Positions 1 through 64,000 of a stretch of DNA of 64,000 nt are shown piece after piece. The translations under genes were made by a program, and so were the position numbers. How positions within the stretch are numbered: position 1 is the stretch's first letter; the number at the start of each line of letters is the position of its first letter. This DNA comes from an uncultured delta proteobacterium (GTDB lineage: Bacteria > Desulfobacterota > BSN033 > UBA1163): NCBI GenBank assembly GCA_963827685.1, contig CAWHBU010000006.1, forward strand, positions 160,001 to 224,000. Direction: 5' to 3'. Under the pieces are notes generated by a model, which was not told the origin of the DNA, ran no database searches, and was given only the letters and a program-made list of their open reading frames with translations.

Positions 1-1201
1 CAACGACAAACCCTGTCGCAATGGTGAGCGCCATCAAGGATAAGTTATCCAGGCTGTAGCCAAAGACGTACAACACGCCGAAGGTACCAACGAGAGAGAC
101 CGCAACCGCCACGCCGGGGATAACGGTGGAGCGGACATTTCTCAGAAAGCTGAAGACCACCAAAATCACGAGGCATGCCGAGATGACGAGCGTCAGCTCC
201 ACGTCATGCAGGGAACCGCGAATCGGGGGCGTCCGGTCCTGAACAACCGAAAGTTTGACCCCCCCGGGCATGACCGCCTCAAGCTGCGGGAGCAAGCTGC
301 GGACGCGGTCAACCGTATCAATGATATTCGCATCGGGCTGACGAAAGACGATCACCATCACGGTTGGCCTTCCGTTGACCAGTCCTGCAACGCGCAGATC
401 CTCCACTGAATCCTCAACGTTGGCAACATCTGGCAGCCGCACCGGCGCCCCCGCCCTGTAAGCCACGATGAGGGGCCGGTACTGCTCGGCAACGTGAAGC
501 TGGTCGTCGGTCTGCATCTCCCAGGTTCTCGTCTCATCCGCCAACTGTCCCTTCGGACGGTTTATATTGGTGCTGGTCAGAACACCGCGAACGTCCTCGA
601 GGCTGATCCCGTATTTGTTCAATGCTGTGGGGTTCAGATCCACGCGGACCGCAGGGAGCGCGCCGCCACCCACGAATACCTGGCCGACGCCGTCCACCTG
701 GGATAATTTTTGTTGAAGGATGGTCGAGGCCGCATCGTACATTTGCGCCGTGCTCACCGAGTCGGAAGTAAGTGCTAGGATGAGAATGGGTGCCTCCGCC
801 GGGTTGACTTTGCGGTAGTTCGGTTGGCTCGGGAGAGTCGGCGGCAGGTACCCCCTTGCCGCATTGATTGCTGACTGGACATCCCGTGCAGCCCCGTTGA
901 TGTTGCGGTCCAGATCAAACTGCAGAACGATACTCGTTGAGCCGCGGACACTGGTTGACGTCATTTCAGTCACACCTGCTATCAATCCAAACTGGCGTTC
1001 AAGGGGCGCCGCGACCGATGTTGCCATGGTCTCGGGGTCCGCTCCGGGGAGACTCGCCGACACCTGGATCGTCGGGTAGTCTACGCGAGGAAGAGGCGAC
1101 ACCGGTAGCAAACGAAAGGAAATCGCCCCTGCGAGCGCCAATGCTATCGTCAGAAGAGTCGTCGCAACAGGCCTGTTGATGAAGGTCGCTGAGATGTTCA
1201 T
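1..1201 (-). CDS. mdtC: RND efflux permease MdtC-like, 5' part (runs off window edge)
   Basis: Manual translation from ATG at 1201 gives [25 protein letters not shown]..., a typical MdtB/C N-terminus; ATGA overlap with the mdtB stop. Absent from the ORF track because the window truncates it. Confidence 0.9.
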
Positions 1202-4200
1202 GACAAGCTCGTGCGGTTCTCAGGGGCGTTCGTATTTCCAGAACGACCGCCCCGAATACGTCGCGCCAGCCGATCGAACGCAAGATAGATGACCGGCGTC
1301 GTATAGAGGGTGAGCATCTGGCTGATAATGAGGCCGCCAACGATAGAGATACCGAGGGGATGGCGAAGCTCAGAACCCACTCCTGTGCCCAGCGCTAATG
1401 GTAGTGCCCCAAGCAGCGCGGCCATCGTCGTCATCATGATAGGACGGAATCGCAAAAGACTGGCCTGGTAGATCGCGTCGACGGGGCTTTTGCCCTCCTT
1501 GCGTTCAGCGTCCAGTGCAAAATCGACTATCATGATGCCGTTTTTCTTCACGATGCCGATCAAAAGAATGATGCCGATCACGGCAATGACGGAGAGCTCT
1601 GTGCGAAAGAGCAAGAGGGCGAGCACCGCTCCTACACCGGCGGAAGGGAGTGTTGACAGGATTGTGATCGGATGGATGTAGCTCTCATAGAGGACCCCGA
1701 GTACAATGTAGACCGTCACGAGCGCTGCCAGGATCAAAAGCGGTTCGTTGGTCAGAGAGGCCTGGAAGGCCTGGGCCGTGCCCTGGAAGCTACCCTGGAT
1801 ACTTGCGGGTAGACCCATCTGCTGTGTGGCCGACTCCACGGCCTTTAATGCCTTTCCAAGGGATACCCCGGGGGCCAGGTTGAAGGAGACTGTCACTGCC
1901 GGAAACTGGCCTTGGCGGCTGATGAGGAGCGGTCCTGTTGTCTCTGAAACCTTGACAATCCCGGTCAGTGGCACCTGTCCACCGGCTGTACTCCGTAGAT
2001 AGATCGTCTGCAATGAACCGGGACCTTGTTGAAAGTCAGGCTTGACAGCCAGGACAACACGGTACTGGTTCAACTGCGTGAACATTGTGGAGACCTGGCG
2101 CTGACCAAAAGCGTCGTAAAGGATGTCATCAATAAGCTGAGGAGTGATGCCGAGCCGAGAGGCGGTACTTCGGTCCATGGCCACTGACACCCGCAGCCCT
2201 TTGTTCTGCTGGTCACTACTCACATCACCAAGCTCTGGCTGTTTACGTAGCGTCTCGACAAGTCTGGGAGCAAAGCTGTTCAGCTCATCGATATCTGGAT
2301 CCTCCAGCGCATAGTCGTACTGAGTCCGGCTAACGCGAGTGTCGACAGTGAGATCTTGCACCGGCTGCATGAAGAGCGTGATCCCTTCGACCTTTGCCAG
2401 TTCCCGCTGAAGTCGCAAGACGATCTCAGTGGCGCTCACCTTTCGTTCCTCCAGGGGTTTCAGGTTGATAAGGATGCGCCCGCTGTTGAGCGTGGTATTG
2501 GTTCCATCCACACCGATGAAAGAAGACAGACTCTCAACCGCTGGATCTTTTAGGATCACACGGGCGAGTGCCTGCTGCTGCTTCGCCATGCCCAGAAATG
2601 AGATCGATTGAGGCGCTTCCGAAATACCGAGAATGACGCCGGTATCCTGGATGGGAAAAAATCCTTTTGGCACGACAATGTATAACAATACCGTGAGCAC
2701 CAGGGTCGCTACCAGCCACCAGGAGTGTCGGCTTCTGATGTCTCAGCACCCATTGGAGTGTCTTCCCGTAGGACTGGATGACCCTGTCGAAGACCCGCTG
2801 GGAGGCACGAAAGAACCTTCCCTGCCGCTCCTCAGGGGTGTGCTTCAGGATCCTTGCACACATCATCGGCGTCAGTGTCAGCGATACGACTGCTGAGATG
2901 AGGATCGTCACACCGAGAGTGACAGCGAACTCTCGGAACAGCCGCCCCACGACCTCGCGCATAAAGAGGAGAGGAATGAGCACGGCGATCAGCGAAACGG
3001 TCAGGGATAGGATGGTAAAACCTATCTGTTTGGAGCCCTTCAGGGCCGCCTCAAGCGGTGAATCTCCCTGCTCAACGTATCTGGCGATATTCTCAATCAT
3101 GACGATGGCATCGTCCACGACGAAGCCTGTTGAGATGGTAAGGGCCATCAGCGAAAGGTTGTTGAGGCTGAACCCTAACAAGTACATCACGCCGAAAGTG
3201 CCCACAAGCGATAAAGGGACGGCCACGCTGGGGATGACCGTTGCAGCCATGCTGCGAAGAAACAGAAACATGACCAGCACGACCAAAACAACAGCCAACA
3301 TCAGCTCGAACTGAACGTCTCTGACGGAGGCGCGGATGGTTGTGGTGCGGTCGGTCAACACCGAAACTTTCACGGAGGGAGGCAAAGAGCTTTGGAGTTG
3401 TGGTAAAAGCCTCTTGATCCTATCCACGACCGCGATCACGTTTGCGCCTGGTTGTCGTTGGATGTTGACAATCACCGCAGGAGTATTGTTCATCCAGGCT
3501 GCCTGTTTCACGTTCTCGACATCGTCGATCGCCTCGGCGACATCAGACAGTCGCACCGGCGCACCGTTACGATAGGCGACGACCAGTGGCCGATACTCGC
3601 TGCTCGAAAAGAGCTGATCGTTGGCACCAATGTTGTAGGACTGTCGCGGGCCGTCGAAGTTACCCTTGGCTTGATTGACATTGGCAGCTGAGATGACACC
3701 TCTCAGGTCTTCGAGGGTCAACCCGTAAGCAGCCAATGCGGCCGGATTGGCGTGAATCCTAACTGCCGGTCTTTGACCGCCGCTGATGCTGACGAGTCCC
3801 ACGCCCGGAAGCTGCGAGATCTTTTGCCCAAACCGCGTGTCCGCCAGATCTTCCACTTGGAAAAGTGGTAGCGTGTCCGAAGTCAACGCCAGGGTCAGGA
3901 TCGGCGCGTCTGCCGGGTTTACTTTGCTGTAAACGGGTGGAGTTGGAAGATCTGTCGGCAGAAACGTGAAGGCGGCATTGATGGCCGCCTGCACCTGCTG
4001 TTCGGCGACGTCCAAGCTAAGGTCTAAACTGAATTGGAGCGTAATGATCGAGCTGCCGCTGGAGCTTGTCGAAGTCATCTGAGTCAGACCCGGCATCTGA
4101 CCGAACTGGCGCTCCAGCGGAGCCGTCACGGAGGAAGCCATGACTTCGGGACTGGCACCCGGGAAAAAAGTGCGCACCTGGATGACCGGATAGTCCACCG

Positions 4201-4315
4201 TGGGCAAGGCAGATACCGCTAACTGGTTGTATGCTACAAAGCCAGCCAGAATGATAGCAACCATCAGCAGGGTCGTTGCAACCGGCCGCAAGATGAAGGT
4301 ACGAGAAATATTCAT
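1198..4315 (-). pseudogene. mdtB: RND efflux permease MdtB-like, split by a single +1 frameshift near 2713 (real or sequencing error)
   Basis: ORF 2534..4315 ([17 protein letters not shown]) and ORF 1198..2700 (..[24 protein letters not shown]) are two halves of one protein; removing one base in GCT-G-GTA restores [26 protein letters not shown]. Confidence 0.88.
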
Positions 4316-5547
4316 CAGTAGCCCTTTTGCTGGGTATCGGCGTTCTGCGTCGTGCCGCCGCTTTGAGCTTTTAACTCCACCCTGGTACCTTCCCTCAGCC
4401 TCTCTGCACCATCGACCACAACGAACTCGCCAGGTGACAGGCCTGTCTTGATGGACACTTCGCCTCCCTGGATTTCAGCAACAGTGATCGGTCGAACCGT
4501 GGCTGTCCGGTCAGCCTTCACCACATAGACGAATGTGCCCTGGGGACCTCGTTGAATGGCGGGTGCCGGGACGACCGTAGCGTCACGCCTGACGTCCACG
4601 AGCAGGCGCGCATTGACAAACTGGTTGGGGAACAGCTCCTTCTTTTCGTTTGAAAAGATCGCCTTGAGGCGCACCGTCCCTGTGGCTGGATCGATCTGAT
4701 TGTCGACGGTCAAAAGGGACCCTACAGCAAGTTTTTGCTTCATCTCGCGATCATACGCCTCGACGGGCAAACGCTCCCCTGTTTTAAGTCTGGCGAGGAC
4801 CTGCGGCAGGCTATCCTCGGGAATAGGAAAGATGACCGTAATGGGCTGAAGCTGCGTGATCACCACAAGCCCGTTGACATCGCTAGCATGAACAATGTTA
4901 CCAGGGTCGACGAGACGCAAGCCGACCCGCCCGCTGATCGGTGCGGTGATCTGGCAGTAAACGAGCTGCAGCTTGGCGCTATCGATCTGGCCCTGATCGG
5001 TCTTGATCGCACCTTCAAGCTGGCGGACCAGAGCCTCCTGGGTGTCCAGCTGCTGCTTTGAAACTGAATCCTGGGCCCATAGCACACGGAACCGCTCCAG
5101 GTCGAGCTGAGCATTCTTGAGCTGCGCCACATCTCGGGCCATCTGCCCCTCGGCTTGGGTCAATTGCACTTCGAAGGGCCGAGGATCGATTTTGGCGAGC
5201 TGTTCTCCGAGGCTCACGATCTGACCCTCCCGGAATAAGACCTCCATCAGCTGTCCGTCAACACGAGTCCTCACAGTGACCGTATAGACTGGAGTGACCG
5301 AGCCGAGTCCGGTGATATACACATTAAAGCCGGTCTTCTTGGCTTCCACTGCCACAACCGGGATGCCGGGGGTGGAAGGAACCTGCCCTTGCTTGGTGGC
5401 GCGCGATTGGCCCTTGATGAAGAAGACGTACGCCCCGATGGCTATCAGACAGATTACCAGCAACACAATCCACCAGTGCCTGAGCCACCAACCACCGCGA
5501 GTCCCCTTCGACATATCGTTCTTCTTGACTTCTGGCGTGAACGTCAT
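4315..5547 (-). CDS. mdtA: RND periplasmic adaptor (membrane fusion protein) MdtA-like
   Basis: N-terminal TM helix, [38 protein letters not shown]; first gene of the mdtABC order. Confidence 0.92.
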
Positions 5548-5966
5548 AGTTATGGCCTCACAAAGAATGATTCTGATTCCATTTGGTGATCATGCATATC
5601 ATATATGTGCTTCGTCCCCGTCACAAGCAGAACAATTCGCCACAAATTTACTGATCTCGCATTTATCATGCCTTAGATTAGTAAATCTGAGCAAAAAATC
5701 TATAGAGCGAAGTAAGTATTTTTCACTTAAATAGATATTACTTAACAAGGTTCTCCTCACCTTGTCAATCGACAACTCCTTCACGATCACGCCGAAAATC
5801 ACAGAGTAAAGGAACTGAAATTTCTTTCTAAGACTGGGGGCTATATTGATCTCATGCGTGAAATGATACTGGATCCAGGATGAGGCGTCTACCAATGAAC
5901 TCTAAACAATGACGGAATCAATCAGGAAGACGTAATGCCAACTTGGATTGCCGATTGCATACGGAA

Positions 5967-8372
5967 CTATTTCCATCCATTCGTAACAATCCCTTTTGCC
6001 TCTCTGTAAGGGTATTTTCTTACGAGTTCTGCAACAGGCATTTCCTGATCTCCTTCACGCATGAAGTGAATGAGAACGACGGATGCCCAATAATCATTAT
6101 AGTAATCCGTCCCACTTAGCTGAACTGGAATCCCCTTCTTATTGACGGTATGACACGCTGCGCACGTCACTGGTCCAGGATATTTCCCGTCCGGGCTGAA
6201 CTGTAATGCCTGCTCATGCGATGTCTGATCTACTGTTTCCCTTGTCCCTTCATATCGGACCGGATATAAGCCATGCATAGATTGATGGCATGACTGGCAC
6301 GCAACAAGCCCGTGTGCTTTCGAGTATCGATAGAGTGAGTACTTGCTCGGCTGATCGATAGGGAAGTATCTTCCTCCTTCGCTTTCTACAAATGGGGCCG
6401 CATGGCAGTCGGCGCAATGGGGCACGCCTGGCGAGAACCACCAGTCTTTGCCTGCCGATGCGGATGCATACGTAACGGCTTTCCCCTGTCTTGCGTTCCA
6501 TGGAAGGGGGACTGCTTTCCCATTTTTATCTTTTATGATCCGTGAGAGTGTTACTTCCTCATGCTTTGCGTAATACATATATAAGGGGTTTCCCGAGGCG
6601 TCCACAATAGGGTCAGTAAAAAAGATCCTGAATTTTCCGCTATCTCCACCGGCCAACACCTTGATGATCTCTCCGATAGGTTTATTCCTCAAGGTTTTCC
6701 CTTGCTGTGAAGCAGCATCCTTGAGATCGTCATATCCGTAGAGTGCATGGGTCAGATGGTTGTGACAGTTTGTGCAGTAGAGCCCCCTCAATTGTTTCAC
6801 TGGTTTTCGGTTTTCATCTTTCAGGCTCACTTCGTTAAGGTACCATCTCCCTACTTCGTTGAGGAAAAACGGTGGCTTCACATCAGGATTTGTATGCGCG
6901 TCCCTCCGCAGATAACAACCTCCTCCGGAAGTCCTGAGGTCAGAATCGGAGAACCGAGGATTGCCCTGCTCATCTGTTATCTGGTATGGATTTGTTTTGA
7001 GGTCGTTCATCTTTTCATTCTGCCAGTGAGTAGGATGACATGCCTGGCAACTCTGCGTCCTCCCGGCCTTGTCAGGCATGGGGATAAATCTCGTATGTAC
7101 GGAATGGACCGCTTCTGTAAGCGGTTTCCCCTTCATGGCCACATACCCGGTTGCACCAGGTCTCGGAGACTGCAAATTCCCAGACATATTATCACCATGA
7201 CAATCGGCACAGTATACCGATCCAGCGCCTCCAAGTCTGTTCGATGCTGCATTAGGGTCATAGAACTTTAAGAAGCTTGTCTTGTGGTTTTTGTCATGGA
7301 GCTCAAGGATATTAATCGTTGTTGTGGCAAGTCTCGCAATATATTCGCTTGTGTCAGGATATTTCGTTTTCCAGTAGGTATATTCTTCATCAAAGAGAGA
7401 CAGCCCGCTTTGTCTCGAAAATCTCGCAGCTATCCCCTGTCCGGAATGACAGTAGGAGCAGTTCGAAATATCCACCGGTTCCGTTCCGAAGAATTCTACG
7501 GTCTTCCCATCCATCGTCAACGGTGTTCCCTTTGTATCCCGTAACTGAACCATTGCATACTGATAGGGCTGGAAATCACGATCCGTTATCGTCCGTATGG
7601 TCCCCATTCTCTTGCTGTCATTGAATGCCGTCAAAGGCAACCCCAGCGCATCCCAGAGGTACGATGAGGTGAGCTTGAGAGGAATATCCTTGATTTCCGG
7701 TATCATTGAATCCGTGAAAACGATATTACCTCCTTTTTCTTTGGTGTAGTCCATGTAACCGCCAGCGAGAGGTTTCCCCGATGGGCCTGAATCAATGTTC
7801 ACAGGGATCTCCTTGCCTATGTGGAGCCTTTTTGCTTTATCGGGATTCTCAGGTATTGTGCCTTCCAGATCCCTATAGATGAACAGGTGGTCCCATACAT
7901 AATTTGCCATGTTGTCGTTGGGATTATTCATCGCTCCCTTTCCGCTTACATCTTTCAGCACCTGCCAGTATTTCATCTTGTTTCCTTCACTGTAGCTGTT
8001 GTCTTTTACTGTATAGTGGAGTTTCACTTTCTCATCCGGGGATAACAGGCGGGGTTTTTCGCCACGAGTACCTGATCGGACAGCCTGGGCCTGAATGCTG
8101 TTATAAGGAGGGATAATACAGCAATAAGATATATCGAACCCGACACAGTGCATGCCCAGTTCATAGTTGATGAAAATATTGTAAGGGTTTTTCGGATGAT
8201 AAACAGCCGTCTCTCTTCCCGGGGCATCTGTTTTCATCTTTACAGATTTAAGTAGATCCAGCTTGAATGGCGGGTTACCATCGTAAGCCTTCTCATCCGT
8301 CACTGCTTTTGTTATGAAGATTACGAGCAGTATTGCCGCAAAGAAAAAAAATAGACCCGTGAACCTTTTCAT
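5967..8372 (-). CDS. Large secreted multiheme (7 CxxCH) c-type cytochrome
   Basis: Signal/TM N-terminus MKRFTGLFFFFAAILLVIF (likely start 8372); motifs CSYCH, CADCH, CQACH, CTNCH, CADCH, CQSCH, CAACH; N-terminal ELGMHC..PPYN segment. Confidence 0.85.
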   Translation of the reverse strand: MKRFTGLFFFFAAILLVIFITKAVTDEKAYDGNPPFKLDLLKSVKMKTDAPGRETAVYHPKNPYNIFINYELGMHCVGFDISYCCIIPPYNSIQAQAVRSGTRGEKPRLLSPDEKVKLHYTVKDNSYSEGNKMKYWQVLKDVSGKGAMNNPNDNMANYVWDHLFIYRDLEGTIPENPDKAKRLHIGKEIPVNIDSGPSGKPLAGGYMDYTKEKGGNIVFTDSMIPEIKDIPLKLTSSYLWDALGLPLTAFNDSKRMGTIRTITDRDFQPYQYAMVQLRDTKGTPLTMDGKTVEFFGTEPVDISNCSYCHSGQGIAARFSRQSGLSLFDEEYTYWKTKYPDTSEYIARLATTTINILELHDKNHKTSFLKFYDPNAASNRLGGAGSVYCADCHGDNMSGNLQSPRPGATGYVAMKGKPLTEAVHSVHTRFIPMPDKAGRTQSCQACHPTHWQNEKMNDLKTNPYQITDEQGNPRFSDSDLRTSGGGCYLRRDAHTNPDVKPPFFLNEVGRWYLNEVSLKDENRKPVKQLRGLYCTNCHNHLTHALYGYDDLKDAASQQGKTLRNKPIGEIIKVLAGGDSGKFRIFFTDPIVDASGNPLYMYYAKHEEVTLSRIIKDKNGKAVPLPWNARQGKAVTYASASAGKDWWFSPGVPHCADCHAAPFVESEGGRYFPIDQPSKYSLYRYSKAHGLVACQSCHQSMHGLYPVRYEGTRETVDQTSHEQALQFSPDGKYPGPVTCAACHTVNKKGIPVQLSGTDYYNDYWASVVLIHFMREGDQEMPVAELVRKYPYREAKGIVTNGWK

Positions 8373-8496
8373 ACAATCGCATTTCCTCCCGCCAATAGCG
8401 AAAAATCGACCCGGACTTCTCAAGCCTTAACGCTACTCAAGTTCGCCTGAGGAGTAAATAAGGTGAATACCGTATTTTATGAAGAAATGGAACCTA

Positions 8497-8518
8497 TTTT
8501 GAGACCGACGTCTCAAAA
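8497..8518. promoter_or_regulatory. Perfect 9-bp inverted repeat upstream of the cytochrome gene, possible operator
   Basis: TTTTGAGAC-cgac-GTCTCAAAA. Confidence 0.35.
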
Positions 8519-8544
8519 AGACTGAATTGGTCTAGCCCAAAACA

Positions 8545-8574
8545 AAAAAGCCCTGATCAATAACCAGGGCTTTT
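8545..8574 (-). terminator. Intrinsic terminator downstream of the displaced tmRNA 3' fragment
   Basis: AAAAGCCCTG-atcaataac-CAGGGCTTTT hairpin flanked by A/T runs. Confidence 0.7.
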
Positions 8575-8585
8575 GCAAGCCAAAT

Positions 8586-8613
8586 TGGTGGAGGCGGCGG
8601 GAATCGAACCCGC
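8586..8613 (-). repeat. Attachment site: displaced copy of the last 28 nt of tmRNA
   Basis: TGGTGGAGGCGGCGGGAATCGAACCCGC, identical to 45779-45806. Confidence 0.95.
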
Positions 8614-8668
8614 AACCGCTTTTACAATTATAGGTAAATACAAGGATTTCTTCAATGCGCAAATTGCC

Positions 8669-8686
8669 GGAGAACGTGTGGAGAAC
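8669..8686 (+). repeat. Putative integrase arm-type binding sites (left)
   Basis: GGAGAAC-gtgt-GGAGAAC (11-bp period), same arrangement at 45699-45716. Confidence 0.7.
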
Positions 8687-8706
8687 GCCTTTCTATTGTT
8701 TACCCT

Positions 8707-9851
8707 TCATGTCTTCTTCTCCGGAAAAACAGCCCTGAGGGTATCCACACCGACCCTGGCGTAGCGTTTCGTCATGGTCCTCCTTGTGTGTGCCCGAGGA
8801 ATTCCTGAACGACATCCATCCCCACCCGGTTCACAGCTTCCGTTGCCGATGAATGACGTGTCCCCTGGTACAGAGAGATGTCGATTCCCATCTCAGCCGT
8901 GATTCTATTCCATAGTTTCCGCGCATAGGATTCAGAGTATGGATGCCCGTCTTTTTGAAACACGAATGGCGATCTTATGTGGCGCGGCAGTTTCAGAAGA
9001 GTGTCCCTGACTTCGATATTCAATGGGAGGATTTTGATCCGTTTCGACTTCGTTGTTTCTCGCAGCTCGTTAAGGGAAAAGTGCCTTCGAATGGTGACGC
9101 GATCGTGTTTGAAATCAAGATCTTCCCAGAATAGAGCTCTTGTCTCGGAAGGCCTGACCATTTGGCGAGCTGTAAAAAGTACATAGGCGCGATCCATCGG
9201 ATCTTGAATCAACGATATGATCTGATGTTGCTGATCCAGGTCAATCGTCCTGAAATCGGCCTCTGGAATCTCGAACTCGGGGAACTTGGGCATCGTCGAA
9301 ATATCACCATAGTCCAGGGCATCGGTCATCATCTTGTGAAGTGCCGAGAGGACATTTGATGTGTATTTGGGGGATCCCTGGAGAGATAAATAGAACTCCT
9401 TCACCCTGCGTGTGCCGATGTCACGGATGTCCATTGACCCGAAATGCTCCTGAAAGATTCTCACGAATCGCCGCAGCTCCTTCAGGTAGGATGGAGAAAG
9501 AACTCTCTTCTCGACCTCGGTCTCTCGATCCTTCAGCCACTTCTTCGCGTAGTTTGTGACCTGGAGGGGTCTCAACTTCATGGGCACGTAGCGTGACGGA
9601 TCGAAGGATCCCGCGTCGATCTCGGCCCTGATCTTGGTCAGAATGCGGTTCACTTGCTCATAGGACGAAAACGGAGTCCCGCGGCTATCGCTATAGAGCT
9701 TCATGTGCTTTCCAAGTTCTTTACTATAGAGAACCAAGTAAAATCGCCGCGGGCGAGTCTGATGAATGGGACATAGAAGATCATTCTCAGTTCTGACAAA
9801 TTTTCCCCCGCAGACAGGACATCTCTCTTTAGTATAGATTCCACCCTTCAT
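8707..9851 (-). pseudogene. Tyrosine recombinase/integrase with a C-terminal frameshift removing the catalytic Tyr
   Basis: Motifs RPSE, K, YQGTRHS, LGH; ORF stops at GHTQGGP*. Deleting one CA from the (CA)4 run at 8785-8792 gives GHTRRTMTKRYARVGVDTLRAVFPEKKT* (stop at 8707). Likely start MKGGIYTKERCPVC at 9851. Confidence 0.88.
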
Positions 9852-10053
9852 ACAAAGATCTCCCCTTCCTTTTTGAAGAGGTTTTATTTTATCGCTAAAT
9901 TGGGCGGAAAGCAACTGAATCATAATCTGTTATGCCAACCCTCAATTAGTTTGATTTCTGAAATCTTAATTCTGGGCTTCCTTCAATAGGCCCTGGTCAT
10001 TAATTTCTTCCGAGAACACGATCCTGTAATCGGGGAATGCCCCTTTTAACCAG

Positions 10054-10075
10054 AATTACTGATCATACCCGGTCA
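10054..10075 (-). promoter_or_regulatory. Element-specific motif TGACC-N9-CAGTAATT, copy upstream of the integrase
   Basis: Reverse complement TGACCGGGTATGATCAGTAATT, one mismatch to the copy at 12205-12226. Confidence 0.65.
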
Positions 10076-10176
10076 GTCATTTCTTATTGAGATTTGCTTC
10101 CCAGGCTTAAGAGTATTGAGATATCAGGGTTGATTTGTGAGAAAAGTCGGATTATTCTGATGATAGGACGGATCTT

Positions 10177-11982
10177 ATGAGGAAAAAGAAAAACGAGATA
10201 ACCGAGGATTTTAAAAGAAAGCTGATGGGATTCTTGCCTGAGCTAAGTAGGAATAACCATTACATCATGTTCCTTCATGATTGTATCAGCCGCGAATTTG
10301 ATATCCAACTCGCCCAAATCCAAAGTCATAATGCCGTATCCGACGAAACCAAAGAGCCTGTTGATCTGGTTGGTCATCCTTTCCCATTGTCCAATGAAGA
10401 AATTCAATTCCTGCCAATGTTCATGGATACTCAAGACCCAGCATATAAAAAGGATATGGATGAGTTCATGAGCTGGGTTTCCAAAGGCAGAGACCCGGTG
10501 GCGTTTTTCAAGATGACCAAAGACTACTATGCCCAAAAAAAATCCTGGGTGGTTCAAAAAATTCTGTCTCTTTCAGAGGATTTCGTTAAGGAGTTAATTA
10601 AAATCAGTGAGGAGGAGAATATACCCTTACCCTCCCTTCATAACATGTATATCTTGATGACCGGGATCAACGATTTCTTCCAGTCCCAAGCGAATCACGC
10701 ATTACTGCCGGCTTTTCTTCATTACCCAGTTCCTGTTTCAGTTTCTCCAGACCAAAGGGATGACCGTATAATATCGGTATGGAAACGCCTTTATAACCTC
10801 CTGGTTGAGTGCTATTGGGCCGTGATCGTTGTGGGTATGGTGGATATGCTTAATATTGTTGGGAATTATCAAGAGGAAGGTCTTGAAGAGGCCCGGAACT
10901 ACCTAATGCACTCGGTCATCTATTCAGACTTGGAGAGCCAGGTTCTGCTGATCAAAAACACCGACGATTTGCGTGGCTATGTTCAGAAGGAGTTTTCGGT
11001 CTTTGAAAGCTTTTTCCCGGATTTCGGTGAATTTGTGAGACAGGCTGTAATACCGATCGTTGAGAAAAGAGAAAGGATTTTGAATTACCCGATAACTCCC
11101 CTAATTGACTCCGAAAGTAAAAAAGAATTTTATGACCCCAAAAAGGGAAAAGTTGTAAAATCCCAGACAACTCCTCTCACGGCCTACAAAAATAAACCCC
11201 AGAAAAACGAATCACTTTATAATCCCGAAGCCGAGATGATTGACCATTTAAGAAGACAGGAGCTTAGAAAATTATTTGTCGGGAAGATAAAATCAAAGAC
11301 CAAATCAGTGGACTCCGGTTCTGGTGAAGAAATTATCGAAGGTCAAAGAGATCAGGAAGAATCTTCAAAGAAGGTACCTGTCCTGATGGAATCTACGGTG
11401 ATAGAAGATTTTGAAAAAAAGGTGGGTGTTACTGGATTATTAAAAACCTACCGGCTGACGGGGAATCCAGACAAAATGATTCATTACCTCTTTAAGATTA
11501 TCTCTAATGTTTCCTGGACCATTACCGATAAAATTTACAGCAAAAAATTGAACGATCTTTATGGAGACGGAATGTCTTCTGTAACATTTAGGAGATGGCG
11601 GAGAAAAATAAGAAAAGGGGAAATTCAATTAACTAATCACCCAGATCGGCCAAGTGGCGTCCGGAGTTTTAATGACCTTTTTGAGGGCGAGGTCATAGAA
11701 ATCATGAGAGATATGAAAGACAGGCAGGAACACCACAAGGAAGGATACTTTACCCAAAATGAACTAATTAAGGCCATTCAGGGCGATACGTTCCGATTAG
11801 CTTTAAGAAGAAAGTACGGGATAAGCCTAAAAAAATACGGCAGAACCAAGCTGAGGAATATGCTTAATACATTGATTAATGAGAAAAAGATAACTTTTGA
11901 AAGAGAAAGGGGTGCAACCTATTTCAAAATCAGTGATGGTTTTAAAATCGTTCAAGAAATTGCCAAATTATCCTCCAAATAA
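10177..11982 (+). CDS. Hypothetical 601-aa protein with probable C-terminal HTH/winged-helix domains
   Basis: Long AT-rich ORF divergent from the integrase; GMSSVTFRRWRRK and FTQNELIKAI..GRTKLRNMLNTLINEKKITFER resemble DNA-binding helices. Confidence 0.7.
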   Translation: MRKKKNEITEDFKRKLMGFLPELSRNNHYIMFLHDCISREFDIQLAQIQSHNAVSDETKEPVDLVGHPFPLSNEEIQFLPMFMDTQDPAYKKDMDEFMSWVSKGRDPVAFFKMTKDYYAQKKSWVVQKILSLSEDFVKELIKISEEENIPLPSLHNMYILMTGINDFFQSQANHALLPAFLHYPVPVSVSPDQRDDRIISVWKRLYNLLVECYWAVIVVGMVDMLNIVGNYQEEGLEEARNYLMHSVIYSDLESQVLLIKNTDDLRGYVQKEFSVFESFFPDFGEFVRQAVIPIVEKRERILNYPITPLIDSESKKEFYDPKKGKVVKSQTTPLTAYKNKPQKNESLYNPEAEMIDHLRRQELRKLFVGKIKSKTKSVDSGSGEEIIEGQRDQEESSKKVPVLMESTVIEDFEKKVGVTGLLKTYRLTGNPDKMIHYLFKIISNVSWTITDKIYSKKLNDLYGDGMSSVTFRRWRRKIRKGEIQLTNHPDRPSGVRSFNDLFEGEVIEIMRDMKDRQEHHKEGYFTQNELIKAIQGDTFRLALRRKYGISLKKYGRTKLRNMLNTLINEKKITFERERGATYFKISDGFKIVQEIAKLSSK

Positions 11983-12043
11983 TCTCTGGTTACTCCTTAA
12001 TTCCAACCTCTCAATCTTTCCGTAAAAAGTAATCTCAAAATCA

Positions 12044-12075
12044 TCAAAAAAAGTGACCACCTTTGCCCAGTAATT
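12044..12075 (+). promoter_or_regulatory. Element-specific motif TCAAAAAAAGTGACC-N9-CAGTAATT, copy 1
   Basis: Direct repeat of 12195-12226 with identical spacing. Confidence 0.65.
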
Positions 12076-12194
12076 CTTGGTAGAACCCAGAAACGGTGGT
12101 CGCTATGGAAATTCAGAATCGTGATGAGATCACAGGCAGTGTTTTCTTGTTAATACCTCATTTGTGCTTCAGGACTTTTCCATCTGCCACCACC

Positions 12195-12226
12195 TCAAAA
12201 AAAGTGACCGGGTCTGATCAGTAATT
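12195..12226 (+). promoter_or_regulatory. Element-specific motif TCAAAAAAAGTGACC-N9-CAGTAATT, copy 2
   Basis: Direct repeat of 12044-12075; lies upstream of the 12381 gene cluster. Confidence 0.65.
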
Positions 12227-12380
12227 GTTTTTGAAAGAGCAATTTTTTTAGAAAGGTGGTGATGCCTATGAATGTGTAGATTTCTCTTCGAAGTTTTAAG
12301 GCGGAGGCCGGCCATCCAGGTTCCAGGATGGGCCATTTCTTTAAACCATTAACCAAAATTCACATCAAAGGAGAATTTCT

Positions 12381-13310
12381 ATGAGAAAGAAAGCCGTTTT
12401 AAAGGAAGAGGTAGGGTACTCCGAGGTTGATTTAGCCGAGGTGGTAGACATGGAGATATCGGACAGTGCCGAAGAACGCCAAGAACTTGGTGAACTTGGT
12501 GGAGTTGCTCTGACTCTTGACCCCGTCAAAGGAAAAATCGAAGAAGTCAGGGCAATGGTCACCGAGTATAACCGTTTATTCAACCGTACAGGCAAGGAAC
12601 TGGCTGAACGAGCCATAAAGATAGGATTAGTCCTGATTGAACTCAAATCCATGGTCAAGATGTCAGAAGAAAAGTGGGAAGTCTGGGCCAATGATAATTT
12701 GACTTTCATCGGTAAACGAAATCGCCAGAAGTACATGCTGCTGGCTAAACGTACGGATTGCTATCCCTATATCGACATGGGAGTTGACAGGCTTGAACAC
12801 CTGTGCTCCGTTACAAAGGATATGGATGGGGAGGATCCCATTGGTACCTTCCTGTCGAAATACGGGATCACTGTTGATGAAACCTCTGAATTTGACCTGG
12901 ATGAGTTCAAAGCGAAGGTTGATACTGCACTCAATAATGAGAAGCTCGAAAAACGCAACATTCCAGTGAACTTTGAGTTGGTTGATGCCGTCACCAGGCA
13001 AGGGGTGAGCCTTGATAAAGGGCTCCTCCAAGAGCTTTCCAACATTGCGCAGGCGGGGGGCGATCCTGAGGATCACCTTCGAAGCCTCTCAATGAAGGGG
13101 GGGAGAGATGAAAGTAGGATCATTGGCGAGGTGAAGTTGCAAGACTTCAATACCCTGGCCAATAGAATGATAAAAACCATTGATTACATCTTGAGATCTC
13201 CTGAGCAATTTTCCCGAATTGATACAAGTTCTTTCCTAAGATTAATCCAAAAGCTGATAGATCTTCAGACGGCAGCCAACATAGGCGTCGAACAGGCGAA
13301 GGCTGCTTAA
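12381..13310 (+). CDS. DUF3102-like phage/mobile-element protein
   Basis: AIKIGLVLIELK...WEVWANDNLTFIGKRNRQKYMLLA resembles the DUF3102 pattern (IGxxLxExK...WxxxxF..RxAQxYM); AAGGAG RBS. Confidence 0.6.
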   Translation: MRKKAVLKEEVGYSEVDLAEVVDMEISDSAEERQELGELGGVALTLDPVKGKIEEVRAMVTEYNRLFNRTGKELAERAIKIGLVLIELKSMVKMSEEKWEVWANDNLTFIGKRNRQKYMLLAKRTDCYPYIDMGVDRLEHLCSVTKDMDGEDPIGTFLSKYGITVDETSEFDLDEFKAKVDTALNNEKLEKRNIPVNFELVDAVTRQGVSLDKGLLQELSNIAQAGGDPEDHLRSLSMKGGRDESRIIGEVKLQDFNTLANRMIKTIDYILRSPEQFSRIDTSSFLRLIQKLIDLQTAANIGVEQAKAA

Positions 13311-13382
13311 CCTCTAACCGGCCCCTGTCCCCAATCAGCGTGATGGGGGCCTTATTTATCTTCGCATTAGGAGAAGAAGGTA

Positions 13383-14264
13383 ATGGTCCTTTTTCAGGCA
13401 TCCTTAACCTTGCCAGTTCTGAAACGGTACTATGAATTGTTCGGGGAGCCTCTGAACGTCCTCCTATCCGTTGCCCTGGTCGGATCCGAGACCAAAGGCT
13501 TCCTGCTTGACCACCGGCATATGGTCAATAATATTGTGGCCGACTCCGGCGCCTGGTCGGTGGCCAAAGGGAATTCCAAGCTGACCATCGGGCAGTTGAT
13601 CTCCTACCTTAAGCAATGGGGGCATAAATTCGATTTCTATTTCAACTTCGACACGGACTTCACAGATCACGGGTTCTCCCAAAATTACAGCAACCAAGTA
13701 AAGATGGAGCGGGCAAGGCTTACCCCCGTGCCTGTCATCCACAATTTTTTCAACGACGAGATCGACATTTATGTAGAATCCGGGAAGTATCCATGGCTGG
13801 CATTAGGATCAAGCCAAAGCACCAATCTGGGTGACTTTAGGTACGCTATAGACCGCATCAAATGGAAGGATCCCAGTATTAAGGTCCACTGGTTCGGCGG
13901 GAGCAAGTTTGAATGGCTGGTCAACACTCCTGTGGCATCCTGTGACACGACCTCTTGGGCCAAGACGGGGGCTTTCGGATTGATCAATTTCTGGAATGAT
14001 GAGAAACCAGGATTGAACAAAATGGATCGGATCTATATTGGCGGCACCATGAAACATGATGACAAGCGAATCTACCATTTTGTGACATATCCATATAGAA
14101 AGGCCTTAGAAGCGCATCTGGCCAATACCTTTCGGCTGGAATATGGAGACCTGTGCGGCTACAACGATAAATTTCACATGCAGGTCGTCAATACCCGATT
14201 CTATACCGAGCTAGAAAGGCGAGTCAATGAAGAACGCTTCAGGAGAGGCATCCCTTTGGAATGA
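13383..14264 (+). CDS. TGT-fold, phage DpdA-like guanine transglycosylase (no Zn finger)
   Basis: VADSGAWS, YFNFD, PVPVIH, WLALG, VHWFG, SCDTTSW occur in the order and spacing of phage DpdA/TGT-like proteins. Confidence 0.72.
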   Translation: MVLFQASLTLPVLKRYYELFGEPLNVLLSVALVGSETKGFLLDHRHMVNNIVADSGAWSVAKGNSKLTIGQLISYLKQWGHKFDFYFNFDTDFTDHGFSQNYSNQVKMERARLTPVPVIHNFFNDEIDIYVESGKYPWLALGSSQSTNLGDFRYAIDRIKWKDPSIKVHWFGGSKFEWLVNTPVASCDTTSWAKTGAFGLINFWNDEKPGLNKMDRIYIGGTMKHDDKRIYHFVTYPYRKALEAHLANTFRLEYGDLCGYNDKFHMQVVNTRFYTELERRVNEERFRRGIPLE

Positions 14265-14551
14265 AAAGCGCAGGGGCCTGCGTATTTTGGTAACACCCTC
14301 AAAGATAGAGGAACAATCTCCGGCTGAAGTTGACCCCACTTATGAGAGAACAACGTACGGGGTCTATGAAATCAAAACCCTGAATCTAAACTACCCATGC
14401 CAAAAAGGAAATGAGGTAGAGGAAGGAGGCGATATTATGCGCAGTGGCGAAGGTTAAACCACGTATCCTATATGCGGCGATTGTATGCTTAATAGCCGCT
14501 ATATCAGACCGCTGAGCTATCGGCATTACGGGCAGAAAGGAAAAACACAAC

Positions 14552-15343
14552 ATGGAAGTAACTATTCATCCGAAAGATTTTTCTAACCTTTTAAGATGTT
14601 TATCTTTGCTAAACAACAATAGCAATGATGTAGAAATCCGAGGAGGCATTCTACGTCAACGGTCAAACAACAATGCCTGTATCTTTGAAATGGATCTTAC
14701 TCCTCTGGTTTCAGATTGCGATCTTGTCTTGTCCAATATCAAGAGCAAGTTATCCTTACTCAAGGCCCTATCTAAACAAGAGGTTAAGGTAACCGCTATC
14801 GATAATGACATTTTCTTCTCAGGGGAACGCTCAACTTTTAAGTTTGAAATGCCCCGCATAGATTTCATGGACAACAAGTTCATATCGGGGGAAGAATTTG
14901 CCCGTATCTTCACCTTGAGAGAAGAAGATGTGGTTCTTGAGTATGCCCTCGGTAAAGACATTTTCAGCTTAATGAAAGTAACATCTGGTCAATTTAAAAT
15001 CGCTTCTTTTCAAATATCCTTTGAGGGAAGTACTGCTGCAATTATAGCAACCAATACAAACAAATCGCATTACTGTAAGATAGAGCAGGGAATTCCAATT
15101 AAGAAACCCTTCAAGGGCTTTTCGAACCTAGTGGTAACGCCTTTTCTTATCGACCACGACGGAGATATCCTTCTTAAGATGTATAACTTCCAGGAAACTG
15201 TGTGTGTCAATAAGTTCAAAACCTTAGTTGGGAAAATTACGGTCGTTGTCTGTGGAAGAAGCCAGTTAATAGAAGAATCCGAACCGGATACTTCTGAATC
15301 TAACAGGGAGAACTCAACACATGGGGTGGATCCATCGGATTAG
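14552..15343 (+). CDS. DNA sliding clamp, T4 gp45/PCNA-like
   Basis: 263 aa; by-eye colinearity with T4 gp45: DNDIFFSGERSTFKF vs DGNIKIADARSTIFW, and LMKVTSGQFKIASFQISFEG vs LLRVSRGLQIDTIAITVKEG; acidic tail. Confidence 0.62.
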   Translation: MEVTIHPKDFSNLLRCLSLLNNNSNDVEIRGGILRQRSNNNACIFEMDLTPLVSDCDLVLSNIKSKLSLLKALSKQEVKVTAIDNDIFFSGERSTFKFEMPRIDFMDNKFISGEEFARIFTLREEDVVLEYALGKDIFSLMKVTSGQFKIASFQISFEGSTAAIIATNTNKSHYCKIEQGIPIKKPFKGFSNLVVTPFLIDHDGDILLKMYNFQETVCVNKFKTLVGKITVVVCGRSQLIEESEPDTSESNRENSTHGVDPSD

Positions 15344-15402
15344 TGTTATTAGTCTTCTTCCGATTTAGAACTTAACCTGTACTGTCCTGGACCAATTATA
15401 TG

Positions 15403-15443
15403 AGGGCCAATCTCAATCGTAAACGGGGTTGGCCCTTTCCTTT
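15403..15443 (+). terminator. Hairpin/terminator after the clamp gene
   Basis: AGGGCCAATCTC-loop-GGGGTTGGCCCT followed by TTCCTTTT. Confidence 0.5.
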
Positions 15444-15524
15444 TGGGACACAAACTGGGTTCTGTTCGGTCTTCCTAACCAGAACAAATAATAAATTAAT
15501 AATTTAGATCTAGGAGGTTGTGCA

Positions 15525-15746
15525 ATGAAGAGAAAGAAGTTGACACACGGGATTACTTTCTTTGTTACTGCAGAGACGTACGAAGCGGTCAGGAAAGATG
15601 TGGACGAATGCCAGATTTCAATCTCGGAATTAATGCGTGGATTGATTGAGGATTACCTGTATGGGACTGATTTTTACAGCAAACCGAGTTTGGGTGAAAT
15701 GGAGATTGAAGGAACAAGTATTAAGGAGGCCGAACCTGATGAGTAA
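15525..15746 (+). CDS. Ribbon-helix-helix (CopG-like) protein
   Basis: ITFFVTAETYEAVRK..QISISELMRGLIEDYL beta-alpha-alpha pattern; AGGAGG RBS; upstream of rep. Confidence 0.7.
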   Translation: MKRKKLTHGITFFVTAETYEAVRKDVDECQISISELMRGLIEDYLYGTDFYSKPSLGEMEIEGTSIKEAEPDE

Positions 15747-15784
15747 TGTTGAGATCTTTTTGACTATGAACGGGGGATAGATAG

Positions 15785-16015
15785 ATGACAATAGGACACC
15801 GATTAGGAAGACCAAAACAAAGAAGGTGGAAAGCGAGTCGAATCCGAAGAGAGATAATCGCTAGCATTGAGATGGGGAAAGTTCCAAGCTGGATGAAGGA
15901 TATCCCGTGGTCGAGGATAAGGATGAAAAAACCAAAATTTCAAAAGGCCAGAATTATGCAATGGCCGGAGATGAAATCAAAATATAAGAGCGGGGAGGAT
16001 AGACAAACATGTTGA
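15785..16015 (+). CDS. Small basic hypothetical protein
   Basis: 76-aa ORF with purine-rich RBS, overlapping the start of the Rep-like gene. Confidence 0.4.
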   Translation: MTIGHRLGRPKQRRWKASRIRREIIASIEMGKVPSWMKDIPWSRIRMKKPKFQKARIMQWPEMKSKYKSGEDRQTC

Positions 16016-17274
16016 ATGAGGATCAAAGAGAGTACCTTGATCAGGTGTATACCAGGCTGATACGGACAAATGATCAATATCTACAATCGAGAAATGTTGA
16101 AACTTTTGAAGCTTTAAAACGAGAGTTGGTGAACGCAAACGAAATTTTCGAATCTTTGATTGAACAGGGGCAAGGTGAGGAATGGTTTGAAAAGGGATTG
16201 CAGGTCATAAAGAATACCCTAAAGAATGTAGAGAGCTTCGAGGGAGAGGTTAGAGACTCACATGCAACACCGCAAGAAGTTTTTGCTTATTCTGAACGCG
16301 GGATGAATAAAACAATTATGCCCATCTCAAAAGCTATTAGAGAAATCAAATTCCCCGTTGAATTAGAGATCAATGGCGAGAAGTATTCAACCACCAACTG
16401 TTGGGAAGCTCGCAACTTCATGGCCATGGATGCCCTCTCTTATCTTATTCTCAAGAAATTAGGCTTTCCACGGAAGGCTCAGACCATATTCGACAGCGTA
16501 GAGGATATTGAGAAAAGAGCCGAGCTACTGAAATCAGAAGATATTGTGACAGAACATCAGCTTGAGGAAGATCTGATGTCATTGTTTAAAAATGTGAAAT
16601 ATTGGGTGAAATTTGATGCAGAATTTTTCCGCGAATTCACAGGGAAGCAATTAGAAACGCAACAGATTACGGATCTCCTTACTGAAACCGCCTGCAAATT
16701 TACCCTTTCTTACCCGGTTCTTTTGAGGGACGAAAATAAAATGATAAAGGAGCAGAAGTATAGGGTCTCAGTCCATACGAGCTTCTTCACCTTAGCCTAT
16801 ATAGATTCCCTGGACAAAAACGACAAGACCAAAAAGAGGACCTTCTACGCTTTCTTTAATACGGGCTTAGGTGAATGTTTCGTCAATAACCTCCTCGCCA
16901 AGGGTTATGACATGCTCGACACAAAGAACTTCTATAGTCTTCCTTCTCTGGCACAGATGTTCTTTAGGAAGTTTATCGTACATCATAGTCACTTCGGTCC
17001 GATACATAAATCCCTTGAAGAGATCCGAAAGAGGTTGAATTTGACGATTAAAGGCGATAGTGATTTAATCGCGTATCTCAGAAATAGAGTTTTTGAGCCA
17101 TTGAAAAAGAATGGAGACATATCTGATTATCAAGTAAAGAAGGAACTGAATGACTACTGGATCTATTTTCGACGATCGGACCGAAAGTACCAGATTCATC
17201 AGGAAAATTTGAAGTCATTGGAAGAGAAGAAAACGGGATCGAAAGACTCGAAATTGAAGTCTAGGCAAAGGTGA
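16009..17274 (+). CDS. Putative replication initiator (winged-helix Rep/TrfA-like)
   Basis: C-terminal FYSLPSLAQMFFRKF..KSLEEIRKRLNL..FEPLKKNGDISDY resembles Rep WH2; preceded by an RHH gene and followed by iterons. Confidence 0.6.
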   Translation: MLNEDQREYLDQVYTRLIRTNDQYLQSRNVETFEALKRELVNANEIFESLIEQGQGEEWFEKGLQVIKNTLKNVESFEGEVRDSHATPQEVFAYSERGMNKTIMPISKAIREIKFPVELEINGEKYSTTNCWEARNFMAMDALSYLILKKLGFPRKAQTIFDSVEDIEKRAELLKSEDIVTEHQLEEDLMSLFKNVKYWVKFDAEFFREFTGKQLETQQITDLLTETACKFTLSYPVLLRDENKMIKEQKYRVSVHTSFFTLAYIDSLDKNDKTKKRTFYAFFNTGLGECFVNNLLAKGYDMLDTKNFYSLPSLAQMFFRKFIVHHSHFGPIHKSLEEIRKRLNLTIKGDSDLIAYLRNRVFEPLKKNGDISDYQVKKELNDYWIYFRRSDRKYQIHQENLKSLEEKKTGSKDSKLKSRQR

Positions 17275-17351
17275 CAAAATGGTTAAGGCAGATGGCATGA
17301 AGAAATGCCCGGAGGTGACAGATGAACATTGAGGGAAAAAAGTCGCCAGCG

Positions 17352-17439
17352 GTAACCATTCGGAAGATCCACCTTAAGGATTCGGTGAATCCCAGGTAAG
17401 GATTCGGAGAATCGCAGGTAAGGATTCTTTGAAATGGAC
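17352..17439 (+). repeat. Four 22-bp tandem iteron-like repeats (putative oriV)
   Basis: gtaaccattcggaagatccacc / ttaaggattcggtgaatcccag / gtaaggattcggagaatcgcag / gtaaggattctttgaaatggac. Confidence 0.8.
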
Positions 17440-17474
17440 AATAAGTGGTTGAAATAATTCATCTCTGAAATTCC

Positions 17475-17505
17475 TAAACATATTAAACATTTTAAACATT
17501 TTAAA
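17475..17505 (+). repeat. AT-rich 9-mer repeats (DNA-unwinding-element-like)
   Basis: taaacatat taaacattt taaacattt taaa, 35 bp after the iterons. Confidence 0.65.
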
Positions 17506-18260
17506 GGAAAATCCCTCTCTTTGGATCAGAGAGGTCTTTTCCCACTAAAAACCTTAAGAACAAGAGCAGTAGAAGTAAAAGTCGAAATTCCACTACTATG
17601 GAAAAGAAGGAGTGGGTTTCAATGCTGCTAGAATTTTCCTCGATTAGTAAATTCTTCTGGTAGAGGCATTATTCCCGGAACAAGAAGAAATGTTTTTGTT
17701 GGAAATTCAATGGGGTTTAGTAATTTTCTTCTTCAAAGGAAATTCAACCAGAGTAAAAAGTTTTTCTATTAATTCCTCTCTACCTACTTCTGGAATTACT
17801 TTCAAATAGGATGATATTTCCCCTCTTCCATTAAATTCAACCAGCGCCGGTATCTCTTCATGACATGTACATTGAATTGTAAAGCTAGCTATTCAGTTAG
17901 TAATCCCAGGGTCGCTGTGCCAGAGCTGCTGAACGGGTGTGATTCCGCAAAGAGGCAGGTCAGAGTCCCGAGTCTTCGGTTTGCTTTCTTCAAATAATTC
18001 TGACTTGTGGGTTTCAATGGTCGAAAAGTTTCTGAGACTTTTTTAACTGAACAAATGGAGGTTTTGAGTAAGATGCCATGAATTTCTTTCGGGTCGATCA
18101 TCGTCCCGTGCTAGCGTCGATTACCCTTCATTCTAGTCCTTCTTTAGAGATTTTTGTCTAAGAGATCTTTCAATAACCCTGGAACAAATACTCAAAGAAA
18201 ATAGAAACATTGAATTCAGGTTTCCTAAAGTCATGTCACTTTCAGAGGGGAGAAATTAGT

Positions 18261-19313
18261 ATGGGTGAACTTCATTATTTCTGCGCAACTGCTAAAAAAA
18301 ATAACCTACCTCAGAATTCAGCTCATAATATTTTAATTAACGTACCGCACGATGCCAGGAATGATTCTCAAATCAATAAGTCCGGGGAGTTGTTTAAGCA
18401 CCTTGGCAAGAGATTTTTGATTCAAGATTCAGGTGGTTTTACCGTTTTGCAGGAGGCGAACAAAGGGAAGCGAGTCACCTCCAATCCTAATCTTCCTCTT
18501 AAAATATCAAAAGATGTCATTAATATAGCACCGGAGCATATCATCGAGGCAGCGGTGAAGCTAAAACCTGATATCATGGTTGCTTTGGATTACCCGATCG
18601 CGAAGATAAAAGACCGGGAGGAGCAGCGACGGGAATTTGCTAAAAAGCTTCCATACAACGTCAAATGGAGTATTGAAACTTCAAAACTCAGGGATAAACT
18701 CTGTCCCCGGATTCCACTAATTATTCCGGTGCAAACTTATACGGTAACGGATTTTTACCAGTTTATAAAAAGAATCCATGGAATAGATTTTGAGGGATTC
18801 AGCCTCCCCATAAGGAACCTCGGTCTTTTTGAGATCGCCAAATTTCTTTTGGCATTCCGCAAGACAGGTATAACAAGGGTCCATCTTTTGGGGACATCCT
18901 ATTATCCTATTCTATGTCTCGCAGCATATTTTTCGAATAATTATTTTCAGTGGGTCTCATTTGACTCAAGCACCTGGGCAATAACAGCCAAAAACAACAT
19001 TTATTTAAATCCATTAGATTTGACGCGTATAAAGATCCTCGATGATATCCCCAAGCACAAAGAGAAACTCAGAAGGTCTTGTAGCTGTCCACTCTGTGGG
19101 AAGATACCTCTTGCCCAGTATAAGCACATCCCTTATAAGGGAAGGTCCTATTTCTTGGGGGTACATAATTTCTATGCCACCGAGAAGGTGACTCGGTCTC
19201 TACATGAGCACGTAACCAATTTGGTGGAGTTAGAAGCTTTTTCGAAATCCAATTCCCGTAGGAAAGGCCAAGTTGAAGAGCTTATGAACTTCTTACGGAC
19301 TGCTGATCTTTAA
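18261..19313 (+). CDS. tRNA-guanine transglycosylase-fold protein with Zn site (TGT/arcTGT/DpdA superfamily)
   Basis: IQDSGGF, VALDYP, PVQ, VHLLG, SFDSSTW, CSCPLC...HN; all three TGT active-site Asp positions present. Likely start MGELHYF at 18261. Confidence 0.82.
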   Translation: MGELHYFCATAKKNNLPQNSAHNILINVPHDARNDSQINKSGELFKHLGKRFLIQDSGGFTVLQEANKGKRVTSNPNLPLKISKDVINIAPEHIIEAAVKLKPDIMVALDYPIAKIKDREEQRREFAKKLPYNVKWSIETSKLRDKLCPRIPLIIPVQTYTVTDFYQFIKRIHGIDFEGFSLPIRNLGLFEIAKFLLAFRKTGITRVHLLGTSYYPILCLAAYFSNNYFQWVSFDSSTWAITAKNNIYLNPLDLTRIKILDDIPKHKEKLRRSCSCPLCGKIPLAQYKHIPYKGRSYFLGVHNFYATEKVTRSLHEHVTNLVELEAFSKSNSRRKGQVEELMNFLRTADL

Positions 19314-19801
19314 AGGAATTCCATTACAACTGATAAGCCACGAAGCACCGTGAAGACAGCTGGTTGATTCAATAACCAATCTATTTTAAAGAAACCCATA
19401 TCTAAAAAGGTCAATCTTAATCACGTGATCAAAGGTGATTACCTGTTATTACCAAATTTTTTCTATACCCTCTTTTTGGCAAAAAAGGCTGCCTTTGCAG
19501 TTATCTTTTGGTCATTCATTTCCATCTCCCAGACTGGCCATCTATCCAGTTAACATTGCCCGAGTCCCCCGCCAAATTCGTCGCCCGGTGCGCCCGCGTA
19601 ATGAGGACAGACTGGATCAGAAATTCTTCGCCTTTTACTTGGTTGGAATGATTCGGATATTTCTGGAGGAAATTGGTGGTTCACGGTAAATACCACCCTT
19701 TTCTTTTTGCTGAAGAATTAAACCATCACTCTCTAACGGAAACACCCATCAGATGCGATCAAGGCTCCTGGGAGTGTTGAAGATCCGAAATGGAGAGGGA
19801 T

Positions 19802-19965
19802 ATTTGCATCCATGATGAAATTCTACTGGAAGTCCCTACTGAAGCAACGGATGAAGTGGCTCTCCTTTTCTGACGGGAAGCAATGGAGGAGGATGGCAGG
19901 ACGATGTTGAAGATTGCCCTGTCGAGGCTCAGGTGGTTATTGTGGGTAGTTGGGCGGAGAAGTGA
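19802..19965 (+). pseudogene. Decayed C-terminus of a family A DNA polymerase
   Basis: Manual translation ICIHDEILLEVPTEATDEVALL(stop)REAMEEDGRTMLK(frameshift)CPVEAQVVIVGSWAEK*, i.e. PolA motif C (HDE) and the typical PVE..SWAE end. Confidence 0.72.
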
Positions 19966-20220
19966 TGCTGGGAGATTGCATATAGGATATCAAATAGAAA
20001 CTTTTTAGAGTCGGTTGGAACCAGCGAATAGATAGCAGCTGAACCTTCGTGAAAAGGGAGTTCTCCTTCATCCTTTTTGGTTAATGCTTTCACCCGCTGC
20101 GAAATTGCCAACCTTTGGAAATAAGGTCTACTTCTTTTTGTGGAACAAGGAAGAGAACTATTATCTTGGATAGCAGTATTAGCCATTCTTAAATAGAAAA
20201 TTCTTCCACCTCCTTTCAGT

Positions 20221-21018
20221 TTAGTGAGCGGTCCAGCCTCCATCGACCAGAAGGATATGACCCGTCACCAGATTGGACGCCTCTGAGGCCAGATAGATCA
20301 CTGCCCCAGTGACATCTTCGGGTTTTCCAACTCTCCCTAAAGGAATATTTCCCAGCACGTACTCACGAAAACCCTCTTTCTCAAACATAGGCTTCGTGAA
20401 AGGAGTCTCAATAAAGGTAGGGGCAATCGCATTGACGTTGATGTTGTACTGGGCCCACTCGATGGCCAGGAGTTTTGTCAGTTGATTCACACCTCCCTTG
20501 CTCGAGCAGTAAGCTGCTCTTTGGGGGATGGCGATCGTACCTGTTTGCGATGAGACATTGATGATCTTTCCCTTCTTCTGCTGGATCATCACCTTTCCCA
20601 CTGCTTGAGCACAGAAGAAGAGGGCTTTGAGATTCGTATCGACGACCCTGTCCCAAGCTTCCTCGGTAACATCAACCGCCCATTGGGTGATGTTCACCCC
20701 TGCGTTGTTTACAAGAATGTCGATATGGCGGAAGGTTTTCACGGATTGCTCTACCATGATATGAATCTCAGGAATCTTTGTGACATCCACCCGCTGGATC
20801 AGAACTCTCCGGCCGAGTTTCTCTATCTCCGCTCCCACTCTTTCCAACTCTGATTCCGTCCGACTGCAGACAACCATATCGGCCCCGTATTTGGCCAACG
20901 CCAACGCGATGTGGTATCCCATTCCTCTGCCAGCGCCCGTAACCATGGCAACCTTCCCTGTGAGATCGAATTCAGAAAAAGGAACCTTCTCCATAAGCTC
21001 TCCACAGTTCTTTATCAT
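20221..21018 (-). CDS. SDR-family NAD(P)-dependent oxidoreductase (gluconate 5-DH/KduD-like)
   Basis: TGAGRGMG, NNAG, YCSSK, VDGGW. Confidence 0.9.
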   Translation of the reverse strand: MIKNCGELMEKVPFSEFDLTGKVAMVTGAGRGMGYHIALALAKYGADMVVCSRTESELERVGAEIEKLGRRVLIQRVDVTKIPEIHIMVEQSVKTFRHIDILVNNAGVNITQWAVDVTEEAWDRVVDTNLKALFFCAQAVGKVMIQQKKGKIINVSSQTGTIAIPQRAAYCSSKGGVNQLTKLLAIEWAQYNINVNAIAPTFIETPFTKPMFEKEGFREYVLGNIPLGRVGKPEDVTGAVIYLASEASNLVTGHILLVDGGWTAH

Positions 21019-22853
21019 TGATCCAGTCCTAACTCCTCTAATTTGCCTGGGGTAGGAATCCCATCTTCACTCCACCCCCGATAGGTGTAGTAGTCGCTCA
21101 AAAGCCTTCCCATGGGCGGAAGCTGATTGCTCAAATCCTCTCCTGTCCGCTTTAAGGTCATAAACCGATAAGGAAGAAAATCATCTTTTCGGCTTGCGCC
21201 AAGTCGACAATTGTACATTCTCTTCAGGTTAAAGAGCCTCTCACCCACCTTCATATATTCAGAAATTTCCATGTTCCAACCGGTGATCAAATTAAGCCAA
21301 TCCACATGATTGGTCACATTGACAGCCTTTCCCACTTGAGAAAATCGACAGATGATCAGGGCGTCCATCGCGCACATCAGATCCTGCATCTTTGCTGTAA
21401 ATTCCGCCTTTCCCTCAATCCCATAAGGATCCTGTGGTTCTGAATATCCTATCTCCGTTATGTAGAGAGCCAGTTCATAAGGATGGCTCCAGCTCGCATT
21501 GTGACAGGCTCCCCGGGCCGCCGTTCCGTAAGAGAGGGCCTGGCTGAAAAATCTTCTCGGATCGTGAGCAGAAGGTTCTAATCCCTTCACATGGATGGCA
21601 AACTCGGTGGCATTCTTTCCAAGTGCCTCCGCCATCCTTTTTGAACCTTCTGTCATGAGTTTCCCGATTCCTTCGCCTTTCCCCATTTTATGAACCATCT
21701 CTACCATGGCGTTTGCATTTCCCCAGACCAGTTCAATTCCGTCCGTATCTTCCTTTGTAATGATTCCCTTTTCATAAGCCTCCATGGCAAAGGCAATGAT
21801 GCCACCGGCAGAGATCGTATCCAGCCCATACTGATTGCAGAGTTGGTTTGCCTTGCAAATGGCTACCAGATCGTCCACCAGACAGAGTCCACCCAACGTC
21901 CCGATGGTCTCATACTCCGGCCCCTCACAGTCCATGGGTGCATAAGGACCTTCTGTAACCTTGATGTGTCTTCCGCAGGCAATGGGGCAGTGCATGCAGG
22001 CCCTTCTTCCAGAGAGGATCGTATCATGCATGGCCGCCCCCGAAATCTTTTTGGCTCCTGCCCACCTTCCCTGTCTCCAATTCTTCACAGGGAAATTTCC
22101 AATCTTTTCATAGTTGTCGATACCGCCCGAGGTGCCAAGCTTCCCGAAGGCCTCTGTCGTCCCTTGAATGTGGGGGGTAATTTCTTTGATGTACGCCTTT
22201 AACTCATCAGGCTTAGCAACGGAAATCGGACCTTCTCCATAAACGACCATAGCTTTCAGATTCTTAGAACCCATCACTGCCCCGAGCCCCGTGCGAGCTG
22301 CTGCTCTCACGATATGGCCAATATGAGGAATGCTTGCAATCTTGGCCATGCGCTCTCCTGCAGGTCCGATCACGGCTGCTGTGGCCTCCTTTGCAGTCTC
22401 CCGCTTCAACCATTCCGCTGACTCATAAGAGTCTTTCCCCCAGATGGGCTTAGCGTCCCGAAGCTCCACTTTCCCGTCCCGAATCCAGAGGTAGAGGGGG
22501 GTTTCTGATTTTCCTTTAATCACGATCCCATCGAATCCGGCTTTTTTGAAGTGCACTGCCCAGGATCCTCCCACATTCGATTCCCCAAAGAAACCAGTAA
22601 GAGGAGAACGAGCTACCAGATGATGCCTTCCTGAAGTGGGAACCCCTGTCCCTGTATAAGGACCTGTCATAGCTATGAGAATATTCTCAGGAGAGAGAGG
22701 TTCGGTTTTTGGCCCGGTCTCTTCATTGAGAATTCTCGCCTCAACGCCGAGACCTCCAACATACTTTCGAATCAACCCTTCATTGAGGTCCTCCACTTCA
22801 ATTTTTCTGTTTGTCAAATCCACTCTTAACAACTTCTTATGATAGCCGAACAC
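21015..22853 (-). CDS. aor: Tungsten aldehyde:ferredoxin oxidoreductase family protein
   Basis: RSPLTG, GAVMGSKNLKA, CMHCPIAC, GPEYET, GLDTIS, RGACH. Confidence 0.92.
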   Translation of the reverse strand: MFGYHKKLLRVDLTNRKIEVEDLNEGLIRKYVGGLGVEARILNEETGPKTEPLSPENILIAMTGPYTGTGVPTSGRHHLVARSPLTGFFGESNVGGSWAVHFKKAGFDGIVIKGKSETPLYLWIRDGKVELRDAKPIWGKDSYESAEWLKRETAKEATAAVIGPAGERMAKIASIPHIGHIVRAAARTGLGAVMGSKNLKAMVVYGEGPISVAKPDELKAYIKEITPHIQGTTEAFGKLGTSGGIDNYEKIGNFPVKNWRQGRWAGAKKISGAAMHDTILSGRRACMHCPIACGRHIKVTEGPYAPMDCEGPEYETIGTLGGLCLVDDLVAICKANQLCNQYGLDTISAGGIIAFAMEAYEKGIITKEDTDGIELVWGNANAMVEMVHKMGKGEGIGKLMTEGSKRMAEALGKNATEFAIHVKGLEPSAHDPRRFFSQALSYGTAARGACHNASWSHPYELALYITEIGYSEPQDPYGIEGKAEFTAKMQDLMCAMDALIICRFSQVGKAVNVTNHVDWLNLITGWNMEISEYMKVGERLFNLKRMYNCRLGASRKDDFLPYRFMTLKRTGEDLSNQLPPMGRLLSDYYTYRGWSEDGIPTPGKLEELGLDQ

Positions 22854-22868
22854 GGATGTTCCTCCTTT

Positions 22869-24029
22869 TTACAGAGCTTTTTCGTAGATCCGTTCCACAT
22901 CTTGGACGGTCATGGCTCGGGGATTATTCCCCATCAGTCTTGTCACGTTGATGGCAGCTTTGGCCATAGCGGGAATAGCTTCCTTGGGGACTTTCAACTC
23001 AGTAAGAGATTGCGGGATTTTCAGGTCCCTGTAAATGGCTTTGACCGTCTTGGCTGCATGGTAGGCCTGATCGAGCAATGATAAATGTTCCACTTTTTCC
23101 CCGAGAAATTGGGCGACTTGGGCAAATTTTTGGATATTGCCCAGGACATTGAACTCCATCACATAGGGAAGCAAAAGGCCGTTGGCGATCCCATGGGCAA
23201 CATTGAATTGCCCTCCGAGAGGATAAGCGAGGGCATGCACGGCTGTGACACCCGCATTGGCTAAAGAGATTCCTGAATAGAGGCTGCCGATCGCCATATT
23301 GTAACGGGCCTCCAGGTCATTTCCGTTGGCGACAGCCGTCCTTAAACTCCTGCCGATCATAATCATCGACTCCTTGGCAAAGAGGTCCGTCAGGATGGTA
23401 GCGTTATTAGAGGTATAAGATTCAATTGCATGGGTGAGGGCATCAATGCCGCTGGAGGAAGTCACAGAAGGTGGCATGGAAAGATGGAGCAGGGGGTCGA
23501 TGATGGCAACCCGAGGGAGAATGTGCGGACTGACCACGGCCTTCTTTAATCTCTCTTTTGTATCGGTCAGGATGGCATTTGGCGTCACCTCTGCGCCGGT
23601 CCCGGCAGTCGTGGGGATCAGGATCGTCGGGATACCTGGGTTCTTAACAAGGTTGACCCCAAAATAATCATACACCGTTCCGCCGTTGGTCATCATCACC
23701 GAGGCGATGGAGGCGATATCCATGGAACTTCCGCCGCCGACGCCGATAATAAGATCGTATCGATCCTTTTGGACCGCATCGATGCAGGCTTCCGCATTGG
23801 CGATGTCCGGGTCAGACATCACCTTGTCAAAGATTCCAACGCTCACCCCGTTCTTTTCGAGATGATCTTTAATCTTTTTTTCTATTCCTGAATTGACAAC
23901 GCCCTGATCAGTAACGACCAGAGCCTTTCGGGCTCCGATATTCATCGCCTCTTGACCCAATCGATCCAAAGCTCCAAATCCAGCAAGAATGAGATGAGGC
24001 GACCTGAGGCTTATGATTCTATTATCCAT
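22869..24029 (-). CDS. Iron-containing alcohol dehydrogenase
   Basis: GGGSSMD, PTTAGTGAE, DALTHAIE, HALAYPLGG..HG. Confidence 0.92.
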   Translation of the reverse strand: MDNRIISLRSPHLILAGFGALDRLGQEAMNIGARKALVVTDQGVVNSGIEKKIKDHLEKNGVSVGIFDKVMSDPDIANAEACIDAVQKDRYDLIIGVGGGSSMDIASIASVMMTNGGTVYDYFGVNLVKNPGIPTILIPTTAGTGAEVTPNAILTDTKERLKKAVVSPHILPRVAIIDPLLHLSMPPSVTSSSGIDALTHAIESYTSNNATILTDLFAKESMIMIGRSLRTAVANGNDLEARYNMAIGSLYSGISLANAGVTAVHALAYPLGGQFNVAHGIANGLLLPYVMEFNVLGNIQKFAQVAQFLGEKVEHLSLLDQAYHAAKTVKAIYRDLKIPQSLTELKVPKEAIPAMAKAAINVTRLMGNNPRAMTVQDVERIYEKAL

Positions 24030-24424
24030 AAAAAATCCTCCTCAAACAAATAGAAGCAAGCTGAATAGCGCTCCCACCGTCTTTCGATATTTGATGGCCT
24101 TCTAAAGCTCATCCGAAGTTATTAAATCTCGATAAGAGCTGCATAAAAAGAACCATTTTATTTTAATTGCAATGCCTTCCTTCACCTGATTAGGTTCGAT
24201 CTGTTCCAATGAGTCGAGTTGTAATCAAGCTTAATGGCCGAGGTGTATGCAGTGGCTGAAAACTATCCGCACCTGTCAGTTGCTGGCTAATAATCCCTCT
24301 TTTGCTCTCAAGTGTACCGATTTAATAAACCCTCCACTCTCCTCTTCCCTTAGAAATCAACTTTTACGGGATCCGCGTCGACTACTTTCGCGGATTTTGC
24401 AAACTCCCAATTCCTCTTCGTTTG

Positions 24425-24545
24425 CGACGAAACAGGCCATCCAAGGAGGAAGTGCGTGGGGTGTTAAAGATGTTCTGAGGTGGTCCGAGATCCATCACTC
24501 GCCTTTGTAGATAAAATTGATCTTGTCGCCTACCGTGGCTATGAA
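24425..24545 (-). pseudogene. Possible remnant of an ABC ATPase C-terminal segment
   Basis: Manual translation with one frameshift: IATVGDKINFIYKG/VMDLGPPQNIFNTPRT, like the post-H-loop DRIAVM..G.P.EIF..P segment. Confidence 0.4.
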
Positions 24546-24572
24546 TTTCGTCTCGACACCATTTATCCCTTT

Positions 24573-24989
24573 CTATAAAATTTCCTTTTTTCTCTCCACC
24601 AACTCCACTAGCACGTTGTTTGTCTCCTCAGGGCTTACAAAAGCAACCCAAGACCCTCCAGCTCCGGGTCGAGGTTTCTCATCTCTTAATTTAACGCCCA
24701 TCTTATTCATGTCACCCAATATAGTTGCTAAATTATTGACTCTGTAGGCTATGTGATGCATACCTTCTCCGTGCTTTTCCAAAAACTCGCCAACCCTCCC
24801 TTTCCCAATCACTAGCGGTTGCACCAACTCCAGCATAACTTCTCCGACCGGGATGAAAGCAATCCGCACAGATAGTTCTTCCATGGTTTCAATGTGTTTA
24901 GCTTTTATTCGAAATAATTTTTCGTATCGCTTTAAGGATTCGTCAATGTTGTGAACCGCTATTCCTATGTGATCAATCTGTTTGAGCAT
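24573..24989 (-). CDS. Methylmalonyl-CoA epimerase / VOC family protein
   Basis: IDHIGIAV, LELVQP, GEGMHHIAY, VLVELVE; likely start MLKQID. Confidence 0.85.
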   Translation of the reverse strand: MLKQIDHIGIAVHNIDESLKRYEKLFRIKAKHIETMEELSVRIAFIPVGEVMLELVQPLVIGKGRVGEFLEKHGEGMHHIAYRVNNLATILGDMNKMGVKLRDEKPRPGAGGSWVAFVSPEETNNVLVELVERKKEIL

Positions 24990-25288
24990 GGTATTTTCCT
25001 CCTTGTGATCTAAATTCAGCTCCAACGATTTATTCCCCCTTATGAATGCCGCTGGTAGAAAATAAATTGCTCATTTTTTATGTATAAGATAATTTTATGT
25101 TTACCGCGAATTACATAAAATCTGTCCCCTCTCTAAACGGTACCCTGAGTGGCTAGATCTCTGGATTTTTCCTCAGGAATTTTCCTTATACGCTTGTTTT
25201 CTTTTTTCCGTATCTTTCCAAAACGAAAGTGAATGACATATCATCAATTTCAAGAGCTTCTTTTCCCTGGATGTTATATCCCAAAAAC

Positions 25289-25756
25289 TTAATGATTTTT
25301 TCTAAGGGAACTCACGAACAATACCGGGCGGAGAGATGATTTTATCACGATTTCCGCTGTACTACCTAAAACCTTATCGGTTATGCTTTTCCTCCCTCGA
25401 GTCCCCATTACTATTATGTCGACAGATTCTTTTTCGGCTACTGATAAAATTTCACGAAAATCAACCCCCCGTCTCAAAAGAATCTCGTAATCCGAGAACT
25501 CATTCAATTTTTGGAGGTAATGGATGCCAATCTTATCAGTTATCTCTTGTTTTTGAGACTCTTCTAATGCCAACACTTGATTAGGAGAGAGGTACACGAA
25601 CAGTTGTCCTCGAACTGCTTCTCGATTTATAAGGTCTGTCATAACATGAAGGATCAGTAGCTTTGCATGATATGTTCTTGCAAGATTAACCGCGTACTCA
25701 AAGGCTCTAATAGAAATTTCGGAAAAGTCACCATAAAATAGTATCTTTTTAAACAT
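25289..25756 (-). CDS. Universal stress protein
   Basis: MFKKILFYGDFSE, DIIVMGTRGR, LGSTAE, PVL. Confidence 0.88.
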   Translation of the reverse strand: MFKKILFYGDFSEISIRAFEYAVNLARTYHAKLLILHVMTDLINREAVRGQLFVYLSPNQVLALEESQKQEITDKIGIHYLQKLNEFSDYEILLRRGVDFREILSVAEKESVDIIVMGTRGRKSITDKVLGSTAEIVIKSSLRPVLFVSSLRKNH

Positions 25757-25878
25757 AAGGTTTTTAACACTTTTGGTGAAAAATCTATTATTCCTTGTTA
25801 TCAATAAGTCTCTTGAAGATCTCGTTAATTGGCAATCGATGAGTTAAGATTAGAATAATTGAAATTATTATTTTAATC

Positions 25879-26112
25879 TCAGATCTTTGTAGAAGCTGAT
25901 TGTTCTAAAATTTTAATTGCCCTCCCAGCATCTGATTCATTTACCTCCACACTGACACTCCCAATAACATAAGGATAAAACCAATCCTTAGAAAGAATAC
26001 GTTCGTCAACGATGAAGCATTCTATTCCTTCCGACTCAATTTTTGTTTTAGCGGTTTGGGCGTCAATCACCCGACTAAAACAACCAATCGTGATTCTCTT
26101 CTCTAAATTCAC
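25879..26112 (-). CDS. DUF2007-like small protein
   Basis: AKTKIESEGIECFIVDE...VSVEVNESDAGRAIKIL pattern. Confidence 0.6.
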   Translation of the reverse strand: MNLEKRITIGCFSRVIDAQTAKTKIESEGIECFIVDERILSKDWFYPYVIGSVSVEVNESDAGRAIKILEQSASTKI

Positions 26113-26183
26113 TATTCCAATATGGACCTTTCCATATTTGATTCATTTCCCATGACTCGAGACGTTTATAAACCGACTCTTTC

Positions 26184-26768
26184 CTAAAACTTATTTCTGT
26201 GTAGCCAACTGAATTCCGGTCTTCTTGGAGTAAATGAAAGAAGTTTTTCTCTAGAATAAAGATCCTCTCCCGCTTCACCAAATTTCAAAACAGCGGTGAG
26301 CTCATAACCGTCTGGGAGACCTAGAATTTTCTCGGCTTCCTTTTTGTGTTTTCCCCAGTAAGTTACGATTCCTCCTCCAAGCCCTTCAGCGACTGCGGCC
26401 AAGAGCATGTTTTCTATACAAAGCCAAACACTTACACGGTTTTCCTCCCCTATTTTGTTGCAGACAGCGACAGTGCTTGCATTTTGGAAAAATTTTTTCT
26501 GATTGAGGGCCCTCATCTCAACCTCTTCTGAGCTTACATTTCCTTGGAAATGTTTGGGAGGCAAACGTCTGTTCTGCTGGTATTTTAGCTCTGCAAGTTG
26601 GTCAATAATCTTCTGGTCATCAACATTAACGAACTCCCACGGTTGGCGGTTCATCCCTGAGGGTGCTTTGGAGCCTGCCAGGAAAATTCTCTTTAGTTGT
26701 TCTTCCGATGCCTTCCTTGTAAAAGTGCGAACCGTCCTTCTTTTATCAATCGCTTCGTAAGTATCCAT
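26184..26768 (-). CDS. Nitroreductase family protein
   Basis: AIDKRRTVRTF, APSGMNRQPW, ENMLLAAVAEGLG. Confidence 0.88.
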   Translation of the reverse strand: MDTYEAIDKRRTVRTFTRKASEEQLKRIFLAGSKAPSGMNRQPWEFVNVDDQKIIDQLAELKYQQNRRLPPKHFQGNVSSEEVEMRALNQKKFFQNASTVAVCNKIGEENRVSVWLCIENMLLAAVAEGLGGGIVTYWGKHKKEAEKILGLPDGYELTAVLKFGEAGEDLYSREKLLSFTPRRPEFSWLHRNKF

Positions 26769-26931
26769 TTTTTCTCCTTTCCTTGAAAGCGTCACCACAT
26801 CAAAGTTGTTGTTATGCCCTGTATCAGAATTGAAGAAACAAATCGCTTTCCTTAGTACAATTGAAATCTCTCTAAAGACCGCACTCGGCCTCTTTTGTAA
26901 ATAATCAGCTTCCCAAAATGGATCGCCTACG

Positions 26932-27417
26932 TTACAAAAAATCAGCTTGTTTGCTCCTTCGCGATTCTGACAATGTGTATGGATTTCCGAAAATTAATGC
27001 TTGATTCGGGCAGTTCTGGACACAAGCAGGCAACAATCCCTTATCGATACGATCATAACAAAGGTTACAGACTTGCATGACTTTTTTCTCCGGATTATAT
27101 TGCGGTGCTCCAAAGGGGCAAGCTTCAACACAATTTTCGCAACAAATACATAGATCTTCATTGAAGATCACGATCCCGTCCTTACGTTTAGAAATTGCAT
27201 CTACAGGGCATGCCTTTATACAAGGTGGATTCTCGCAATGCCTACAGTGCATAGGGACAAATTCCATGACAATCTTCCCCGCAACCTCCTTGGGTCCTAC
27301 CTGAATCACCCTTATCCACCTTGGACCAACGGGCAAGTTATGCTCCAATTTGCATACTACCTCGCAAGCTAAACAACCAGTACAAAGATGCGAATCTGCA
27401 AGTAGAGTAATTCTCAT
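26932..27417 (-). CDS. 4Fe-4S dicluster electron-transfer subunit (DmsB-like)
   Basis: CTGCLACEVVC, CRHCENPPCIKAC, CICCENCVEAC, CNLC..PACVQNC. Confidence 0.92.
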   Translation of the reverse strand: MRITLLADSHLCTGCLACEVVCKLEHNLPVGPRWIRVIQVGPKEVAGKIVMEFVPMHCRHCENPPCIKACPVDAISKRKDGIVIFNEDLCICCENCVEACPFGAPQYNPEKKVMQVCNLCYDRIDKGLLPACVQNCPNQALIFGNPYTLSESRRSKQADFL

Positions 27418-27420
27418 AAA

Positions 27421-29607
27421 TTAATCCTCCTTCACTTTACAGATGCGGCAGAGGATTCCCCTCAATGTAGAGGCTCCAGACACCGGATCATATGGACCGT
27501 CGTTAGATAATACGAGATTTATGCTCGATTGCCAGCAACCATGGTCGGGAGTCTTTACCTCAGGAAACCACCAATGTGAAGGGGCGTGAACAACGTCAGG
27601 GCGAACGGCTCTTGTTAAAGTGGCGGGCATCTTAACTCTTTCTTTTGATCCTGGAGTTTCTATCCAAACCCAATCACCTTCTTTGATGTTAAGTACCCTT
27701 GCGGTTTCTGGATGAATTTCTAATAACGGCATAGGTTGTAGTTCTCTACACCATGGAATCTGCCGATATCCCGAATGGTAGTAAGCTATGTGTCTACCGC
27801 CGGTTATCAAATTGAGCGGATAATCCTTAAGTAGTTCTGGGGCAGAAACTGGAGTTAACGCATTCTCCGAATAATAAGGCAAGGGATCATAACCATGTCT
27901 TTTGAGCAAAGAGGAGTACAATTCCACTCGGCCAGACGGTGTAGCAAAGCCTGTCTTTTCATATTTCTTGTATTCAATAATTCCTTCAATATAGCCTATT
28001 TTCTTAAGATCCTCGAAGGTGATACCCATGCCGGCTAGCTGGTAGTCAAAGAAATCTTGAGGGGAATGCCATGGACCTGGTACTTTAAAACCCATCCGCC
28101 TGATTATCTCCAGATCCATCATTGCGTCATCCATAGTTTCACCCAGTGGTTCTACTACTTTCTGTCGGGCCGCAACGAAATCCTTGTGACCAATGTTATA
28201 ACGAGCTTCTTCCAATCCATCTTTTTCAAGCCACATTGTAGGCGGTAAGATGATATCGCAGAGCTCCATTGTAGGCGTCATGAAGAAGTCGGACCCAACT
28301 GTGAACTCCAAATTCATAACAGCCTCATACGTCTCCTTTTGGCCTTCCAAGCAAAGGATAATATCATTGAGAAACCAGTTGGCTTTAATAGGATATGGCT
28401 CGCCAGTTAGGATAGTGTGGACTACTGAAGGGGGATGGGCACAACTTAGACCAAGAGAATCCGAACTAGAAAGTAGCGGATATTGTCTAGCGCCTATACG
28501 GGTGTCTTCAACCTCCTTCGGCAAACGAAGTTCGTTCCGGGAGTCAATAATGTTAAACATACCCTTGAAACCTGCAGGCTTATTCGGGCCGACATGCCCG
28601 CCCTTAATATCCAAATTTCCACAGATAGCGACCATGATTAAAATAGCCCGGCATGTCTGCATTACATTTCTATTCTGTTGCACACCCTCTCGACAATAAT
28701 GTATTGATGGTTTTATCGTAGCATACATTCTCGCAGCATTAACAATTTGTTCAGAATCCAGGCCAGTTATTTCTGCGACACGATTAAGAGGGTATTCTTG
28801 AACTCTTTCTCGAAGTTCGGCGAATCCGATACACCATTTGTCAACAAATTGCTTATCATAGAGATTCTCATTAATGATAACTTTTAGCATTCCAAGGGCT
28901 AGGGCATCATCAGTACCTGGTCTGATTTGTAAAAACAAGTCCGCTTTAGAAGCTGTTTGGGTAAGTCTGGGGTCTATAACAATCAGCTTCGCCCCATTTT
29001 TTACACCAATCATAATGTCCCTTGCCCGAGTAGGATGAGTCATTACTGGATTACCACCCCAGACAAAAATGCATTTGCTATTGCGATAATCGAGGCCTCT
29101 TTCACCAGCGCCATATTCGCCAAAAGTAGCTCGTTGTGCAATCATAAGTGGATGCATACAGTAATGAGCATCGGAATGCCAATGGGTAGCACTTCCCATT
29201 GCCTTGAGCCAAGCCTGTTTAGACCACCAACATGAATGGACGGCCGCATCTCCCCAAGACCAACCAATTGCGTTAGGGCCATATTTGTCCCGGATATCCC
29301 TAAATTTGGAGGCGGTGTAATCTAAGGCTTCGTCCTTGGAAATGCGTTGCCATTTGCCTTCACCGCGTTTCCCGGTTCTCTTTAGAGGATATAAGATCCG
29401 GTCCGGGTGATAAAGGAACTGTATGGCACTCAGACCTTTAGCGCACAACGAACCCTCATTTTTGGGATGGTTGGGATCCCCTTGAAGTTTAACAACTTTG
29501 CCGTTTTCGACATGCGCCAGCACACCGCAGTCACAGTGGCAACCGGAGCACAAGGTCCTAATCACCTCAATACGTTCTTCAAATCTTCTTTTCTCCTCAG
29601 TGGGCAT
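27421..29607 (-). CDS. Mo/W-bisPGD oxidoreductase catalytic subunit, acetylene hydratase-like clade
   Basis: CSGCHCDC..C cluster motif, no Tat signal, WCIGFAELRERVQEYP, PYPIKA, FMTPT, TPSGRVELYSS..GYDPLPYY; 728 aa. Confidence 0.88.
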   Translation of the reverse strand: MPTEEKRRFEERIEVIRTLCSGCHCDCGVLAHVENGKVVKLQGDPNHPKNEGSLCAKGLSAIQFLYHPDRILYPLKRTGKRGEGKWQRISKDEALDYTASKFRDIRDKYGPNAIGWSWGDAAVHSCWWSKQAWLKAMGSATHWHSDAHYCMHPLMIAQRATFGEYGAGERGLDYRNSKCIFVWGGNPVMTHPTRARDIMIGVKNGAKLIVIDPRLTQTASKADLFLQIRPGTDDALALGMLKVIINENLYDKQFVDKWCIGFAELRERVQEYPLNRVAEITGLDSEQIVNAARMYATIKPSIHYCREGVQQNRNVMQTCRAILIMVAICGNLDIKGGHVGPNKPAGFKGMFNIIDSRNELRLPKEVEDTRIGARQYPLLSSSDSLGLSCAHPPSVVHTILTGEPYPIKANWFLNDIILCLEGQKETYEAVMNLEFTVGSDFFMTPTMELCDIILPPTMWLEKDGLEEARYNIGHKDFVAARQKVVEPLGETMDDAMMDLEIIRRMGFKVPGPWHSPQDFFDYQLAGMGITFEDLKKIGYIEGIIEYKKYEKTGFATPSGRVELYSSLLKRHGYDPLPYYSENALTPVSAPELLKDYPLNLITGGRHIAYYHSGYRQIPWCRELQPMPLLEIHPETARVLNIKEGDWVWIETPGSKERVKMPATLTRAVRPDVVHAPSHWWFPEVKTPDHGCWQSSINLVLSNDGPYDPVSGASTLRGILCRICKVKED

Positions 29608-29699
29608 CTAAAGCTCCCTTCATAGAACCACACAAGTCGTAGCATATCCCCTTTGGCTTGTTAGAAAACAAACTCGCTTCAGCAGAAGATTAGAGCCCC

Positions 29700-30410
29700 T
29701 CACAGCCCCAGATATATTTCTTTAACATGAGGATTATTGATTAAGTCATTACTCTTTCCTTCTAAGGCTATTTCCCCTGTTTCAAGCACGTAAGTCCGAC
29801 TAGAAATATCCAGTGTCGCTGTAGAATTCTGTTCAACCAAAAGAGTAGTAAGACCCTCTTCAGCAATTTTCTTTATCGTACCGAATAATGTTTCTGTTAC
29901 TAATGGGGCAAGACCAAAAGAGGGCTCATCAAGCATCAAGAGCTTAGGTCTGCTCATCAAACCTCTTGCAACAGCAACCATTTGTTGCTCGCCACCACTT
30001 AACGTCCCCGCAAGCTGGTGCATTCGTTCTCCTAAAACTGGGAAGAGGTTGAAAATCCAATCGTTTATATCTTTCCTGATGCCGTCCATATCGTTTCGAA
30101 GGTAAGCTCCTAGTTCAATATTTTCTAAAACCTCCATTCTCGGAAAAAGTTGCCTTCCTTCCGGTACTTGACATATCCCCATTTTTACGATCTGGTCCGG
30201 TTTTAAACGAGAAATCTCTTTTTCCATAAAGTACACCTGTCCCTTTGTTAAAGGGACAAACCCTGATATCGCCCTCAGCAAAGTAGTTTTTCCCGCGCCA
30301 TTGGCACCGATAATACCAATTATTTCTTTTTCTGAAATCTTCACTGAAATCCCCTTAAGGACCTCAATTTTTCCGTACCCGCAATGAATATCGTTAACCT
30401 GCAGTAGCAT
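29700..30410 (-). CDS. Branched-chain amino acid-type ABC transporter ATPase (LivF-like)
   Basis: GANGAGKT, LSGGEQQM, LDEPSFGL. Confidence 0.92.
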   Translation of the reverse strand: MLLQVNDIHCGYGKIEVLKGISVKISEKEIIGIIGANGAGKTTLLRAISGFVPLTKGQVYFMEKEISRLKPDQIVKMGICQVPEGRQLFPRMEVLENIELGAYLRNDMDGIRKDINDWIFNLFPVLGERMHQLAGTLSGGEQQMVAVARGLMSRPKLLMLDEPSFGLAPLVTETLFGTIKKIAEEGLTTLLVEQNSTATLDISSRTYVLETGEIALEGKSNDLINNPHVKEIYLGL

Positions 30411-31155
30411 ATTTAGACCCTAAATAAGCTCTTATTACATTTTCGTTTTTAGCTATTTCTTTAGGAGTACCTTCTGCAATCTTTTCACCATGATTTAGAA
30501 CAACTATCCTATCGCATATCGACATTACAGCTTTCATGTTGTGCTCAATTAGCAGAACTGGGATCAACCTGTTTCTCACCTCTTGAATAATACCCATTAT
30601 CCGTTGTACCTCAATTGGGTTTAGACCCGCAGAAGGTTCGTCCAATAATATTATTTTTGGCTCTGTGCATAATGCCATACCTATGCCAAGAAGAGTCTGA
30701 CAGATGAGCGGTATATCCTTTGCCAGTTTTTCTTCTAATGGAGATAATTTGAGAAATTCAGCAATGCTCGTTGCTTTTTCTTCTCTTCCAGAGTTCAGGT
30801 AAGGCCGCCCTCCTTTCGTCAAGCGACAATGTCTAGCGATATTCATATTTTCAACAACGGTCAAGTTCTGGAACACTCTCGTACCTTGAAAAGTTCTAGC
30901 AATTCCCTTTTCAACAATTTTGTGGGGTGGTAATTTTGTGATATCATCTCCATCTAACGACATTCTTCCGGCATCAAGTGGCAATAAACCAGAGATCAAG
31001 TTATAGATCGTAGTCTTTCCCGCTCCATTCGGGCCTATTAGTCCAAGGATTTCTGTCTTAGCGGAGCAAAAACTAACATCTTTGACTGCATTAAGTCCCC
31101 CAAAAGATTTAGTTAATCCTTCGATTTTTAGAAATTCTTCTGATTGTACTTTCAT
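30394..31155 (-). CDS. Branched-chain amino acid-type ABC transporter ATPase (LivG-like)
   Basis: GPNGAGKT, ARTFQ, LDEPSAGL, IEHNM, RAYLG. Confidence 0.92.
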   Translation of the reverse strand: MKVQSEEFLKIEGLTKSFGGLNAVKDVSFCSAKTEILGLIGPNGAGKTTIYNLISGLLPLDAGRMSLDGDDITKLPPHKIVEKGIARTFQGTRVFQNLTVVENMNIARHCRLTKGGRPYLNSGREEKATSIAEFLKLSPLEEKLAKDIPLICQTLLGIGMALCTEPKIILLDEPSAGLNPIEVQRIMGIIQEVRNRLIPVLLIEHNMKAVMSICDRIVVLNHGEKIAEGTPKEIAKNENVIRAYLGSKYATAG

Positions 31156-31162
31156 TTCTTTA

Positions 31163-32182
31163 TTACTTTCCTGTTATCTTCTCCTTTAAGAATCTAAATA
31201 TTCCCATTGGTAGAAATATTAAAAAGAAAAGAAGCATCAGTCCATAAATTACCTCTCTAAGGCCCGTCGCGACACGAAGAAATTCTGGCAATACTGTTAA
31301 TAATACTGCTCCAATTATAGGTCCAATAAAGGTGCCCATACTCCCAACCACAGGCATAATAACCATATTTAAACCGGCAAGAAGCGTAAACGATACTGGA
31401 TCAATAAACAAAATATAATGTGCATATAGGACACCTGCCAATCCTGTTATACCAGAAGAAACGGTCATGGAAATTGTTTTATACTTCAATATATTTATGC
31501 CCAACGATTTTGCAAGCACTTCATCTTCTCGGATTGCTACAAATGCCCTTCCCCACGTTGAGACGCTTAACCTCTTCATTAAATACAACACAAAAAACAT
31601 AAAGAAAAAAACCAAATAATAGTAAGACTGTTTAGAATTGAATGTTAGGCCAAAGACCGGATTCGGCGGGGGAATTCCTGTTAAACCAACTGGACCATTG
31701 GTAAGATCTAAGAAGTTGTTAAAAATATCGTATAAAACTAACCCAAATCCAAGGGTCAGTATTGCAAAATGCGTACCTGTAGCCCTAAAAGATGGCAATC
31801 CTATTAAAAGACCACAAATCATACTCAAGGACATTGCGATAGGCAAGCTAATCCAGAAAGAAAAGCCAAGCTTTAAACACAATAATGTCGACGTGTAAGC
31901 ACCGATACCATAAATCGCTCCATGTGCCATAGACACCTGCCCAGTATATCCCATTATCAGGTTCAGGCTCATTGAGAGAATTACCCAAATTTCTGATATT
32001 ACAAGAATATGCAAAAAATACGGGTCATGAACAAAAAATGGAGCCAGGAAAAACATTATTGAAACCAACAACAAATCTGAATACCTTGAAAGAACTATCT
32101 TAAAGATCACAGTCTTCATTGCAGTGGTTTCTTTGACTTTTAAAGAAGCAGCAGAATAAATTTTGCTGCCCTTATTTCCCAA
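31163..32182 (-). CDS. ABC transporter permease (LivM-like)
   Basis: GYTGQVSMAH, GRAFVAIREDE; hydrophobic. Confidence 0.9.
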   Translation of the reverse strand: MGNKGSKIYSAASLKVKETTAMKTVIFKIVLSRYSDLLLVSIMFFLAPFFVHDPYFLHILVISEIWVILSMSLNLIMGYTGQVSMAHGAIYGIGAYTSTLLCLKLGFSFWISLPIAMSLSMICGLLIGLPSFRATGTHFAILTLGFGLVLYDIFNNFLDLTNGPVGLTGIPPPNPVFGLTFNSKQSYYYLVFFFMFFVLYLMKRLSVSTWGRAFVAIREDEVLAKSLGINILKYKTISMTVSSGITGLAGVLYAHYILFIDPVSFTLLAGLNMVIMPVVGSMGTFIGPIIGAVLLTVLPEFLRVATGLREVIYGLMLLFFLIFLPMGIFRFLKEKITGK

Positions 32183-33023
32183 ACAAACCTTTAGGCCTTA
32201 TAATTAAAGCTATAACAAGAATTCCAAATGCAAATGTGTCTGTGTATGCGGAAGCAATATATCCACCCCCCAAACTTTCTGCCATTCCTAGCAATAAACT
32301 CCCCAAAATTATACCGATCACACTCCCCATGCCCGCCATAATAACAATTACAAATGCCTTCAATACGGGGTAGAAACCCATTTGCGGAGCAACATTATAG
32401 AGCATGCCCAATAGGGCACCAATTGCTGCAGCAATTGCGGAACCAATAACAAAAGTAACGGAATACATCCTGTCCAAATTAATACCAGCCAAGGCAGCTC
32501 CCAAAGAATTTTGGGAAACAGCTCTCATTGCTTTACCCACCCTAGTCTTTCTAAGGAATAATTGAAGAGCTACTATCAAAATAATGACGGTAGCAAGCGC
32601 GATAAGTCGTACTTGTGTGATCGTTATGTCCCAAAAATGGTAAACTGTTTTTGAGTAGATAGTAGGAATGGACCTTATTTGTTCACCCCAAAGGATCAAA
32701 GCGATGTTTTCAAAGAATATGCATAAACCAAAAGAACCAAGGATTGTTGGCAAATGGCCAAGGTGGCGTACACGCCGATATGTCAACCATTCGTAAGACA
32801 TACCAATGAACCCCACAGTGACCATGGCTATGCATATAGAAGAAATCAAACCAAAACTATATTTAACTACAAAAAAGTATGTGATAAATGCTCCTAGCAT
32901 GTACATTTGGCCTTGAGCAAAATCCGGAACATCTAATGTTGAAAAAATGAGTGCTAGGCCTAAAGCAGCTAGGGCATATATGCTGCTGATAATGATTCCA
33001 TTCGCTATCTGTTGTTCTAACAT
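32172..33023 (-). CDS. ABC transporter permease (LivH-like)
   Basis: YALAALGLALIF, FAQG, GKAMRAVSQN. Confidence 0.9.
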   Translation of the reverse strand: MLEQQIANGIIISSIYALAALGLALIFSTLDVPDFAQGQMYMLGAFITYFFVVKYSFGLISSICIAMVTVGFIGMSYEWLTYRRVRHLGHLPTILGSFGLCIFFENIALILWGEQIRSIPTIYSKTVYHFWDITITQVRLIALATVIILIVALQLFLRKTRVGKAMRAVSQNSLGAALAGINLDRMYSVTFVIGSAIAAAIGALLGMLYNVAPQMGFYPVLKAFVIVIMAGMGSVIGIILGSLLLGMAESLGGGYIASAYTDTFAFGILVIALIIRPKGLFGK

Positions 33024-33208
33024 TATTGTTTCAAAAAACCATTGATTCTTTTATATTCTTAAATATCGTAGCCACATCCAATACTCGGGATAATTGAATC
33101 CATTTGTACTTTACGAACGGCTTATCTCAAAACTGCCCCACAGGTAAACTCTAATTCGTATTGAAACCTTAAACAAATTGAATCAAATAGTCATTGAATT
33201 TATTTCTG

Positions 33209-33265
33209 AATCTATCTCTTGCGGTTTCTCAAGGTCTCCCTAGATAATCCCGCAAGAGATAGATT
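33209..33265. repeat. 16-bp perfect inverted repeat between binding-protein and permease genes (RNA stem-loop)
   Basis: AATCTATCTCTTGCGG ... CCGCAAGAGATAGATT. Confidence 0.6.
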
Positions 33266-33355
33266 GACTCCTTTTCACCCTCCAGATGTAAGAGTAATAA
33301 ATTCGCCACTTCTCTTCGCTGGGTTTTCGCCGTGCCATTAACTTCATGGGGTTGG

Positions 33356-34549
33356 TTATAATCCCATTGGCTTTGTAAGCTTCACGAGTTCCATTTTGTC
33401 CTTGCGAAACTGTTTGATGGCTGCCCCAAAATATACTTCGTTTTTAGCGTTAAAGATTTTCCCATTAACTGTTGGGTAATCAAGGACCATCTCAGGGAAC
33501 CTTCCCAGATTTTGTAAAGCAGTTCTAATCTTCACTAAGTCGGTTACACTGCCTGCTTTTTCCAGCGCTTTGGCCACCATATAGACCACATCGTACGATT
33601 TCATCCCGCCCGGTGAGCTAGGGGCCACACCAAACTTCTTTCTGAATTTCTTGTCGAACTCGATAGCCTTCTGGTTCTTAAGCTGAATTAGGAGCTCCAA
33701 GGTGGTAGCTGCAACATCATAAAAACCCTCAAGAATGTCTGCACTTGCCACCGCTAAGAACTGTTCGGTAGTTCCGGAAGTCCAGGTTATACGATTTTTC
33801 GGTTTTATCCCAAGCTCATACATTTGCTTCAACATAAGAGCCCCCTGGTCCGGATAACCAGCATAGAATATAGCATCGGGTTTATTTGCCCCAAGTGCTG
33901 TAAGCTGAGGGTACGCGTTAGTTGCATTCAAATCAACCCAATCGACTGCAAGTTTCCTTCCTTCTCTTTTAAATTCTTTTTCAAGCATCGGCAAAATTTC
34001 ATATGAAAATTGAATTTTGGCAGCTAAGAAACCCAAATTCCGTACGCCCAAATCTTGCGTCATGAAATCAATCGCTGCCTGTGTTGTCGCAACACAACTT
34101 GTGTGGGGTCTAAATATGTTCGGATTTCCGAGCTCCGTATACCCTGAAGTAACCGTCCCCGTAGTCATTATTATTACCCGGTCGCCAATTTTGGGAGCGG
34201 TCGCGGTGATAACGTTACTGCAAACGGGGCCCAGTATTACTTTTACCTTGTCACGGCTAATTAATTTTTCCAACACAGAAACACCTTCCGCTGGGGTACA
34301 CTTATCATCATACACAACTAAATTGAAAGTATATTTTTCCCCAGCGACTGTAACCCCCCCTTTTGAATTAATTTCTTCTACAGCCATTTGCATCTCATCC
34401 AGTTGCGGAATTCCATATGTACTACCAGTCCCACTCAAAGGAAGAGTTACCCCTATCTTGAATTCTTCGGCTGCTTCTAGTGAGCCCGTAGGTAAAAAGA
34501 AACTATAAGCCACAAACATTGCTAACAAAACTATTATCCCTCTTTTCAT
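33356..34549 (-). CDS. ABC transporter substrate-binding protein (LivJ/K-like)
   Basis: Signal peptide, KIGVTLPLSG, EINSKGG, YDDKC, GPVCS. Confidence 0.9.
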   Translation of the reverse strand: MKRGIIVLLAMFVAYSFFLPTGSLEAAEEFKIGVTLPLSGTGSTYGIPQLDEMQMAVEEINSKGGVTVAGEKYTFNLVVYDDKCTPAEGVSVLEKLISRDKVKVILGPVCSNVITATAPKIGDRVIIMTTGTVTSGYTELGNPNIFRPHTSCVATTQAAIDFMTQDLGVRNLGFLAAKIQFSYEILPMLEKEFKREGRKLAVDWVDLNATNAYPQLTALGANKPDAIFYAGYPDQGALMLKQMYELGIKPKNRITWTSGTTEQFLAVASADILEGFYDVAATTLELLIQLKNQKAIEFDKKFRKKFGVAPSSPGGMKSYDVVYMVAKALEKAGSVTDLVKIRTALQNLGRFPEMVLDYPTVNGKIFNAKNEVYFGAAIKQFRKDKMELVKLTKPMGL

Positions 34550-34727
34550 TTTCTTACCTCCTAATAAATCGTGTTATGAGTCAAAGCCAAAAGTTTGTTT
34601 ACATCTCCCGAAATCACCTGTGGCCAACGACCTTTGGCAAAATTCCTACCTCCTTTCTTGATTGAAGATGAATCTTATTTCGGAATCCCGCGTATACAAA
34701 AGAATTCCCTAAACAATACTTCTCGGG

Positions 34728-37532
34728 TCATTCCCGCTCCCTGGACTTGTCTCTTATCGCCTTCAATAATCGCTCCGGTGTTATGGGAACTCTTTTTATT
34801 CTCACTCCAACCGCATCATAAATAGCATTTGCAATAAGGGGGGCTACAATATTAGTCGACGCTTCTGATAACCCCTTTGCTCCAAAAGGACCCAGCGGAA
34901 ATCCAGATTCGTCGAACAGGATATTAATATTTTCAGGTATGTCGGCAACAGTAGGAATTAAATAGTTTGAGAGGTTGAGTGCTACCGGATCTATAGACGG
35001 ATATTGCGGATACATATCTTCCAAAAGAGTAAATCCTATACCATGGGCTAATCCACCCTCCATTTGTGCCGATAAGAGCAATGGATTCACGACCCGGCCG
35101 GCGTCGAAGCAAACGGTCATGTCTGTTATCTTTATTTGGCCCGTTTCTCGATCTACTTTGACTTCGGCTGAACCCGCAGCATAAACATAGCAAGGAGTGG
35201 GTTCACCTTGACCCGTCTCAGGGTCCATATGAACCTGTGGGGGTACGTACATCCCTCTCCCCAATACTACCGCACCTTTTTTTGAATAAATGTGGCGTGC
35301 TACCTCGGCTATTGTAATCCAATTTGCTGGAGAACTACGGAGGATGATCTTGCCATCAGCAAATCCGAGGTCGGTTGGCGACGCCTCCATCAGCTCAGCG
35401 GCTACCTTGGTTAATATCTGACGAACTTCATCTGCAGCTTCAACCACAGCATTTCCAGTGACCCAAGTAACCCGAGCAGAGGCTGTTACGGTATCATAGG
35501 GAGTAACTTGGGTGTCAGTGGTAGTCACAGTAATTTGACTCATTGGAACGCCCAAGCGCTCAGCCACCATCTGAGCAAGAACAGTTTTGGAGCCTTGCCC
35601 CATATCGATTGAACCTGTCTGCAAAACCACACTTCCGTCAAGTTCAAGCTTAACCGCTGCTGCGGAGGGGTTAGGATTATTGAGAATGCTCGAGGAATAT
35701 ATAAAGGCACCGATGCCGCGGCCCTTTGCATACCTTCCTGAGGTAGATTTGAATTTCTTTCCGGGCGTATAATTTTTACTTTTCGCCAACTTCTCAAGGC
35801 ATGGCCTTATGGCAACAGCTTTTGGCCTTTGCCCTACTGCCAAGCTATCTCCCTCAACTAAAGCGTTCTTCAGTCTGATCTCTAGTGGATCGATACCCAG
35901 TTCCGTGGCGGCGGTGTCTAGTTGTGCTTCCAAAGCAAAAGTTTCTTGGGTCATTCCAAACCCGCGCATAGAACTTCCTAACTGTTTATTGGTGTATATC
36001 ATGTAACCGTCTGCCCACACATTGGGAATCCGATAAGGGCCAGTGCAGAGAGCAATAGTTTTTTCCATGACAAATGGGCTGCGGAGACAGTAGGCGCCAA
36101 CGTCTTGATAGTTAGTTACGCGTTTTGCAGTTATAGTCCCATCTCTCTTAAGCCCTATTTCATGCTTCATAATAAAGGGGTGACGTACCCCGGAGCAGAG
36201 GAATTCTTCCTCTCGGGTCCAGCGCCACTTAACAGGACGCCCGGTCTTGAGAGCCAATAATGCCACGTGCGGTTCTATAGTCATGTCATTTTTTCCACCA
36301 AAACCGCCTCCGATAGTAGGTACGATGATCCTTATCTTAGACGCAGGCTTTTTAAGAACATAAGCAAGCTCGGGCGTCCTAACGTAGGGTCCCTGGACCA
36401 CACTGTAAATTGTGACAACACCTTGTGAGTCCAATGTACCAACGGCTACATGTGGTTCAAGGTGTACGTGCTCATTCATGGCACTCGTGTACGTTTCCTC
36501 CAACACTAAATCGGCCTCTCGAAGACCCTGATCAATATTGCCTTTTCGTACCTGCACACGGTTATTCTTTCCCCAGGGGACTAGATTGCCATGTGGATGA
36601 ATTTGAATTGCATCCGGTTTCATGGCCTCCAGCGGATCGAATATGGCTGGCAATTCCTCATATTCCACCTCGATGAGTGACACTGCCTCTTCAGCAATAT
36701 CTGGATCCTCTGCCGCGACTACAGCGACTATATCCCCAAGATGACGAACTTTATCCTGACAAAGGATGGGCTGGTCCTTAACATAATAACCATAAAAATT
36801 GTTTGGGATGTCTTTAGCTGTGAGCACTGCTGCAACTCCTAACAGACGTTGCGCCTTGCTCACATCAAGCTTCCGTATCCAAGCATGATGGTGTTTGCTG
36901 AGCAGTGCTTTGGCGTGCAAGATGCGAGGAAATACCAGATCGTCTACATACCGGACACGAGCCGTAACCAAGTCTTCCCCATCTATCCGAAGTACAGGTT
37001 TGCCAACAAAAGTCAGATCAGATTCCTTCAGACCATAGTCCTCTTTTCTCTGAGGAGTGATGTCCCCACGACTGGCACCGTAGACAGCCTCAATGGGCTT
37101 TAAGTAGCCGGTACAGCGACAAAGGTTTCCTGAAAGTGCCTCCCGAATGTCTTCACGCGTAGGTTTCACGTTTCGATCTAGAAGCGCCTTTGCGGAAAGG
37201 ATCATACCTGGAGTGCAGAAGCCACACTGTACGCCTCCAAACTGGTGGAATGCCTTCTGAAGGGGATGAAGAGCATTCCCCTCACTAATCCCCTCTAGCG
37301 TTCCAACCTGGTCTTTTTCATTGAGGGTGGCTGCGAGAACCAAGCAAGATGGGACCGGATTGCCGTTCAGAAGAACCGTACATGCTCCGCATTCACCCGC
37401 AGCACATCCTTCCCGAACGCTTGTTACCTGAAGTTGTTCTCTTAATACACGCAGGAGGGTCCAGTGTTCCCTGATTTTCAGTTTTAAAAGAATCCCATTA
37501 ACAGCAAAAGAAACATCTATCCAATTGTCCAT
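34728..37532 (-). CDS. Xanthine dehydrogenase-family molybdoenzyme, fused 2x[2Fe-2S] and Mo-binding subunit
   Basis: GCAAGECGAC, QCGFC, CRC, GGGFGGK, MRGFG, MGQG, GAKGLSE. Confidence 0.92.
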   Translation of the reverse strand: MDNWIDVSFAVNGILLKLKIREHWTLLRVLREQLQVTSVREGCAAGECGACTVLLNGNPVPSCLVLAATLNEKDQVGTLEGISEGNALHPLQKAFHQFGGVQCGFCTPGMILSAKALLDRNVKPTREDIREALSGNLCRCTGYLKPIEAVYGASRGDITPQRKEDYGLKESDLTFVGKPVLRIDGEDLVTARVRYVDDLVFPRILHAKALLSKHHHAWIRKLDVSKAQRLLGVAAVLTAKDIPNNFYGYYVKDQPILCQDKVRHLGDIVAVVAAEDPDIAEEAVSLIEVEYEELPAIFDPLEAMKPDAIQIHPHGNLVPWGKNNRVQVRKGNIDQGLREADLVLEETYTSAMNEHVHLEPHVAVGTLDSQGVVTIYSVVQGPYVRTPELAYVLKKPASKIRIIVPTIGGGFGGKNDMTIEPHVALLALKTGRPVKWRWTREEEFLCSGVRHPFIMKHEIGLKRDGTITAKRVTNYQDVGAYCLRSPFVMEKTIALCTGPYRIPNVWADGYMIYTNKQLGSSMRGFGMTQETFALEAQLDTAATELGIDPLEIRLKNALVEGDSLAVGQRPKAVAIRPCLEKLAKSKNYTPGKKFKSTSGRYAKGRGIGAFIYSSSILNNPNPSAAAVKLELDGSVVLQTGSIDMGQGSKTVLAQMVAERLGVPMSQITVTTTDTQVTPYDTVTASARVTWVTGNAVVEAADEVRQILTKVAAELMEASPTDLGFADGKIILRSSPANWITIAEVARHIYSKKGAVVLGRGMYVPPQVHMDPETGQGEPTPCYVYAAGSAEVKVDRETGQIKITDMTVCFDAGRVVNPLLLSAQMEGGLAHGIGFTLLEDMYPQYPSIDPVALNLSNYLIPTVADIPENINILFDESGFPLGPFGAKGLSEASTNIVAPLIANAIYDAVGVRIKRVPITPERLLKAIRDKSRERE

Positions 37533-37536
37533 GATT

Positions 37537-38397
37537 TTAAACCCCCTCTATTCCTGCAGCTGCAGATAGAGCTCTTATCGTGTAAACACGCGCCATCTCC
37601 TTTCGGTACCATGAAGAGGCTCGAACGTCCGAGATCGGAGTTATCTCTTCCGCTGCAATATTCGCAGATGTAGCTATGGTTTCAGGGCTAATTTCTTTTC
37701 CAGCTAAGTAATTGCTGGCGGCATTTGCCAAGAGAGGTACAGGCGCTACTGCACCAAGCGATATTCGAACTCTTCTTGCCATACGATCTCCGTCCAAAGT
37801 CATGGCCACAGCGACACTGACGATCGAAATATTCACAGCATTACGTAGACCTATTTTCATAAAAGTCGTTCTCATCCCTAAGGCTGAGACTGGTATGGAA
37901 ATACCTGTTACCAAAGCTGTTGGTGGTAAGGCTGTAGCGTTAACGCCTTTGAAAAATGCATCAAGGGGGCATCTCTGTTCGTTGCCTCGTTCTTGCCAGA
38001 TAATCTCTGCACCTAAACTCAACAATGGTGGAGCTGTATCTGCAGCCGGCGATGCCCAGCATAGATTCCCTCCAATAGTTCCAAGATTACGTATGAGCGG
38101 ACTGCCCACCAACGAAGAGGAGATAGCCAAGGTTTCTGCCTTCTCACGCACCATAGGAGAGTTCGCTAAGAAGGCGTGTGTCGTAGACGGGCCAATCATT
38201 AGCGCATCACTTCTCTCCTGAATGGAATCCAATTCTTCAATATTCCTGATAGAAACAAGAACCTTAGGTTTTATTTGGCGACGGTTGATCCTAGGCATTA
38301 GATCAGTTCCTCCCGCCAATACTTTTGCCTCAGGTCCAAAATCCCCTAATATGCTTATGGCCTCAGAAATAGTCTTAGGGCTAAAAAACCTCATCAT
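37537..38397 (-). CDS. Xanthine dehydrogenase-family FAD-binding subunit
   Basis: AGGTDL, IRNLGTIGGNL, SPAAD, PISDVRASSWYR. Confidence 0.92.
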   Translation of the reverse strand: MMRFFSPKTISEAISILGDFGPEAKVLAGGTDLMPRINRRQIKPKVLVSIRNIEELDSIQERSDALMIGPSTTHAFLANSPMVREKAETLAISSSLVGSPLIRNLGTIGGNLCWASPAADTAPPLLSLGAEIIWQERGNEQRCPLDAFFKGVNATALPPTALVTGISIPVSALGMRTTFMKIGLRNAVNISIVSVAVAMTLDGDRMARRVRISLGAVAPVPLLANAASNYLAGKEISPETIATSANIAAEEITPISDVRASSWYRKEMARVYTIRALSAAAGIEGV

Positions 38398-39158
38398 CCT
38401 ACCTCCTCAAAAATTGCGACTACCCGGCACCAACCAGCTCCAGCGCCCTCAATGTTTATTGGAAAGGCAGCCACCTTAAACCCGTAAGGTCGAGGCAGTT
38501 GACCCAAATTTGCTAGTTTTTCAATGTGAAAATACTCCCGTTCCCTCCCAAGCATGTGAGACGGCCAAAGGGCATTTTTAATACCTTTCTTGTGTTCCTC
38601 CCCCATCACTTTAAATGGCTTATCAAAACCAAATCCGTCTGTACCCATTAGTTTCACTCCTTGATCGATCAACCACATTGTTGCTTCTCGAGACATTCCA
38701 GGGTGAAGATCTGTATAATCGAGCCGATTCAAGTACTGATCCGCACCGGTTCTGATCAATACGATATCGAAAGGCCTGATCGTATAATTAATCCGCTTTA
38801 AGCCGGCCTTGAGGTCTTCAACCGTGATTGCCTCACCGGCCTTTCTATGGCTAACGTCTATAACGACTCCATTTCCATAGCACCATTCCAATGGAACATC
38901 GCTGATGGTTTTGGAAGGTTTCCCTTCACAGGTCGGACCATAGTGCCACGGCGCATCTAAATGAGTGCCTGCATGGACACTTGCAGTCACTGTTTCAAGG
39001 GCTTGCGACAATCCATCTGGAAAATCATCCGGATTTACTCCTATCCTTCCTCCCAGCTGCCTAGCTCCCTCTCTGTGATTGAGGCGGTGGATTGAAATTG
39101 GCTGAGCAAAGGAGGCCTGCTCCATTGGAACACTAAGATCAAAAATTTTTGTGGCCAT
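38394..39158 (-). CDS. Cyclase-family (kynurenine formamidase-like) metallohydrolase
   Basis: HAGTHLDAPWH, RTG, GTDGFG, HIEKL; likely start MATKIFDL. Confidence 0.88.
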   Translation of the reverse strand: MATKIFDLSVPMEQASFAQPISIHRLNHREGARQLGGRIGVNPDDFPDGLSQALETVTASVHAGTHLDAPWHYGPTCEGKPSKTISDVPLEWCYGNGVVIDVSHRKAGEAITVEDLKAGLKRINYTIRPFDIVLIRTGADQYLNRLDYTDLHPGMSREATMWLIDQGVKLMGTDGFGFDKPFKVMGEEHKKGIKNALWPSHMLGREREYFHIEKLANLGQLPRPYGFKVAAFPINIEGAGAGWCRVVAIFEEVG

Positions 39159-39183
39159 CAAAATGTCTCCTTTCTTTAGAAAT

Positions 39184-40413
39184 TTACTTTGTACCACAAA
39201 TCTCATGAGCTATTTTGGTAAAAATATCGTCATCAACGTTGCCTTTTCTCAATAAACCTTCCTGCTTTATTCGGTCAGTAATCTCCGTGAGCTGGTCGGC
39301 ATTACATTCAATACCCATCTCGTGAAGCTTATTCCGAACGGCAGCTTTACCAGTCATTTTGCCCATTACTATCTTGTACCCTGGCCGTCCGATCAAATTC
39401 GGTCGTATTGGAACATATCCGTGCGATCTCCCCGCCGCGCTAATCTTATTAAAGACATCTATACTAAGGCCAGTCGAATAAGTAAAGAGATTGTCACCAA
39501 TAATCGATTTGCCACCAGGAATGGGGACCTTCGACAGATCTTGTGCAAGCTTGCAAACATAATGAATTTGGCTCAAATCGGCCCCGGTGTTAACCCCAAG
39601 AAGTATTTCTAGGTTTACAAGTACCTCTTCTGTAGCAGCATTTCCACCTCTTGTACCGTATCCACACAAAACGGTATGTACCCCGGAAGCTCCTCCCATA
39701 ACTGCTGACAACATAATTGCTGTGGCCATTCCAGTGTCATTATGGCCATGCATTTCAATAGGGATCCCAGGTATCCAACTTCGAACAGTCTTAATGATAT
39801 AGGAGGTTGTTAATGGAAGCCCGACGCCAGAAGTGTCTGCTATTGTTATCCGATCCGCCCCACCTTCGAATACAATTGCTTTGCATAAACGCTCAAGCAA
39901 TTGCAGAGGACATCGGAACGCATCCCACAGCATAACGGTCACGTTGAGTGCGTTTTTCTTTGCATACCGGGTTGCATTCACAAAATTCACGACGGTCTGG
40001 TCTTCTGAGAGCCCATATACTACATGGTTTAACCATGGATTGCAGGTATTCTCTATCTCTATTGCTTTTGCCCCACAATCCAGGACAACGTCTATGTCCT
40101 GGGTCAACCACCGAGACAAACACCTTATCTGTGCACGTAAATTCATCCGCATGAGCTCTACCGTCACTTCTTTGTCCTGAGGAGAGACAACAGGGAAAAT
40201 TTCGATACTCGAAACTCCAAGCCTGTCTATGGCCTTAGCCAAGGCTATTTTTTCGTCTGGCTTAAAAACAATTCCTGGAGCTTGTTCTGCCTCTCGCAAG
40301 GTACATTCATGAACCCATACCTTCTCTGGTAATTCCATCCCTTTCCTTACTTCTGGTAACCAATTGAACTCACTTACCCAATAGTCTTCCGTTAGACACT
40401 TTTTCTGTTCCAT
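39184..40413 (-). CDS. DRE-TIM metallolyase (homocitrate/isopropylmalate synthase-like, no regulatory domain)
   Basis: ECTLREAEQAPG, ADTSG, MHGHNDTGMA, RGGNAATE. Confidence 0.85.
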   Translation of the reverse strand: MEQKKCLTEDYWVSEFNWLPEVRKGMELPEKVWVHECTLREAEQAPGIVFKPDEKIALAKAIDRLGVSSIEIFPVVSPQDKEVTVELMRMNLRAQIRCLSRWLTQDIDVVLDCGAKAIEIENTCNPWLNHVVYGLSEDQTVVNFVNATRYAKKNALNVTVMLWDAFRCPLQLLERLCKAIVFEGGADRITIADTSGVGLPLTTSYIIKTVRSWIPGIPIEMHGHNDTGMATAIMLSAVMGGASGVHTVLCGYGTRGGNAATEEVLVNLEILLGVNTGADLSQIHYVCKLAQDLSKVPIPGGKSIIGDNLFTYSTGLSIDVFNKISAAGRSHGYVPIRPNLIGRPGYKIVMGKMTGKAAVRNKLHEMGIECNADQLTEITDRIKQEGLLRKGNVDDDIFTKIAHEICGTK

Positions 40414-40518
40414 CTAGAATCCTCCCTCCTTAAAATAATTTTGAAATAGTCTAGGAACCTGTTGGAGCAGTTAAGGTGACGTAAGTGCTCCGACCCACTA
40501 CTAAAAATATTCTGTTTC

Positions 40519-40980
40519 TCACTTCAGGGATTTTCTCAATTTGTTCAATATATCTATTAGCATGCGTTGTTCATCGGGTCCAAGGCAGTCCGTTATCATT
40601 TGGTGTAAGAAAGCCCTATGCTTACTAATAATTTGGGGGGCGAGTTCACGACCTTTTTCCGTAAGGCGGACCCTCTTAACTCTAGAATCTTTTTCAAAAT
40701 CAACCCGTTCAACCAGTCCATCTCGTATCATACGCTTAATGAGGCCTGTTACGTTGCTATTTCCTCTAAATATTAGGTTACTAAGTTCCGATAGCGGCAG
40801 AGACTCATGATCGTACAAGTTCATAATTACCCCATATTGTGGGACGGTCATAGCTTGTTTGTATAGCTTTCTGGAAACGATGCGATTCAAACTATCATGT
40901 GTTCTTCTGATGGCTAGATAGGCATTAATTGCTTCGGTTACTGGAAAACATTGATCAGATTTAATTTCGAAATATTCCAT
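40519..40980 (-). CDS. MarR family transcriptional regulator
   Basis: NVTGLIKRM..GLVER..DSRVKRVRLTEKG; likely start ATG 40980, because the track's TTG start is the -35 hexamer. Confidence 0.88.
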   Translation of the reverse strand: MEYFEIKSDQCFPVTEAINAYLAIRRTHDSLNRIVSRKLYKQAMTVPQYGVIMNLYDHESLPLSELSNLIFRGNSNVTGLIKRMIRDGLVERVDFEKDSRVKRVRLTEKGRELAPQIISKHRAFLHQMITDCLGPDEQRMLIDILNKLRKSLK

Positions 40981-41016
40981 TTGTAAACATTCTACATACA
41001 AATTATTTTTTGTCAA
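40979..41016 (-). promoter_or_regulatory. Sigma70 promoter with overlapping palindromic operator for marR
   Basis: TTGACA (41011-41016), 16-bp spacer, TAGAAT (40989-40994); inverted repeat ATTTGTA-N11-TACAAAT at 40979-41003. Confidence 0.6.
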
Positions 41017-41688
41017 GAAAAAAATTATGTTCCTTGCACTCTCAATCCTCTCCTATGATGCGGAAAAGCATCTTCATGATCAGGGTATCTACAAAATGGT
41101 GCCGGGAACAAAGAATGGAGGCGTTTCTTGTTATGAATATTGTTCAAGTTTTTCTGCTTTTCCGGGATCTACTCAAATCCTTAATAGGCCTCGTTCGATA
41201 ATTGATATGGTCATGATGGGGCATTTTATCGAATTTCGAGATGGCTGCCGATTCTTGATTTGGCTTTCACAATGGAAATTCTTTCTTTACACGTAAAAAA
41301 TCAATATGTTAAATATATCTTTGATTAATAATTCACAGTAGATTTTGCTTATGCCCCACCTCATTAGTCAAAGTATGGTGATCTATTTTGGAGATATTAG
41401 TCCGTACGGATAACAGAGATGTCAAGTGCAGGAAATGTGGATACCATTGGAAAGAGAAATAGTGCTTGGCAAACAATCAGACTGTCATGCTTACTCTGAT
41501 GGAAAGTCGCATTGTCCAGATAAAAAAGGAAAATTAGATCGTAAGATTTTGTCCTTATTCATTTGATCAATACTAGAAACTTCACTGCCAGGCCATTCAA
41601 TCCATTTTAATTAAGAATAGCCATCATTCAATTTGACAAAGTCATCCTTGTAATAAATAATTATAATCCTAAAAGGAATGACAACAAA

Positions 41689-42837
41689 ATGAACAAAAAG
41701 GCATTGGCTATTCTCAGCGTAGGCCATTTAGTCACGGATATCAATCCAGGAGCCCTTCCCGTCCTTCTCCCCTTCTTTAAAGAAGTCTTAAATCTCTCCT
41801 ATACGATGGCAGGGACTATTCTTCTTTTTGGAAATCTCACTTCCTCTGTCATCCAACCTGCATTTGGATTCCTCTCTGATAGACGCCCAACAAAATGGTT
41901 TCTTCCTCTGACCCCTCTGATTGCATGTTTAGGAATTTCCATCGCTGGTTTTATTCCTAGCTATTCCCTTCTGCTCATTTGTGTCATTCTAACTGGTATT
42001 GGGATTGCAAGCTTCCACCCAGAAGCATTTAAAATAGCCAATTTTTTTGCAGGAGAAAAAAAGGCAACTGGGATTTCGATCTTTTATGTGGGTGGAAATT
42101 TAGGGTTTGCGCTCGGTCCGATTTGGGTATTAACACTTGTCACCTCCTTTGGTCTCAAGGGAACATTATGGATGATCATCCCAGGAATTTTATTGACCGT
42201 GATTTTATTGTTTTCCATGTCCTGGTTAACTACCCCAGTCCATTCTGCCTTTAAACAAGAAAAGAAGATCAAACAGCCTCTTTCAAAAAGGCAGATGGTA
42301 CCGCTCCTTCTTTTAATTTGTATTGTCATTGTTAGATCATGGGCCCACCTTGGTTTAATCACTTACATTCCTTTCTATTACATAAACTATCTAAAAGGGG
42401 AACCCCTTTATGCAGGGAAACTTGTTTCGACCTTCTTGTTTACAGGTGCCGTAGGTACAATCGTTGGAGCTCCAATCGCTGATTGGTGGAGTCACAAAAA
42501 ATTTCTTTTGATTACGCTGATATTGACATTTCCTCTCCTTCTCCTTTTCTATAACAGCAGTGGCCCCATGGCTTTTATCTTCTTGGGAATTTCGGGAATG
42601 GTATTAATCTCCTCATTTTCCCCTGCGCTCGTAATGGCACAGACCCTCCTCCCTGAACATTTGGGAATGGTCTCAGGGCTGATGGTTGGGTTTGCCGTGG
42701 GTGCCGGAGGAATTGGAGTCACACTTCTCGGGACGATCGCAGATACCTGGGGAGTACCTATGGCGTTGAAAACTATCTTTGTGATGCCCTTGATCGCATT
42801 TGGCCTCGGTCTAATGGTAAAGTATCCTCCGAAATGA
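41689..42837 (+). CDS. MFS transporter, Fsr (fosmidomycin resistance)-like
   Basis: GHLVTD, QPAFGFLSDR, FHPEA, GGNLGFALGP; multiple TM segments. Confidence 0.88.
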   Translation: MNKKALAILSVGHLVTDINPGALPVLLPFFKEVLNLSYTMAGTILLFGNLTSSVIQPAFGFLSDRRPTKWFLPLTPLIACLGISIAGFIPSYSLLLICVILTGIGIASFHPEAFKIANFFAGEKKATGISIFYVGGNLGFALGPIWVLTLVTSFGLKGTLWMIIPGILLTVILLFSMSWLTTPVHSAFKQEKKIKQPLSKRQMVPLLLLICIVIVRSWAHLGLITYIPFYYINYLKGEPLYAGKLVSTFLFTGAVGTIVGAPIADWWSHKKFLLITLILTFPLLLLFYNSSGPMAFIFLGISGMVLISSFSPALVMAQTLLPEHLGMVSGLMVGFAVGAGGIGVTLLGTIADTWGVPMALKTIFVMPLIAFGLGLMVKYPPK

Positions 42838-42854
42838 CTGGTAATAGATAATTA

Positions 42855-43050
42855 ATGATCTTGGTGATGAGTGGAGCAGGTTTTATCGGTTCCCATCTTT
42901 GAGGCCAACTCCTCAAGGATGGATACCATCTGATTTGTCTGGGCAACTTCAACAGAGAGTATTTCTCAAGAACACTATTTCCTCAGAACCTTTTCATTTA
43001 TCAAAGGACTAACGGTTTAAACTACCGTGAAGCGGTTTCGTTCATCTTGC
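42855..43050 (+). pseudogene. Remnant of an NAD-dependent epimerase/dehydratase N-terminus
   Basis: MILVMSGAGFIGSHL*GQLLKDGYHLICLGNFN with an internal stop. Confidence 0.7.
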
Positions 43051-43619
43051 CACTATACGTAACTCCTTGAAAGTTGCAATATAAAAACCGTATTGAAACC
43101 CTTGCCCCAAAGAACCTCCCTCCCTTTATTCCTTCCTTTCACCCCCAGTATTTTTCTCAGATAAAGAATCAGGGATAAGTCCAATCAGCTAAATATATAA
43201 ATTTTCGATCCGACCATTTTCTTCATCGAAAGCACCAGAGAACCCCCTCAATCCGAATAGCCATCTTTGAAGCTTCTAACCAATTTTGAGGCAGTAGGTT
43301 TCATAGGTAAACCCCACCCTGGGGCTACAGTAGACAGGAGGATTCTGCTCTCGGCCCTGATTCTACTGTGATTACTCGCGATACCCCTCCAGAATCCATC
43401 CTTCAAATAATTGGCTTGTCCTAAAATACCTGTCCCATTTCCCCCTCACACCCGCCAGAATAATCCAAAGGTTCCCTTGCTCTCTTGATCCAGTAACCCT
43501 TACCTATTTGTAACCCCTTCGACAAGGCTACCTGCCCAATAGTCTCTTCCTTTTCGGATTCGAAGCAACGTTCCTTCTTCATACAGTGAAAAAACAATTC
43601 AACAAGAAAGGAGGCTTCC

Positions 43620-44114
43620 ATGAACTCAGTTCCAGAAATCCGCAGAGAAAAAGTTTTCATTCCTCCAGAAATGCCAGTGCAAGAAATTAAGGAGAAATAC
43701 TGTTTGTCATCAAAAAGGGCACGAGAAGCTATGAAACAAGGTTTCTTCGTGAAGAACTATTCCAAGAAGCAAATCATCATCGACCCTGAAAATTTCGATC
43801 CAGCCGTTTCATACTCCACTGCGAAGAGGGTCTACTGGAAGAACTTTTCCTTGAATAAAGTGGCACAAAGTATCAAAGATGACTTAATTCAAGAGGCCGT
43901 GACGAGAATGTATGAATTGAGTGGGAAGGTCAAGGAGAGAGCGAATGAAAAATATGGTATTGGCTATGCCTATTTTTACGTAGCGCATAATGCAATGCTG
44001 GCCTTTCTCAAGAGCTGGCAGCGTCACACCAGATCCAGAATTCCTGGAGATATTGGGGATACGGAGGTGCTTACAAAGATTTACAAATCCAAGAAACCGA
44101 TGTTGATTTCATGA
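43620..44114 (+). CDS. Hypothetical protein with a sigma-70 region 2-like segment
   Basis: KDDLIQEAVTRMYE...YAYFYVAHNAMLAFLK resembles ECF sigma region 2; AAGGAGG RBS. Confidence 0.55.
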   Translation: MNSVPEIRREKVFIPPEMPVQEIKEKYCLSSKRAREAMKQGFFVKNYSKKQIIIDPENFDPAVSYSTAKRVYWKNFSLNKVAQSIKDDLIQEAVTRMYELSGKVKERANEKYGIGYAYFYVAHNAMLAFLKSWQRHTRSRIPGDIGDTEVLTKIYKSKKPMLIS

Positions 44115-44246
44115 TGGAGGATAGGCTGAGGGTCTGGTCGTCTATCGATAATGTCAAAGATGGTTTGGGAGACAAAACACAAATTCTATTTATTAGACGG
44201 CGATCCGCTTGTGGGGGAACTGGTCTCTACTGACCGGACACATTTT

Positions 44247-44821
44247 TCAAATTGTCAAAGCAATCTTAAATTGTCTGAGGACGTACCTCCACTCACTTTG
44301 TGGGGGAACATTTTGTCGGTCGATTGTGATCCGATTCACCAAATGCTTATCATGGATCATAAGGAGATTCTCAGCATCATTCTCCTCAGCAGCCTTGGTG
44401 AAATTGAAAGACCCGGTAATCACTGTCTCCCCATCTATTATCATCACTTTATTGTGGGCTATGGCGTATTGAGCATCTATTTTGACAGGTATCCCTTGGT
44501 TATAGAGAGAAAGGTGGCTGATGAATACTTCTGTGTCCTTTGGCTCTTATCCAGAATGACTTCTATCTTGACCCCGCTTTTGTTGGCATTCAACAGGGCT
44601 TTAGCAATTGGTGCGGATGTGAAAGAGTAGGCTTGGACGAGGATGCTGCTCTTGGCTTTATTCAATTCCCGGATAATGGCATCTGTGCAGCCTCCGTGTG
44701 GGGAAAAGTAAACTTCCCAGGTGCAGGCGGTAGGTTTTTCTTGGGATATGGTGGTGGGCGGGGATAAAGCAATCCAGAGGGTAATGGTGAAGAGCGCAAG
44801 TAAAGCGGTTATTCGATTCAT
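44247..44821 (-). pseudogene. Phospholipase D-family (Nuc-like) secreted nuclease, frameshifted
   Basis: VYFSP..QAYSFTS..VILD, then after removing one TC from a (TC)n run near 44505: FLYNQGIPVKIDAQYAIAHNKVMIIDGETVITGSFNFT (HxKxxxxD..GSxN). Confidence 0.85.
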
Positions 44822-44948
44822 TCTCCCTCAGGTACTAATCCCCATATCCTCTTCAAGGGTAACTCTGCCTTTAGCTCATCATCGAAGTGTTCCCTTTACT
44901 TTATTTTCAAGAGTATCCCTATCAAATCCCTCCTCAGACTCTTTCCCA

Positions 44949-45305
44949 TCAAAATGGTACGTCCTCATTCTCTTGTGTCTCATTGATCGAGCCTGCAATG
45001 GGTGCTATTCCCACATCACTATCACACGCTTCAAAGATTAAACTATTTAGTTTGGGATCGCCCCTCTCAAAATATTTTAACTCGGCCCAAAGACTAGAGA
45101 GGTGTATAATTATTTCTTTTTCAACTCTTTCTTTGTTTCCTCTGATTCCAATTCTAATTGATTTGTTCCTTCTTAATATCCCGCCCATGGGAGGTTCATA
45201 CACCTGAATGTAATTAAATCGTAAGCCAAAAACATAGTGTGCCACTGCGTGACTCGCTTCGTGGATAGCCGTTCCTAATAACATTTTTTCCGGTTTCATC
45301 TTCAT
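44949..45305 (-). CDS. Small HExxH-motif protein (M41/M50-like peptidase fragment)
   Basis: TAIHEASHAVA motif. Confidence 0.5.
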   Translation of the reverse strand: MKMKPEKMLLGTAIHEASHAVAHYVFGLRFNYIQVYEPPMGGILRRNKSIRIGIRGNKERVEKEIIIHLSSLWAELKYFERGDPKLNSLIFEACDSDVGIAPIAGSINETQENEDVPF

Positions 45306-45698
45306 CTCTATTACCCTCCGTTACTTTCTTGGGAAGGACGCTCTGGTTTTTTGTTGTCAGTCACAACTCCTTTATCGCCTCCCATAATAGAAATACCGGC
45401 CAAAGCTGGACCACAAAACCGAAAAGATCATCAAGGGTGTAGATGCTACATAGAAATGTCCGTCGGGGTATAAATGTAGAGAACTTTTCTTTGAGATAAG
45501 AAAGTCTTGAAGGAGGGCGAACCGATAAGAAGGAATGATTTACGGGATTGCGTCCCTATTCAGAATCTATACCCATTTCACTCAAACGAGGAACACCCTG
45601 AGTAGATTTACTGATCCTCGGCACCACTACTGCTTTGTTAGGAGGGCGTTGTGGGAGTGAGTTTGGGTGGGAGACCAATGGGACAAAAAGTTTCTGAG

Positions 45699-45716
45699 GG
45701 AGAACATTTGGAGAAC
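45699..45716 (+). repeat. Putative integrase arm-type binding sites (right)
   Basis: GGAGAAC-attt-GGAGAAC, matching 8669-8686. Confidence 0.7.
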
Positions 45717-45740
45717 AGAAATTCAAAGAGGTCAAAAAGA

Positions 45741-45768
45741 AAAAGCCCTTTAATTTCAAGGGCCTTTT
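45741..45768 (-). terminator. Intrinsic terminator downstream of tmRNA
   Basis: AAAAGCCCTT-taatttc-AAGGGCCTTTT, T-rich tail on the minus strand. Confidence 0.7.
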
Positions 45769-45778
45769 CTTCTCAATA

Positions 45779-46133
45779 TGGTGGAGGCGGCGGGAATCGA
45801 ACCCGCGTCCGAGAACCTTCCGGCAGAGCATCTACATACATAGCCTATGTTTTAGATTCGCCCTTCCAAACTCCCACAGGCAGGATTCCAGAAGAACTAG
45901 CTTATGAAGATTCGCTCCTCACCCTATAAGCGTCGGGGAGAAACTATCCTGTTTTTCTGACATCCCTTTCCACCCCACAGGAAGGAATGGGAGGGACGCT
46001 AGCTGCGCTTAGGCAGCCAGGGCATAATCGTAGTTGTTTGCGATTATGTTTAACCCCATTTGTTTTACGAGCCAATGGGACCTCGGCATGCAGCCCTGAC
46101 GTCAACGATCCCCGTCGAACCCTTTTCGCCCCC
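45779..46133 (-). ncRNA. ssrA: tmRNA, tag peptide (A)ANNYDYALAA
   Basis: 5' GGGGGCG pairs with 3' CGCCUCC-ACCA with a G3-U pair; T-loop GGTTCGATTCC; tag ORF GCAAACAACTACGATTATGCCCTGGCTGCCTAA at 46009-46041; next to smpB. Confidence 0.97.
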
Positions 46134-46563
46134 TTTCCATCTCACGTTCCATGGTTCTCTTCTTGAGAGTCTCCCTCTTATCAAAGAGCTTCTTTCCTTT
46201 TGCGAGAGCGAGATCAACCTTAACCCTTCCATCGACAAAGTAGAGCTTGATCGGAATCAGCGTATACCCCCTCTGCTCCACTTTGCCAATGAGGCGCTTG
46301 ATCTCCTTCTTGTGAAGGAGGAGTTTCCTTGTCCTCAATGGATCGTGATTCAATCTGTTTGCCTGGGGATAAGGGCTGATATGAGCATCGACAAGAAAGA
46401 CCTCACCTCTTTTAATATCGCCGTAACTATCGCCCAGGTTGACTTTTCCGTCCCGTAAGGACTTGACCTCGGAACCAAGCAAGGATATCCCGGCCCGGTA
46501 TGTCTCTTCGATGAAGTAATTATGAAATGCCTTTTTGTTCTGACAAATCAACTTTTCTCCCAT
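46102..46563 (-). CDS. smpB: SsrA-binding protein
   Basis: [35 protein letters not shown]. Confidence 0.97.
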
Positions 46564-46782
46564 CTCTCAAAACCACGCATAGAGCACAGCGCTAAGCGCA
46601 TAGCGATAACAAAGTCAAATAGCTAGGTTAATAGGAAAATCACCTTCTTGGCTATTTATATTTATTTTAGCGGAAAAATAGATTTAAATCAAAGAATTCC
46701 TTCACTCTAAATGCTTTCCTCCCATCAAGGGAAAGGAGAAAAGAGGTCAATTTGCTGGTGGGTTCTTACGCCATGCCCCATG

Positions 46783-46815
46783 CCTGCCTGCACGAAGCGT
46801 TTCGGCGAAGGCAGG
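46783..46815. repeat. REP-like palindrome, copy 1
   Basis: CCTGCCTGCACGAAGCGTTTCGGCGAAGGCAGG; near-identical copy at 49794-49827. Confidence 0.65.
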
Positions 46816-46836
46816 CGCTCTGCGCTCTGCGTTCTT

Positions 46837-49008
46837 TTAAACATGGACGGGGAGTTCGATGAGGAAGGTCGTGCCTTTGGGTTTGTTGTCCCGTACCCGG
46901 ATATATCCGTTGTGATCAGAGATGATGGCATTGACAATGGCCAGCCCTAATCCCGTCCCACTTTTTTTGGTGGAGAAATAGGGCTCGAATAGTCTCTCTT
47001 TGTCCTCTTCAGAGATCCCACAACCATCGTCACTCACCTCAAGGTGGACTGTCTGCAATTTGGGATTGTAGCTTGTCTGGATTCTGATCTTCCCTCCGTT
47101 TTCGATGGCGGCAAGACTATTTTTGACCAAATTGATCATCACCCGCTTCATCTGATCCCGGTCGACATTGAGGACAGGAAGCTCGTTGGGAACAAATTCA
47201 AAATGGACTTGTTTTTGGAATCCCTGAAAGAGCGCGAGCGTCTCCTGAATGATCTCATTGAGATGATTGGGAGTAGGTTGGGAAGCGGGCATTCGAGCAA
47301 AGTTTGAGAATTCATTAACCATCGTTTTCAATTCTTCAACCTGTTTCACAATCGTCCGGGTGCACTCATCAAAGACCGTCCCATCGGGTTGAACTTTTTC
47401 CAAGTACCTTTTCCTCAGCCGTTGGGCAGAAAGTTGGATAGGGGTCAAAGGATTTTTGATCTCATGGGCAATCCGGCGGGCCACCTCCCTCCAGGCCGCC
47501 ATCCTCTGGGCTTTAATCAACTGGGTGAGGTCGTCGAAGACAGCCACGATACCGAGCGATTTTCCCTCTTCATCCTTGAGGGTCGTCAGATTGATCAACA
47601 GGGATAAAGATTTTCCCTCCAAGTTCACAACGACCTGTCTCTCAATGGAATCTTTCCGAGCAGATTTGAGTTCGTTCAATAATCGCTCAATCTGTCCCAC
47701 ATACTCCTTTGGCAATACCTGGGAGAAATCTTTCTCCAAGACTGCTTCTCCTTTGATCTCTAACATCTGCTCCGCGGAAGTGTTGATTGTCGTCACATTT
47801 CCTTTCTCATCGATGGAGATCACTCCAGCGGCCACATTTTTCAGGACGATCTCCATGTATTTCTTTCGTTGTTCCAACTCAGAACGGCTCACCTGGAGGT
47901 CCCCCGTCATCTGATTGAAGGATTGGACAAGCATCCCAATCTCATCGGCCGCTTTCATCTGAATTCGGAAATTGAGATCTCCTGAAGCAATCCGAGAGGT
48001 GGCCTCTGCCAAGTCTTTGATGGGAACCGTAATATCCTTGGCTAAATGGAAACCGAACCAAGTGGCTGAGAAGACGATGAGAAGGGTCACCATCAGCAAA
48101 GCCATCATGTAGCTAAACTTGATCGGCTTTTTCAAAATCTTCAATTGCTTATATTCCACAAAAGCCTGCGAGATCTCACGCATCTTGACCGTTAGACTTT
48201 TCGGAATAAAATGCGATGCCACAACGATTCCCACTACCCCCCCTCCTTCCGAAACGTTGAAAATGGGGGCGATACCAGTAATCATCTCTCCTTCTCCCAC
48301 AGACAAAATTCTGGAAACCTCTTTCCCTGATAGCCCTGCATCTAAAAAATCCTTTGGAAGTTGGAGAGAAACAGGTTTGAGCGTGGGATCCTCTACTCGA
48401 ATCATATTCCCCTCTCCCTCCAAAAATATCCCGAGGGTGCTGAGATAGTATTCTTTTCGTTTGGCTTCCAGCTGTTCCCTCAAAAAGTTCAATTCTCTTG
48501 ATCCCTTGTGAATACCTTGTTCGGAGAGGGACTTACTGACCTGTTGAGCGGCGGAGACCACGTCGTTGGCAAAATCTCGATAATAGGTCTGCGCCACTTC
48601 TAAGGATCCTTGAAGGGACTGCTCTACCTGGGCGCTAAACCAATGTTCCACACTATTGGTGATGAAGCCCACGGCTACCAAAAAGAGAAGGATGGTTGGA
48701 ACGAGGGAAAGGCTGACAAAAGCCACCACCAATTTGGTCCTGAGCCTGGCTCCCAGAACTTTCCGTTTCCGCTCAAAGATCAGTTTTACAAGATTCCGGA
48801 TCACCAAAAAGATCAGGAGGAGAATCAGGATGATGTTAATATTAATGAGGCTGAAGATAATGATATTGTTGGCAACAGGGATTTTCCCTCCTATTTGGGG
48901 GAATTTCATCTCGATGGTTGTAAAGATGAGAATGAGGATGGAGATGATCCCAATGATAATTAGCTCATTTCGGCGTCTTCTTGCATCAGGGGAAAGTGCT
49001 TTCTTCAT
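46837..49008 (-). CDS. NtrY-like PAS/HAMP sensor histidine kinase
   Basis: AWREVARRIAHEIKNPLTPIQLSAQRL, N/G1/F/G2 boxes, TM and HAMP segments. Confidence 0.92.
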   Translation of the reverse strand: MKKALSPDARRRRNELIIIGIISILILIFTTIEMKFPQIGGKIPVANNIIIFSLININIILILLLIFLVIRNLVKLIFERKRKVLGARLRTKLVVAFVSLSLVPTILLFLVAVGFITNSVEHWFSAQVEQSLQGSLEVAQTYYRDFANDVVSAAQQVSKSLSEQGIHKGSRELNFLREQLEAKRKEYYLSTLGIFLEGEGNMIRVEDPTLKPVSLQLPKDFLDAGLSGKEVSRILSVGEGEMITGIAPIFNVSEGGGVVGIVVASHFIPKSLTVKMREISQAFVEYKQLKILKKPIKFSYMMALLMVTLLIVFSATWFGFHLAKDITVPIKDLAEATSRIASGDLNFRIQMKAADEIGMLVQSFNQMTGDLQVSRSELEQRKKYMEIVLKNVAAGVISIDEKGNVTTINTSAEQMLEIKGEAVLEKDFSQVLPKEYVGQIERLLNELKSARKDSIERQVVVNLEGKSLSLLINLTTLKDEEGKSLGIVAVFDDLTQLIKAQRMAAWREVARRIAHEIKNPLTPIQLSAQRLRKRYLEKVQPDGTVFDECTRTIVKQVEELKTMVNEFSNFARMPASQPTPNHLNEIIQETLALFQGFQKQVHFEFVPNELPVLNVDRDQMKRVMINLVKNSLAAIENGGKIRIQTSYNPKLQTVHLEVSDDGCGISEEDKERLFEPYFSTKKSGTGLGLAIVNAIISDHNGYIRVRDNKPKGTTFLIELPVHV

Positions 49009-49084
49009 CGTTACCCTGTTTCTCCTATTAACTTGCCCAATCCCCACCGCTCCCTTTTAGCAAGAGGGGACGGGGGAGGATTTT

Positions 49085-49657
49085 TTATGACGGAAGAGGT
49101 TCGAGATGCCAATCGGTTTCAAAATCCCATAAAGAGACGAAAAAGAAGAGATACTCTAAATGTAGAGGAAGCCTGACCGGGTCCAATTCAGCCTTGATCC
49201 AAAAATAAGCAGGAGCTCCTGGTTTGAATTGGGAGGGAGTTTGAAATTCCAACTCTTTCACTCTTGACATCAGCCTTTTGGCCTCCTCCAAACTTGAAAC
49301 GGCCAACGGGGGATGCTTCTCTCCTAATTTTACTTGATACACTTTTTGAATGGGATGGTACTGAACTGTGTGATGAAACTCGACAGAGGCAACTTTCCGA
49401 TCTTTCCACCAACTTCTCTTCTGATAAAGACGAACATAAAAGGTAAAGGTCGTCCGCATTCCTGACTGGATAGCCTCCTCCATCTTATTTGTGAAACAGT
49501 TCTCTACATCAAAACTGACCTTCCAAACTCTATTCGTCCCCTTCACATTGACATCTTTGATGGCAGCTTTTTGGCAGAGGGCCGAAAGGGGATGAATCAA
49601 GATTAGAAGGAAAACCACCCCTCCGATTATCCACTTTTTAGGAATCCGAAGTTGCAT
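49085..49657 (-). CDS. DUF4390 family periplasmic protein
   Basis: Signal peptide, C-terminal WDFETDW, usual position upstream of ntrY. Confidence 0.75.
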   Translation of the reverse strand: MQLRIPKKWIIGGVVFLLILIHPLSALCQKAAIKDVNVKGTNRVWKVSFDVENCFTNKMEEAIQSGMRTTFTFYVRLYQKRSWWKDRKVASVEFHHTVQYHPIQKVYQVKLGEKHPPLAVSSLEEAKRLMSRVKELEFQTPSQFKPGAPAYFWIKAELDPVRLPLHLEYLFFFVSLWDFETDWHLEPLPS

Positions 49658-49793
49658 GCAAACCCTTTAAATTTAAAATCCGAAATTTGGATCCCCCGAC
49701 CCTTTCCTTCCCCTCAAGGAACTGTGTCGTAATGGGGATAAGTGGCAGAAATTCTAAAAAACGGGATAGACAGACGGGTGAGAAAGCTTTAGA

Positions 49794-49827
49794 CCTGCCT
49801 GCGCGAAGCCGCTTCGGCGAAGGCAGG
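49794..49827. repeat. REP-like palindrome, copy 2
   Basis: CCTGCCTGCGCGAAGCCGCTTCGGCGAAGGCAGG. Confidence 0.65.
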
Positions 49828-50029
49828 GCGCAACCTTTGAACTATGAGACTCAGGAATTTCAAGGTCATAAAAGAATTGATTTTCTTGTGACAACGACAA
49901 TGACCTCTAACCTTAAACGTGCGCATTCTAAAGCTTTGCAATCCGGCTGCTTGTTCCGTTTTTACCTACCTCCATTCGATTACGACACACTCTCCAGGTG
50001 GGGAGGAAGGGGATGATATAAAAAAAGGG

Positions 50030-50606
50030 GAGCCGAAGGGAACCATAAGCCGAGTTCTGTCATCCCGACCCCGCTTTTCAGCGGGAATCGGGAGGATGGC
50101 CATTTATCTAGGGCCCTGATTGCCCAGGGTCTCAAGCGACCTTACCCGTTCCGCCTTTGTCCCGATGCAATAGCCTCGGGAACAAATTTGAATGGGCTTT
50201 TCTTATCCTCCCAGTGGAATAGGCGAAACCGCCATTCCACTGGGGGAAGCGGAACCTATTTGGTCTTGCTCCAGGTGGGGTTTACCTAGCTACCCCAATC
50301 GCTCAGGGTACTGGTGAGCTCTTACCTCACCTTTTCACCCTTACCCACCAAGGCTCTCGCCTTGGAGTTCGGAGTTGATAGTTCGGAGTTAAAAGCACTA
50401 AACTCTTAACTCTTCACTCATAACTCTTAACTCCCCGCTATCAGCGGGGCAGGCGGTATGTTTTCTGTGGCACTTTCCTTATCCCGCCTTAGCGGGACAG
50501 TCCGTATTACGGACCACCCTGCCCTGTGGAGCTCGGACTTTCCTCCCCTCCTGATCTCTACTTCACGTGATCTCAGAAGGAGCGACCATCTACTTCCCTT
50601 CGACTC
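50030..50606 (-). ncRNA. rnpB: RNase P RNA (type A, enlarged)
   Basis: GAGGAAAGTCCGAGCTCC, AGTGCCACAGAAA, GGTAAACCCC, ACAGAACTCGGCTTAT; complementary 5' and 3' ends. Confidence 0.95.
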
Positions 50607-50671
50607 CCCCCTTTCCTGAGATTTCTGAAAACACCTCGAGATCTCTAATCAAGAGAGCCCATCGTATTTTT

Positions 50672-51118
50672 TCAGAGCCTTCTTCCTTTTTCCTTTGCCA
50701 TCCTCTTCTGGATGGCCTGATTTGCCAAACGGTCTGCCTCTTTGTTCTCTTCCCTTGGAATGGATTGGATCTCAAAGGATGAAAAAGTTTTTAAATTCTG
50801 GAGTACTCTTTTGTGGAGAGTCTTTAAATTCAAATCCTTCACGCGATAGACCCCCTTAATTTGTCTTTCGACCAGTTCCGAATCCGTGAAGATTTTGACG
50901 GTGCCACCCCCCAATCGCTTCGCCTCCCTCAGCCCTAAAAGAAGGGCCCAGTATTCTGCCTCGTTATTCGTCTTGTGGCCGAGAAATCGGCTCACCTCCG
51001 AGACTTTCCTCCCTTCTCCATCCGTAATCCAAATTCCTGCCCCTGCCCTTCCGGGATTTCCCCTGGAGGCCCCATCAATATAAATAACCAATCGACTTTC
51101 TGGCCCCAGGGATTTCAT
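50672..51118 (-). CDS. rnhA: Ribonuclease HI (single-domain type)
   Basis: YIDGASRGNPG, TNNEAEY, DSELV, NKEADRLAN; ATGA overlap with the upstream gene. Confidence 0.9.
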   Translation of the reverse strand: MKSLGPESRLVIYIDGASRGNPGRAGAGIWITDGEGRKVSEVSRFLGHKTNNEAEYWALLLGLREAKRLGGGTVKIFTDSELVERQIKGVYRVKDLNLKTLHKRVLQNLKTFSSFEIQSIPREENKEADRLANQAIQKRMAKEKGRRL

Positions 51119-51855
51119 TTCTTGTTTCGATCTCCGTCCCAATAGAGAATTCGGTTGCAGTTGGGACACCGGACGAGGGTATTATTTTTTTGAACCTCGA
51201 TGAACATCTGAGGGGGGACGTGTACAAAACAGCCCTGGCAGGTCTCATGCTTCGCGCTGACCACACCCACCCCTTGCCTCTTTTCCTTCAGGGTGTTATA
51301 GAGCTTGAACAGTTTGGATTCGATCTGTTTGGAAAGAACCTCCCTTCGTTCCATCTGTTGGTTCCAGGCCTTCTCGTCATGGGTCATCTTTTCCTGAAGC
51401 TTTTTTCTCTCCCCTTCAATTTTTTCCAAGGTGACCCCCATTTCCTTTTCCCTTTTAGAGAGATCCTTCTTGAGCTCATCGATTTCGTCCATGACCTGGA
51501 GCACTTCCTCTTCTATCCGGCTGTTCGCCTCCTTGATGGCATCGATTTCGCTGAGGAGAGCCTGATACTCTTTGTTGGTCTTTACTTCAGACATTCTTCC
51601 TTCTGCCCGCTTGATTTTTTCTTGCTCTAAATTGAGATGTCCCTCTTTCTGCCTCCGGGCCTTCTCTAAGGATTCGATCTTTTCCTTTTCCTTCTGAATC
51701 CTTTCCTTCTCGATCTTCTGTTTCTCATCCAACTTTTTCATCTCCTTGGGATACCGATCTTTTTCCTCCTTAATACTCTTCAGTTCAAGATCAATTTTTT
51801 GAAGTTCCCAAAGCAGTTCTAATTGCTCCCTCAACCCTTGCCTCCTATCTGCCAA
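51115..51855 (-). CDS. Coiled-coil C4 zinc-ribbon protein (DUF164-type)
   Basis: Long coiled coil, CQGC..CPNCNRIL. Confidence 0.88.
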   Translation of the reverse strand: MADRRQGLREQLELLWELQKIDLELKSIKEEKDRYPKEMKKLDEKQKIEKERIQKEKEKIESLEKARRQKEGHLNLEQEKIKRAEGRMSEVKTNKEYQALLSEIDAIKEANSRIEEEVLQVMDEIDELKKDLSKREKEMGVTLEKIEGERKKLQEKMTHDEKAWNQQMERREVLSKQIESKLFKLYNTLKEKRQGVGVVSAKHETCQGCFVHVPPQMFIEVQKNNTLVRCPNCNRILYWDGDRNKK

Positions 51856-51893
51856 ATTCTGTAGGAATAGATCCTAAATGGCTCGTCCCAAAT

Positions 51894-51927
51894 AAAAAGA
51901 GTGCACCCCCTTGGGTGCACTCTTTTT
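51894..51927 (-). terminator. Intrinsic terminator after the tRNA
   Basis: AAAAAGAGTGCACCC-cctt-GGGTGCACTCTTTTT. Confidence 0.8.
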
Positions 51928-51996
51928 GTCCCGTCCAGACTCACGGAGCATCCTCTCTTTTATCCCCAAGGAGTGCATAAAAACTGTCCTCTCTCC

Positions 51997-52072
51997 TGGT
52001 GGGCCCACCTGGGTTCGAACCAGGGACCTACCGGTTATGAGCCGGTGGCTCTTCCAGCTGAGCTATGGGCCC
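51997..52072 (-). tRNA. tRNA with CAT anticodon, most likely tRNA-Ile2 (lysidine)
   Basis: GGGCCCATAGCTCAG...GGCTCATAACC...GGTTCGAACC...GGGCCCACCA, 76 nt; no initiator features; downstream of rpoD like E. coli ileX. Confidence 0.9.
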
Positions 52073-52117
52073 TCCCTTATTATAGGCTATCCCGCAAAGG
52101 TGTCAACCCCAGCTCAA

Positions 52118-52187
52118 ATGCGGATTGCGGATTGTAGATTGCGGAATTTGAATTTAAGTTTTAACTCCGCATTCCGAAACCCGAATT
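52118..52187. repeat. Heptamer-repeat hairpin (GCGGATT / TCCGCAT type)
   Basis: tgcggat tgcggat tgtagat tgcggaa ... tccgcat tccgaaa cccgaat. Confidence 0.55.
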
Positions 52188-52193
52188 AGAATA

Positions 52194-53990
52194 CTATGTT
52201 TCTAAAAAGCTCTTCAGCTTCTTGGCCCGGCTGGGATGTCGCAATTTCCTTAACGCCTTTGCCTCGATCTGTCGGATTCTCTCCCGGGTGACATCAAAAT
52301 CCTGTCCCACTTCCTCTAGCGTATGATCATATTTTTCTCCAATTCCAAACCGCATCCTCAAAACCTTCTCTTCTCTGGGGGTGAGACTGGCCAGGACTTT
52401 TCGAGTCTGTTCTGATAAATTGGCGCTGATCATTGCTTCCTGGGGAGAGATGACTCCTTTGTCTTCGATGAAATCCCCTAAGTGGCTGTCTTCCTCCTCG
52501 CCGATGGGCGTTTCAAGAGAGATGGGCTCTTTGGCAATCTTCAACACCTTCCTCACCTTATCCAAGGCCATATCCATTTTCTCAGCGATCTCTTCAGGAG
52601 TCGGCTCTCTCCCTATCTCTTGGACGAGGTATCTGGAGGTCCGGATCAATTTATTGATTGTCTCGATCATATGAACGGGGATCCGGATGGTCCGCGCCTG
52701 ATCGGCAATGGCTCGTGTGATCGCTTGCCGGATCCACCAGGTCGCGTAGGTACTAAATTTATAACCTCGTTGGTATTCAAATTTGTCCACGGCTTTCATC
52801 AATCCGATATTGCCTTCTTGAATGAGGTCTAAGAATTGCAGCCCACGATTGGTATATTTTTTGGCAATGGAGACGACCAGTCTTAGGTTCGCCTTCACCA
52901 GTTCACTCTTGGCTTCCTTGGCTTTGGTCTCCCCTTCCACGATAGCCCTCACCGCTGTCGCCAATTTGCCAGCAGTCAGGCCGCATTCCGTTTCCACCTT
53001 GTGGATCTTCTTTTGGACATTCAGGGTCGCTCTGGAAATCTCTTGGAGATCGGCTTTACTCAATTTTCGGGTTCTGAGAAGTTTTTTCTCTGTCAACCTC
53101 CTTGCCCTCAACTTCTTCAGATAGGTCCGCGCCTCCTGGACAGAAATCCCCCATTTGTCTCCAATCTTCTCAATCTCGCTTTCCCCCTTTTGCACCCGGT
53201 TCAGCATCTGTTTCATCTTTTGAATGACCTTATTAATTTGAGTGTCCCTCAGATTCATCTGGTTGAAAAATGCCAGGATCTCTTCTCGTTTCTTTTTAAT
53301 CTCTGTCTGTCTCTTTTTGTTTCCCTTCTGCTGCTGCTTCTTCATCCACTTTTGCTTCTTCTTAACCTGTTTTTGAACCTTCCTCTTCAACAGGGCCTTC
53401 CCTCTCAGGAGCCTCCGAATATCTTCATCTTTTCGCTTCATCTTTTCGATGAGGTCCAGAATCTTTTTCTTCTGGATCTGTTCTTCCTCAAAGCTTGTCT
53501 CCTCTTCATCGATCTCGTTGGTCACTTCCCGGATCTCCACCTTGCCAGCCTTAATCAGGTTACCCAGATTGATTACCTCTTTAACCGCCATGGGACAGTT
53601 CAAGACGACGCTCAGCACTTCTCTCTTACCGCTTTCAATTCTCTTGGCAATCTCCACTTCTCCTTCTCGGGTGAGGAGAGAAACGGATCCCATCTCACGG
53701 AGATACATCCGGACAGGGTCCGTGGCCCTGCCAAAAGTCTCCATTTCCAATTCATCGCCTTCCTCCTCTTCTTTCTCTACGGCCTTCTCTTCCTCCACTT
53801 TCAACCCCTGGAGGTCATCGACCACATCGATGTCCATCTCATCGAACATCATGAGGACATCATCAATCTGATCAGAGGAGACGATATCGTTGGGAGGGAT
53901 ATCACTTGCCTCATCGAAGGTTAGAAATCCCTTCTCCCCTTCCATAGGAACCAATTGCTCAACCTCTTTGATCTTTCCTCCCTTGGCCAT
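52194..53990 (-). CDS. rpoD: RNA polymerase primary sigma factor
   Basis: [47 protein letters not shown]. Confidence 0.98.
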
Positions 53991-54001
53991 GAACCCCTCT
54001 C

Positions 54002-55804
54002 CTACCCTTTCCGAAGGCTATCTTTTTGAAGGTCTTTCTCCCTCTTCGCCAGTTCCTGGTGCTCCCTTAAAAGAGGGACGAGCCTTTTCCCCTCTGGTTG
54101 TTTCTCGGCCTCTTTAATTCTCTTGAGCAACTCGCCTTTTTCCTTTTTTAGCCTCTTTTCACGAATCTTTTGGATACAGTCCTGCAAGATCTTTGCTCGA
54201 TCTCCTCCCTCCAGTCCACCTTCCTGAAAGGCAAACTCACACAACCTCCCTTTGAGATCTTCCTCAAAATGGGCTAAGGCTTCCGGCAGATCAAGCCTTC
54301 CTTTTTTCTGATAAAGACCTTCCAGCGCCTCAGCGATGCTTTGTAGGATCGGGCTCTCAAACTCCTTCAGGATACCCTCCTTTGAAATGCCTGGGATGAC
54401 TTCAGGATGGTGAACCATGAGACGAATCACCATTTCTTCTGACTTTGGAAAAGCCCTCTCTGTGGATGCCTTCTTAAAATCCTCTCCCGCCTTGGACGGC
54501 CCCTTGGGGGAGGATTGGAGCATCTCATAAAGAAAGGATTCTTTGACGTCCAGCCTCTCTGCCAAAGCCTTCGCATAAAAATCTCTTCGAATCTTGTCTG
54601 GGATCTTATTGAGAAGGGCCACGCCTTCTTTCGCTATTCTAACCTTGCCGTCGACGGATTTCACATCATAGGTCTTCATCAGTTGTTCAAAAAAGAAATC
54701 AACGAGGGGTACAGCACGCTCGACCCTTTTCCCGAAGTCTTCCAAATTTCCTTTTCTTAGAAACCCATCCGGGTCCTCCCCTTTCGGAAGGACGACCGTC
54801 TTTCCCACCACTTCCTCTTCTAAGAAGAGAGGAAGGGAGCGAAGGGTCGCCTGGACCCCTGCCTGGTCCGCATCAAATAGGGTGATCAAATTTTTTGTAT
54901 ATCGCTTTAGGGTTCGAATATGTTGTGCGGTCAGCGCCGTTCCTAACGTGGCAACACTATGCTTCAATCCATATTGGTGGAGGGTTAACAGATCAAAATA
55001 ACCTTCGACAATGACAACACAATCCTTCTCTGTAGCATAACGCTTGGCCACCTGCAGGCCATAGAGGACCTCTCCTTTATGATAGATACTCGATTCAGGA
55101 GAATTGAGATACTTGGGTTCCCCCTCTCTGATCACCCTTCCCCCGAATCCAACGATCCGTTGATGGAGGTCAAAGATGGGAAAGAGGATCCTCCCTCGAA
55201 AGGCATCGTACCAGCCTTCTCTCTTCTTGGGAAAGATCAAACCCAGTTCCCAGGCCAGCTCGAGAGAAACTTTCTTCTCCTGCAGATGCTGGACCAATCC
55301 ATCCCAGCGGTCGGTGGAATATCCTAACCCATGTTCCCCAATGATCTCCTGGCTGATCCCCCTTTGGGATAAATACTTCCTACCCAGTTCGCCCTCTCGC
55401 CGCTTCGCCAAGAGATCGCCAAAATATTCTGAGGCGATCTGATTGATCTGGAAGAGGACCTCTCGCTTCGCCATCTCCTTCTTTTGGGTTGCAGAAAGTT
55501 CACGGGCAGGGAGCTTTACGCCATAGCGTTTTGCCAATTCCTCCACGGCCTGTGGAAAAGAAAAATGCCCCGCCTTCATTAAAAAGGTGAAGACATCTCC
55601 TCCTTCCCCGCAACCGAAACAGTGGAAGATTTGCTTTTCCTCATTGATCATAAAGGAGGGGGTCTTTTCGGAATGGAATGGACAGAGTCCCTTATAGTTC
55701 TTCCCCGTCTTTTTAAGGGCCACATAATCCGAGACCACTTCCAAAATGCTGGACCGGTCCCGAATTTCCGAAACCTTTTCTTCGGATAAAAATCCCGTAG
55801 CCAA
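54002..55804 (-). CDS. dnaG: DNA primase
   Basis: [37 protein letters not shown]. Confidence 0.98.
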
Positions 55805-55836
55805 ACGATTTCTCCCCTAAGAAAGTCCTGCCATTT

Positions 55837-56012
55837 ACCCCGTTAGAAAGGCCCTCCATGTATCACGAGGATGACATGAATAAAGATTCAATTCCTTGCC
55901 CCGGTAAAAAAACCACGTATTTTCTAACGGGGTTAATGGAGGGGATAATATAATAAAATGTTTCAGCTTCTTATTGAGGAAGAGGTCGAAACCCTGCTCC
56001 TTCTAACGGGGT
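55837..56012. repeat. Small palindromic intergenic element
   Basis: ACCCCGTTAGAAA (55837) / TTTCTAACGGGGT (55921), third half-site TTCTAACGGGGT (56001). Confidence 0.55.
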
Positions 56013-58361
56013 TTACCTCAATTCCACGATCGTGATCCCACGACCACCTTTCAGCGTCTCCCCAGGAGAACAACTCTTAACAGCCCGATGTCCCTTCAGG
56101 TATCGACCGATTGCATTTCGCAACCTCCCGGAACCCACTCCATGGATAATTTGGACTTTCTCCAATCCATGGAGAAGGGCTTGATCGATAAATTTATCAA
56201 CCTTGGGAAGGGCATCCTCTACGGTCAGACCGATGACATTTAATTCAGAAGAGGGCTCCTCGCCAACCCCTTTCAAAAAGGGCTGCCCGTTCTGAATCCC
56301 TCTCTCTTTTTTCTTTTCCCCGTCCGTCATCTGAATAATCTCAGAGAGAGGGGCTTTCACTTTGGCTCTGTCCGTCAACACCTCCGCTCGATTCAACGGT
56401 TTGACGACATTCGTCAGAATCCCATCGCTCCGAAGGCTCTCAATTCTAACACGCTCCCCCACCTTCAAGCCACCCGGGATCGCAGAGCGTCCTTTTCTTC
56501 TGAGGGGTGGGAAAAATTTCTCTTTGATCTCCTGGAGTTCTTTACGCTGAAGGCCGAGAGGGGGTTCCTCTTTCCTGCGACGAACCCATTCTTTCAACTC
56601 CTCCTCAATCTTCTGGACCGCCTTTCTTGCCTTCTCTTCAGCCTTGGAATAAATTTCCAGTCTCCTCTCCTTGATTGTCTCCAGTATTTTTTTCAGTCTC
56701 TGCTGTTCAAGCCCAACCTCCTCCTTCATCTTGGACGCTTGCAGCTTTTCTCTTTCCGCATCCCTCTTCAACCTCTCCAAGGTCTCTAAAGCGCGGGCTA
56801 CTTCTTCACCGCTTCCATCTTGATAAGTATGGGCTGCTTCGAGGACCTTTTCTGAAATCCCCAGTTTCTCAGCAATGAGAAAGGCATTGCTCACCCCTGA
56901 CGTTCCATAGGTAAGTGTATACTTGGGCTCCAAGGTCTCCTCATCAAACTCAACCGCCACATTCTCCGCATCTGGATGAAGGTAGCCATAGGCTTTAAGC
57001 CGATCGAAGTGAGTGGTGACCACCACCGAGGCCCCGCTCTCTCGGAATCGATCCAAAAAGCCCATGGCCAGCGCGCATCCCTCTTGGGCGTGGGTTCCCA
57101 CTCCCAGTTCATCCAAAAGGACGAGGGAATGGGGCCCTGCTTTTTCTAAGATTTGACTCACATGGAGGAGATGACTGGAGAAGGTGCTCAGATTTTCTTC
57201 GATATTCTGTTCGTCGCCGATCACTGCAAAGATGTCTTGGAAGATCCCAACCCGGCTTCCCTCTGCGACAGGGATGGGGAGGCCGGACTGTACCATTAAG
57301 GTGAGAAGTCCCAATGTCTTCAGAGCCACCGTCTTCCCACCTGCATTCGCTCCGCTCACAATGAGAACCCTCTTCCCATCTCCCATGCGGAGGTGGATGG
57401 GAACCACCTGATCTTCACGTTGAAGCGTGAGGAGAGGATTTCGAGCTTCCCTCATCTCAATCCTGCTCTCCTCATTCAAGAGAGGGCAAACCCCTTTCAA
57501 GCGGAGGGAGAGATTTGCCATTGCAAAGAGAAGATCCAGTTCACCCAAACTTTCAAAGTCGTTCCATAGGTTCTGCCTTTCCTCTCGAATTTTATCCGAA
57601 AGATCTGCCAGAATTCGATATTCTTCCTCTTTCTCCTCTCCCATGAGGATATTGATCTCGTTGTTAAGAGCCACGGCTTGAAGGGGTTCGAAGAAGAAGG
57701 TCATCCGGCTTTGGGACTGATCATGGATGATCCCTTCCAGCCGATTTTCAGAATCGGATTTGATCAGAACAACGTATCGTCCGTTTCTTAAAGTAATAAA
57801 CTGTTCCTGAAAGATGGACTGAAGATTTTCTTGATGGAGAAGGGATTCGAGCACTCCCTTCGCCCTTTCTCTAACCCCTCCCAGCCGGTGGCGGATATCC
57901 AAAAGGGCTGGGCTGGCTCGGTCGAGAATCTCACCTTTTGTATTGATCGCCTGAAGGATCTCCTTCTCCAATGCCTTTTGGTTAGAAAGCCTGGAGATCT
58001 TTTCCTGAAGATGAGGAACTTTAGGAGGCTCCAGCTTTTGGAAGAATCGCCTGAGGCCTTTGCACAATACCATCTGATGATAGAGATCCAATAATTCCTG
58101 AACATCGAGAGTGGATCCCTCGACTTCTAATTTATTTAGAATTCCCCCAATATCTTTCAACCCTCTCAAGGGAATTTCTCCCTCTGTTTCAAGGATTTTT
58201 TTAAGCTCCATCACGACAGCCAATCGGGATTGAATCAAAGGAAGGTCTCTGGAAGGTCTCAAGGCCTCGCAGCGTTTTCGGCCTAAGGAGGAGATAGAAT
58301 ACTCTTTCAAGATATCTAATAGATGATAAAACTCTAAAAGCTTGAGGGAACGATCATCCAT
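56013..58361 (-). CDS. mutS2: Endonuclease MutS2
   Basis: SGANAGGKT, LSTFSSH, DELGVGT, TTH, C-terminal Smr IIHGVGSG. Confidence 0.95.
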   Translation of the reverse strand: MDDRSLKLLEFYHLLDILKEYSISSLGRKRCEALRPSRDLPLIQSRLAVVMELKKILETEGEIPLRGLKDIGGILNKLEVEGSTLDVQELLDLYHQMVLCKGLRRFFQKLEPPKVPHLQEKISRLSNQKALEKEILQAINTKGEILDRASPALLDIRHRLGGVRERAKGVLESLLHQENLQSIFQEQFITLRNGRYVVLIKSDSENRLEGIIHDQSQSRMTFFFEPLQAVALNNEINILMGEEKEEEYRILADLSDKIREERQNLWNDFESLGELDLLFAMANLSLRLKGVCPLLNEESRIEMREARNPLLTLQREDQVVPIHLRMGDGKRVLIVSGANAGGKTVALKTLGLLTLMVQSGLPIPVAEGSRVGIFQDIFAVIGDEQNIEENLSTFSSHLLHVSQILEKAGPHSLVLLDELGVGTHAQEGCALAMGFLDRFRESGASVVVTTHFDRLKAYGYLHPDAENVAVEFDEETLEPKYTLTYGTSGVSNAFLIAEKLGISEKVLEAAHTYQDGSGEEVARALETLERLKRDAEREKLQASKMKEEVGLEQQRLKKILETIKERRLEIYSKAEEKARKAVQKIEEELKEWVRRRKEEPPLGLQRKELQEIKEKFFPPLRRKGRSAIPGGLKVGERVRIESLRSDGILTNVVKPLNRAEVLTDRAKVKAPLSEIIQMTDGEKKKERGIQNGQPFLKGVGEEPSSELNVIGLTVEDALPKVDKFIDQALLHGLEKVQIIHGVGSGRLRNAIGRYLKGHRAVKSCSPGETLKGGRGITIVELR

Positions 58362-58412
58362 AGAGCATAAAGCGTGAAAAAAGGAATTGGACTACCTATC
58401 GAGAGGGGGAAT

Positions 58413-58859
58413 TTATGGGGAAAGCCTTTCTTTCACCAATTGATTAATCAGTCTTCCATCGGCTTTCCCCCCAATTTTGGGCATGACTGATTTCATCACT
58501 TTTCCTATGTCCTTGGGGGATGAAGCTTGGGTCTCTTGAATGCTTTGATCAATGATATTTAATATCTCTTCCTGGCTAAGGGGTTGAGGTAAAAAAGATT
58601 TTAGTATTTCTATCTCCTTTTTCTCCTTCTCGACAAGGTCCACCCGTCCACCTGTCTGAAATTGTTCAACAGACTCTTCACCCTTTCTCATCATCACCTG
58701 AATCACCTTTATCACCTCTTCATCCTCCAATTTCTTTCTCAGTTCAATCTCCTTATTTTTCACCGCTGAACGAATCATCCGGATGGTGGAAAGGCGCAAT
58801 TTGTCATTGGATTTCATGGCTCGTTTCATTTCCTCGACCAGCTTCTCTTCCAAGCTCAT
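58413..58859 (-). CDS. GatB/YqeY domain protein
   Basis: MKRAMK..RLSTIRM, LPQPLS, GKVM, GKADG. Confidence 0.92.
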   Translation of the reverse strand: MSLEEKLVEEMKRAMKSNDKLRLSTIRMIRSAVKNKEIELRKKLEDEEVIKVIQVMMRKGEESVEQFQTGGRVDLVEKEKKEIEILKSFLPQPLSQEEILNIIDQSIQETQASSPKDIGKVMKSVMPKIGGKADGRLINQLVKERLSP

Positions 58860-58862
58860 CCT

Positions 58863-59066
58863 TTATCCCCTCTCCGTCATTTTCCTCATTCTTTTCATTG
58901 CCCTTTTCTTGGCGGCCAATGCTTTCTTCTTTCGCTTTATGCTGGGTTTCTCGAAATGCTCCCTTTTCCGAACCTCCGACAATATCCCTGTTTTTTCTAC
59001 CTGTTTTTTAAACCGCCTGAGTGCACTTTCAAAAGATTCGTTCTCCTTAATCTTAATCCCTGGCAT
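58863..59066 (-). CDS. rpsU: 30S ribosomal protein S21
   Basis: [16 protein letters not shown]. Confidence 0.97.
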
Positions 59067-59106
59067 CCATCTTCCCCCTCCTTTCACGAAGGATTTTAAA
59101 CATGTA

Positions 59107-59134
59107 ATTATATTATTTCATGTTATAAAGTCAA
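59107..59134 (-). promoter_or_regulatory. Sigma70 promoter of the rpsU operon
   Basis: TTGACT-N16-TATAAT on the minus strand. Confidence 0.6.
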
Positions 59135-59150
59135 CTATTTTTATCGCTTC

Positions 59151-60580
59151 TGTCAAGCCAAAATAGAAATGTCCTCTTCTTACCAAAATAGAAATGTCCT
59201 ATTCTTCAGATTTGAGATTCTAAGAGTTTTTCTCTGTTATAGGGATGTTTCCTAATCTTGAACTTCCTCCAAGGATGATCAGCCGGAGGAATGTAAGTCT
59301 TCCTCCTTCTCACAATAGCCGGCTGTTTCTTCTCTCTTAGTGGTCTCTCAGTGATCTCTTTAAATCTCAAAGCTCGACCTTTATGGGTCATGACCATTGA
59401 TCCGTCGATTCGATCCTGAACCATCACCTTGGAGGCCTTGATCGTATCCTCAACCTGATAGAGCTTCCTGTTATGAGCCACCGTAAAGTCATTTCTCAGT
59501 GCTCGCTCTGTCTTAATGCATAAGATCGCATCCAGATCCACCCCCTTAGGTAAGGGCCTGTGGAAATCGTCTTTCTCCTGGGGCCAAACAGAGAACCTCT
59601 TGTTATAGAGAGGAAGATATTCCTCTAAGAACTGATTGCCTTCCTCAATCGTCCTGATCCCTCTTAAACGCATCTCCTTGACCAGCCTGTCCTGAAGGGT
59701 CCGAAAGAGTCGTTCAATCCGCCCCTTGGCCTGCGGCGAATGGGCATGACTGACCTCTACCCCCAACTCTTTTAAGGCCCTCTCAAACTCACTTAACGGC
59801 CCCACGTCATTTAACTCGTCCTCGATCGTTGGCTTGGCCGTCGACTTATAGGTCGAATGCTTATCCAAATACACCTTCATCGGTAAACCGTTTTTCTTGA
59901 TATAACGCTTGAAGCTATCCATCGCCGGGATCGTCCCCTCATACTCATAGAACCTCCCAAAGGCTTCCCCGGTAGCATCGTCAATATAGCTCATCAGAAC
60001 ACAGGGGCCACCTCTGTCCTCAAACCAAGCGTGATGGGACCCGTCCATCTGTACCATCTCGCCGTAATGATGCTTCCGCTCCCTCCACTGACGATGCCTC
60101 CCTCTCTTGCGGCTCTTCTTCCAATCCCCCGCCTCGATGAGCCACCTCCGTAAGGTCTCATCACTGATCTCTATCCTACCCCTTTCCAGAAGCTTCTCCG
60201 AGGCCAGGGTCGGCCCAAAACCCTTGTACTGTGCCCGGTAAAGTCGGATCACCCTGTCCTTAATCTTATAGGGTATCCTCCGGTTTGATGGCCTCCCTCT
60301 CGATTTGTGTATGACTCCCCTGTTCCCTTCATTCCTGATCCGCTTCACGATCCTCCGAATTTGCCTACCACTCAAGGAAAGAATCTCTGCTGCCTCTACC
60401 CGCTTGATGACCCTCTCCAGGACCTTCTGGATGACATGTAACCGCTTTAACTCTCCCTGACGTACCATGATCATGTCCTCTCCTGCCATCATGCCCTCCT
60501 CTGAAAAAGGGCATCTTAGCATGTCGAAAAGAGGACATTTCTAAATTGGTCAATTAGGACATTATCATTTTGGGATTACA
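59151..60580 (-). mobile_element. IS1202-family (ISNCY) insertion sequence, 1430 bp, 16-bp target duplication
   Basis: TGT...ACA ends, subterminal repeats AAAATAGAAATGTCCT x2 and AGGACATT x2, flanking CTATTTTTATCGCTTC at 59135-59150 and 60581-60596. Confidence 0.92.
59206..60492 (-). CDS. DDE transposase (IS1202/IS481-like)
   Basis: GEMVQMDGSHH, IDDATG, YLDKHS, PQAKGRIER. Confidence 0.95.
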   Translation of the reverse strand: MMAGEDMIMVRQGELKRLHVIQKVLERVIKRVEAAEILSLSGRQIRRIVKRIRNEGNRGVIHKSRGRPSNRRIPYKIKDRVIRLYRAQYKGFGPTLASEKLLERGRIEISDETLRRWLIEAGDWKKSRKRGRHRQWRERKHHYGEMVQMDGSHHAWFEDRGGPCVLMSYIDDATGEAFGRFYEYEGTIPAMDSFKRYIKKNGLPMKVYLDKHSTYKSTAKPTIEDELNDVGPLSEFERALKELGVEVSHAHSPQAKGRIERLFRTLQDRLVKEMRLRGIRTIEEGNQFLEEYLPLYNKRFSVWPQEKDDFHRPLPKGVDLDAILCIKTERALRNDFTVAHNRKLYQVEDTIKASKVMVQDRIDGSMVMTHKGRALRFKEITERPLREKKQPAIVRRRKTYIPPADHPWRKFKIRKHPYNREKLLESQI

Positions 60581-60685
60581 CTATTTTTATCGCTTCTCTA
60601 CTTTCCCCTTGACAAAGGACTCCGACTCTTTTAACGTCTCAACTTATACAACAATCTTGCCTGTTCCTCATACGAAGCAACCAAA

Positions 60686-61825
60686 ATGAAGGACGTAGAA
60701 AAAGAGAGATTGATGATCAGAACGGCTGCCGAGAAAACTGCCCAAAGGATTGTCCAGCCCCGGGCGGCAAAGATCGATATCACTGGAGAATTTCCCCGTG
60801 ATTTAGTAGAAGCCTTTGGTAGACAGGGTTATCTCTCCCTTCTGCTCCCTGAATCCTATGGTGGAACCGAAGGAGACCTGACCTCATTCTGTATTGTCAT
60901 CGAAGAGATTGCAAAGGTTTGTGGTTCCTCATCCCTTATCATCCTGGCCCAAGGGCTCGGCATCCTACCCATTCTATTAGGTGGCAATTCTTTTCAAAAA
61001 AATCTCTATTTCACAGAGATTTCTGAGAAGAACAGCCTCACCGCCTTTGCGCTCAAAGAACCGGGAGGAGAATTAGAAGCTTCTTCTATCAGGACGATAG
61101 CTGAAAAACAAGGGAAGGATTACCTGATCAACGGGCGTAAATGTTTCATTACTCATGGGAGTCTGGCCAAATTTTACTCTGTCTTCGTAGTGACCCGGCC
61201 AGAACGTGGAGCAGAAGGAATTTCTGCTTTCGTCGTGGAAGATGGAACATCTGGCCTCCTTTTCGGCAAGAGGGAGGAAAAGATCGGGATGAGGGGTTCC
61301 GTGACAACAGATGTGATCTTTGAAAACTGTCGAATAGCTCAAGAAAACCGCCTCGGAGACGAAGGAGAGGGTTGGAAGATCGCGATGAATACACTCAACA
61401 TGTCGAGACCAGCCATTGGAGCGCAGGCAGTAGGCATTGCTCAAGGAGCCCTTGACTTCGCCATTCACTATGCCAACGAACGGATCCAGTTTGGGAAACC
61501 CATTTCGTCATTTCAAGCCATTCAATTTATGATCGCGGATATGGCCACCCGAGTGGAAGCTGCTCGAGCCCTGGTCTACAAGGCAGCCGCTCAGATCGAT
61601 GAAAAACTTGAAGAGACAGAAAAACTCTCAGCGATCTCAAAATACTTTGCCTCCGATATCGCCATGGAAGTGACCACCGACGCCGTTCAGATCCTCGGAG
61701 GTTATGGATATATGAAAGATTATCCTGTGGAGCGGATGATGCGGGATGCCAAGGTCACCCAGATTTATGAAGAACCCAATCAGATTCAACGCTGGATGGT
61801 GGCCCAACAGTTACTAAAAGATTAA
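60686..61825 (+). CDS. Acyl-CoA dehydrogenase family protein
   Basis: INGRKCFIT, KIGMRGS, RIQFGKPI..FQ, QILGGYGY, RDAKVTQIYE. Confidence 0.92.
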   Translation: MKDVEKERLMIRTAAEKTAQRIVQPRAAKIDITGEFPRDLVEAFGRQGYLSLLLPESYGGTEGDLTSFCIVIEEIAKVCGSSSLIILAQGLGILPILLGGNSFQKNLYFTEISEKNSLTAFALKEPGGELEASSIRTIAEKQGKDYLINGRKCFITHGSLAKFYSVFVVTRPERGAEGISAFVVEDGTSGLLFGKREEKIGMRGSVTTDVIFENCRIAQENRLGDEGEGWKIAMNTLNMSRPAIGAQAVGIAQGALDFAIHYANERIQFGKPISSFQAIQFMIADMATRVEAARALVYKAAAQIDEKLEETEKLSAISKYFASDIAMEVTTDAVQILGGYGYMKDYPVERMMRDAKVTQIYEEPNQIQRWMVAQQLLKD

Positions 61826-61841
61826 ATCCCTTGAGGCGGAA

Positions 61842-64000
61842 ATGAGCGGAACTTTTCGCCTTCCTCTCATCCCTATTTTCGTCGTTTATGCCCTTGGCAT
61901 TTATTTTGGCCATTTTGACCTTCCTCTCCTTCCTCAAAGAAACATTCCTCTCTTTATACTCTTGGGTTTTTGGATTCTGCTGCTCGTCATAAAAAGAGCT
62001 CGAATGGGTTCTTGGGCGGCGTTCGCTGTTTTCTTCGTTCTCGGAATTTTTTCAATCCAGCTCTATCTCCATCCGCAACACTCCCCCTCTCACATCTCCC
62101 ATTTCACGGGCCTGGAAAGAATCTCATTGGAGGGAATTATCGATCGTCCCCCTGAACACTCCCAAGAAAGAACCCAATTGCTTATTCGTTCGCAAAAGGT
62201 CATTCTGCCGAACAGCCGCATTCCTGTGGACGGTCTTCTCCTTATCTTCCTTAAAGAGAAGAACCCCTCACTTCGAGTGGGGGATCGCCTTCGGCTTTCT
62301 TGTAGACTTTATCCCCCTCGTGGATTTCATAACCCAGGTGGATTTTCTTACGAACGCCATCTTGCCCTTGAACGGATCCACACCATTGGATTCTTATCCG
62401 AGAAGAAAGCGTGGGTCAAATTGGGGGAGGGGTTTAAAAATCCTGTTACCCGACAGGTAGAGCGCTGGCGGGATCGTATCCGGGATTTTCTGAATCGAGA
62501 AGCCAATCCTCCCGCTTCGAGTATCTTCAAGGCCCTTGTCTTGGGTGAACAGGGCGATATTCCAGAAGCGATAAAGGAATATTTTATTCTTACCGGGACA
62601 GCTCATCTTCTGGCCATTTCAGGAGATCAATTCGGAATTGTTGCCCTCCTTTCCTTCTCTCTGCTGATCTGGATTTTAAAGCGTTCAGAATTTCTTCTTC
62701 TCTCTATCTCCGTTAAGAAGTGGGCGGCTGGCCTGACAATCCCCTGCATCGTCCTCTATGCGTTCATCGCAGGCGGAGGGATTTCGGTGGTCCGAGCCGC
62801 CATCATGGTGATCACCTTCCTCTTTTCCATCTTGCTCAATCGGGAGAGAAACCTGATCCACACACTCGCGCTGGCTGCCTTTCTCATCCTCATCTTTTCA
62901 CCTCCTTCCCTTTTCGATGTTTCCTTCCAGCTTTCCTTCCTCGCCGTTCTTTCGATCCTTTTTCTCGTGCCACGCATCCTTCAAGAGTTCAAACAAGAGG
63001 GAATTTCCCTTCTTCTAAAAACCTCTTGGAAGAAGAATCTCTCTAAATATATCATGCTCTCCCTTCTCGTCACAGGAGTGGCCATCATAGGGACTGCACC
63101 TTTTGTTGCCCTCCATTTCAACCGTTTCGCTCCCATTGGATTCTTCACCAACCTCTTCATCGTCCCCTGGGTGGGCTTCCTGATCGTCCCGCTGAGTCTC
63201 GCCGCTTCCATCTTCTCTTTTTTCTTCACTCCCTTCGCTACCCTCCTGATCAACATCAATAGTTTCATCACCCTGATTCTCCTCCAAGTATTGGCCTTTT
63301 TTGCCTCCCTACCTTTTGCTTCATTCTTTGTCTCAACCCCAAGCATTTTTGAAATTGTCCTTTTTTACCTTCTCCTTTTCCTCGTCGTTCACATTAAGAA
63401 ACGGAGGATGACCCGATATCTTTTTGGGGGGGTGTGCGTTATCCTTGCCCTCGATCTGACATTCTGGAATTTGAAAGATTTATTCCAGAAAGATCTCAGG
63501 TTGAGTTTTATAGATGTCGGGCATGGAGATTCCATCCTGATTGAATTCCCGAAGGGGGAAAGAATGCTCATCGATGGAGGAGGTCTTTATGACGATCGTT
63601 TCGATATTGGAAAGAATGTCATCGCCCCCTTTCTGTGGAGCAGGAAGATACGAAGGATCGACACCCTTGTCCTCACCCATCCTGACCCAGACCATTTGAA
63701 AGGTTTAAACTTCATTGCCTCACAGTTTTCAATTGGCCAATTCTGGGATAATGGTTTTCAGACAGAATCAGAGTCCTATCTCCAACTGAGAAAAATTCTT
63801 AAGGAGAAGAAAATCAAGACCCAGTCGCTTAACGAAGAGACACTCCCTCAAATCATCAATGGAGTTGAGATTTCTGTTCTCAATCCACCGGTGTGGAAGG
63901 CAATGGAAAGGAAGGTCCATCATCATCATCATATGGACCTGAACAATTCCTCTCTGGTTCTGAAGCTTCGATTTAAAAATGTTTCTGTCCTCCTGACAGG
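61842..64000 (+). CDS. comEC: DNA internalization competence protein ComEC/Rec2 (runs off window edge)
   Basis: In-frame motifs GTAHLLAISG, SFQLSF, DVGHGD, THPDPDH, NNSSLV; absent from the ORF track because there is no stop in the window. Confidence 0.92.
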   Translation, partial: MSGTFRLPLIPIFVVYALGIYFGHFDLPLLPQRNIPLFILLGFWILLLVIKRARMGSWAAFAVFFVLGIFSIQLYLHPQHSPSHISHFTGLERISLEGIIDRPPEHSQERTQLLIRSQKVILPNSRIPVDGLLLIFLKEKNPSLRVGDRLRLSCRLYPPRGFHNPGGFSYERHLALERIHTIGFLSEKKAWVKLGEGFKNPVTRQVERWRDRIRDFLNREANPPASSIFKALVLGEQGDIPEAIKEYFILTGTAHLLAISGDQFGIVALLSFSLLIWILKRSEFLLLSISVKKWAAGLTIPCIVLYAFIAGGGISVVRAAIMVITFLFSILLNRERNLIHTLALAAFLILIFSPPSLFDVSFQLSFLAVLSILFLVPRILQEFKQEGISLLLKTSWKKNLSKYIMLSLLVTGVAIIGTAPFVALHFNRFAPIGFFTNLFIVPWVGFLIVPLSLAASIFSFFFTPFATLLININSFITLILLQVLAFFASLPFASFFVSTPSIFEIVLFYLLLFLVVHIKKRRMTRYLFGGVCVILALDLTFWNLKDLFQKDLRLSFIDVGHGDSILIEFPKGERMLIDGGGLYDDRFDIGKNVIAPFLWSRKIRRIDTLVLTHPDPDHLKGLNFIASQFSIGQFWDNGFQTESESYLQLRKILKEKKIKTQSLNEETLPQIINGVEISVLNPPVWKAMERKVHHHHHMDLNNSSLVLKLRFKNVSVLLT

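Follow-up and report, generated by a model that had tools for sequence, protein, structure and literature searches.

The window analysed here, a stretch of 64,000 nucleotides from an uncultured delta proteobacterium living in sediment, contains a group of genes encoding two different TGT-fold enzymes and a phage-type sliding clamp. In the first-pass annotation, the two enzymes and the clamp were put forward as parts of a single candidate system, which raises the question of what kind of element carries them and whether they belong together.

Limits and gene content of the element

The genes annotated earlier are real open reading frames (Table 1). Between position 8586 and about 20000 lie a tyrosine integrase and an RctB/Pi/RepE-like initiator with 22-nt iterons. 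The same stretch holds genes for a DpdA homologue, for a clamp of the PCNA/gp45 fold and for TGT2, the second TGT-fold enzyme, as well as the broken C-terminus of a PolA. This stretch appears to be an integrative iteron-controlled replicon of about 11.4 kb, in effect an integrated plasmid-like element; the explanation to which this reading belongs is given, as a whole, an even chance of being right.

The island integrase noted earlier is confirmed by its Pfam match, and it is predicted to insert the element where the 3' end of ssrA is present as a copy. This 28-nt copy, preceded by a terminator-like hairpin at 8540-8575, recurs inside ssrA at 45779-45806, where chance would give 0 matches. The reported proximity to ssrA therefore stands for the exact 3'-end copy, which is all that adjoins the integrase, but not for the gene proper, which lies 26 kb away at 45779-46133. 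Since the matching repeat is 37 kb off, the limits and the mobility of the element are putative. A right end or second att repeat near 20 kb was looked for and not found, tblastn detected no integrase paralogue elsewhere in the genome, and the contigs of four runs, which cannot show absence, contained neither an excised form nor an empty site.

As reported before, families of que, dpdB/C, capsid, terminase, relaxase and T4SS genes gave 0 matches among 11 ORFs (Pfam, PHROG, NCBIfam, PADLOC), and the lack of any structural or packaging family match in these ORFs (0/11; Pfam, PHROG) was counted against a phage identity. Together with the integrase, the Rep fold and the iterons, the absent virion families support the earlier view of a non-phage, integrative, iteron-type replicon.

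Table 1. Features of the element and their positions in the window
Feature	Position	Strand	Basis or remark
28-nt exact copy of ssrA 3' end (att-type repeat)	8586..8613	-	abuts integrase
Tyrosine integrase, 383 aa, Cys-rich N-terminal stretch	8772..9923	-	PF00589 5e-14; phrog_1 4.4e-31
orf601, conserved backbone protein	10177..11982	+	no family match
DUF3102-like protein	12381..13310	+	PF11300 E 0.015, below cut-off
DpdA-like DNA guanine transglycosylase, 293 aa	13383..14264	+	phrog_887 'queuine tRNA-ribosyltransferase' E 9.8e-25
Two-domain PCNA/gp45-fold sliding clamp, 263 aa	14552..15343	+	AF2 + Foldseek
Small ribbon-helix-helix-type protein (CopG/ORF56-like)	15525..15746	+	NikA-like 9.1e-5, RHH_1 0.0057, NF041793 ORF56 5.9e-4
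orf76, basic small ORF overlapping rep start	15785..16015	+	ORF list
Replication initiator, tandem winged-helix (RctB/Pi/RepE-like) fold	16009..17274	+	AF2 + Foldseek
Iterons, 3.2 copies of 22-nt unit	17351..17433	.	directly downstream of rep
TGT2, stand-alone ArcTGT-like catalytic domain, 350 aa from M18	18261..19313	+	ORF opens 18210; 18261 likely start
Family A DNA polymerase, broken C-terminus (motif C HDE to stop)	about 19790..19965	+	PF00476

Replication genes and modular make-up

The AF2 model of the initiator (pLDDT 75.9) resembles RctB domains 2-3 (2.8e-5), Pi-iteron (2e-3) and RepE (2.3e-3) in Foldseek, while the protein has no match to Pfam or NCBIfam Rep families and 0 matches among 72,556 plasmid records. 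Its paralogues, with 47% and 39% identity, are found in two further integrated elements of the same genome. The iterons are followed by an A+T-rich stretch reaching about position 18200, and comparable 21-nt iterons come after rep in one of these elements (C2) and in the related contig L013. The earlier call of a Rep-like protein with iterons is thus upheld by fold matches and repeats alike. Upstream of rep, the ribbon-helix-helix assignment is weaker, every one of its profile matches being below the curated cut-off; the protein is a probable copy-control or regulator protein. Its neighbour orf76 has no family match in Pfam, PHROG or NCBIfam.

The AF2 model of the clamp has a pLDDT of 89.4 and a pTM of 0.83, and its best Foldseek matches are PCNA (E 3.7e-10) and T4 gp45 (3u61_F, TMt 0.77, rmsd 3.5), in agreement with the gp45-like clamp first proposed. 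No family in Pfam, PHROG, NCBIfam or PADLOC matches it, although 71 relatives were found, and neither a clamp loader nor an intact polymerase is present in the element. The PolA remnant was likewise verified (PF00476 model positions 331-369, E 0.031): it is disrupted by one in-frame TGA and a frameshift, its HDE motif and ...VPVEAQVVIVGSWAEK* are readable in two frames, and a version of about 100 nt occurs five times in the genome.

Two paralogous elements of this genome, together with 65 related contigs, served for comparison with the element; 12 loci were informative. The backbone consists of orf601, the DUF3102-like protein, the clamp and Rep. The same int...Rep layout is present in this genome at tRNA-Thr (C2) and tRNA-Phe (C6), as well as on metagenome contig L020, where it is flanked by chromosomal genes. 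The orf601 protein is 72% identical both to its C2 paralogue and to that of L017; nothing was found for it in Pfam, PHROG or NCBIfam, no Atlas match was usable, and PADLOC returned a weak JetA match (1.5e-4). The HTH ascribed to it earlier has to be dropped, as Pfam, PHROG, NCBIfam and Atlas gave no HTH match. The DUF3102-like label holds weakly, with 8 of 30 Atlas matches being DUF3102 clusters (score 0.94) beside the sub-threshold Pfam match; this gene is found next to the clamp or DpdA, on the upstream side, in 10 of the 12 informative loci.

The two TGT-fold enzymes are distributed differently. In half of the informative loci (L012, L013, L014, L020, L022 and the window), DpdA has the DUF3102-like gene on its upstream side and the clamp on its downstream side, whereas C2 and three metagenome loci (L016, L017, L018) have the DUF3102-like gene and the clamp without DpdA, and L021 and L025 have neither gene upstream of the clamp. 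The C2 element has the backbone without DpdA or TGT2, and TGT2 was detected in none of the 65 related loci. Because the clamp belongs to the backbone, four loci have it without DpdA and TGT2 is missing from all 65 related loci, the proposal of one system made of both enzymes and the clamp is not supported. The synteny anticipated in the first-pass annotation recurs for DUF3102, DpdA and clamp but does not extend to TGT2, which is most likely a separate extra cargo carried only by the window copy of the element.

The two TGT-fold enzymes

The DpdA family profile aligns with the protein annotated as a transglycosylase in Pseudomonas phage JG054, a member of the Queuovirinae (hhalign probability 98.6%, E 5e-16), in such a way that DSGA and CDTTSW pair with DSGA and CDSSSW; the same profile has no sequence match to solved TGT or DpdA structures. 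Residues D54, D90, H169 and D188 are invariant across 32 sequences, and PMC10164549 describes three invariant aspartates in DpdA, two of them essential. Judged by its sequence, the protein is a member of an unnamed subfamily. One contig carries a 97%-identical DpdA but a clamp with just 73% identity. According to PMC6884629, phage 9g DpdA is by itself able to insert dPreQ0 into the DNA of plasmids in E. coli, while PMC10164549 reports that bacterial DpdA requires the ATPase DpdB; no DpdB-type partner is found among the ORFs of the element. In the host genome, queC, queD, queF and tgt were identified, which bears out the suggestion that a DpdA without synthesis genes could be supplied with preQ0 or preQ1 by the host.

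It is also conceivable, though very improbable, that DpdA, the clamp and the PolA stump are the inactive leftover of a Queuovirinae-like module that has lost its que genes and polymerase. The order queE, (gat-)queC, queD, folE, dpdA, clamp and DNA polymerase B in all three siphophages inspected (Pseudomonas phage JG054, Vibrio phage vB_VpS_BA3 and Providencia phage PSTCR4), the shrinkage of the PolA gene to a broken C-terminus, and the distant relative L087, in which an intact PolA of 560 aa is preceded by DpdA at a distance of two genes, are in line with such decay. However, the nine listed ORFs are all uninterrupted, the catalytic residues of DpdA and TGT2 are invariant, and the DpdA family comprises at least 193 clusters, which are uniform in length at about 293-295 aa. 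Moreover, the DUF3102-DpdA-clamp order recurs in five independent contigs with DpdA identities of 62-66%, which implies selection. The clamp has no sequence relation to that of JG054 (hhalign probability 0.3), so the element does not simply represent a piece of such a phage. As the compact int...Rep architecture recurs independently (L020, L013 and the C2 and C6 paralogues), it is not an eroded prophage either; of that earlier alternative, what stands is that relatives of the module occur in phages with que genes.

TGT2 matches PF01702 (E 5.5e-15; 55.7 bits, cut-off 26.3) and ArcTGT 1iq8 (2.2e-7, CSCPxC...H aligned; 3.8e-11 with the family profile). Both earlier TGT-type assignments hold. Its match to TIGR00432 reaches 38 bits against a cut-off of 350. 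Residues D56, D110, D235, C274, C276, C279 and H302 are invariant across 42 sequences, and 226 representative relatives were found. TGT2 is therefore regarded as a putative base-exchange enzyme of the ArcTGT-like type; it appears to be active and may act on DNA or tRNA.

This affinity to a tRNA enzyme leaves some room, though little, for a defence or counter-defence cargo in which one or both enzymes act beyond the element's own DNA, exchanging or removing deazaguanine in invading phage DNA or, in the case of TGT2, re-modifying host tRNA, with the element as a defence-island vehicle. TGT2 occurs in 3 of 401 genomes, including that of the window, and, among 351 genomes from the phylum to which G404 belongs, in G404 alone; such sporadic occurrence fits mobile accessory genes. 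The weak PADLOC 'TGT' match (0.005), the HNH endonuclease after rep in L020, and a Haloferax plasmid on which two adjacent TGT-like genes are accompanied by genes annotated as QueD, DUF262 and a protein with a 'BREX system ATP-binding domain' also point in this direction. Nevertheless, no nuclease, ATPase or other effector adjoins either enzyme in the window (Pfam, PADLOC), TGT2 lacks the C-terminal tRNA-binding domains of ArcTGT, and DpdA is clearly homologous to the enzymes with which phages modify their own DNA. The anti-deazaguanine defence proteins reported in 10.1101/2025.10.29.685425 are glycosylases, and 'TGT' is not mentioned in that text.

Proposed function and relation to known systems

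In view of the gene identities, folds, iterons, modular distribution and host pathway genes established here, the most likely function is that the element uses host preQ0 or preQ1 for deazaguanine modification of its own DNA, with clamp and Rep serving its replication; half of our confidence rests with this explanation as a whole. The initiator would bind the iterons downstream of its gene, and the clamp may help to bring in a polymerase supplied by the host or a helper, the polymerase being no longer encoded by the element because only the PolA stump is left. After replication, DpdA, a DpdA1-like transglycosylase by homology with its catalytic aspartates intact, would exchange guanines in the element DNA for preQ0 or preQ1, presumably host-made since queC, queD and queF are present in the host and the element lacks que genes. 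DNA modified in this way would shield the moving element from restriction.

Alternatively, the element could be a satellite that parasitises a large helper phage and hijacks its replisome, which we consider unlikely. The clamp would then be a diverged helper-type clamp, put on the Rep-opened origin by the helper's clamp loader, and DpdA would provide a helper-like deazaguanine modification for survival against helper or host nucleases and for packaging. Phage satellites that borrow the helper replisome (PLE, PICI, P4-type) are small and carry an integrase as well as an initiator and an origin of their own but lack a replicative polymerase, and small size with tRNA/tmRNA integration is typical of them; the element likewise has Rep and an origin without loader, polymerase or virion genes. 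This lifestyle is possible because distant relatives of the clamp (29-44% identity) sit in replication modules of large phage contigs (100-245 kb, IMG/VR) that keep an AAA+/Rad17-like clamp loader, clamp, FEN and RuvC (Pfam on three loci) together with QueC-like clusters. A QueC-family gene was present in all three viral records searched, of five loci (E 1e-29 to 1e-36), clustered with a dATP/dGTP diphosphohydrolase, a deoxyribosyltransferase-like gene, a dCMP deaminase and a glycosyltransferase. However, QueC-family proteins have been repurposed, one subgroup pairing with deoxyribosyltransferase-like genes in a role left unassigned in PMC13329287, so deazaguanine DNA in these viruses is only putative. 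The same records (49-78% complete) contain no PF01702 or TGT2-type gene and one weak phrog_887 match (3e-4). Unlike known satellites, the element has no recognised genes for packaging redirection, capsid remodelling or a small terminase (Pfam, PHROG), and no helper is known or was identified in this genome. We know of no described satellite carrying a clamp together with DpdA.

Returning to the self-modifying replicon, its initiator fold and the 21-22-nt direct repeats beside rep are shared with iteron plasmids and chromids (RepE of mini-F, Pi of R6K, RctB of Vibrio chromosome 2), from which it differs in being integrated by a tyrosine recombinase and in having a Rep that matches no Pfam or NCBIfam Rep family. 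TGT2 and ArcTGT (PDB 1iq8) have the catalytic TIM-barrel region in common, as well as the CxCxxC...H zinc site and the three aspartates, but the match of TGT2 covers residues 107-317 of the 582-aa ArcTGT chain, and TGT2 is bacterial, sporadic and located on a mobile element. The bacterial Dpd restriction-modification island (dpdA-K) also employs a TGT-superfamily DNA transglycosylase using queuosine-pathway preQ0, and its partner DpdB has been modelled as encircling DNA (PMC10164549). In contrast, DpdB, DpdC and DpdD-K have no match in the element (PADLOC), and neither of its TGT-fold proteins matches any solved DpdA by sequence. Phages 'with only dpdA' that rely on host preQ0 are described by Hutinet et al. 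2019 (PMC6884629); they resemble the element in having DpdA without synthesis genes in a queuosine-pathway host, whereas the element is an integrative iteron replicon of about 11 kb with no recognisable structural genes.

The arrangement of dpdA, clamp and polymerase is not new as such, being already present in the deazaguanine siphophages, which also carry folE/queDCE. Compared with these Queuovirinae-type phages, the element lacks folE, queC/D/E, an intact polymerase and virion genes. It has an integrase and an iteron-type Rep and, in addition, a DUF3102-like gene and a second TGT, and its PCNA/gp45-like clamp has no detectable sequence kinship to the JG054 clamp, annotated as 'DNA pol III beta'. 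Their DpdA proteins are homologous (25-27% identity), and in both the clamp comes after dpdA, with a polymerase stump further downstream in the element, which looks like a stripped-down mobile version of the module known from deazaguanine-modifying phages.

Layout, ends and replication genes of the element

With moderate confidence, we take the element for an integrative iteron replicon in which a DpdA1-like enzyme would place deazaguanine made by the host into the element's own DNA. Replication would be the task of the clamp and the initiator Rep, working with a borrowed polymerase, and the second TGT-fold enzyme (TGT2) would be extra cargo, unrelated to this process.

Features of the element and its surroundings (window positions unless contig C2, C3 or C6 of the same genome is named)
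Feature	Position	Strand	Evidence or remark
Multihaem cytochrome, 818 aa	5967-8423	-	MtrC/MtrF-like domains; ordinary flank
ssrA 3'-end copy, exact, 28 nt	8586-8613		directly past integrase 3' end; 0 expected by chance
Tyrosine integrase	8772-9923	-	divergent to gene row; PF00589, 5e-14
Co-oriented gene row	10177 to 19313	+	ORF listing and family scans
DpdA-like protein, 293 aa	13383-14264	+	phrog_887 'queuine tRNA-ribosyltransferase', 9.8e-25; no Pfam match
Clamp, 263 aa	14552-15343	+	no family match; model is a two-domain clamp protomer, pLDDT 89.4
Rep, 421 aa	16009-17274	+	model pLDDT 75.9
Iterons, 22 nt x 3.2 copies	start 77 nt past rep stop		A+T-rich stretch follows
TGT2	18210-19313	+	PF01702, 55.7 bits (cut-off 26.3)
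Family A polymerase C-terminus, broken	19790-19965	+	IHDEILLEVP...; ...VPVEAQVVIVGSWAEK (stop); in-frame TGA and frameshift
PolA-tail copies	19856-19965; C6:117570-117656; C6:124340-124429; C2:73280-73385; C3:1019559-1019666		
tmRNA gene (ssrA)	45779-46133	-	repeat copy within it, 45779-45806
RNase P RNA	50030-50602	-	ordinary flanking feature
tRNA-Met	51997-52072	-	ordinary flanking feature

The first-pass annotation had described a co-oriented gene row beside an island integrase, free of capsid and terminase genes, with a Rep-like protein plus iterons and a PolA remnant, and all of these were recovered. PHROG and Pfam gave no structural or packaging match (capsid, portal, terminase, tail) among the 11 ORFs of 8772-20243. 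Rep has a predicted tandem winged-helix fold, for which Foldseek returned RctB domains 2-3 (2.8e-5), iteron-bound Pi (2e-3) and RepE (2.3e-3), with TM-scores of just 0.3-0.5, while no Rep family was matched in Pfam and no relative among 72,556 plasmids. Repeats follow rep in three of six elements, being 21 nt long in the paralogous element on C2 and in locus L013, and none was detected in the short stretches examined of C6 and of loci L020 and L060.

The PolA remnant is part of a wider pattern. A piece of ~100 nt that specifies the C-terminal ~35 aa of a family A polymerase (...LKIVPVEAEVVIADSWAEK, then a stop) occurs in five copies in the genome, three of them ~2.3 kb downstream of three Rep homologues, and the cargo between Rep and the PolA tail differs (TGT2 in one, an MFS transporter in another, an EamA transporter in the third); the PolA-tail sequence may be a marker of where the elements end on the right. 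Functionless decay is, in our estimate, very unlikely.

Two exact repeats of the ssrA 3' end, each followed by a terminator-like hairpin, span 37 kb, which was considered as a possible single island and includes ordinary-looking metabolic genes (aldehyde:ferredoxin oxidoreductase, branched-chain ABC transporter, xanthine-dehydrogenase-type enzyme, molybdopterin oxidoreductase). The right end of the element probably falls in 19965-20163, at the onset of similarity to the same-genus genome G246, in which 20163-24042 has an 87% match on another contig. No second att repeat emerged on the right: ssrA 3'-end 12-mers, and ssrA, tRNA-Thr and tRNA-Phe aligned locally with the right ends of three elements, gave chance-level matches only; scanning the whole genome for ssrA fragments with 11-mers was uninformative, since tRNA T-arm-like matches dominated. 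In G246 (locus L009), an unrelated stretch of ~9.8 kb comes after ssrA, and beyond it the sequence corresponds to C6:150017 downwards, indicating that the region downstream of ssrA is a composite insertion hotspot and that ~55 kb downstream of ssrA are variable here. The element is present at low depth in contigs of four freshwater-sediment runs (7000-22000); these contained no excised-circle or empty-site joint, but contigs cannot show absence, and the element is to be taken as no more than putatively mobile today.

The two TGT-fold enzymes and the sliding clamp

Two TGT-fold enzymes and a gp45-like clamp had also been claimed for the element, and each assignment gained support. The first enzyme proved homologous to annotated phage DpdA: besides its PHROG match, a 32-member profile of its family aligned with the transglycosylase of phage JG054 (hhalign probability 98.6%, E 5e-16, 229 columns), with the motif pairs ADSGAWS/LDSGAFS, HWFGG/VHGFG and SCDTTSW/SCDSSSW, and tblastn gave matches in 34 phage records (25-27% identity), most of them of Pseudomonas, Vibrio and Providencia siphophages. 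All 32 members keep D54, D90, H169 and D188, of which D54 (DSGA) and D188 (CDTTSW) align on the phage motifs. According to work on Salmonella DpdA, three aspartates are invariant across TGT and DpdA, two of them essential, and Asp95, Asp130 and Asp256 of the S. Montevideo enzyme act as general acid/base, in base recognition and as nucleophile (PMC10164549). D54, D90 and D188 are their presumed equivalents, neither the single sequence nor the family profile having aligned with a solved DpdA or TGT when compared with PDB sequences. Judged from sequence, a TIM-barrel TGT fold is probable, and among the five DpdA subfamilies described (PMC10516641) the protein would be placed in DpdA1 solely through its Queuovirinae homology.

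This unnamed DpdA family comprises at least 193 clusters at E<=0.001, and among the 120 clusters listed identities are 54-97% and lengths ~293-295 aa. No match was found in 72,556 plasmids, and the profile confirmed no relative in IMG/VR. Two genes past a distant relative in L087, a locus of a further genome of the phylum, lies an intact 560-aa PolA; orf218 of that locus was ruled out as a clamp (hhalign probability 0.1), and the ORFs upstream of DpdA in loci L085 and L086 were rejected as DUF3102-like, their BLASTP matches being marginal only.

TGT2 belongs to the TGT family by its PF01702 match above the gathering score, its aspartates and its CxCxxC...H motif. Its CSCPxC...H zinc site aligned with that of ArcTGT 1iq8, which the TGT2 family profile matched at 3.8e-11, the TGT2 match being confined to residues 107-317 of a chain of 582 aa. 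The family counts 226 representatives, with D56, D110, D235, C274, C276, C279 and H302 invariant, and since most relatives begin at TGT2 residue 18, translation probably starts at 18261. TGT2 is not an ArcTGT proper, scoring 38.1 bits against the TIGR00432 equivalog (cut-off 350), and unlike ArcTGT, which has C-terminal tRNA-binding (PUA-type) domains, it is a stand-alone catalytic domain of 350 aa. No match was found in 50,697 phage records, and the profile confirmed no relative in IMG/VR.

The sole relative of TGT2 in the plasmid collection (27% identity) is a 344-aa protein of Haloferax alexandrinus plasmid pBNX82-4 (L092, 68363-74907), where its gene adjoins a second TGT-like gene (964 aa). 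Past the pair come genes for a hypothetical protein, for a protein annotated 'BREX system ATP-binding domain' and for a QueD-type protein, and a DUF262 gene lies on the upstream side; this may be an archaeal Dpd-like locus. A 1,942-nt contig of an Omnitrophota MAG (L080) carries a TGT2 relative (124-783, 38% identity) and then a small ORF (1058-1213) similar to the orf87 found in the C2 element (E 8e-5, 33% over 52 aa), an arrangement that may be a sign of TGT2 travelling with this family of elements in a further phylum.

For the clamp, the two-domain protomer fold is supported on the predicted model, whose best Foldseek matches were PCNA (E 3.7e-10) and T4/RB69 gp45 (3u61_F, TMt 0.77). A large protein collection holds 71 relatives; none was found in 50,697 phage records, the clamp profile detected none in a further 400 genomes of the phylum, and patterns matched in a search of one genome per species yielded no confirmed relative. 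Distant relatives (29-44%) lie on contigs of 100-245 kb, many classed as viral, and in three loci the order is AAA+/Rad17-like loader, 327-aa protein, 130-aa protein, clamp, FEN-type exonuclease, and RuvC or LigD_N. Clamps of the PCNA/gp45 type work as closed trimeric rings that a cognate AAA+ clamp loader places on DNA. The Rad17/RFC-like AAA+ gene was upstream in all three loci scanned, and the Pfam scan found no AAA+ gene in the element. This kinship with large-phage clamps is the only pointer to a satellite lifestyle, which we consider unlikely, as Pfam and PHROG recognised no packaging-related family in the 11 ORFs and no helper is known.

Modular relatives

Searching the whole genome with the element proteins by tblastn revealed two further integrated elements. 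The one on C2 (locus L005, which is C2:68000-87999; ~7519-17859 in L005 numbering) lies at tRNA-Thr and consists of integrase, orf622 (72%), DUF3102-like gene (57%), clamp (67%), orf87, DUF5131, orf116, a PrimPol-DnaB-type primase-helicase and Rep (39%), with neither DpdA nor TGT2. Its DUF5131 (radical-SAM-like) and 630-aa PrimPol-PriCT-DnaB_C primase-helicase genes take the slot held in the window by the RHH gene and orf76, and its integrase seems split into two ORFs (L005 16656-17126 and 17249-17776). The C6 element, upstream of the window, comprises tRNA-Phe, integrase, an HTH_17 excisionase-like protein, small ORFs and Rep (47%).

Of 65 loci fetched (55 from metagenomes, 10 from IMG/VR), ten were informative, with clamp identity of 52% or more and no less than 1 kb of sequence upstream; the window and C2 bring the set to 12. 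The expected co-occurrence of the genes elsewhere stood in part: DUF3102-DpdA-clamp recurs in five of the ten loci (L012, L013, L014, L020, L022), whereas TGT2 was in none of the 65. Three loci have DUF3102-clamp without DpdA (L016, L017, L018) and two show neither gene upstream of the clamp (L021, L025), so that DpdA is present in 6/12 loci and the DUF3102-like gene in 10/12. L020 is a complete small element between chromosomal genes, in the order integrase, orf350, DUF3102-like, DpdA, clamp, Zn-finger ORF, Rep (71%) and HNH endonuclease; the last (HNH_5, 295 aa, L020:11952-12839) sits in the post-rep cargo slot that TGT2 fills in the window. A DpdA 97% identical to the window's was found on a contig whose clamp is only 73% identical, suggesting cassette exchange. 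For orf601, the first ORF of the gene row, an Atlas search gave no lead, and only incidental mentions of DUF3102 were found in the literature.

Possible deazaguanine supply and comparison with phages and Dpd islands

The host genome has tgt, queC, queD and queF, all outside the element, which makes a source of preQ0/preQ1-type substrate plausible. Phage 9g DpdA is reported to put dPreQ0 into plasmid DNA in E. coli on its own, and phages 'with only dpdA' are mentioned in the same source (PMC6884629). All deazaguanine changes to DNA bases are proposed to take place after replication (PMC10516641).

All three deazaguanine siphophages inspected (JG054, vB_VpS_BA3, PSTCR4) carry, in this order, queE, (gat-)queC, queD, folE, dpdA, a clamp-position gene and DNA polymerase B. 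The annotation of the clamp-position gene (~320 aa) reads 'DNA polymerase III beta subunit' for JG054, 'DNA polymerase beta subunit' for BA3 and hypothetical protein for PSTCR4. The dpdA-clamp-polymerase order of such Queuovirinae-type phages is echoed in the element, where DpdA and clamp are followed further on by the polymerase stump; however, the element clamp is not related in sequence to that of JG054, and the neighbour of dpdA is a PCNA/gp45-type clamp in the element and a beta-type clamp in Queuovirinae.

The large phage contigs offer a second comparison. A QueC-family gene was found in 3/3 viral records searched (of five; 49-78% complete), and these clamp-bearing contigs (G401-G403; loci L088, L090, L089) share a nucleotide-metabolism cluster of glycosyltransferase, QueC-family protein (182-188 aa), dCMP deaminase, dATP/dGTP diphosphohydrolase N-domain and nucleoside 2-deoxyribosyltransferase-like protein, which may form an undescribed purine modification pathway. 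The same three records contained no PF01702 or TGT2-type gene and one weak PHROG 887 match. Because QueC-family proteins also serve other roles (PMC13329287), the cluster is a lead only, and the siphophage gene order is more telling on the origin of the module.

By analogy, the clamp encoded after dpdA, in these elements and in Queuovirinae, could be a DNA-encircling partner of DpdA to which base exchange is coupled, an idea that we regard as quite improbable. The clamp may then take the place of DpdB, the ParB-like ATPase of bacterial DpdA; the transglycosylase would be tethered behind the replication fork so that new DNA receives deazaguanine, the element would be a minimal portable 'modify-as-you-replicate' cassette, and TGT2 would be a second writer whose base or sequence specificity differs. 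A clamp-DpdA complex prediction scored 0.02, which counts neither for nor against the idea, and no paper was found that ties DpdA meaningfully to a sliding clamp. The recurrent dpdA-clamp adjacency gives a testable idea of how phage-type DpdA functions without DpdB. Three large unnamed families are delimited by this work, namely the DpdA subfamily, TGT2 and the clamp.

The remark that dpdB/C are missing was confirmed: PADLOC, Pfam and NCBIfam gave no match to DpdB, DpdC or the restriction genes DpdD-K over the 11 ORFs. The element differs in this from the bacterial Dpd system (dpdA-K), in which DpdA is accompanied by DpdB/DpdC and DpdD-K. A defence role of the TGT-fold enzymes seems to us quite unlikely. 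Deazaguanine DNA modification has been described in phages and in bacterial Dpd islands; should the element modify its own DNA as proposed, it would offer a very small, clonable test system, and such modification would reach a third kind of mobile DNA, namely compact integrative elements of plasmid- or satellite-like type whose DpdA depends on the host.

Follow-up and report, generated by a model that had tools for sequence, protein, structure and literature searches.

Within the window (the whole 64,000-nt stretch of DNA analysed), the gene tgtS293 is carried by an integrase-bearing mobile element of approximately 11.5 kb (approximately 8.6-20.16 kb) in the chromosome of a Desulfobacterota (Syntrophales-like) sediment bacterium. 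The features of this element, together with the intact tmRNA gene elsewhere in the window, are collected in Table 1.

Table 1. Features at the tgtS293 locus, with positions given in the window.
Feature	Position	Strand	Description
tmRNA 3'-end copy	8586..8613	-	Exact 28 nt, att-like; separated from the integrase gene by 158 nt
Tyrosine integrase of the element	8772..9923	-	Pfam Phage_integrase, E 5e-14; phrog_1 integrase, E 4.1e-31
p601	10177..11982	+	601 aa; no Pfam, PHROG or NCBIfam family; weak PADLOC JetA, E 1.5e-4
p309	12381..13310	+	309 aa, all-alpha; conserved upstream partner of tgtS293
tgtS293	13383..14264	+	293 aa, zinc-less TGT-fold protein, DpdA1-like; ATG start
tgtS293 D54	codon 13542-13544	+	Catalytic candidate, in ADSGAWS; coordinates by arithmetic from the ORF start
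tgtS293 D90	codon 13650-13652	+	Catalytic candidate, in YFNFD
tgtS293 H120	codon 13740-13742	+	Catalytic candidate, in PVPVIH
tgtS293 H169	codon 13887-13889	+	Catalytic candidate, in VHWFG
tgtS293 D188	codon 13944-13946	+	Catalytic candidate, in SCDTTSW
Terminator-like hairpin	14268-14283	+	4 nt past the tgtS293 stop codon; pattern match alone
p263	14552..15343	+	263 aa; candidate PCNA/gp45-like sliding clamp, lead only
Ribbon-helix-helix protein	15525..15746	+	73 aa, NikA-like/CopG-like; sub-cut-off Pfam matches to NikA-like (E 9.1e-5) and RHH_1 (E 0.0057)
p421	16009..17274	+	421 aa; recurs in related elements; no family or PDB match
Second TGT	18210..19313	+	367 aa, ArcTGT-catalytic-domain-like; DSGGF, VHLLG, FDSSTW and CSCPLC zinc motif
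Intact tmRNA gene	45779..46133	-	ARAGORN; last 28 nt (45779-45806) are the other repeat copy

The 28-mer of the tmRNA end occurs exactly twice in the window, and two matches were obtained in 0 of 100 shuffles. An Rfam tmRNA match at 8586-8689 is partial and, with 21.6 bits (E 1.8e-5), lies below the gathering score of 47. Homology to an island-free genome of the same genus begins at 20163 (86.6% over 3890 nt). When att repeats were sought at the element's right end, two 10-mers proved to be shared between 8380-8800 and 19300-20250, approximately what chance would give. The mobile unit may be the stretch of approximately 11.5 kb, with its right boundary near 20163, or the whole 37-kb interval between the two repeat copies. 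Contigs of four DNA runs from a single study overlap the island as short fragments of low depth; none of them joins across it, and they are uninformative on excision or an empty site. Low GC content was tried as a mark of the island and rejected, with 2-kb bins of 0.398-0.467 at 10-20 kb versus 0.390-0.508 from 20 kb on.

Among the remaining genes of the element, p601 has no relative in the PDB and a homologue in one of 12 related loci (L009), while a tblastn homologue of p421 lies downstream of the p309-tgtS module in six of these 12. The ribbon-helix-helix protein also matches the NCBIfam ORF56 copy-control family (E 5.9e-4). The second TGT matches Pfam TGT (E 5.5e-15), NCBIfam tgt_general below its cut-off (E 2.3e-10) and ArcTGT in the PDB (1iq8, E 2.2e-7, with CxCxxC aligned); among 401 sampled genomes it was found in its own genome only. 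PADLOC gave weak matches for the second TGT ('TGT', E 0.0051) and for p601 (JetA), and none for p421, the ribbon-helix-helix protein or the integrase. No folE, queD, queC or queE was present among the island ORFs scanned. No phage structural genes were seen in the island, so it is not established as a virus in need of DNA protection.

The distribution of the tgtS family is sporadic: 401 genomes of the phylum were sampled and 4, the present one included, have a member; 0 of 11 genomes from the same taxonomic family do. Related tgtS loci carry integrases, HTH_17 proteins, family-A DNA polymerase and primase-helicases, and a tRNA gene lies just upstream of the module in 7 of the 12 related loci; a 25-nt tmRNA-end pattern was absent from all 25 tgtS loci searched. 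We conclude that, here and in the 12 related loci, the tgtS family is carried by integrative elements that are associated with tRNA or tmRNA genes and bring replication genes of their own. A tblastn search of PLSDB plasmids with tgtS293 gave no match. In IMG/VR viral contigs, two peptide patterns produced 81 matches, of which 0 were confirmed; because these patterns were tuned to the close clade, the result is no proof of absence from viruses.

The tgtS family and its predicted fold

The ORF and the motifs named in the original prediction (DSGAWS, FNFD, PVPVIH, HWFG and CDTTSW) are all present in tgtS293, and the zinc site is missing as had been claimed. The protein contains no CxCxxC, no CxxC and two Cys in total; across 85 family sequences, C187 is retained in 64% and C258 in 9%. 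A search of a 90%-cluster database identified 193 homologous proteins at E<=1e-3 among 884 candidates, and the 120 close homologues among the matches listed share 54-97% identity. The family comprises 867 representative clusters at E<=1e-3, 224 at <=1e-10 and 71 at <=1e-30, nearly all with lengths of about 290-300 aa. The many homologues of like length mark tgtS293 as a genuine gene, as opposed to a chance ORF, and their alignment from residue 1 shows that its start codon is right. In a pattern scan of the region, 12 terminator-like sites were counted versus 9.7 +/- 3.2 in shuffles, which is chance level, and promoter-like sites were likewise no more numerous than in shuffles.

Standard libraries do not recognise the protein. 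Pfam returned no PF01702 (TGT) match at E<=1, the sole row at that threshold being DUF5634 (E 0.061), and no match to PF20314 (DUF6610, DpdA4); NCBIfam, including TIGR00430/TIGR00432, gave no match at E<=1, PADLOC left tgtS293 unrecognised, and single-sequence phmmer found no relative in the PDB. A whole-genome search with PF01702 found the host Tgt and the second TGT of the island and missed tgtS293.

The AlphaFold2 model of tgtS293 (pLDDT 91.0, pTM 0.88) was compared with known structures. Foldseek against the PDB placed Z. mobilis TGT on top (E 1e-6, probability 1.00) among 175 matches at E<=1e-3, and VIA-align gave Z 17.1 to ArcTGT 1iq8 (rmsd 3.8, 261 aligned), 16.9 to TGT 2ash and 16.4 to human TGT 7nq4. 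In BFVD, the best of 37 matches at E<=1e-3 were phage 'queuine/queuosine tRNA-ribosyltransferases' (E 1.5e-10 and weaker). We conclude that tgtS293 is predicted to fold into a (beta/alpha)8 TIM barrel like that of tRNA-guanine transglycosylases; the original prediction hinged on such a barrel, which the model contains. Together with the barrel (Z 16-17), tgtS293 shares the catalytic Asp logic of Tgt and ArcTGT. It differs from them in lacking the zinc site CxCxxC...H, a PF01702/NCBIfam match and the C-terminal RNA-binding domains.

Relationship to DpdA enzymes and the candidate active site

tgtS293 matches phrog_887 (E 9.8e-25, residues 25-210), the family to which the validated DpdA of phage 9g belongs, scoring 2e-98. 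BLASTP aligned tgtS293 with 9g DpdA at 26% identity over 192 residues (E 6e-11), and its identity to characterised DpdA1 proteins is 22-27%. Profile comparison by hhalign of the 85-sequence tgtS family with seven Queuovirinae DpdA1 gave a probability of 99.8% (E 1.5e-29, 245 columns) and paired residues 27-292 of the tgtS293 query with 43-305 of 9g DpdA. With tblastn, tgtS293 matched 126 phage records; all 70 of the phage records among the matches listed are siphophage-type dpdA loci, annotated as queuine/queuosine tRNA-ribosyltransferase or '7-deazaguanosine inserting enzyme'.

Homology to phage DpdA1 (9g, Escherichia phage CAjan, Pseudomonas phage PaMx25; PHROG 887) runs along the full length of the protein. 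The sizes are close (300-317 aa in DpdA1, 293 aa in tgtS293), the motifs DSGA(F/W)S, P.P..H, KVH.FG and SCD(S/T)(S/T)SW are common to both, with the same invariant Asp and His, and both have a replication-type neighbourhood in which the next large gene may be a clamp. Short zinc-less forms had been called typical of phage enzymes, and the three DpdA proteins examined here, those of 9g, PSTCR4 and BA3 (308-317 aa), all lack CxCxxC. The description of tgtS293 as a compact phage-DpdA-like transglycosylase is upheld by its fold, its Asp set and its profile homology to DpdA1. The carriers differ: phage DpdA1 is carried by virulent siphophages, whereas tgtS293 resides on an integrated integrase-bearing element of Desulfobacterota. 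Upstream of dpdA, phages 9g, PSTCR4 and BA3 have a folE-queD-queC block, where tgtS293 has a conserved 309-aa helical gene instead.

A quick tree of 94 rows (85 of the tgtS family, seven phage DpdA1 and two TGT outgroups on long branches) was built with IQ-TREE and rooted at the midpoint. In it the seven phage DpdA1 group together (SH-aLRT 99) to the exclusion of every tgtS family row, while the unity of the tgtS family itself has a support of 31. The phylogeny suggested with the original prediction was thereby covered for DpdA1 and the TGT outgroups, and the tgtS family is not nested within the phage DpdA1 clade. We conclude that tgtS293 is a DpdA relative, of an existing enzyme kind and not a new one. 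Published lists of DpdA homologues (Hutinet 2019; Cui 2023) may already include members of the tgtS family.

Bacterial DpdA (Salmonella Montevideo, 7ui4) is likewise a TGT-fold DNA-guanine transglycosylase encoded on a genomic island, and its acid/base Asp, His and nucleophile Asp align with residues of tgtS293. It differs in its length of 436 residues, with DpdA-specific insertions, and in its need for the ParB-like ATPase DpdB (DGQQR motif) and its location with dpdC-K; among the island proteins tested, the only PADLOC match to a Dpd model was the weak 'TGT' match of the second TGT.

Across 85 diverse members of the tgtS family (24-71% identity), D54, D90 and D188 occupy the only invariant columns, and H120 and H169 are kept in 94% and 98% of the sequences, respectively. 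D54, D90, D188, H120 and H169 pair with D72, D114, D215, H141 and H196 of 9g DpdA, all of them invariant in the seven phage DpdA1. The single sequence match of the family profile in the PDB is 7ui4, 'DNA-guanine transglycosylase', at a marginal E of 0.02. In this alignment D54, H120 and D188 face chain residues D115, H201 and D276, which at a constant offset of +20 are Asp95, His181 and Asp256 of PMC10164549. Passages of that paper report that Asp95Ala and Asp256Ala each abolish exchange on DNA by bacterial DpdA. The middle Asp130 of DpdA falls on D84, in a low-confidence gapped stretch of the 7ui4 alignment, and not on the invariant D90. The three aspartates first proposed as catalytic are thus invariant in 85 sequences and paired with invariant Asp of phage DpdA1, and the first and third of them, D54 and D188, are the aligned counterparts of the acid/base Asp and the nucleophile Asp in the solved bacterial DpdA. 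For Zymomonas TGT we take the catalytic set to be D102, D156 and D280; PDB titles among the structural matches name D102N and D156N mutants. A conserved histidine 'at position 196', absent from DpdA2, is described for DpdA1 in passages of PMC6884629 (Hutinet 2019). We read this residue as 9g H196, and KVH196GFG of 9g is aligned with KVH169WFG of tgtS293.

Neighbouring genes p309 and p263

All 12 close genome loci have a p309 homologue as the gene immediately upstream of tgtS, and 0 of 3 more distant family loci have one upstream (tblastn and family HMM, with flanks of <=1.5 kb). In all, 66 homologues were found, and the conserved core reads W..WA..NLPFxGKRNRQK...R.DCH...LGVDRLE.LC. Residues 1-45 are predicted to be disordered, and the structure model (pLDDT 78.9) has helices throughout. 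Foldseek returned 0 PDB matches for this model at E<=1e-3. Of the 48,161 chains compared by VIA-align, a clamp-loader delta lid scored highest (Z 6.5, residues 176-240), and ParB/KorB/VirB DNA-binding domains reached Z 5.0-5.2 (residues 76-195). Because all of these scores fall within the tool's stated noise for helical proteins, the candidate folds were rejected and none is assigned to p309. The protein shows a weak likeness to Pfam DUF3102 (E 0.015, under the cut-off), and a protein-language-model lead for p309 scores 0.94; the papers found to mention DUF3102 concern, by their titles and abstract openings, other subjects. No NTPase, Walker or DGQQR motif is visible in the p309 alignment, and PADLOC gave no match. 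One complex prediction run for p309 with tgtS293 (score 0.02, mark 0.32) is uninformative either way on binding.

Downstream, p263 begins 288 nt past tgtS293. Its nearest protein-language-model cluster is the viral 'PCNA N-terminal domain' (0.96, 207/256 shared features), with gp45-type clamp clusters at 0.94-0.95, and its position corresponds to the dpdA-to-clamp order observed in all six phages with flanks examined. Searches of p263 against Pfam, PHROGs, NCBIfam and PADLOC found nothing, the profile of its 34-sequence family matched no clamp in the PDB, and 0 of the 34 members matched a clamp Pfam family. Comparison by hhalign with three Queuovirinae clamps gave a probability of 0.3%, unrelated controls giving 0.1-0.2%, and BLASTP against the 9g clamp gave E 0.04. 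The original prediction had placed tgtS293 directly upstream of a sliding clamp. This is not confirmed: the 288-nt gap contains the terminator-like hairpin, and sequence and profile searches do not support a clamp identity; from language-model score and gene position, a sliding clamp is a lead only. The genes that follow tgtS in the related loci (BLAST cluster F1), which include YbjN-like and PolA-fused proteins, were considered as counterparts of p263 and rejected (hhalign probability 0.5%, the same as controls).

Predicted activity and alternative readings

The genome that carries the element encodes Tgt (E 5.8e-162), QueC (4.9e-80), QueD/PTPS (1.6e-38) and QueF (9.4e-28). We consider it likely that tgtS293 belongs with DpdA among the DNA guanine transglycosylases and draws on preQ0/preQ1 of the host. 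Because the protein is zinc-less and phage-DpdA-like with an intact catalytic Asp set, its substrate, judged from homology and context, is probably DNA and not tRNA. [quoted passage not shown] We infer that guanine would be replaced by a host-made 7-deazaguanine (preQ0 most likely, preQ1 possible), that the modified DNA of the element, and probably also of the host, would resist restriction, and that p309, which has no NTPase motif, may be an accessory subunit, probably DNA-binding, in place of DpdB. Since the island has no deazaguanine synthesis genes, tgtS293 would be a 'singleton' DpdA relying on host QueC/D/E(/F).

Passages of Hutinet 2019 (PMC6884629) report that phage DpdA inserts preQ0 into DNA and that some phages carry dpdA alone. 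These 'singleton' DpdA resemble tgtS293 in being encoded without folE, queD, queE and queC and in depending on the host pathway; they differ in residing in phage genomes of Mycobacterium and gamma-proteobacteria. Bacterial DpdA, according to passages of PMC10164549, is inactive without DpdB and ATP; in the island, neither a DpdB-like ATPase nor preQ0 genes were found. Cui 2023 (PMC10516641) states, in the passages drawn on here, that some cloned DpdA proteins are inactive and that specificity varies between preQ0, preQ1 and CDG. Because specificity varies in this way, the base cannot be named from sequence.

A broader reading, which we offer tentatively and think rather doubtful as a whole, treats p309 and tgtS293 as the two components of a new module by which non-viral elements that integrate and replicate themselves would deazaguanylate DNA. 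p309 would replace DpdB, bringing the transglycosylase to DNA, and the second, zinc-bearing TGT would work alongside, giving two different marks (or marks on both DNA and a tRNA).

It is unlikely that tgtS293 is a DNA glycosylase only, which would remove guanine, or an invader's modified guanine, and let water resolve the intermediate, leaving abasic sites as a weapon of defence or interference. The chemistry would be common up to the covalent intermediate, and defence glycosylases that attack 7-deazaguanine DNA do exist (bioRxiv 10.1101/2025.10.29.685425), but passages of the same preprint describe Dag1 and Dag2 as resembling classical DNA glycosylases and not TGT barrels, and no TGT-fold glycosylase was found in the literature searched. 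D90 and H120, which read the base, are kept as in exchange enzymes, and the whole of tgtS293 is homologous to enzymes shown to insert preQ0. Abasic sites had been suggested for want of a donor base, and donor-base synthesis genes are indeed missing from the island; with QueC, QueD, QueF and Tgt encoded in the host genome, however, the host makes the donor bases and the suggestion is left without its premise.

We see a small chance that the specificity has changed, so that tgtS293 inserts a base other than a 7-deazaguanine or targets, for example, only single-stranded replication intermediates of the element. Every residue with which DpdA/TGT recognise the guanine-like base is retained, and no alternative-base pathway gene was seen in the island. 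Such a change would nevertheless accord with the distance to characterised DpdA1 (22-27% identity), with the drift of DpdA specificity (in passages of PMC10516641), and with the element's own partner p309 and second TGT paralogue, which hint at a non-standard system.

Modification of tRNA or other RNA, by which an element-encoded TGT would retune host translation, is quite improbable. tgtS293 does share its fold and catalytic set with tRNA-guanine transglycosylases, and phage relatives are annotated 'queuine tRNA-ribosyltransferase', but that name is historical, as 9g DpdA has been shown to act on DNA (in passages of PMC6884629). In addition, tgtS293 lacks the zinc subdomain and the C-terminal domains of ArcTGT (293 aa versus 577 for 1iq8), the host has its own Tgt, and hhalign of the tgtS family to host Tgt gives 0.19% versus 99.8% to DpdA1. 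A catalytically dead or decaying passenger gene is hardly credible. Of the 16 tgtS copies examined, three are interrupted (L011, L015 and G138), but two of these, L011 and L015, stem from a single MAG, where the neighbouring gene is split as well, and may be assembly errors. tgtS293 itself is uninterrupted, none of 85 family sequences deviates at the three catalytic Asp, and the family is conserved, with 54-97% identity in the 120 close members among the matches listed.

We favour a DpdA-type DNA guanine transglycosylase as the reading of tgtS293. To our knowledge, DpdA enzymes are the only route of 7-deazaguanines into DNA, and they have so far been described in phages (DpdA1-4) and in bacterial Dpd restriction-modification islands. 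The tgtS family is large, unnamed and missed by standard libraries, yet homologous to DpdA1 over its whole length. If it is active, DNA deazaguanylation would be commoner in bacterial mobile elements than annotation suggests, and would need to be taken into account when restriction-evasion, nanopore base-calling and methylomes are studied in sediment anaerobes. p309 offers a handle on which factors other than DpdB allow a TGT barrel to act on duplex DNA. If the two-component reading is true, 7-deazaguanine modification of DNA would not be confined to phages and Dpd islands but would extend to a large class of chromosomal mobile elements, so far unannotated, in anaerobic bacteria of sediments.

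The tgtS293 gene and its kinship to phage DpdA1

The tgtS293 open reading frame begins with ATG, encodes 293 aa and is a real, conserved gene. A motif script located ADSGAWS, YFNFD, PVPVIH, VHWFG and SCDTTSW, which supply D54, D90, H120, H169 and D188, and found neither CxCxxC nor CxxC in a protein with two cysteines only; the length, the DSGAWS, FNFD, PVPVIH, HWFG and CDTTSW segments and the missing CxCxxC zinc motif had all been read correctly in the original prediction. Of 884 candidates from a word-indexed search, 193 proteins matched at E ≤ 1e-3; identity to tgtS293 among the 120 listed is 54–97%, almost always over 99–100% of the length, and every named entry among them is a “hypothetical protein”. 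An exhaustive HMMER search yielded 867 representative clusters at E ≤ 1e-3, 224 at ≤ 1e-10 and 71 at ≤ 1e-30, nearly all of 280–310 aa. Pfam offered DUF5634 alone (E = 0.061), NCBIfam and PADLOC gave zero matches, and phmmer against PDB sequences found nothing relevant. PHROGs placed residues 25–210 in phrog_887, “queuine tRNA-ribosyltransferase” (E = 9.8e-25), to which the DpdA proteins of phages 9g, PSTCR4 and BA3 match at 2e-98 to 4.6e-81.

Searching 50,697 phage records with tgtS293 (tblastn) produced matches in 126, none covering at least 80% of the query and all below 60% identity. The 70 records listed (the 30 best and a spread of 40) are all dpdA loci of the 9g-like, CAjan-like, PaMx25-like, Rhizobium RHEph-like or Vibrio type; most of them lie in siphophage genomes, about 53–64 kb in size. 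BLASTP aligned tgtS293 to 9g DpdA at 26% identity over 192 residues (E = 6e-11), and hhalign matched the family to seven phage DpdA1 proteins with a probability of 99.8% (E = 1.5e-29) over 245 columns (query 27–292, 9g 43–305); the C-terminal third of tgtS293 is therefore also homologous to DpdA1, and is no novel appendage. Like tgtS293, the three phage proteins checked lack CxCxxC, in keeping with the earlier statement that short zinc-less forms are typical of phage enzymes. The same method gave the Tgt encoded in the same genome a probability of 0.19%, and the second TGT of the island 90.6% over 52 columns only, around VH.FG...CD(S/T)(S/T)SW.

In a rapid maximum-likelihood tree (94 rows: 85 family members, seven phage DpdA1 proteins and two TGTs; SH-aLRT support only, midpoint-rooted, with very long branches to the two TGT rows), the seven phage DpdA1 proteins form a clade excluding all 85 family rows (support 99), tgtS293 falls within a 12-row clade (support 96), and unity of the tgtS family is possible (support 31). 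From its sequence homology to DpdA1 and its position in the tree, we class tgtS293 as a putative, divergent DpdA-type protein that stands closest to DpdA1 but outside the Queuovirinae clade.

Predicted fold, active site and donor base

An AlphaFold2 model built with a 30-sequence alignment (pLDDT 91.0, pTM 0.88) alternates strands and helices to residue 190, after which come a small sheet of three strands and C-terminal helices. In the PDB, Foldseek found 175 matches at E ≤ 1e-3, with the tRNA-guanine transglycosylase of Zymomonas mobilis and archaeal ArcTGT at the top. VIA-align gave Z scores of 17.1 to ArcTGT 1iq8 (rmsd 3.8, 261 residues), 16.9 to Thermotoga TGT 2ash and 16.4 to human TGT 7nq4, with matches spanning model residues 1–291. 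Among predicted viral structures the best matches are phage proteins (E from 1.5e-10), many annotated as queuine/queuosine tRNA-ribosyltransferase, with proteins of Vibrio phage nt-1 and Cellulophaga phage phiST ranking lower. The original prediction was to be abandoned if no TGT-type barrel was predicted; by Foldseek and VIA-align the model contains one, which leaves the TGT reading in place.

Alignment of 85 family members (24–71% identity to tgtS293) revealed exactly three invariant columns, D54, D90 and D188, with G56, P117, V118, H120, G142, H169 and G172 among those nearly so. The only relevant match of the family profile to PDB sequences was 7ui4_A, “DNA-guanine transglycosylase”, with a borderline E value (0.02), pairing DSG with GDCGAF, PVPVIH with PFGVAH, VH.FG with VHLLG, and SCDSS with SIDSTT. 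For this Salmonella DpdA, Gedara et al. (2023, PMC10164549) describe Asp95 as acid/base, Asp130 and His181 at the base edge and Asp256 as nucleophile, and report that alanine at Asp95 or at the nucleophile abolishes DNA exchange. These residues are D115, D150, H201 and D276 of the 7ui4 chain, a constant offset of +20 that is presumably a tag. In this E = 0.02 alignment D54, H120 and D188 of tgtS293 coincide exactly with three of the four, and Asp130 pairs with D84, six positions N-terminal to invariant D90, where the alignment is gapped and of low confidence. Profile-profile alignment to the seven Queuovirinae DpdA1 proteins is a better test of D90, and equates D54, D90, H120, H169 and D188 with 9g D72, D114, H141, H196 and D215, all five invariant across the seven phage sequences. 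A pure glycosylase would be chemically possible, but we found no precedent for one in the TGT fold in the papers searched, and tgtS293 retains the base-reading residues. Fold, catalytic residues and DpdA1 homology together support the proposed compact phage-DpdA-like transglycosylase; tgtS293 is no new kind of system, being a putative DpdA-type transglycosylase, unannotated and divergent.

The genome, with a completeness of 94.5%, has genes for Tgt (E = 5.8e-162; next to a 342-aa ORF), QueC (4.9e-80), a PTPS/QueD-family protein (1.6e-38) and QueF (9.4e-28), and with this gene set preQ0 and preQ1 should be available in the host. The situation matches the “singleton DpdA” described by Hutinet et al. 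(2019, PMC6884629). As DpdA specificity is described by Cui et al. (2023, PMC10516641), it varies among preQ0, preQ1 and CDG, and we do not name the base inserted by tgtS293 with confidence. An enzyme acting on tRNA is unlikely, since tgtS293 is without the zinc and RNA-binding parts, the host already has Tgt, and kinship to DNA-acting DpdA1 is much stronger. A dead gene is also unlikely, given catalytic residues invariant across the 85 aligned members.

The integrative island and related loci

Ordinary chromosomal genes flank the island (RND efflux, multihaem cytochrome, aldehyde:ferredoxin oxidoreductase, transporters), and no phage structural genes were recognised among the island genes at 8772–19313.

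Genes of the island carrying tgtS293, with window coordinates
Feature	Coordinates	Strand	Basis
Tyrosine integrase	8772–9923	−	Pfam/PHROGs
p601, 601 aa, function unknown	10177–11982	+	No family in Pfam/PHROGs
p309, upstream partner of tgtS293	12381–13310	+	ORF in island
tgtS293	13383–14264	+	Motifs, phrog_887
p263, candidate clamp	14552–15343	+	ORF in island
Ribbon-helix-helix protein	15525–15746	+	Pfam/NCBIfam
p421, function unknown	16009–17274	+	No family in Pfam/PHROGs
Second TGT	18210–19313	+	Pfam/NCBIfam

On the left, an exact 28-nt copy of the tmRNA gene 3′ end (8586–8613, −) lies 158 nt from the integrase gene; on the right, homology to a same-genus genome without tgtS begins at 20163 (86.6% over 3890 nt), so the mobile part spans about 8.6–20.16 kb (about 11.5 kb). 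The intact tmRNA gene (ssrA; 45779–46133, −) ends in the same 28 nt (45779–45806, −), and none of 100 shuffles held two matches. The two copies form a direct repeat that brackets 37 kb. Part of this interval (20163–24042) is 86.6% identical to the same-genus genome in which the DpdA-like gene is missing. This would fit a composite island, or a small element at a secondary site with the repeat as its attP-derived arm.

Two 35-nt copies (12044–12078 and 12195–12229, +), 80% identical and 151 nt apart, read TCAAAAAAAGTGACC...CAGTAATT.TT and occupy the 400-nt gap between the p601 and p309 genes; the module may use them as operators or iterons. Elsewhere in the window (1198–4315, −), two overlapping AcrB-family ORFs cover Pfam positions 1–534 (2534–4315) and 540–1020 (1198–2700), which suggests a single RND pump gene interrupted by a frameshift or an assembly error.

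The second TGT (367 aa) is of a different type from tgtS293. It resembles the ArcTGT catalytic domain (1iq8, E = 2.2e-7), with DSGGF, VHLLG and FDSSTW; its CSCPLC zinc motif is intact, and the C-terminal PUA-type domains are missing. Tblastn found no phage relatives of the second TGT, and it occurs only in this genome among 401 sampled from the phylum and in one of 12 related loci, as fragments in L015. Two different transglycosylases within one 11.5-kb element are unusual.

The 12 related loci came from scanning 185,579 species genomes with two tgtS-family patterns; all were confirmed, and all belong to Syntrophales, Syntrophaceae or “delta proteobacterium” MAGs except one labelled only “bacterium”. 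The 401-genome sample held four positives, this genome included; 11 sampled genomes of the same taxonomic family (one of the same genus) held none. Pfam on 26 neighbouring ORFs identified integrases, HTH_17, YbjN-like domains, primase-helicases (Prim-Pol+DnaB and D5_N/DUF5906), and family-A DNA polymerase, which occurs by itself or as part of a 1541-aa fusion protein. In locus L008 the fusion (3925–8550) lies directly 3′ of the DpdA-like gene and joins an F1-type N-terminal region to the polymerase (DNA_pol_A, E = 1e-45, residues 1269–1540); L015 has a standalone 580-aa PolA in its place.

A tRNA gene (SeC, Glu, Gln+Glu, Ser or Met) lies a few kb upstream in seven of the 12 loci, adjoining an integrase-cluster gene in four of these seven. 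In L007 (5191–5288) and L010 (4370–4467) the elements adjoin tRNA-SeC with the integrase immediately beside it, and others adjoin tRNA-Glu, tRNA-Gln/Glu, tRNA-Ser or tRNA-Met; attachment in this family of elements therefore involves many different sites of tRNA type. In one MAG, L011 (9079–10881) and L015 (8893–10992) have the p309 homologue and the DpdA-like gene each split over 2–3 frames. A further interrupted copy, G138 from another genome, carries a TAG within its reading frame. Either such copies are decaying, or long-read assembly has introduced errors.

Neighbours of tgtS293

In all six phages examined with enough flank (9g, PSTCR4, BA3, CAjan, PaMx25 and RHEph06), a replicative clamp (phrog_947) follows dpdA, either as the next gene or with one or two small ORFs in between, and DNA polymerase comes after the clamp in 9g, PSTCR4 and BA3, where the flank is long enough. 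p263 holds the position of this clamp, and its nearest clusters in a protein-language-model atlas are viral PCNA/gp45-like (0.96). The sliding clamp originally called after tgtS293 fits by position and atlas, but every sequence or profile test of p263 against clamps was blank, and the assignment is plausible but unproven. By tblastn and ORF clustering, p263 homologues occur in none of the 12 tgtS loci; by tblastn, p421 lies downstream in six and p601 is present in one.

A p309 homologue stands directly 5′ of the tgtS gene in all 12 loci (tblastn, with ORF clustering in agreement). Upstream of tgtS in the three other positive genomes, which carry distant members, no p309 relative was found by tblastn or family HMM (0.7–1.5 kb), and Pfam gave zero families for the ORFs there; the partner thus belongs to the window's clade rather than to the tgtS family at large. 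The size of the longest contig agrees for seven entries between the match lists of tgtS and p309, and for eight between those of p309 and p263, which suggests shared contigs.

p309 has 66 homologues at E ≤ 1e-3, none with a functional name. A variable, low-complexity N-terminus precedes a conserved core, W..WA..NLPFxGKRNRQK...R.DCH...LGVDRLE.LC, and no Walker or DGQQR motif is visible in the alignment. The model is all-alpha (pLDDT > 90 for most of residues 50–230) with no convincing structural relatives; DUF3102 is the sole hint of a family (E = 0.015 in Pfam, which is below cut-off; atlas 0.94). From strict adjacency to tgtS by itself, we propose p309 as a putative accessory that would serve the transglycosylase on the DNA side.

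An integrative element in a sediment anaerobe carries tgtS293 and, strictly linked to it, a helical partner. The unannotated tgtS family is large, the carrier of this DpdA-like gene is not a phage, and p309 could explain how a DpdA without DpdB engages DNA.
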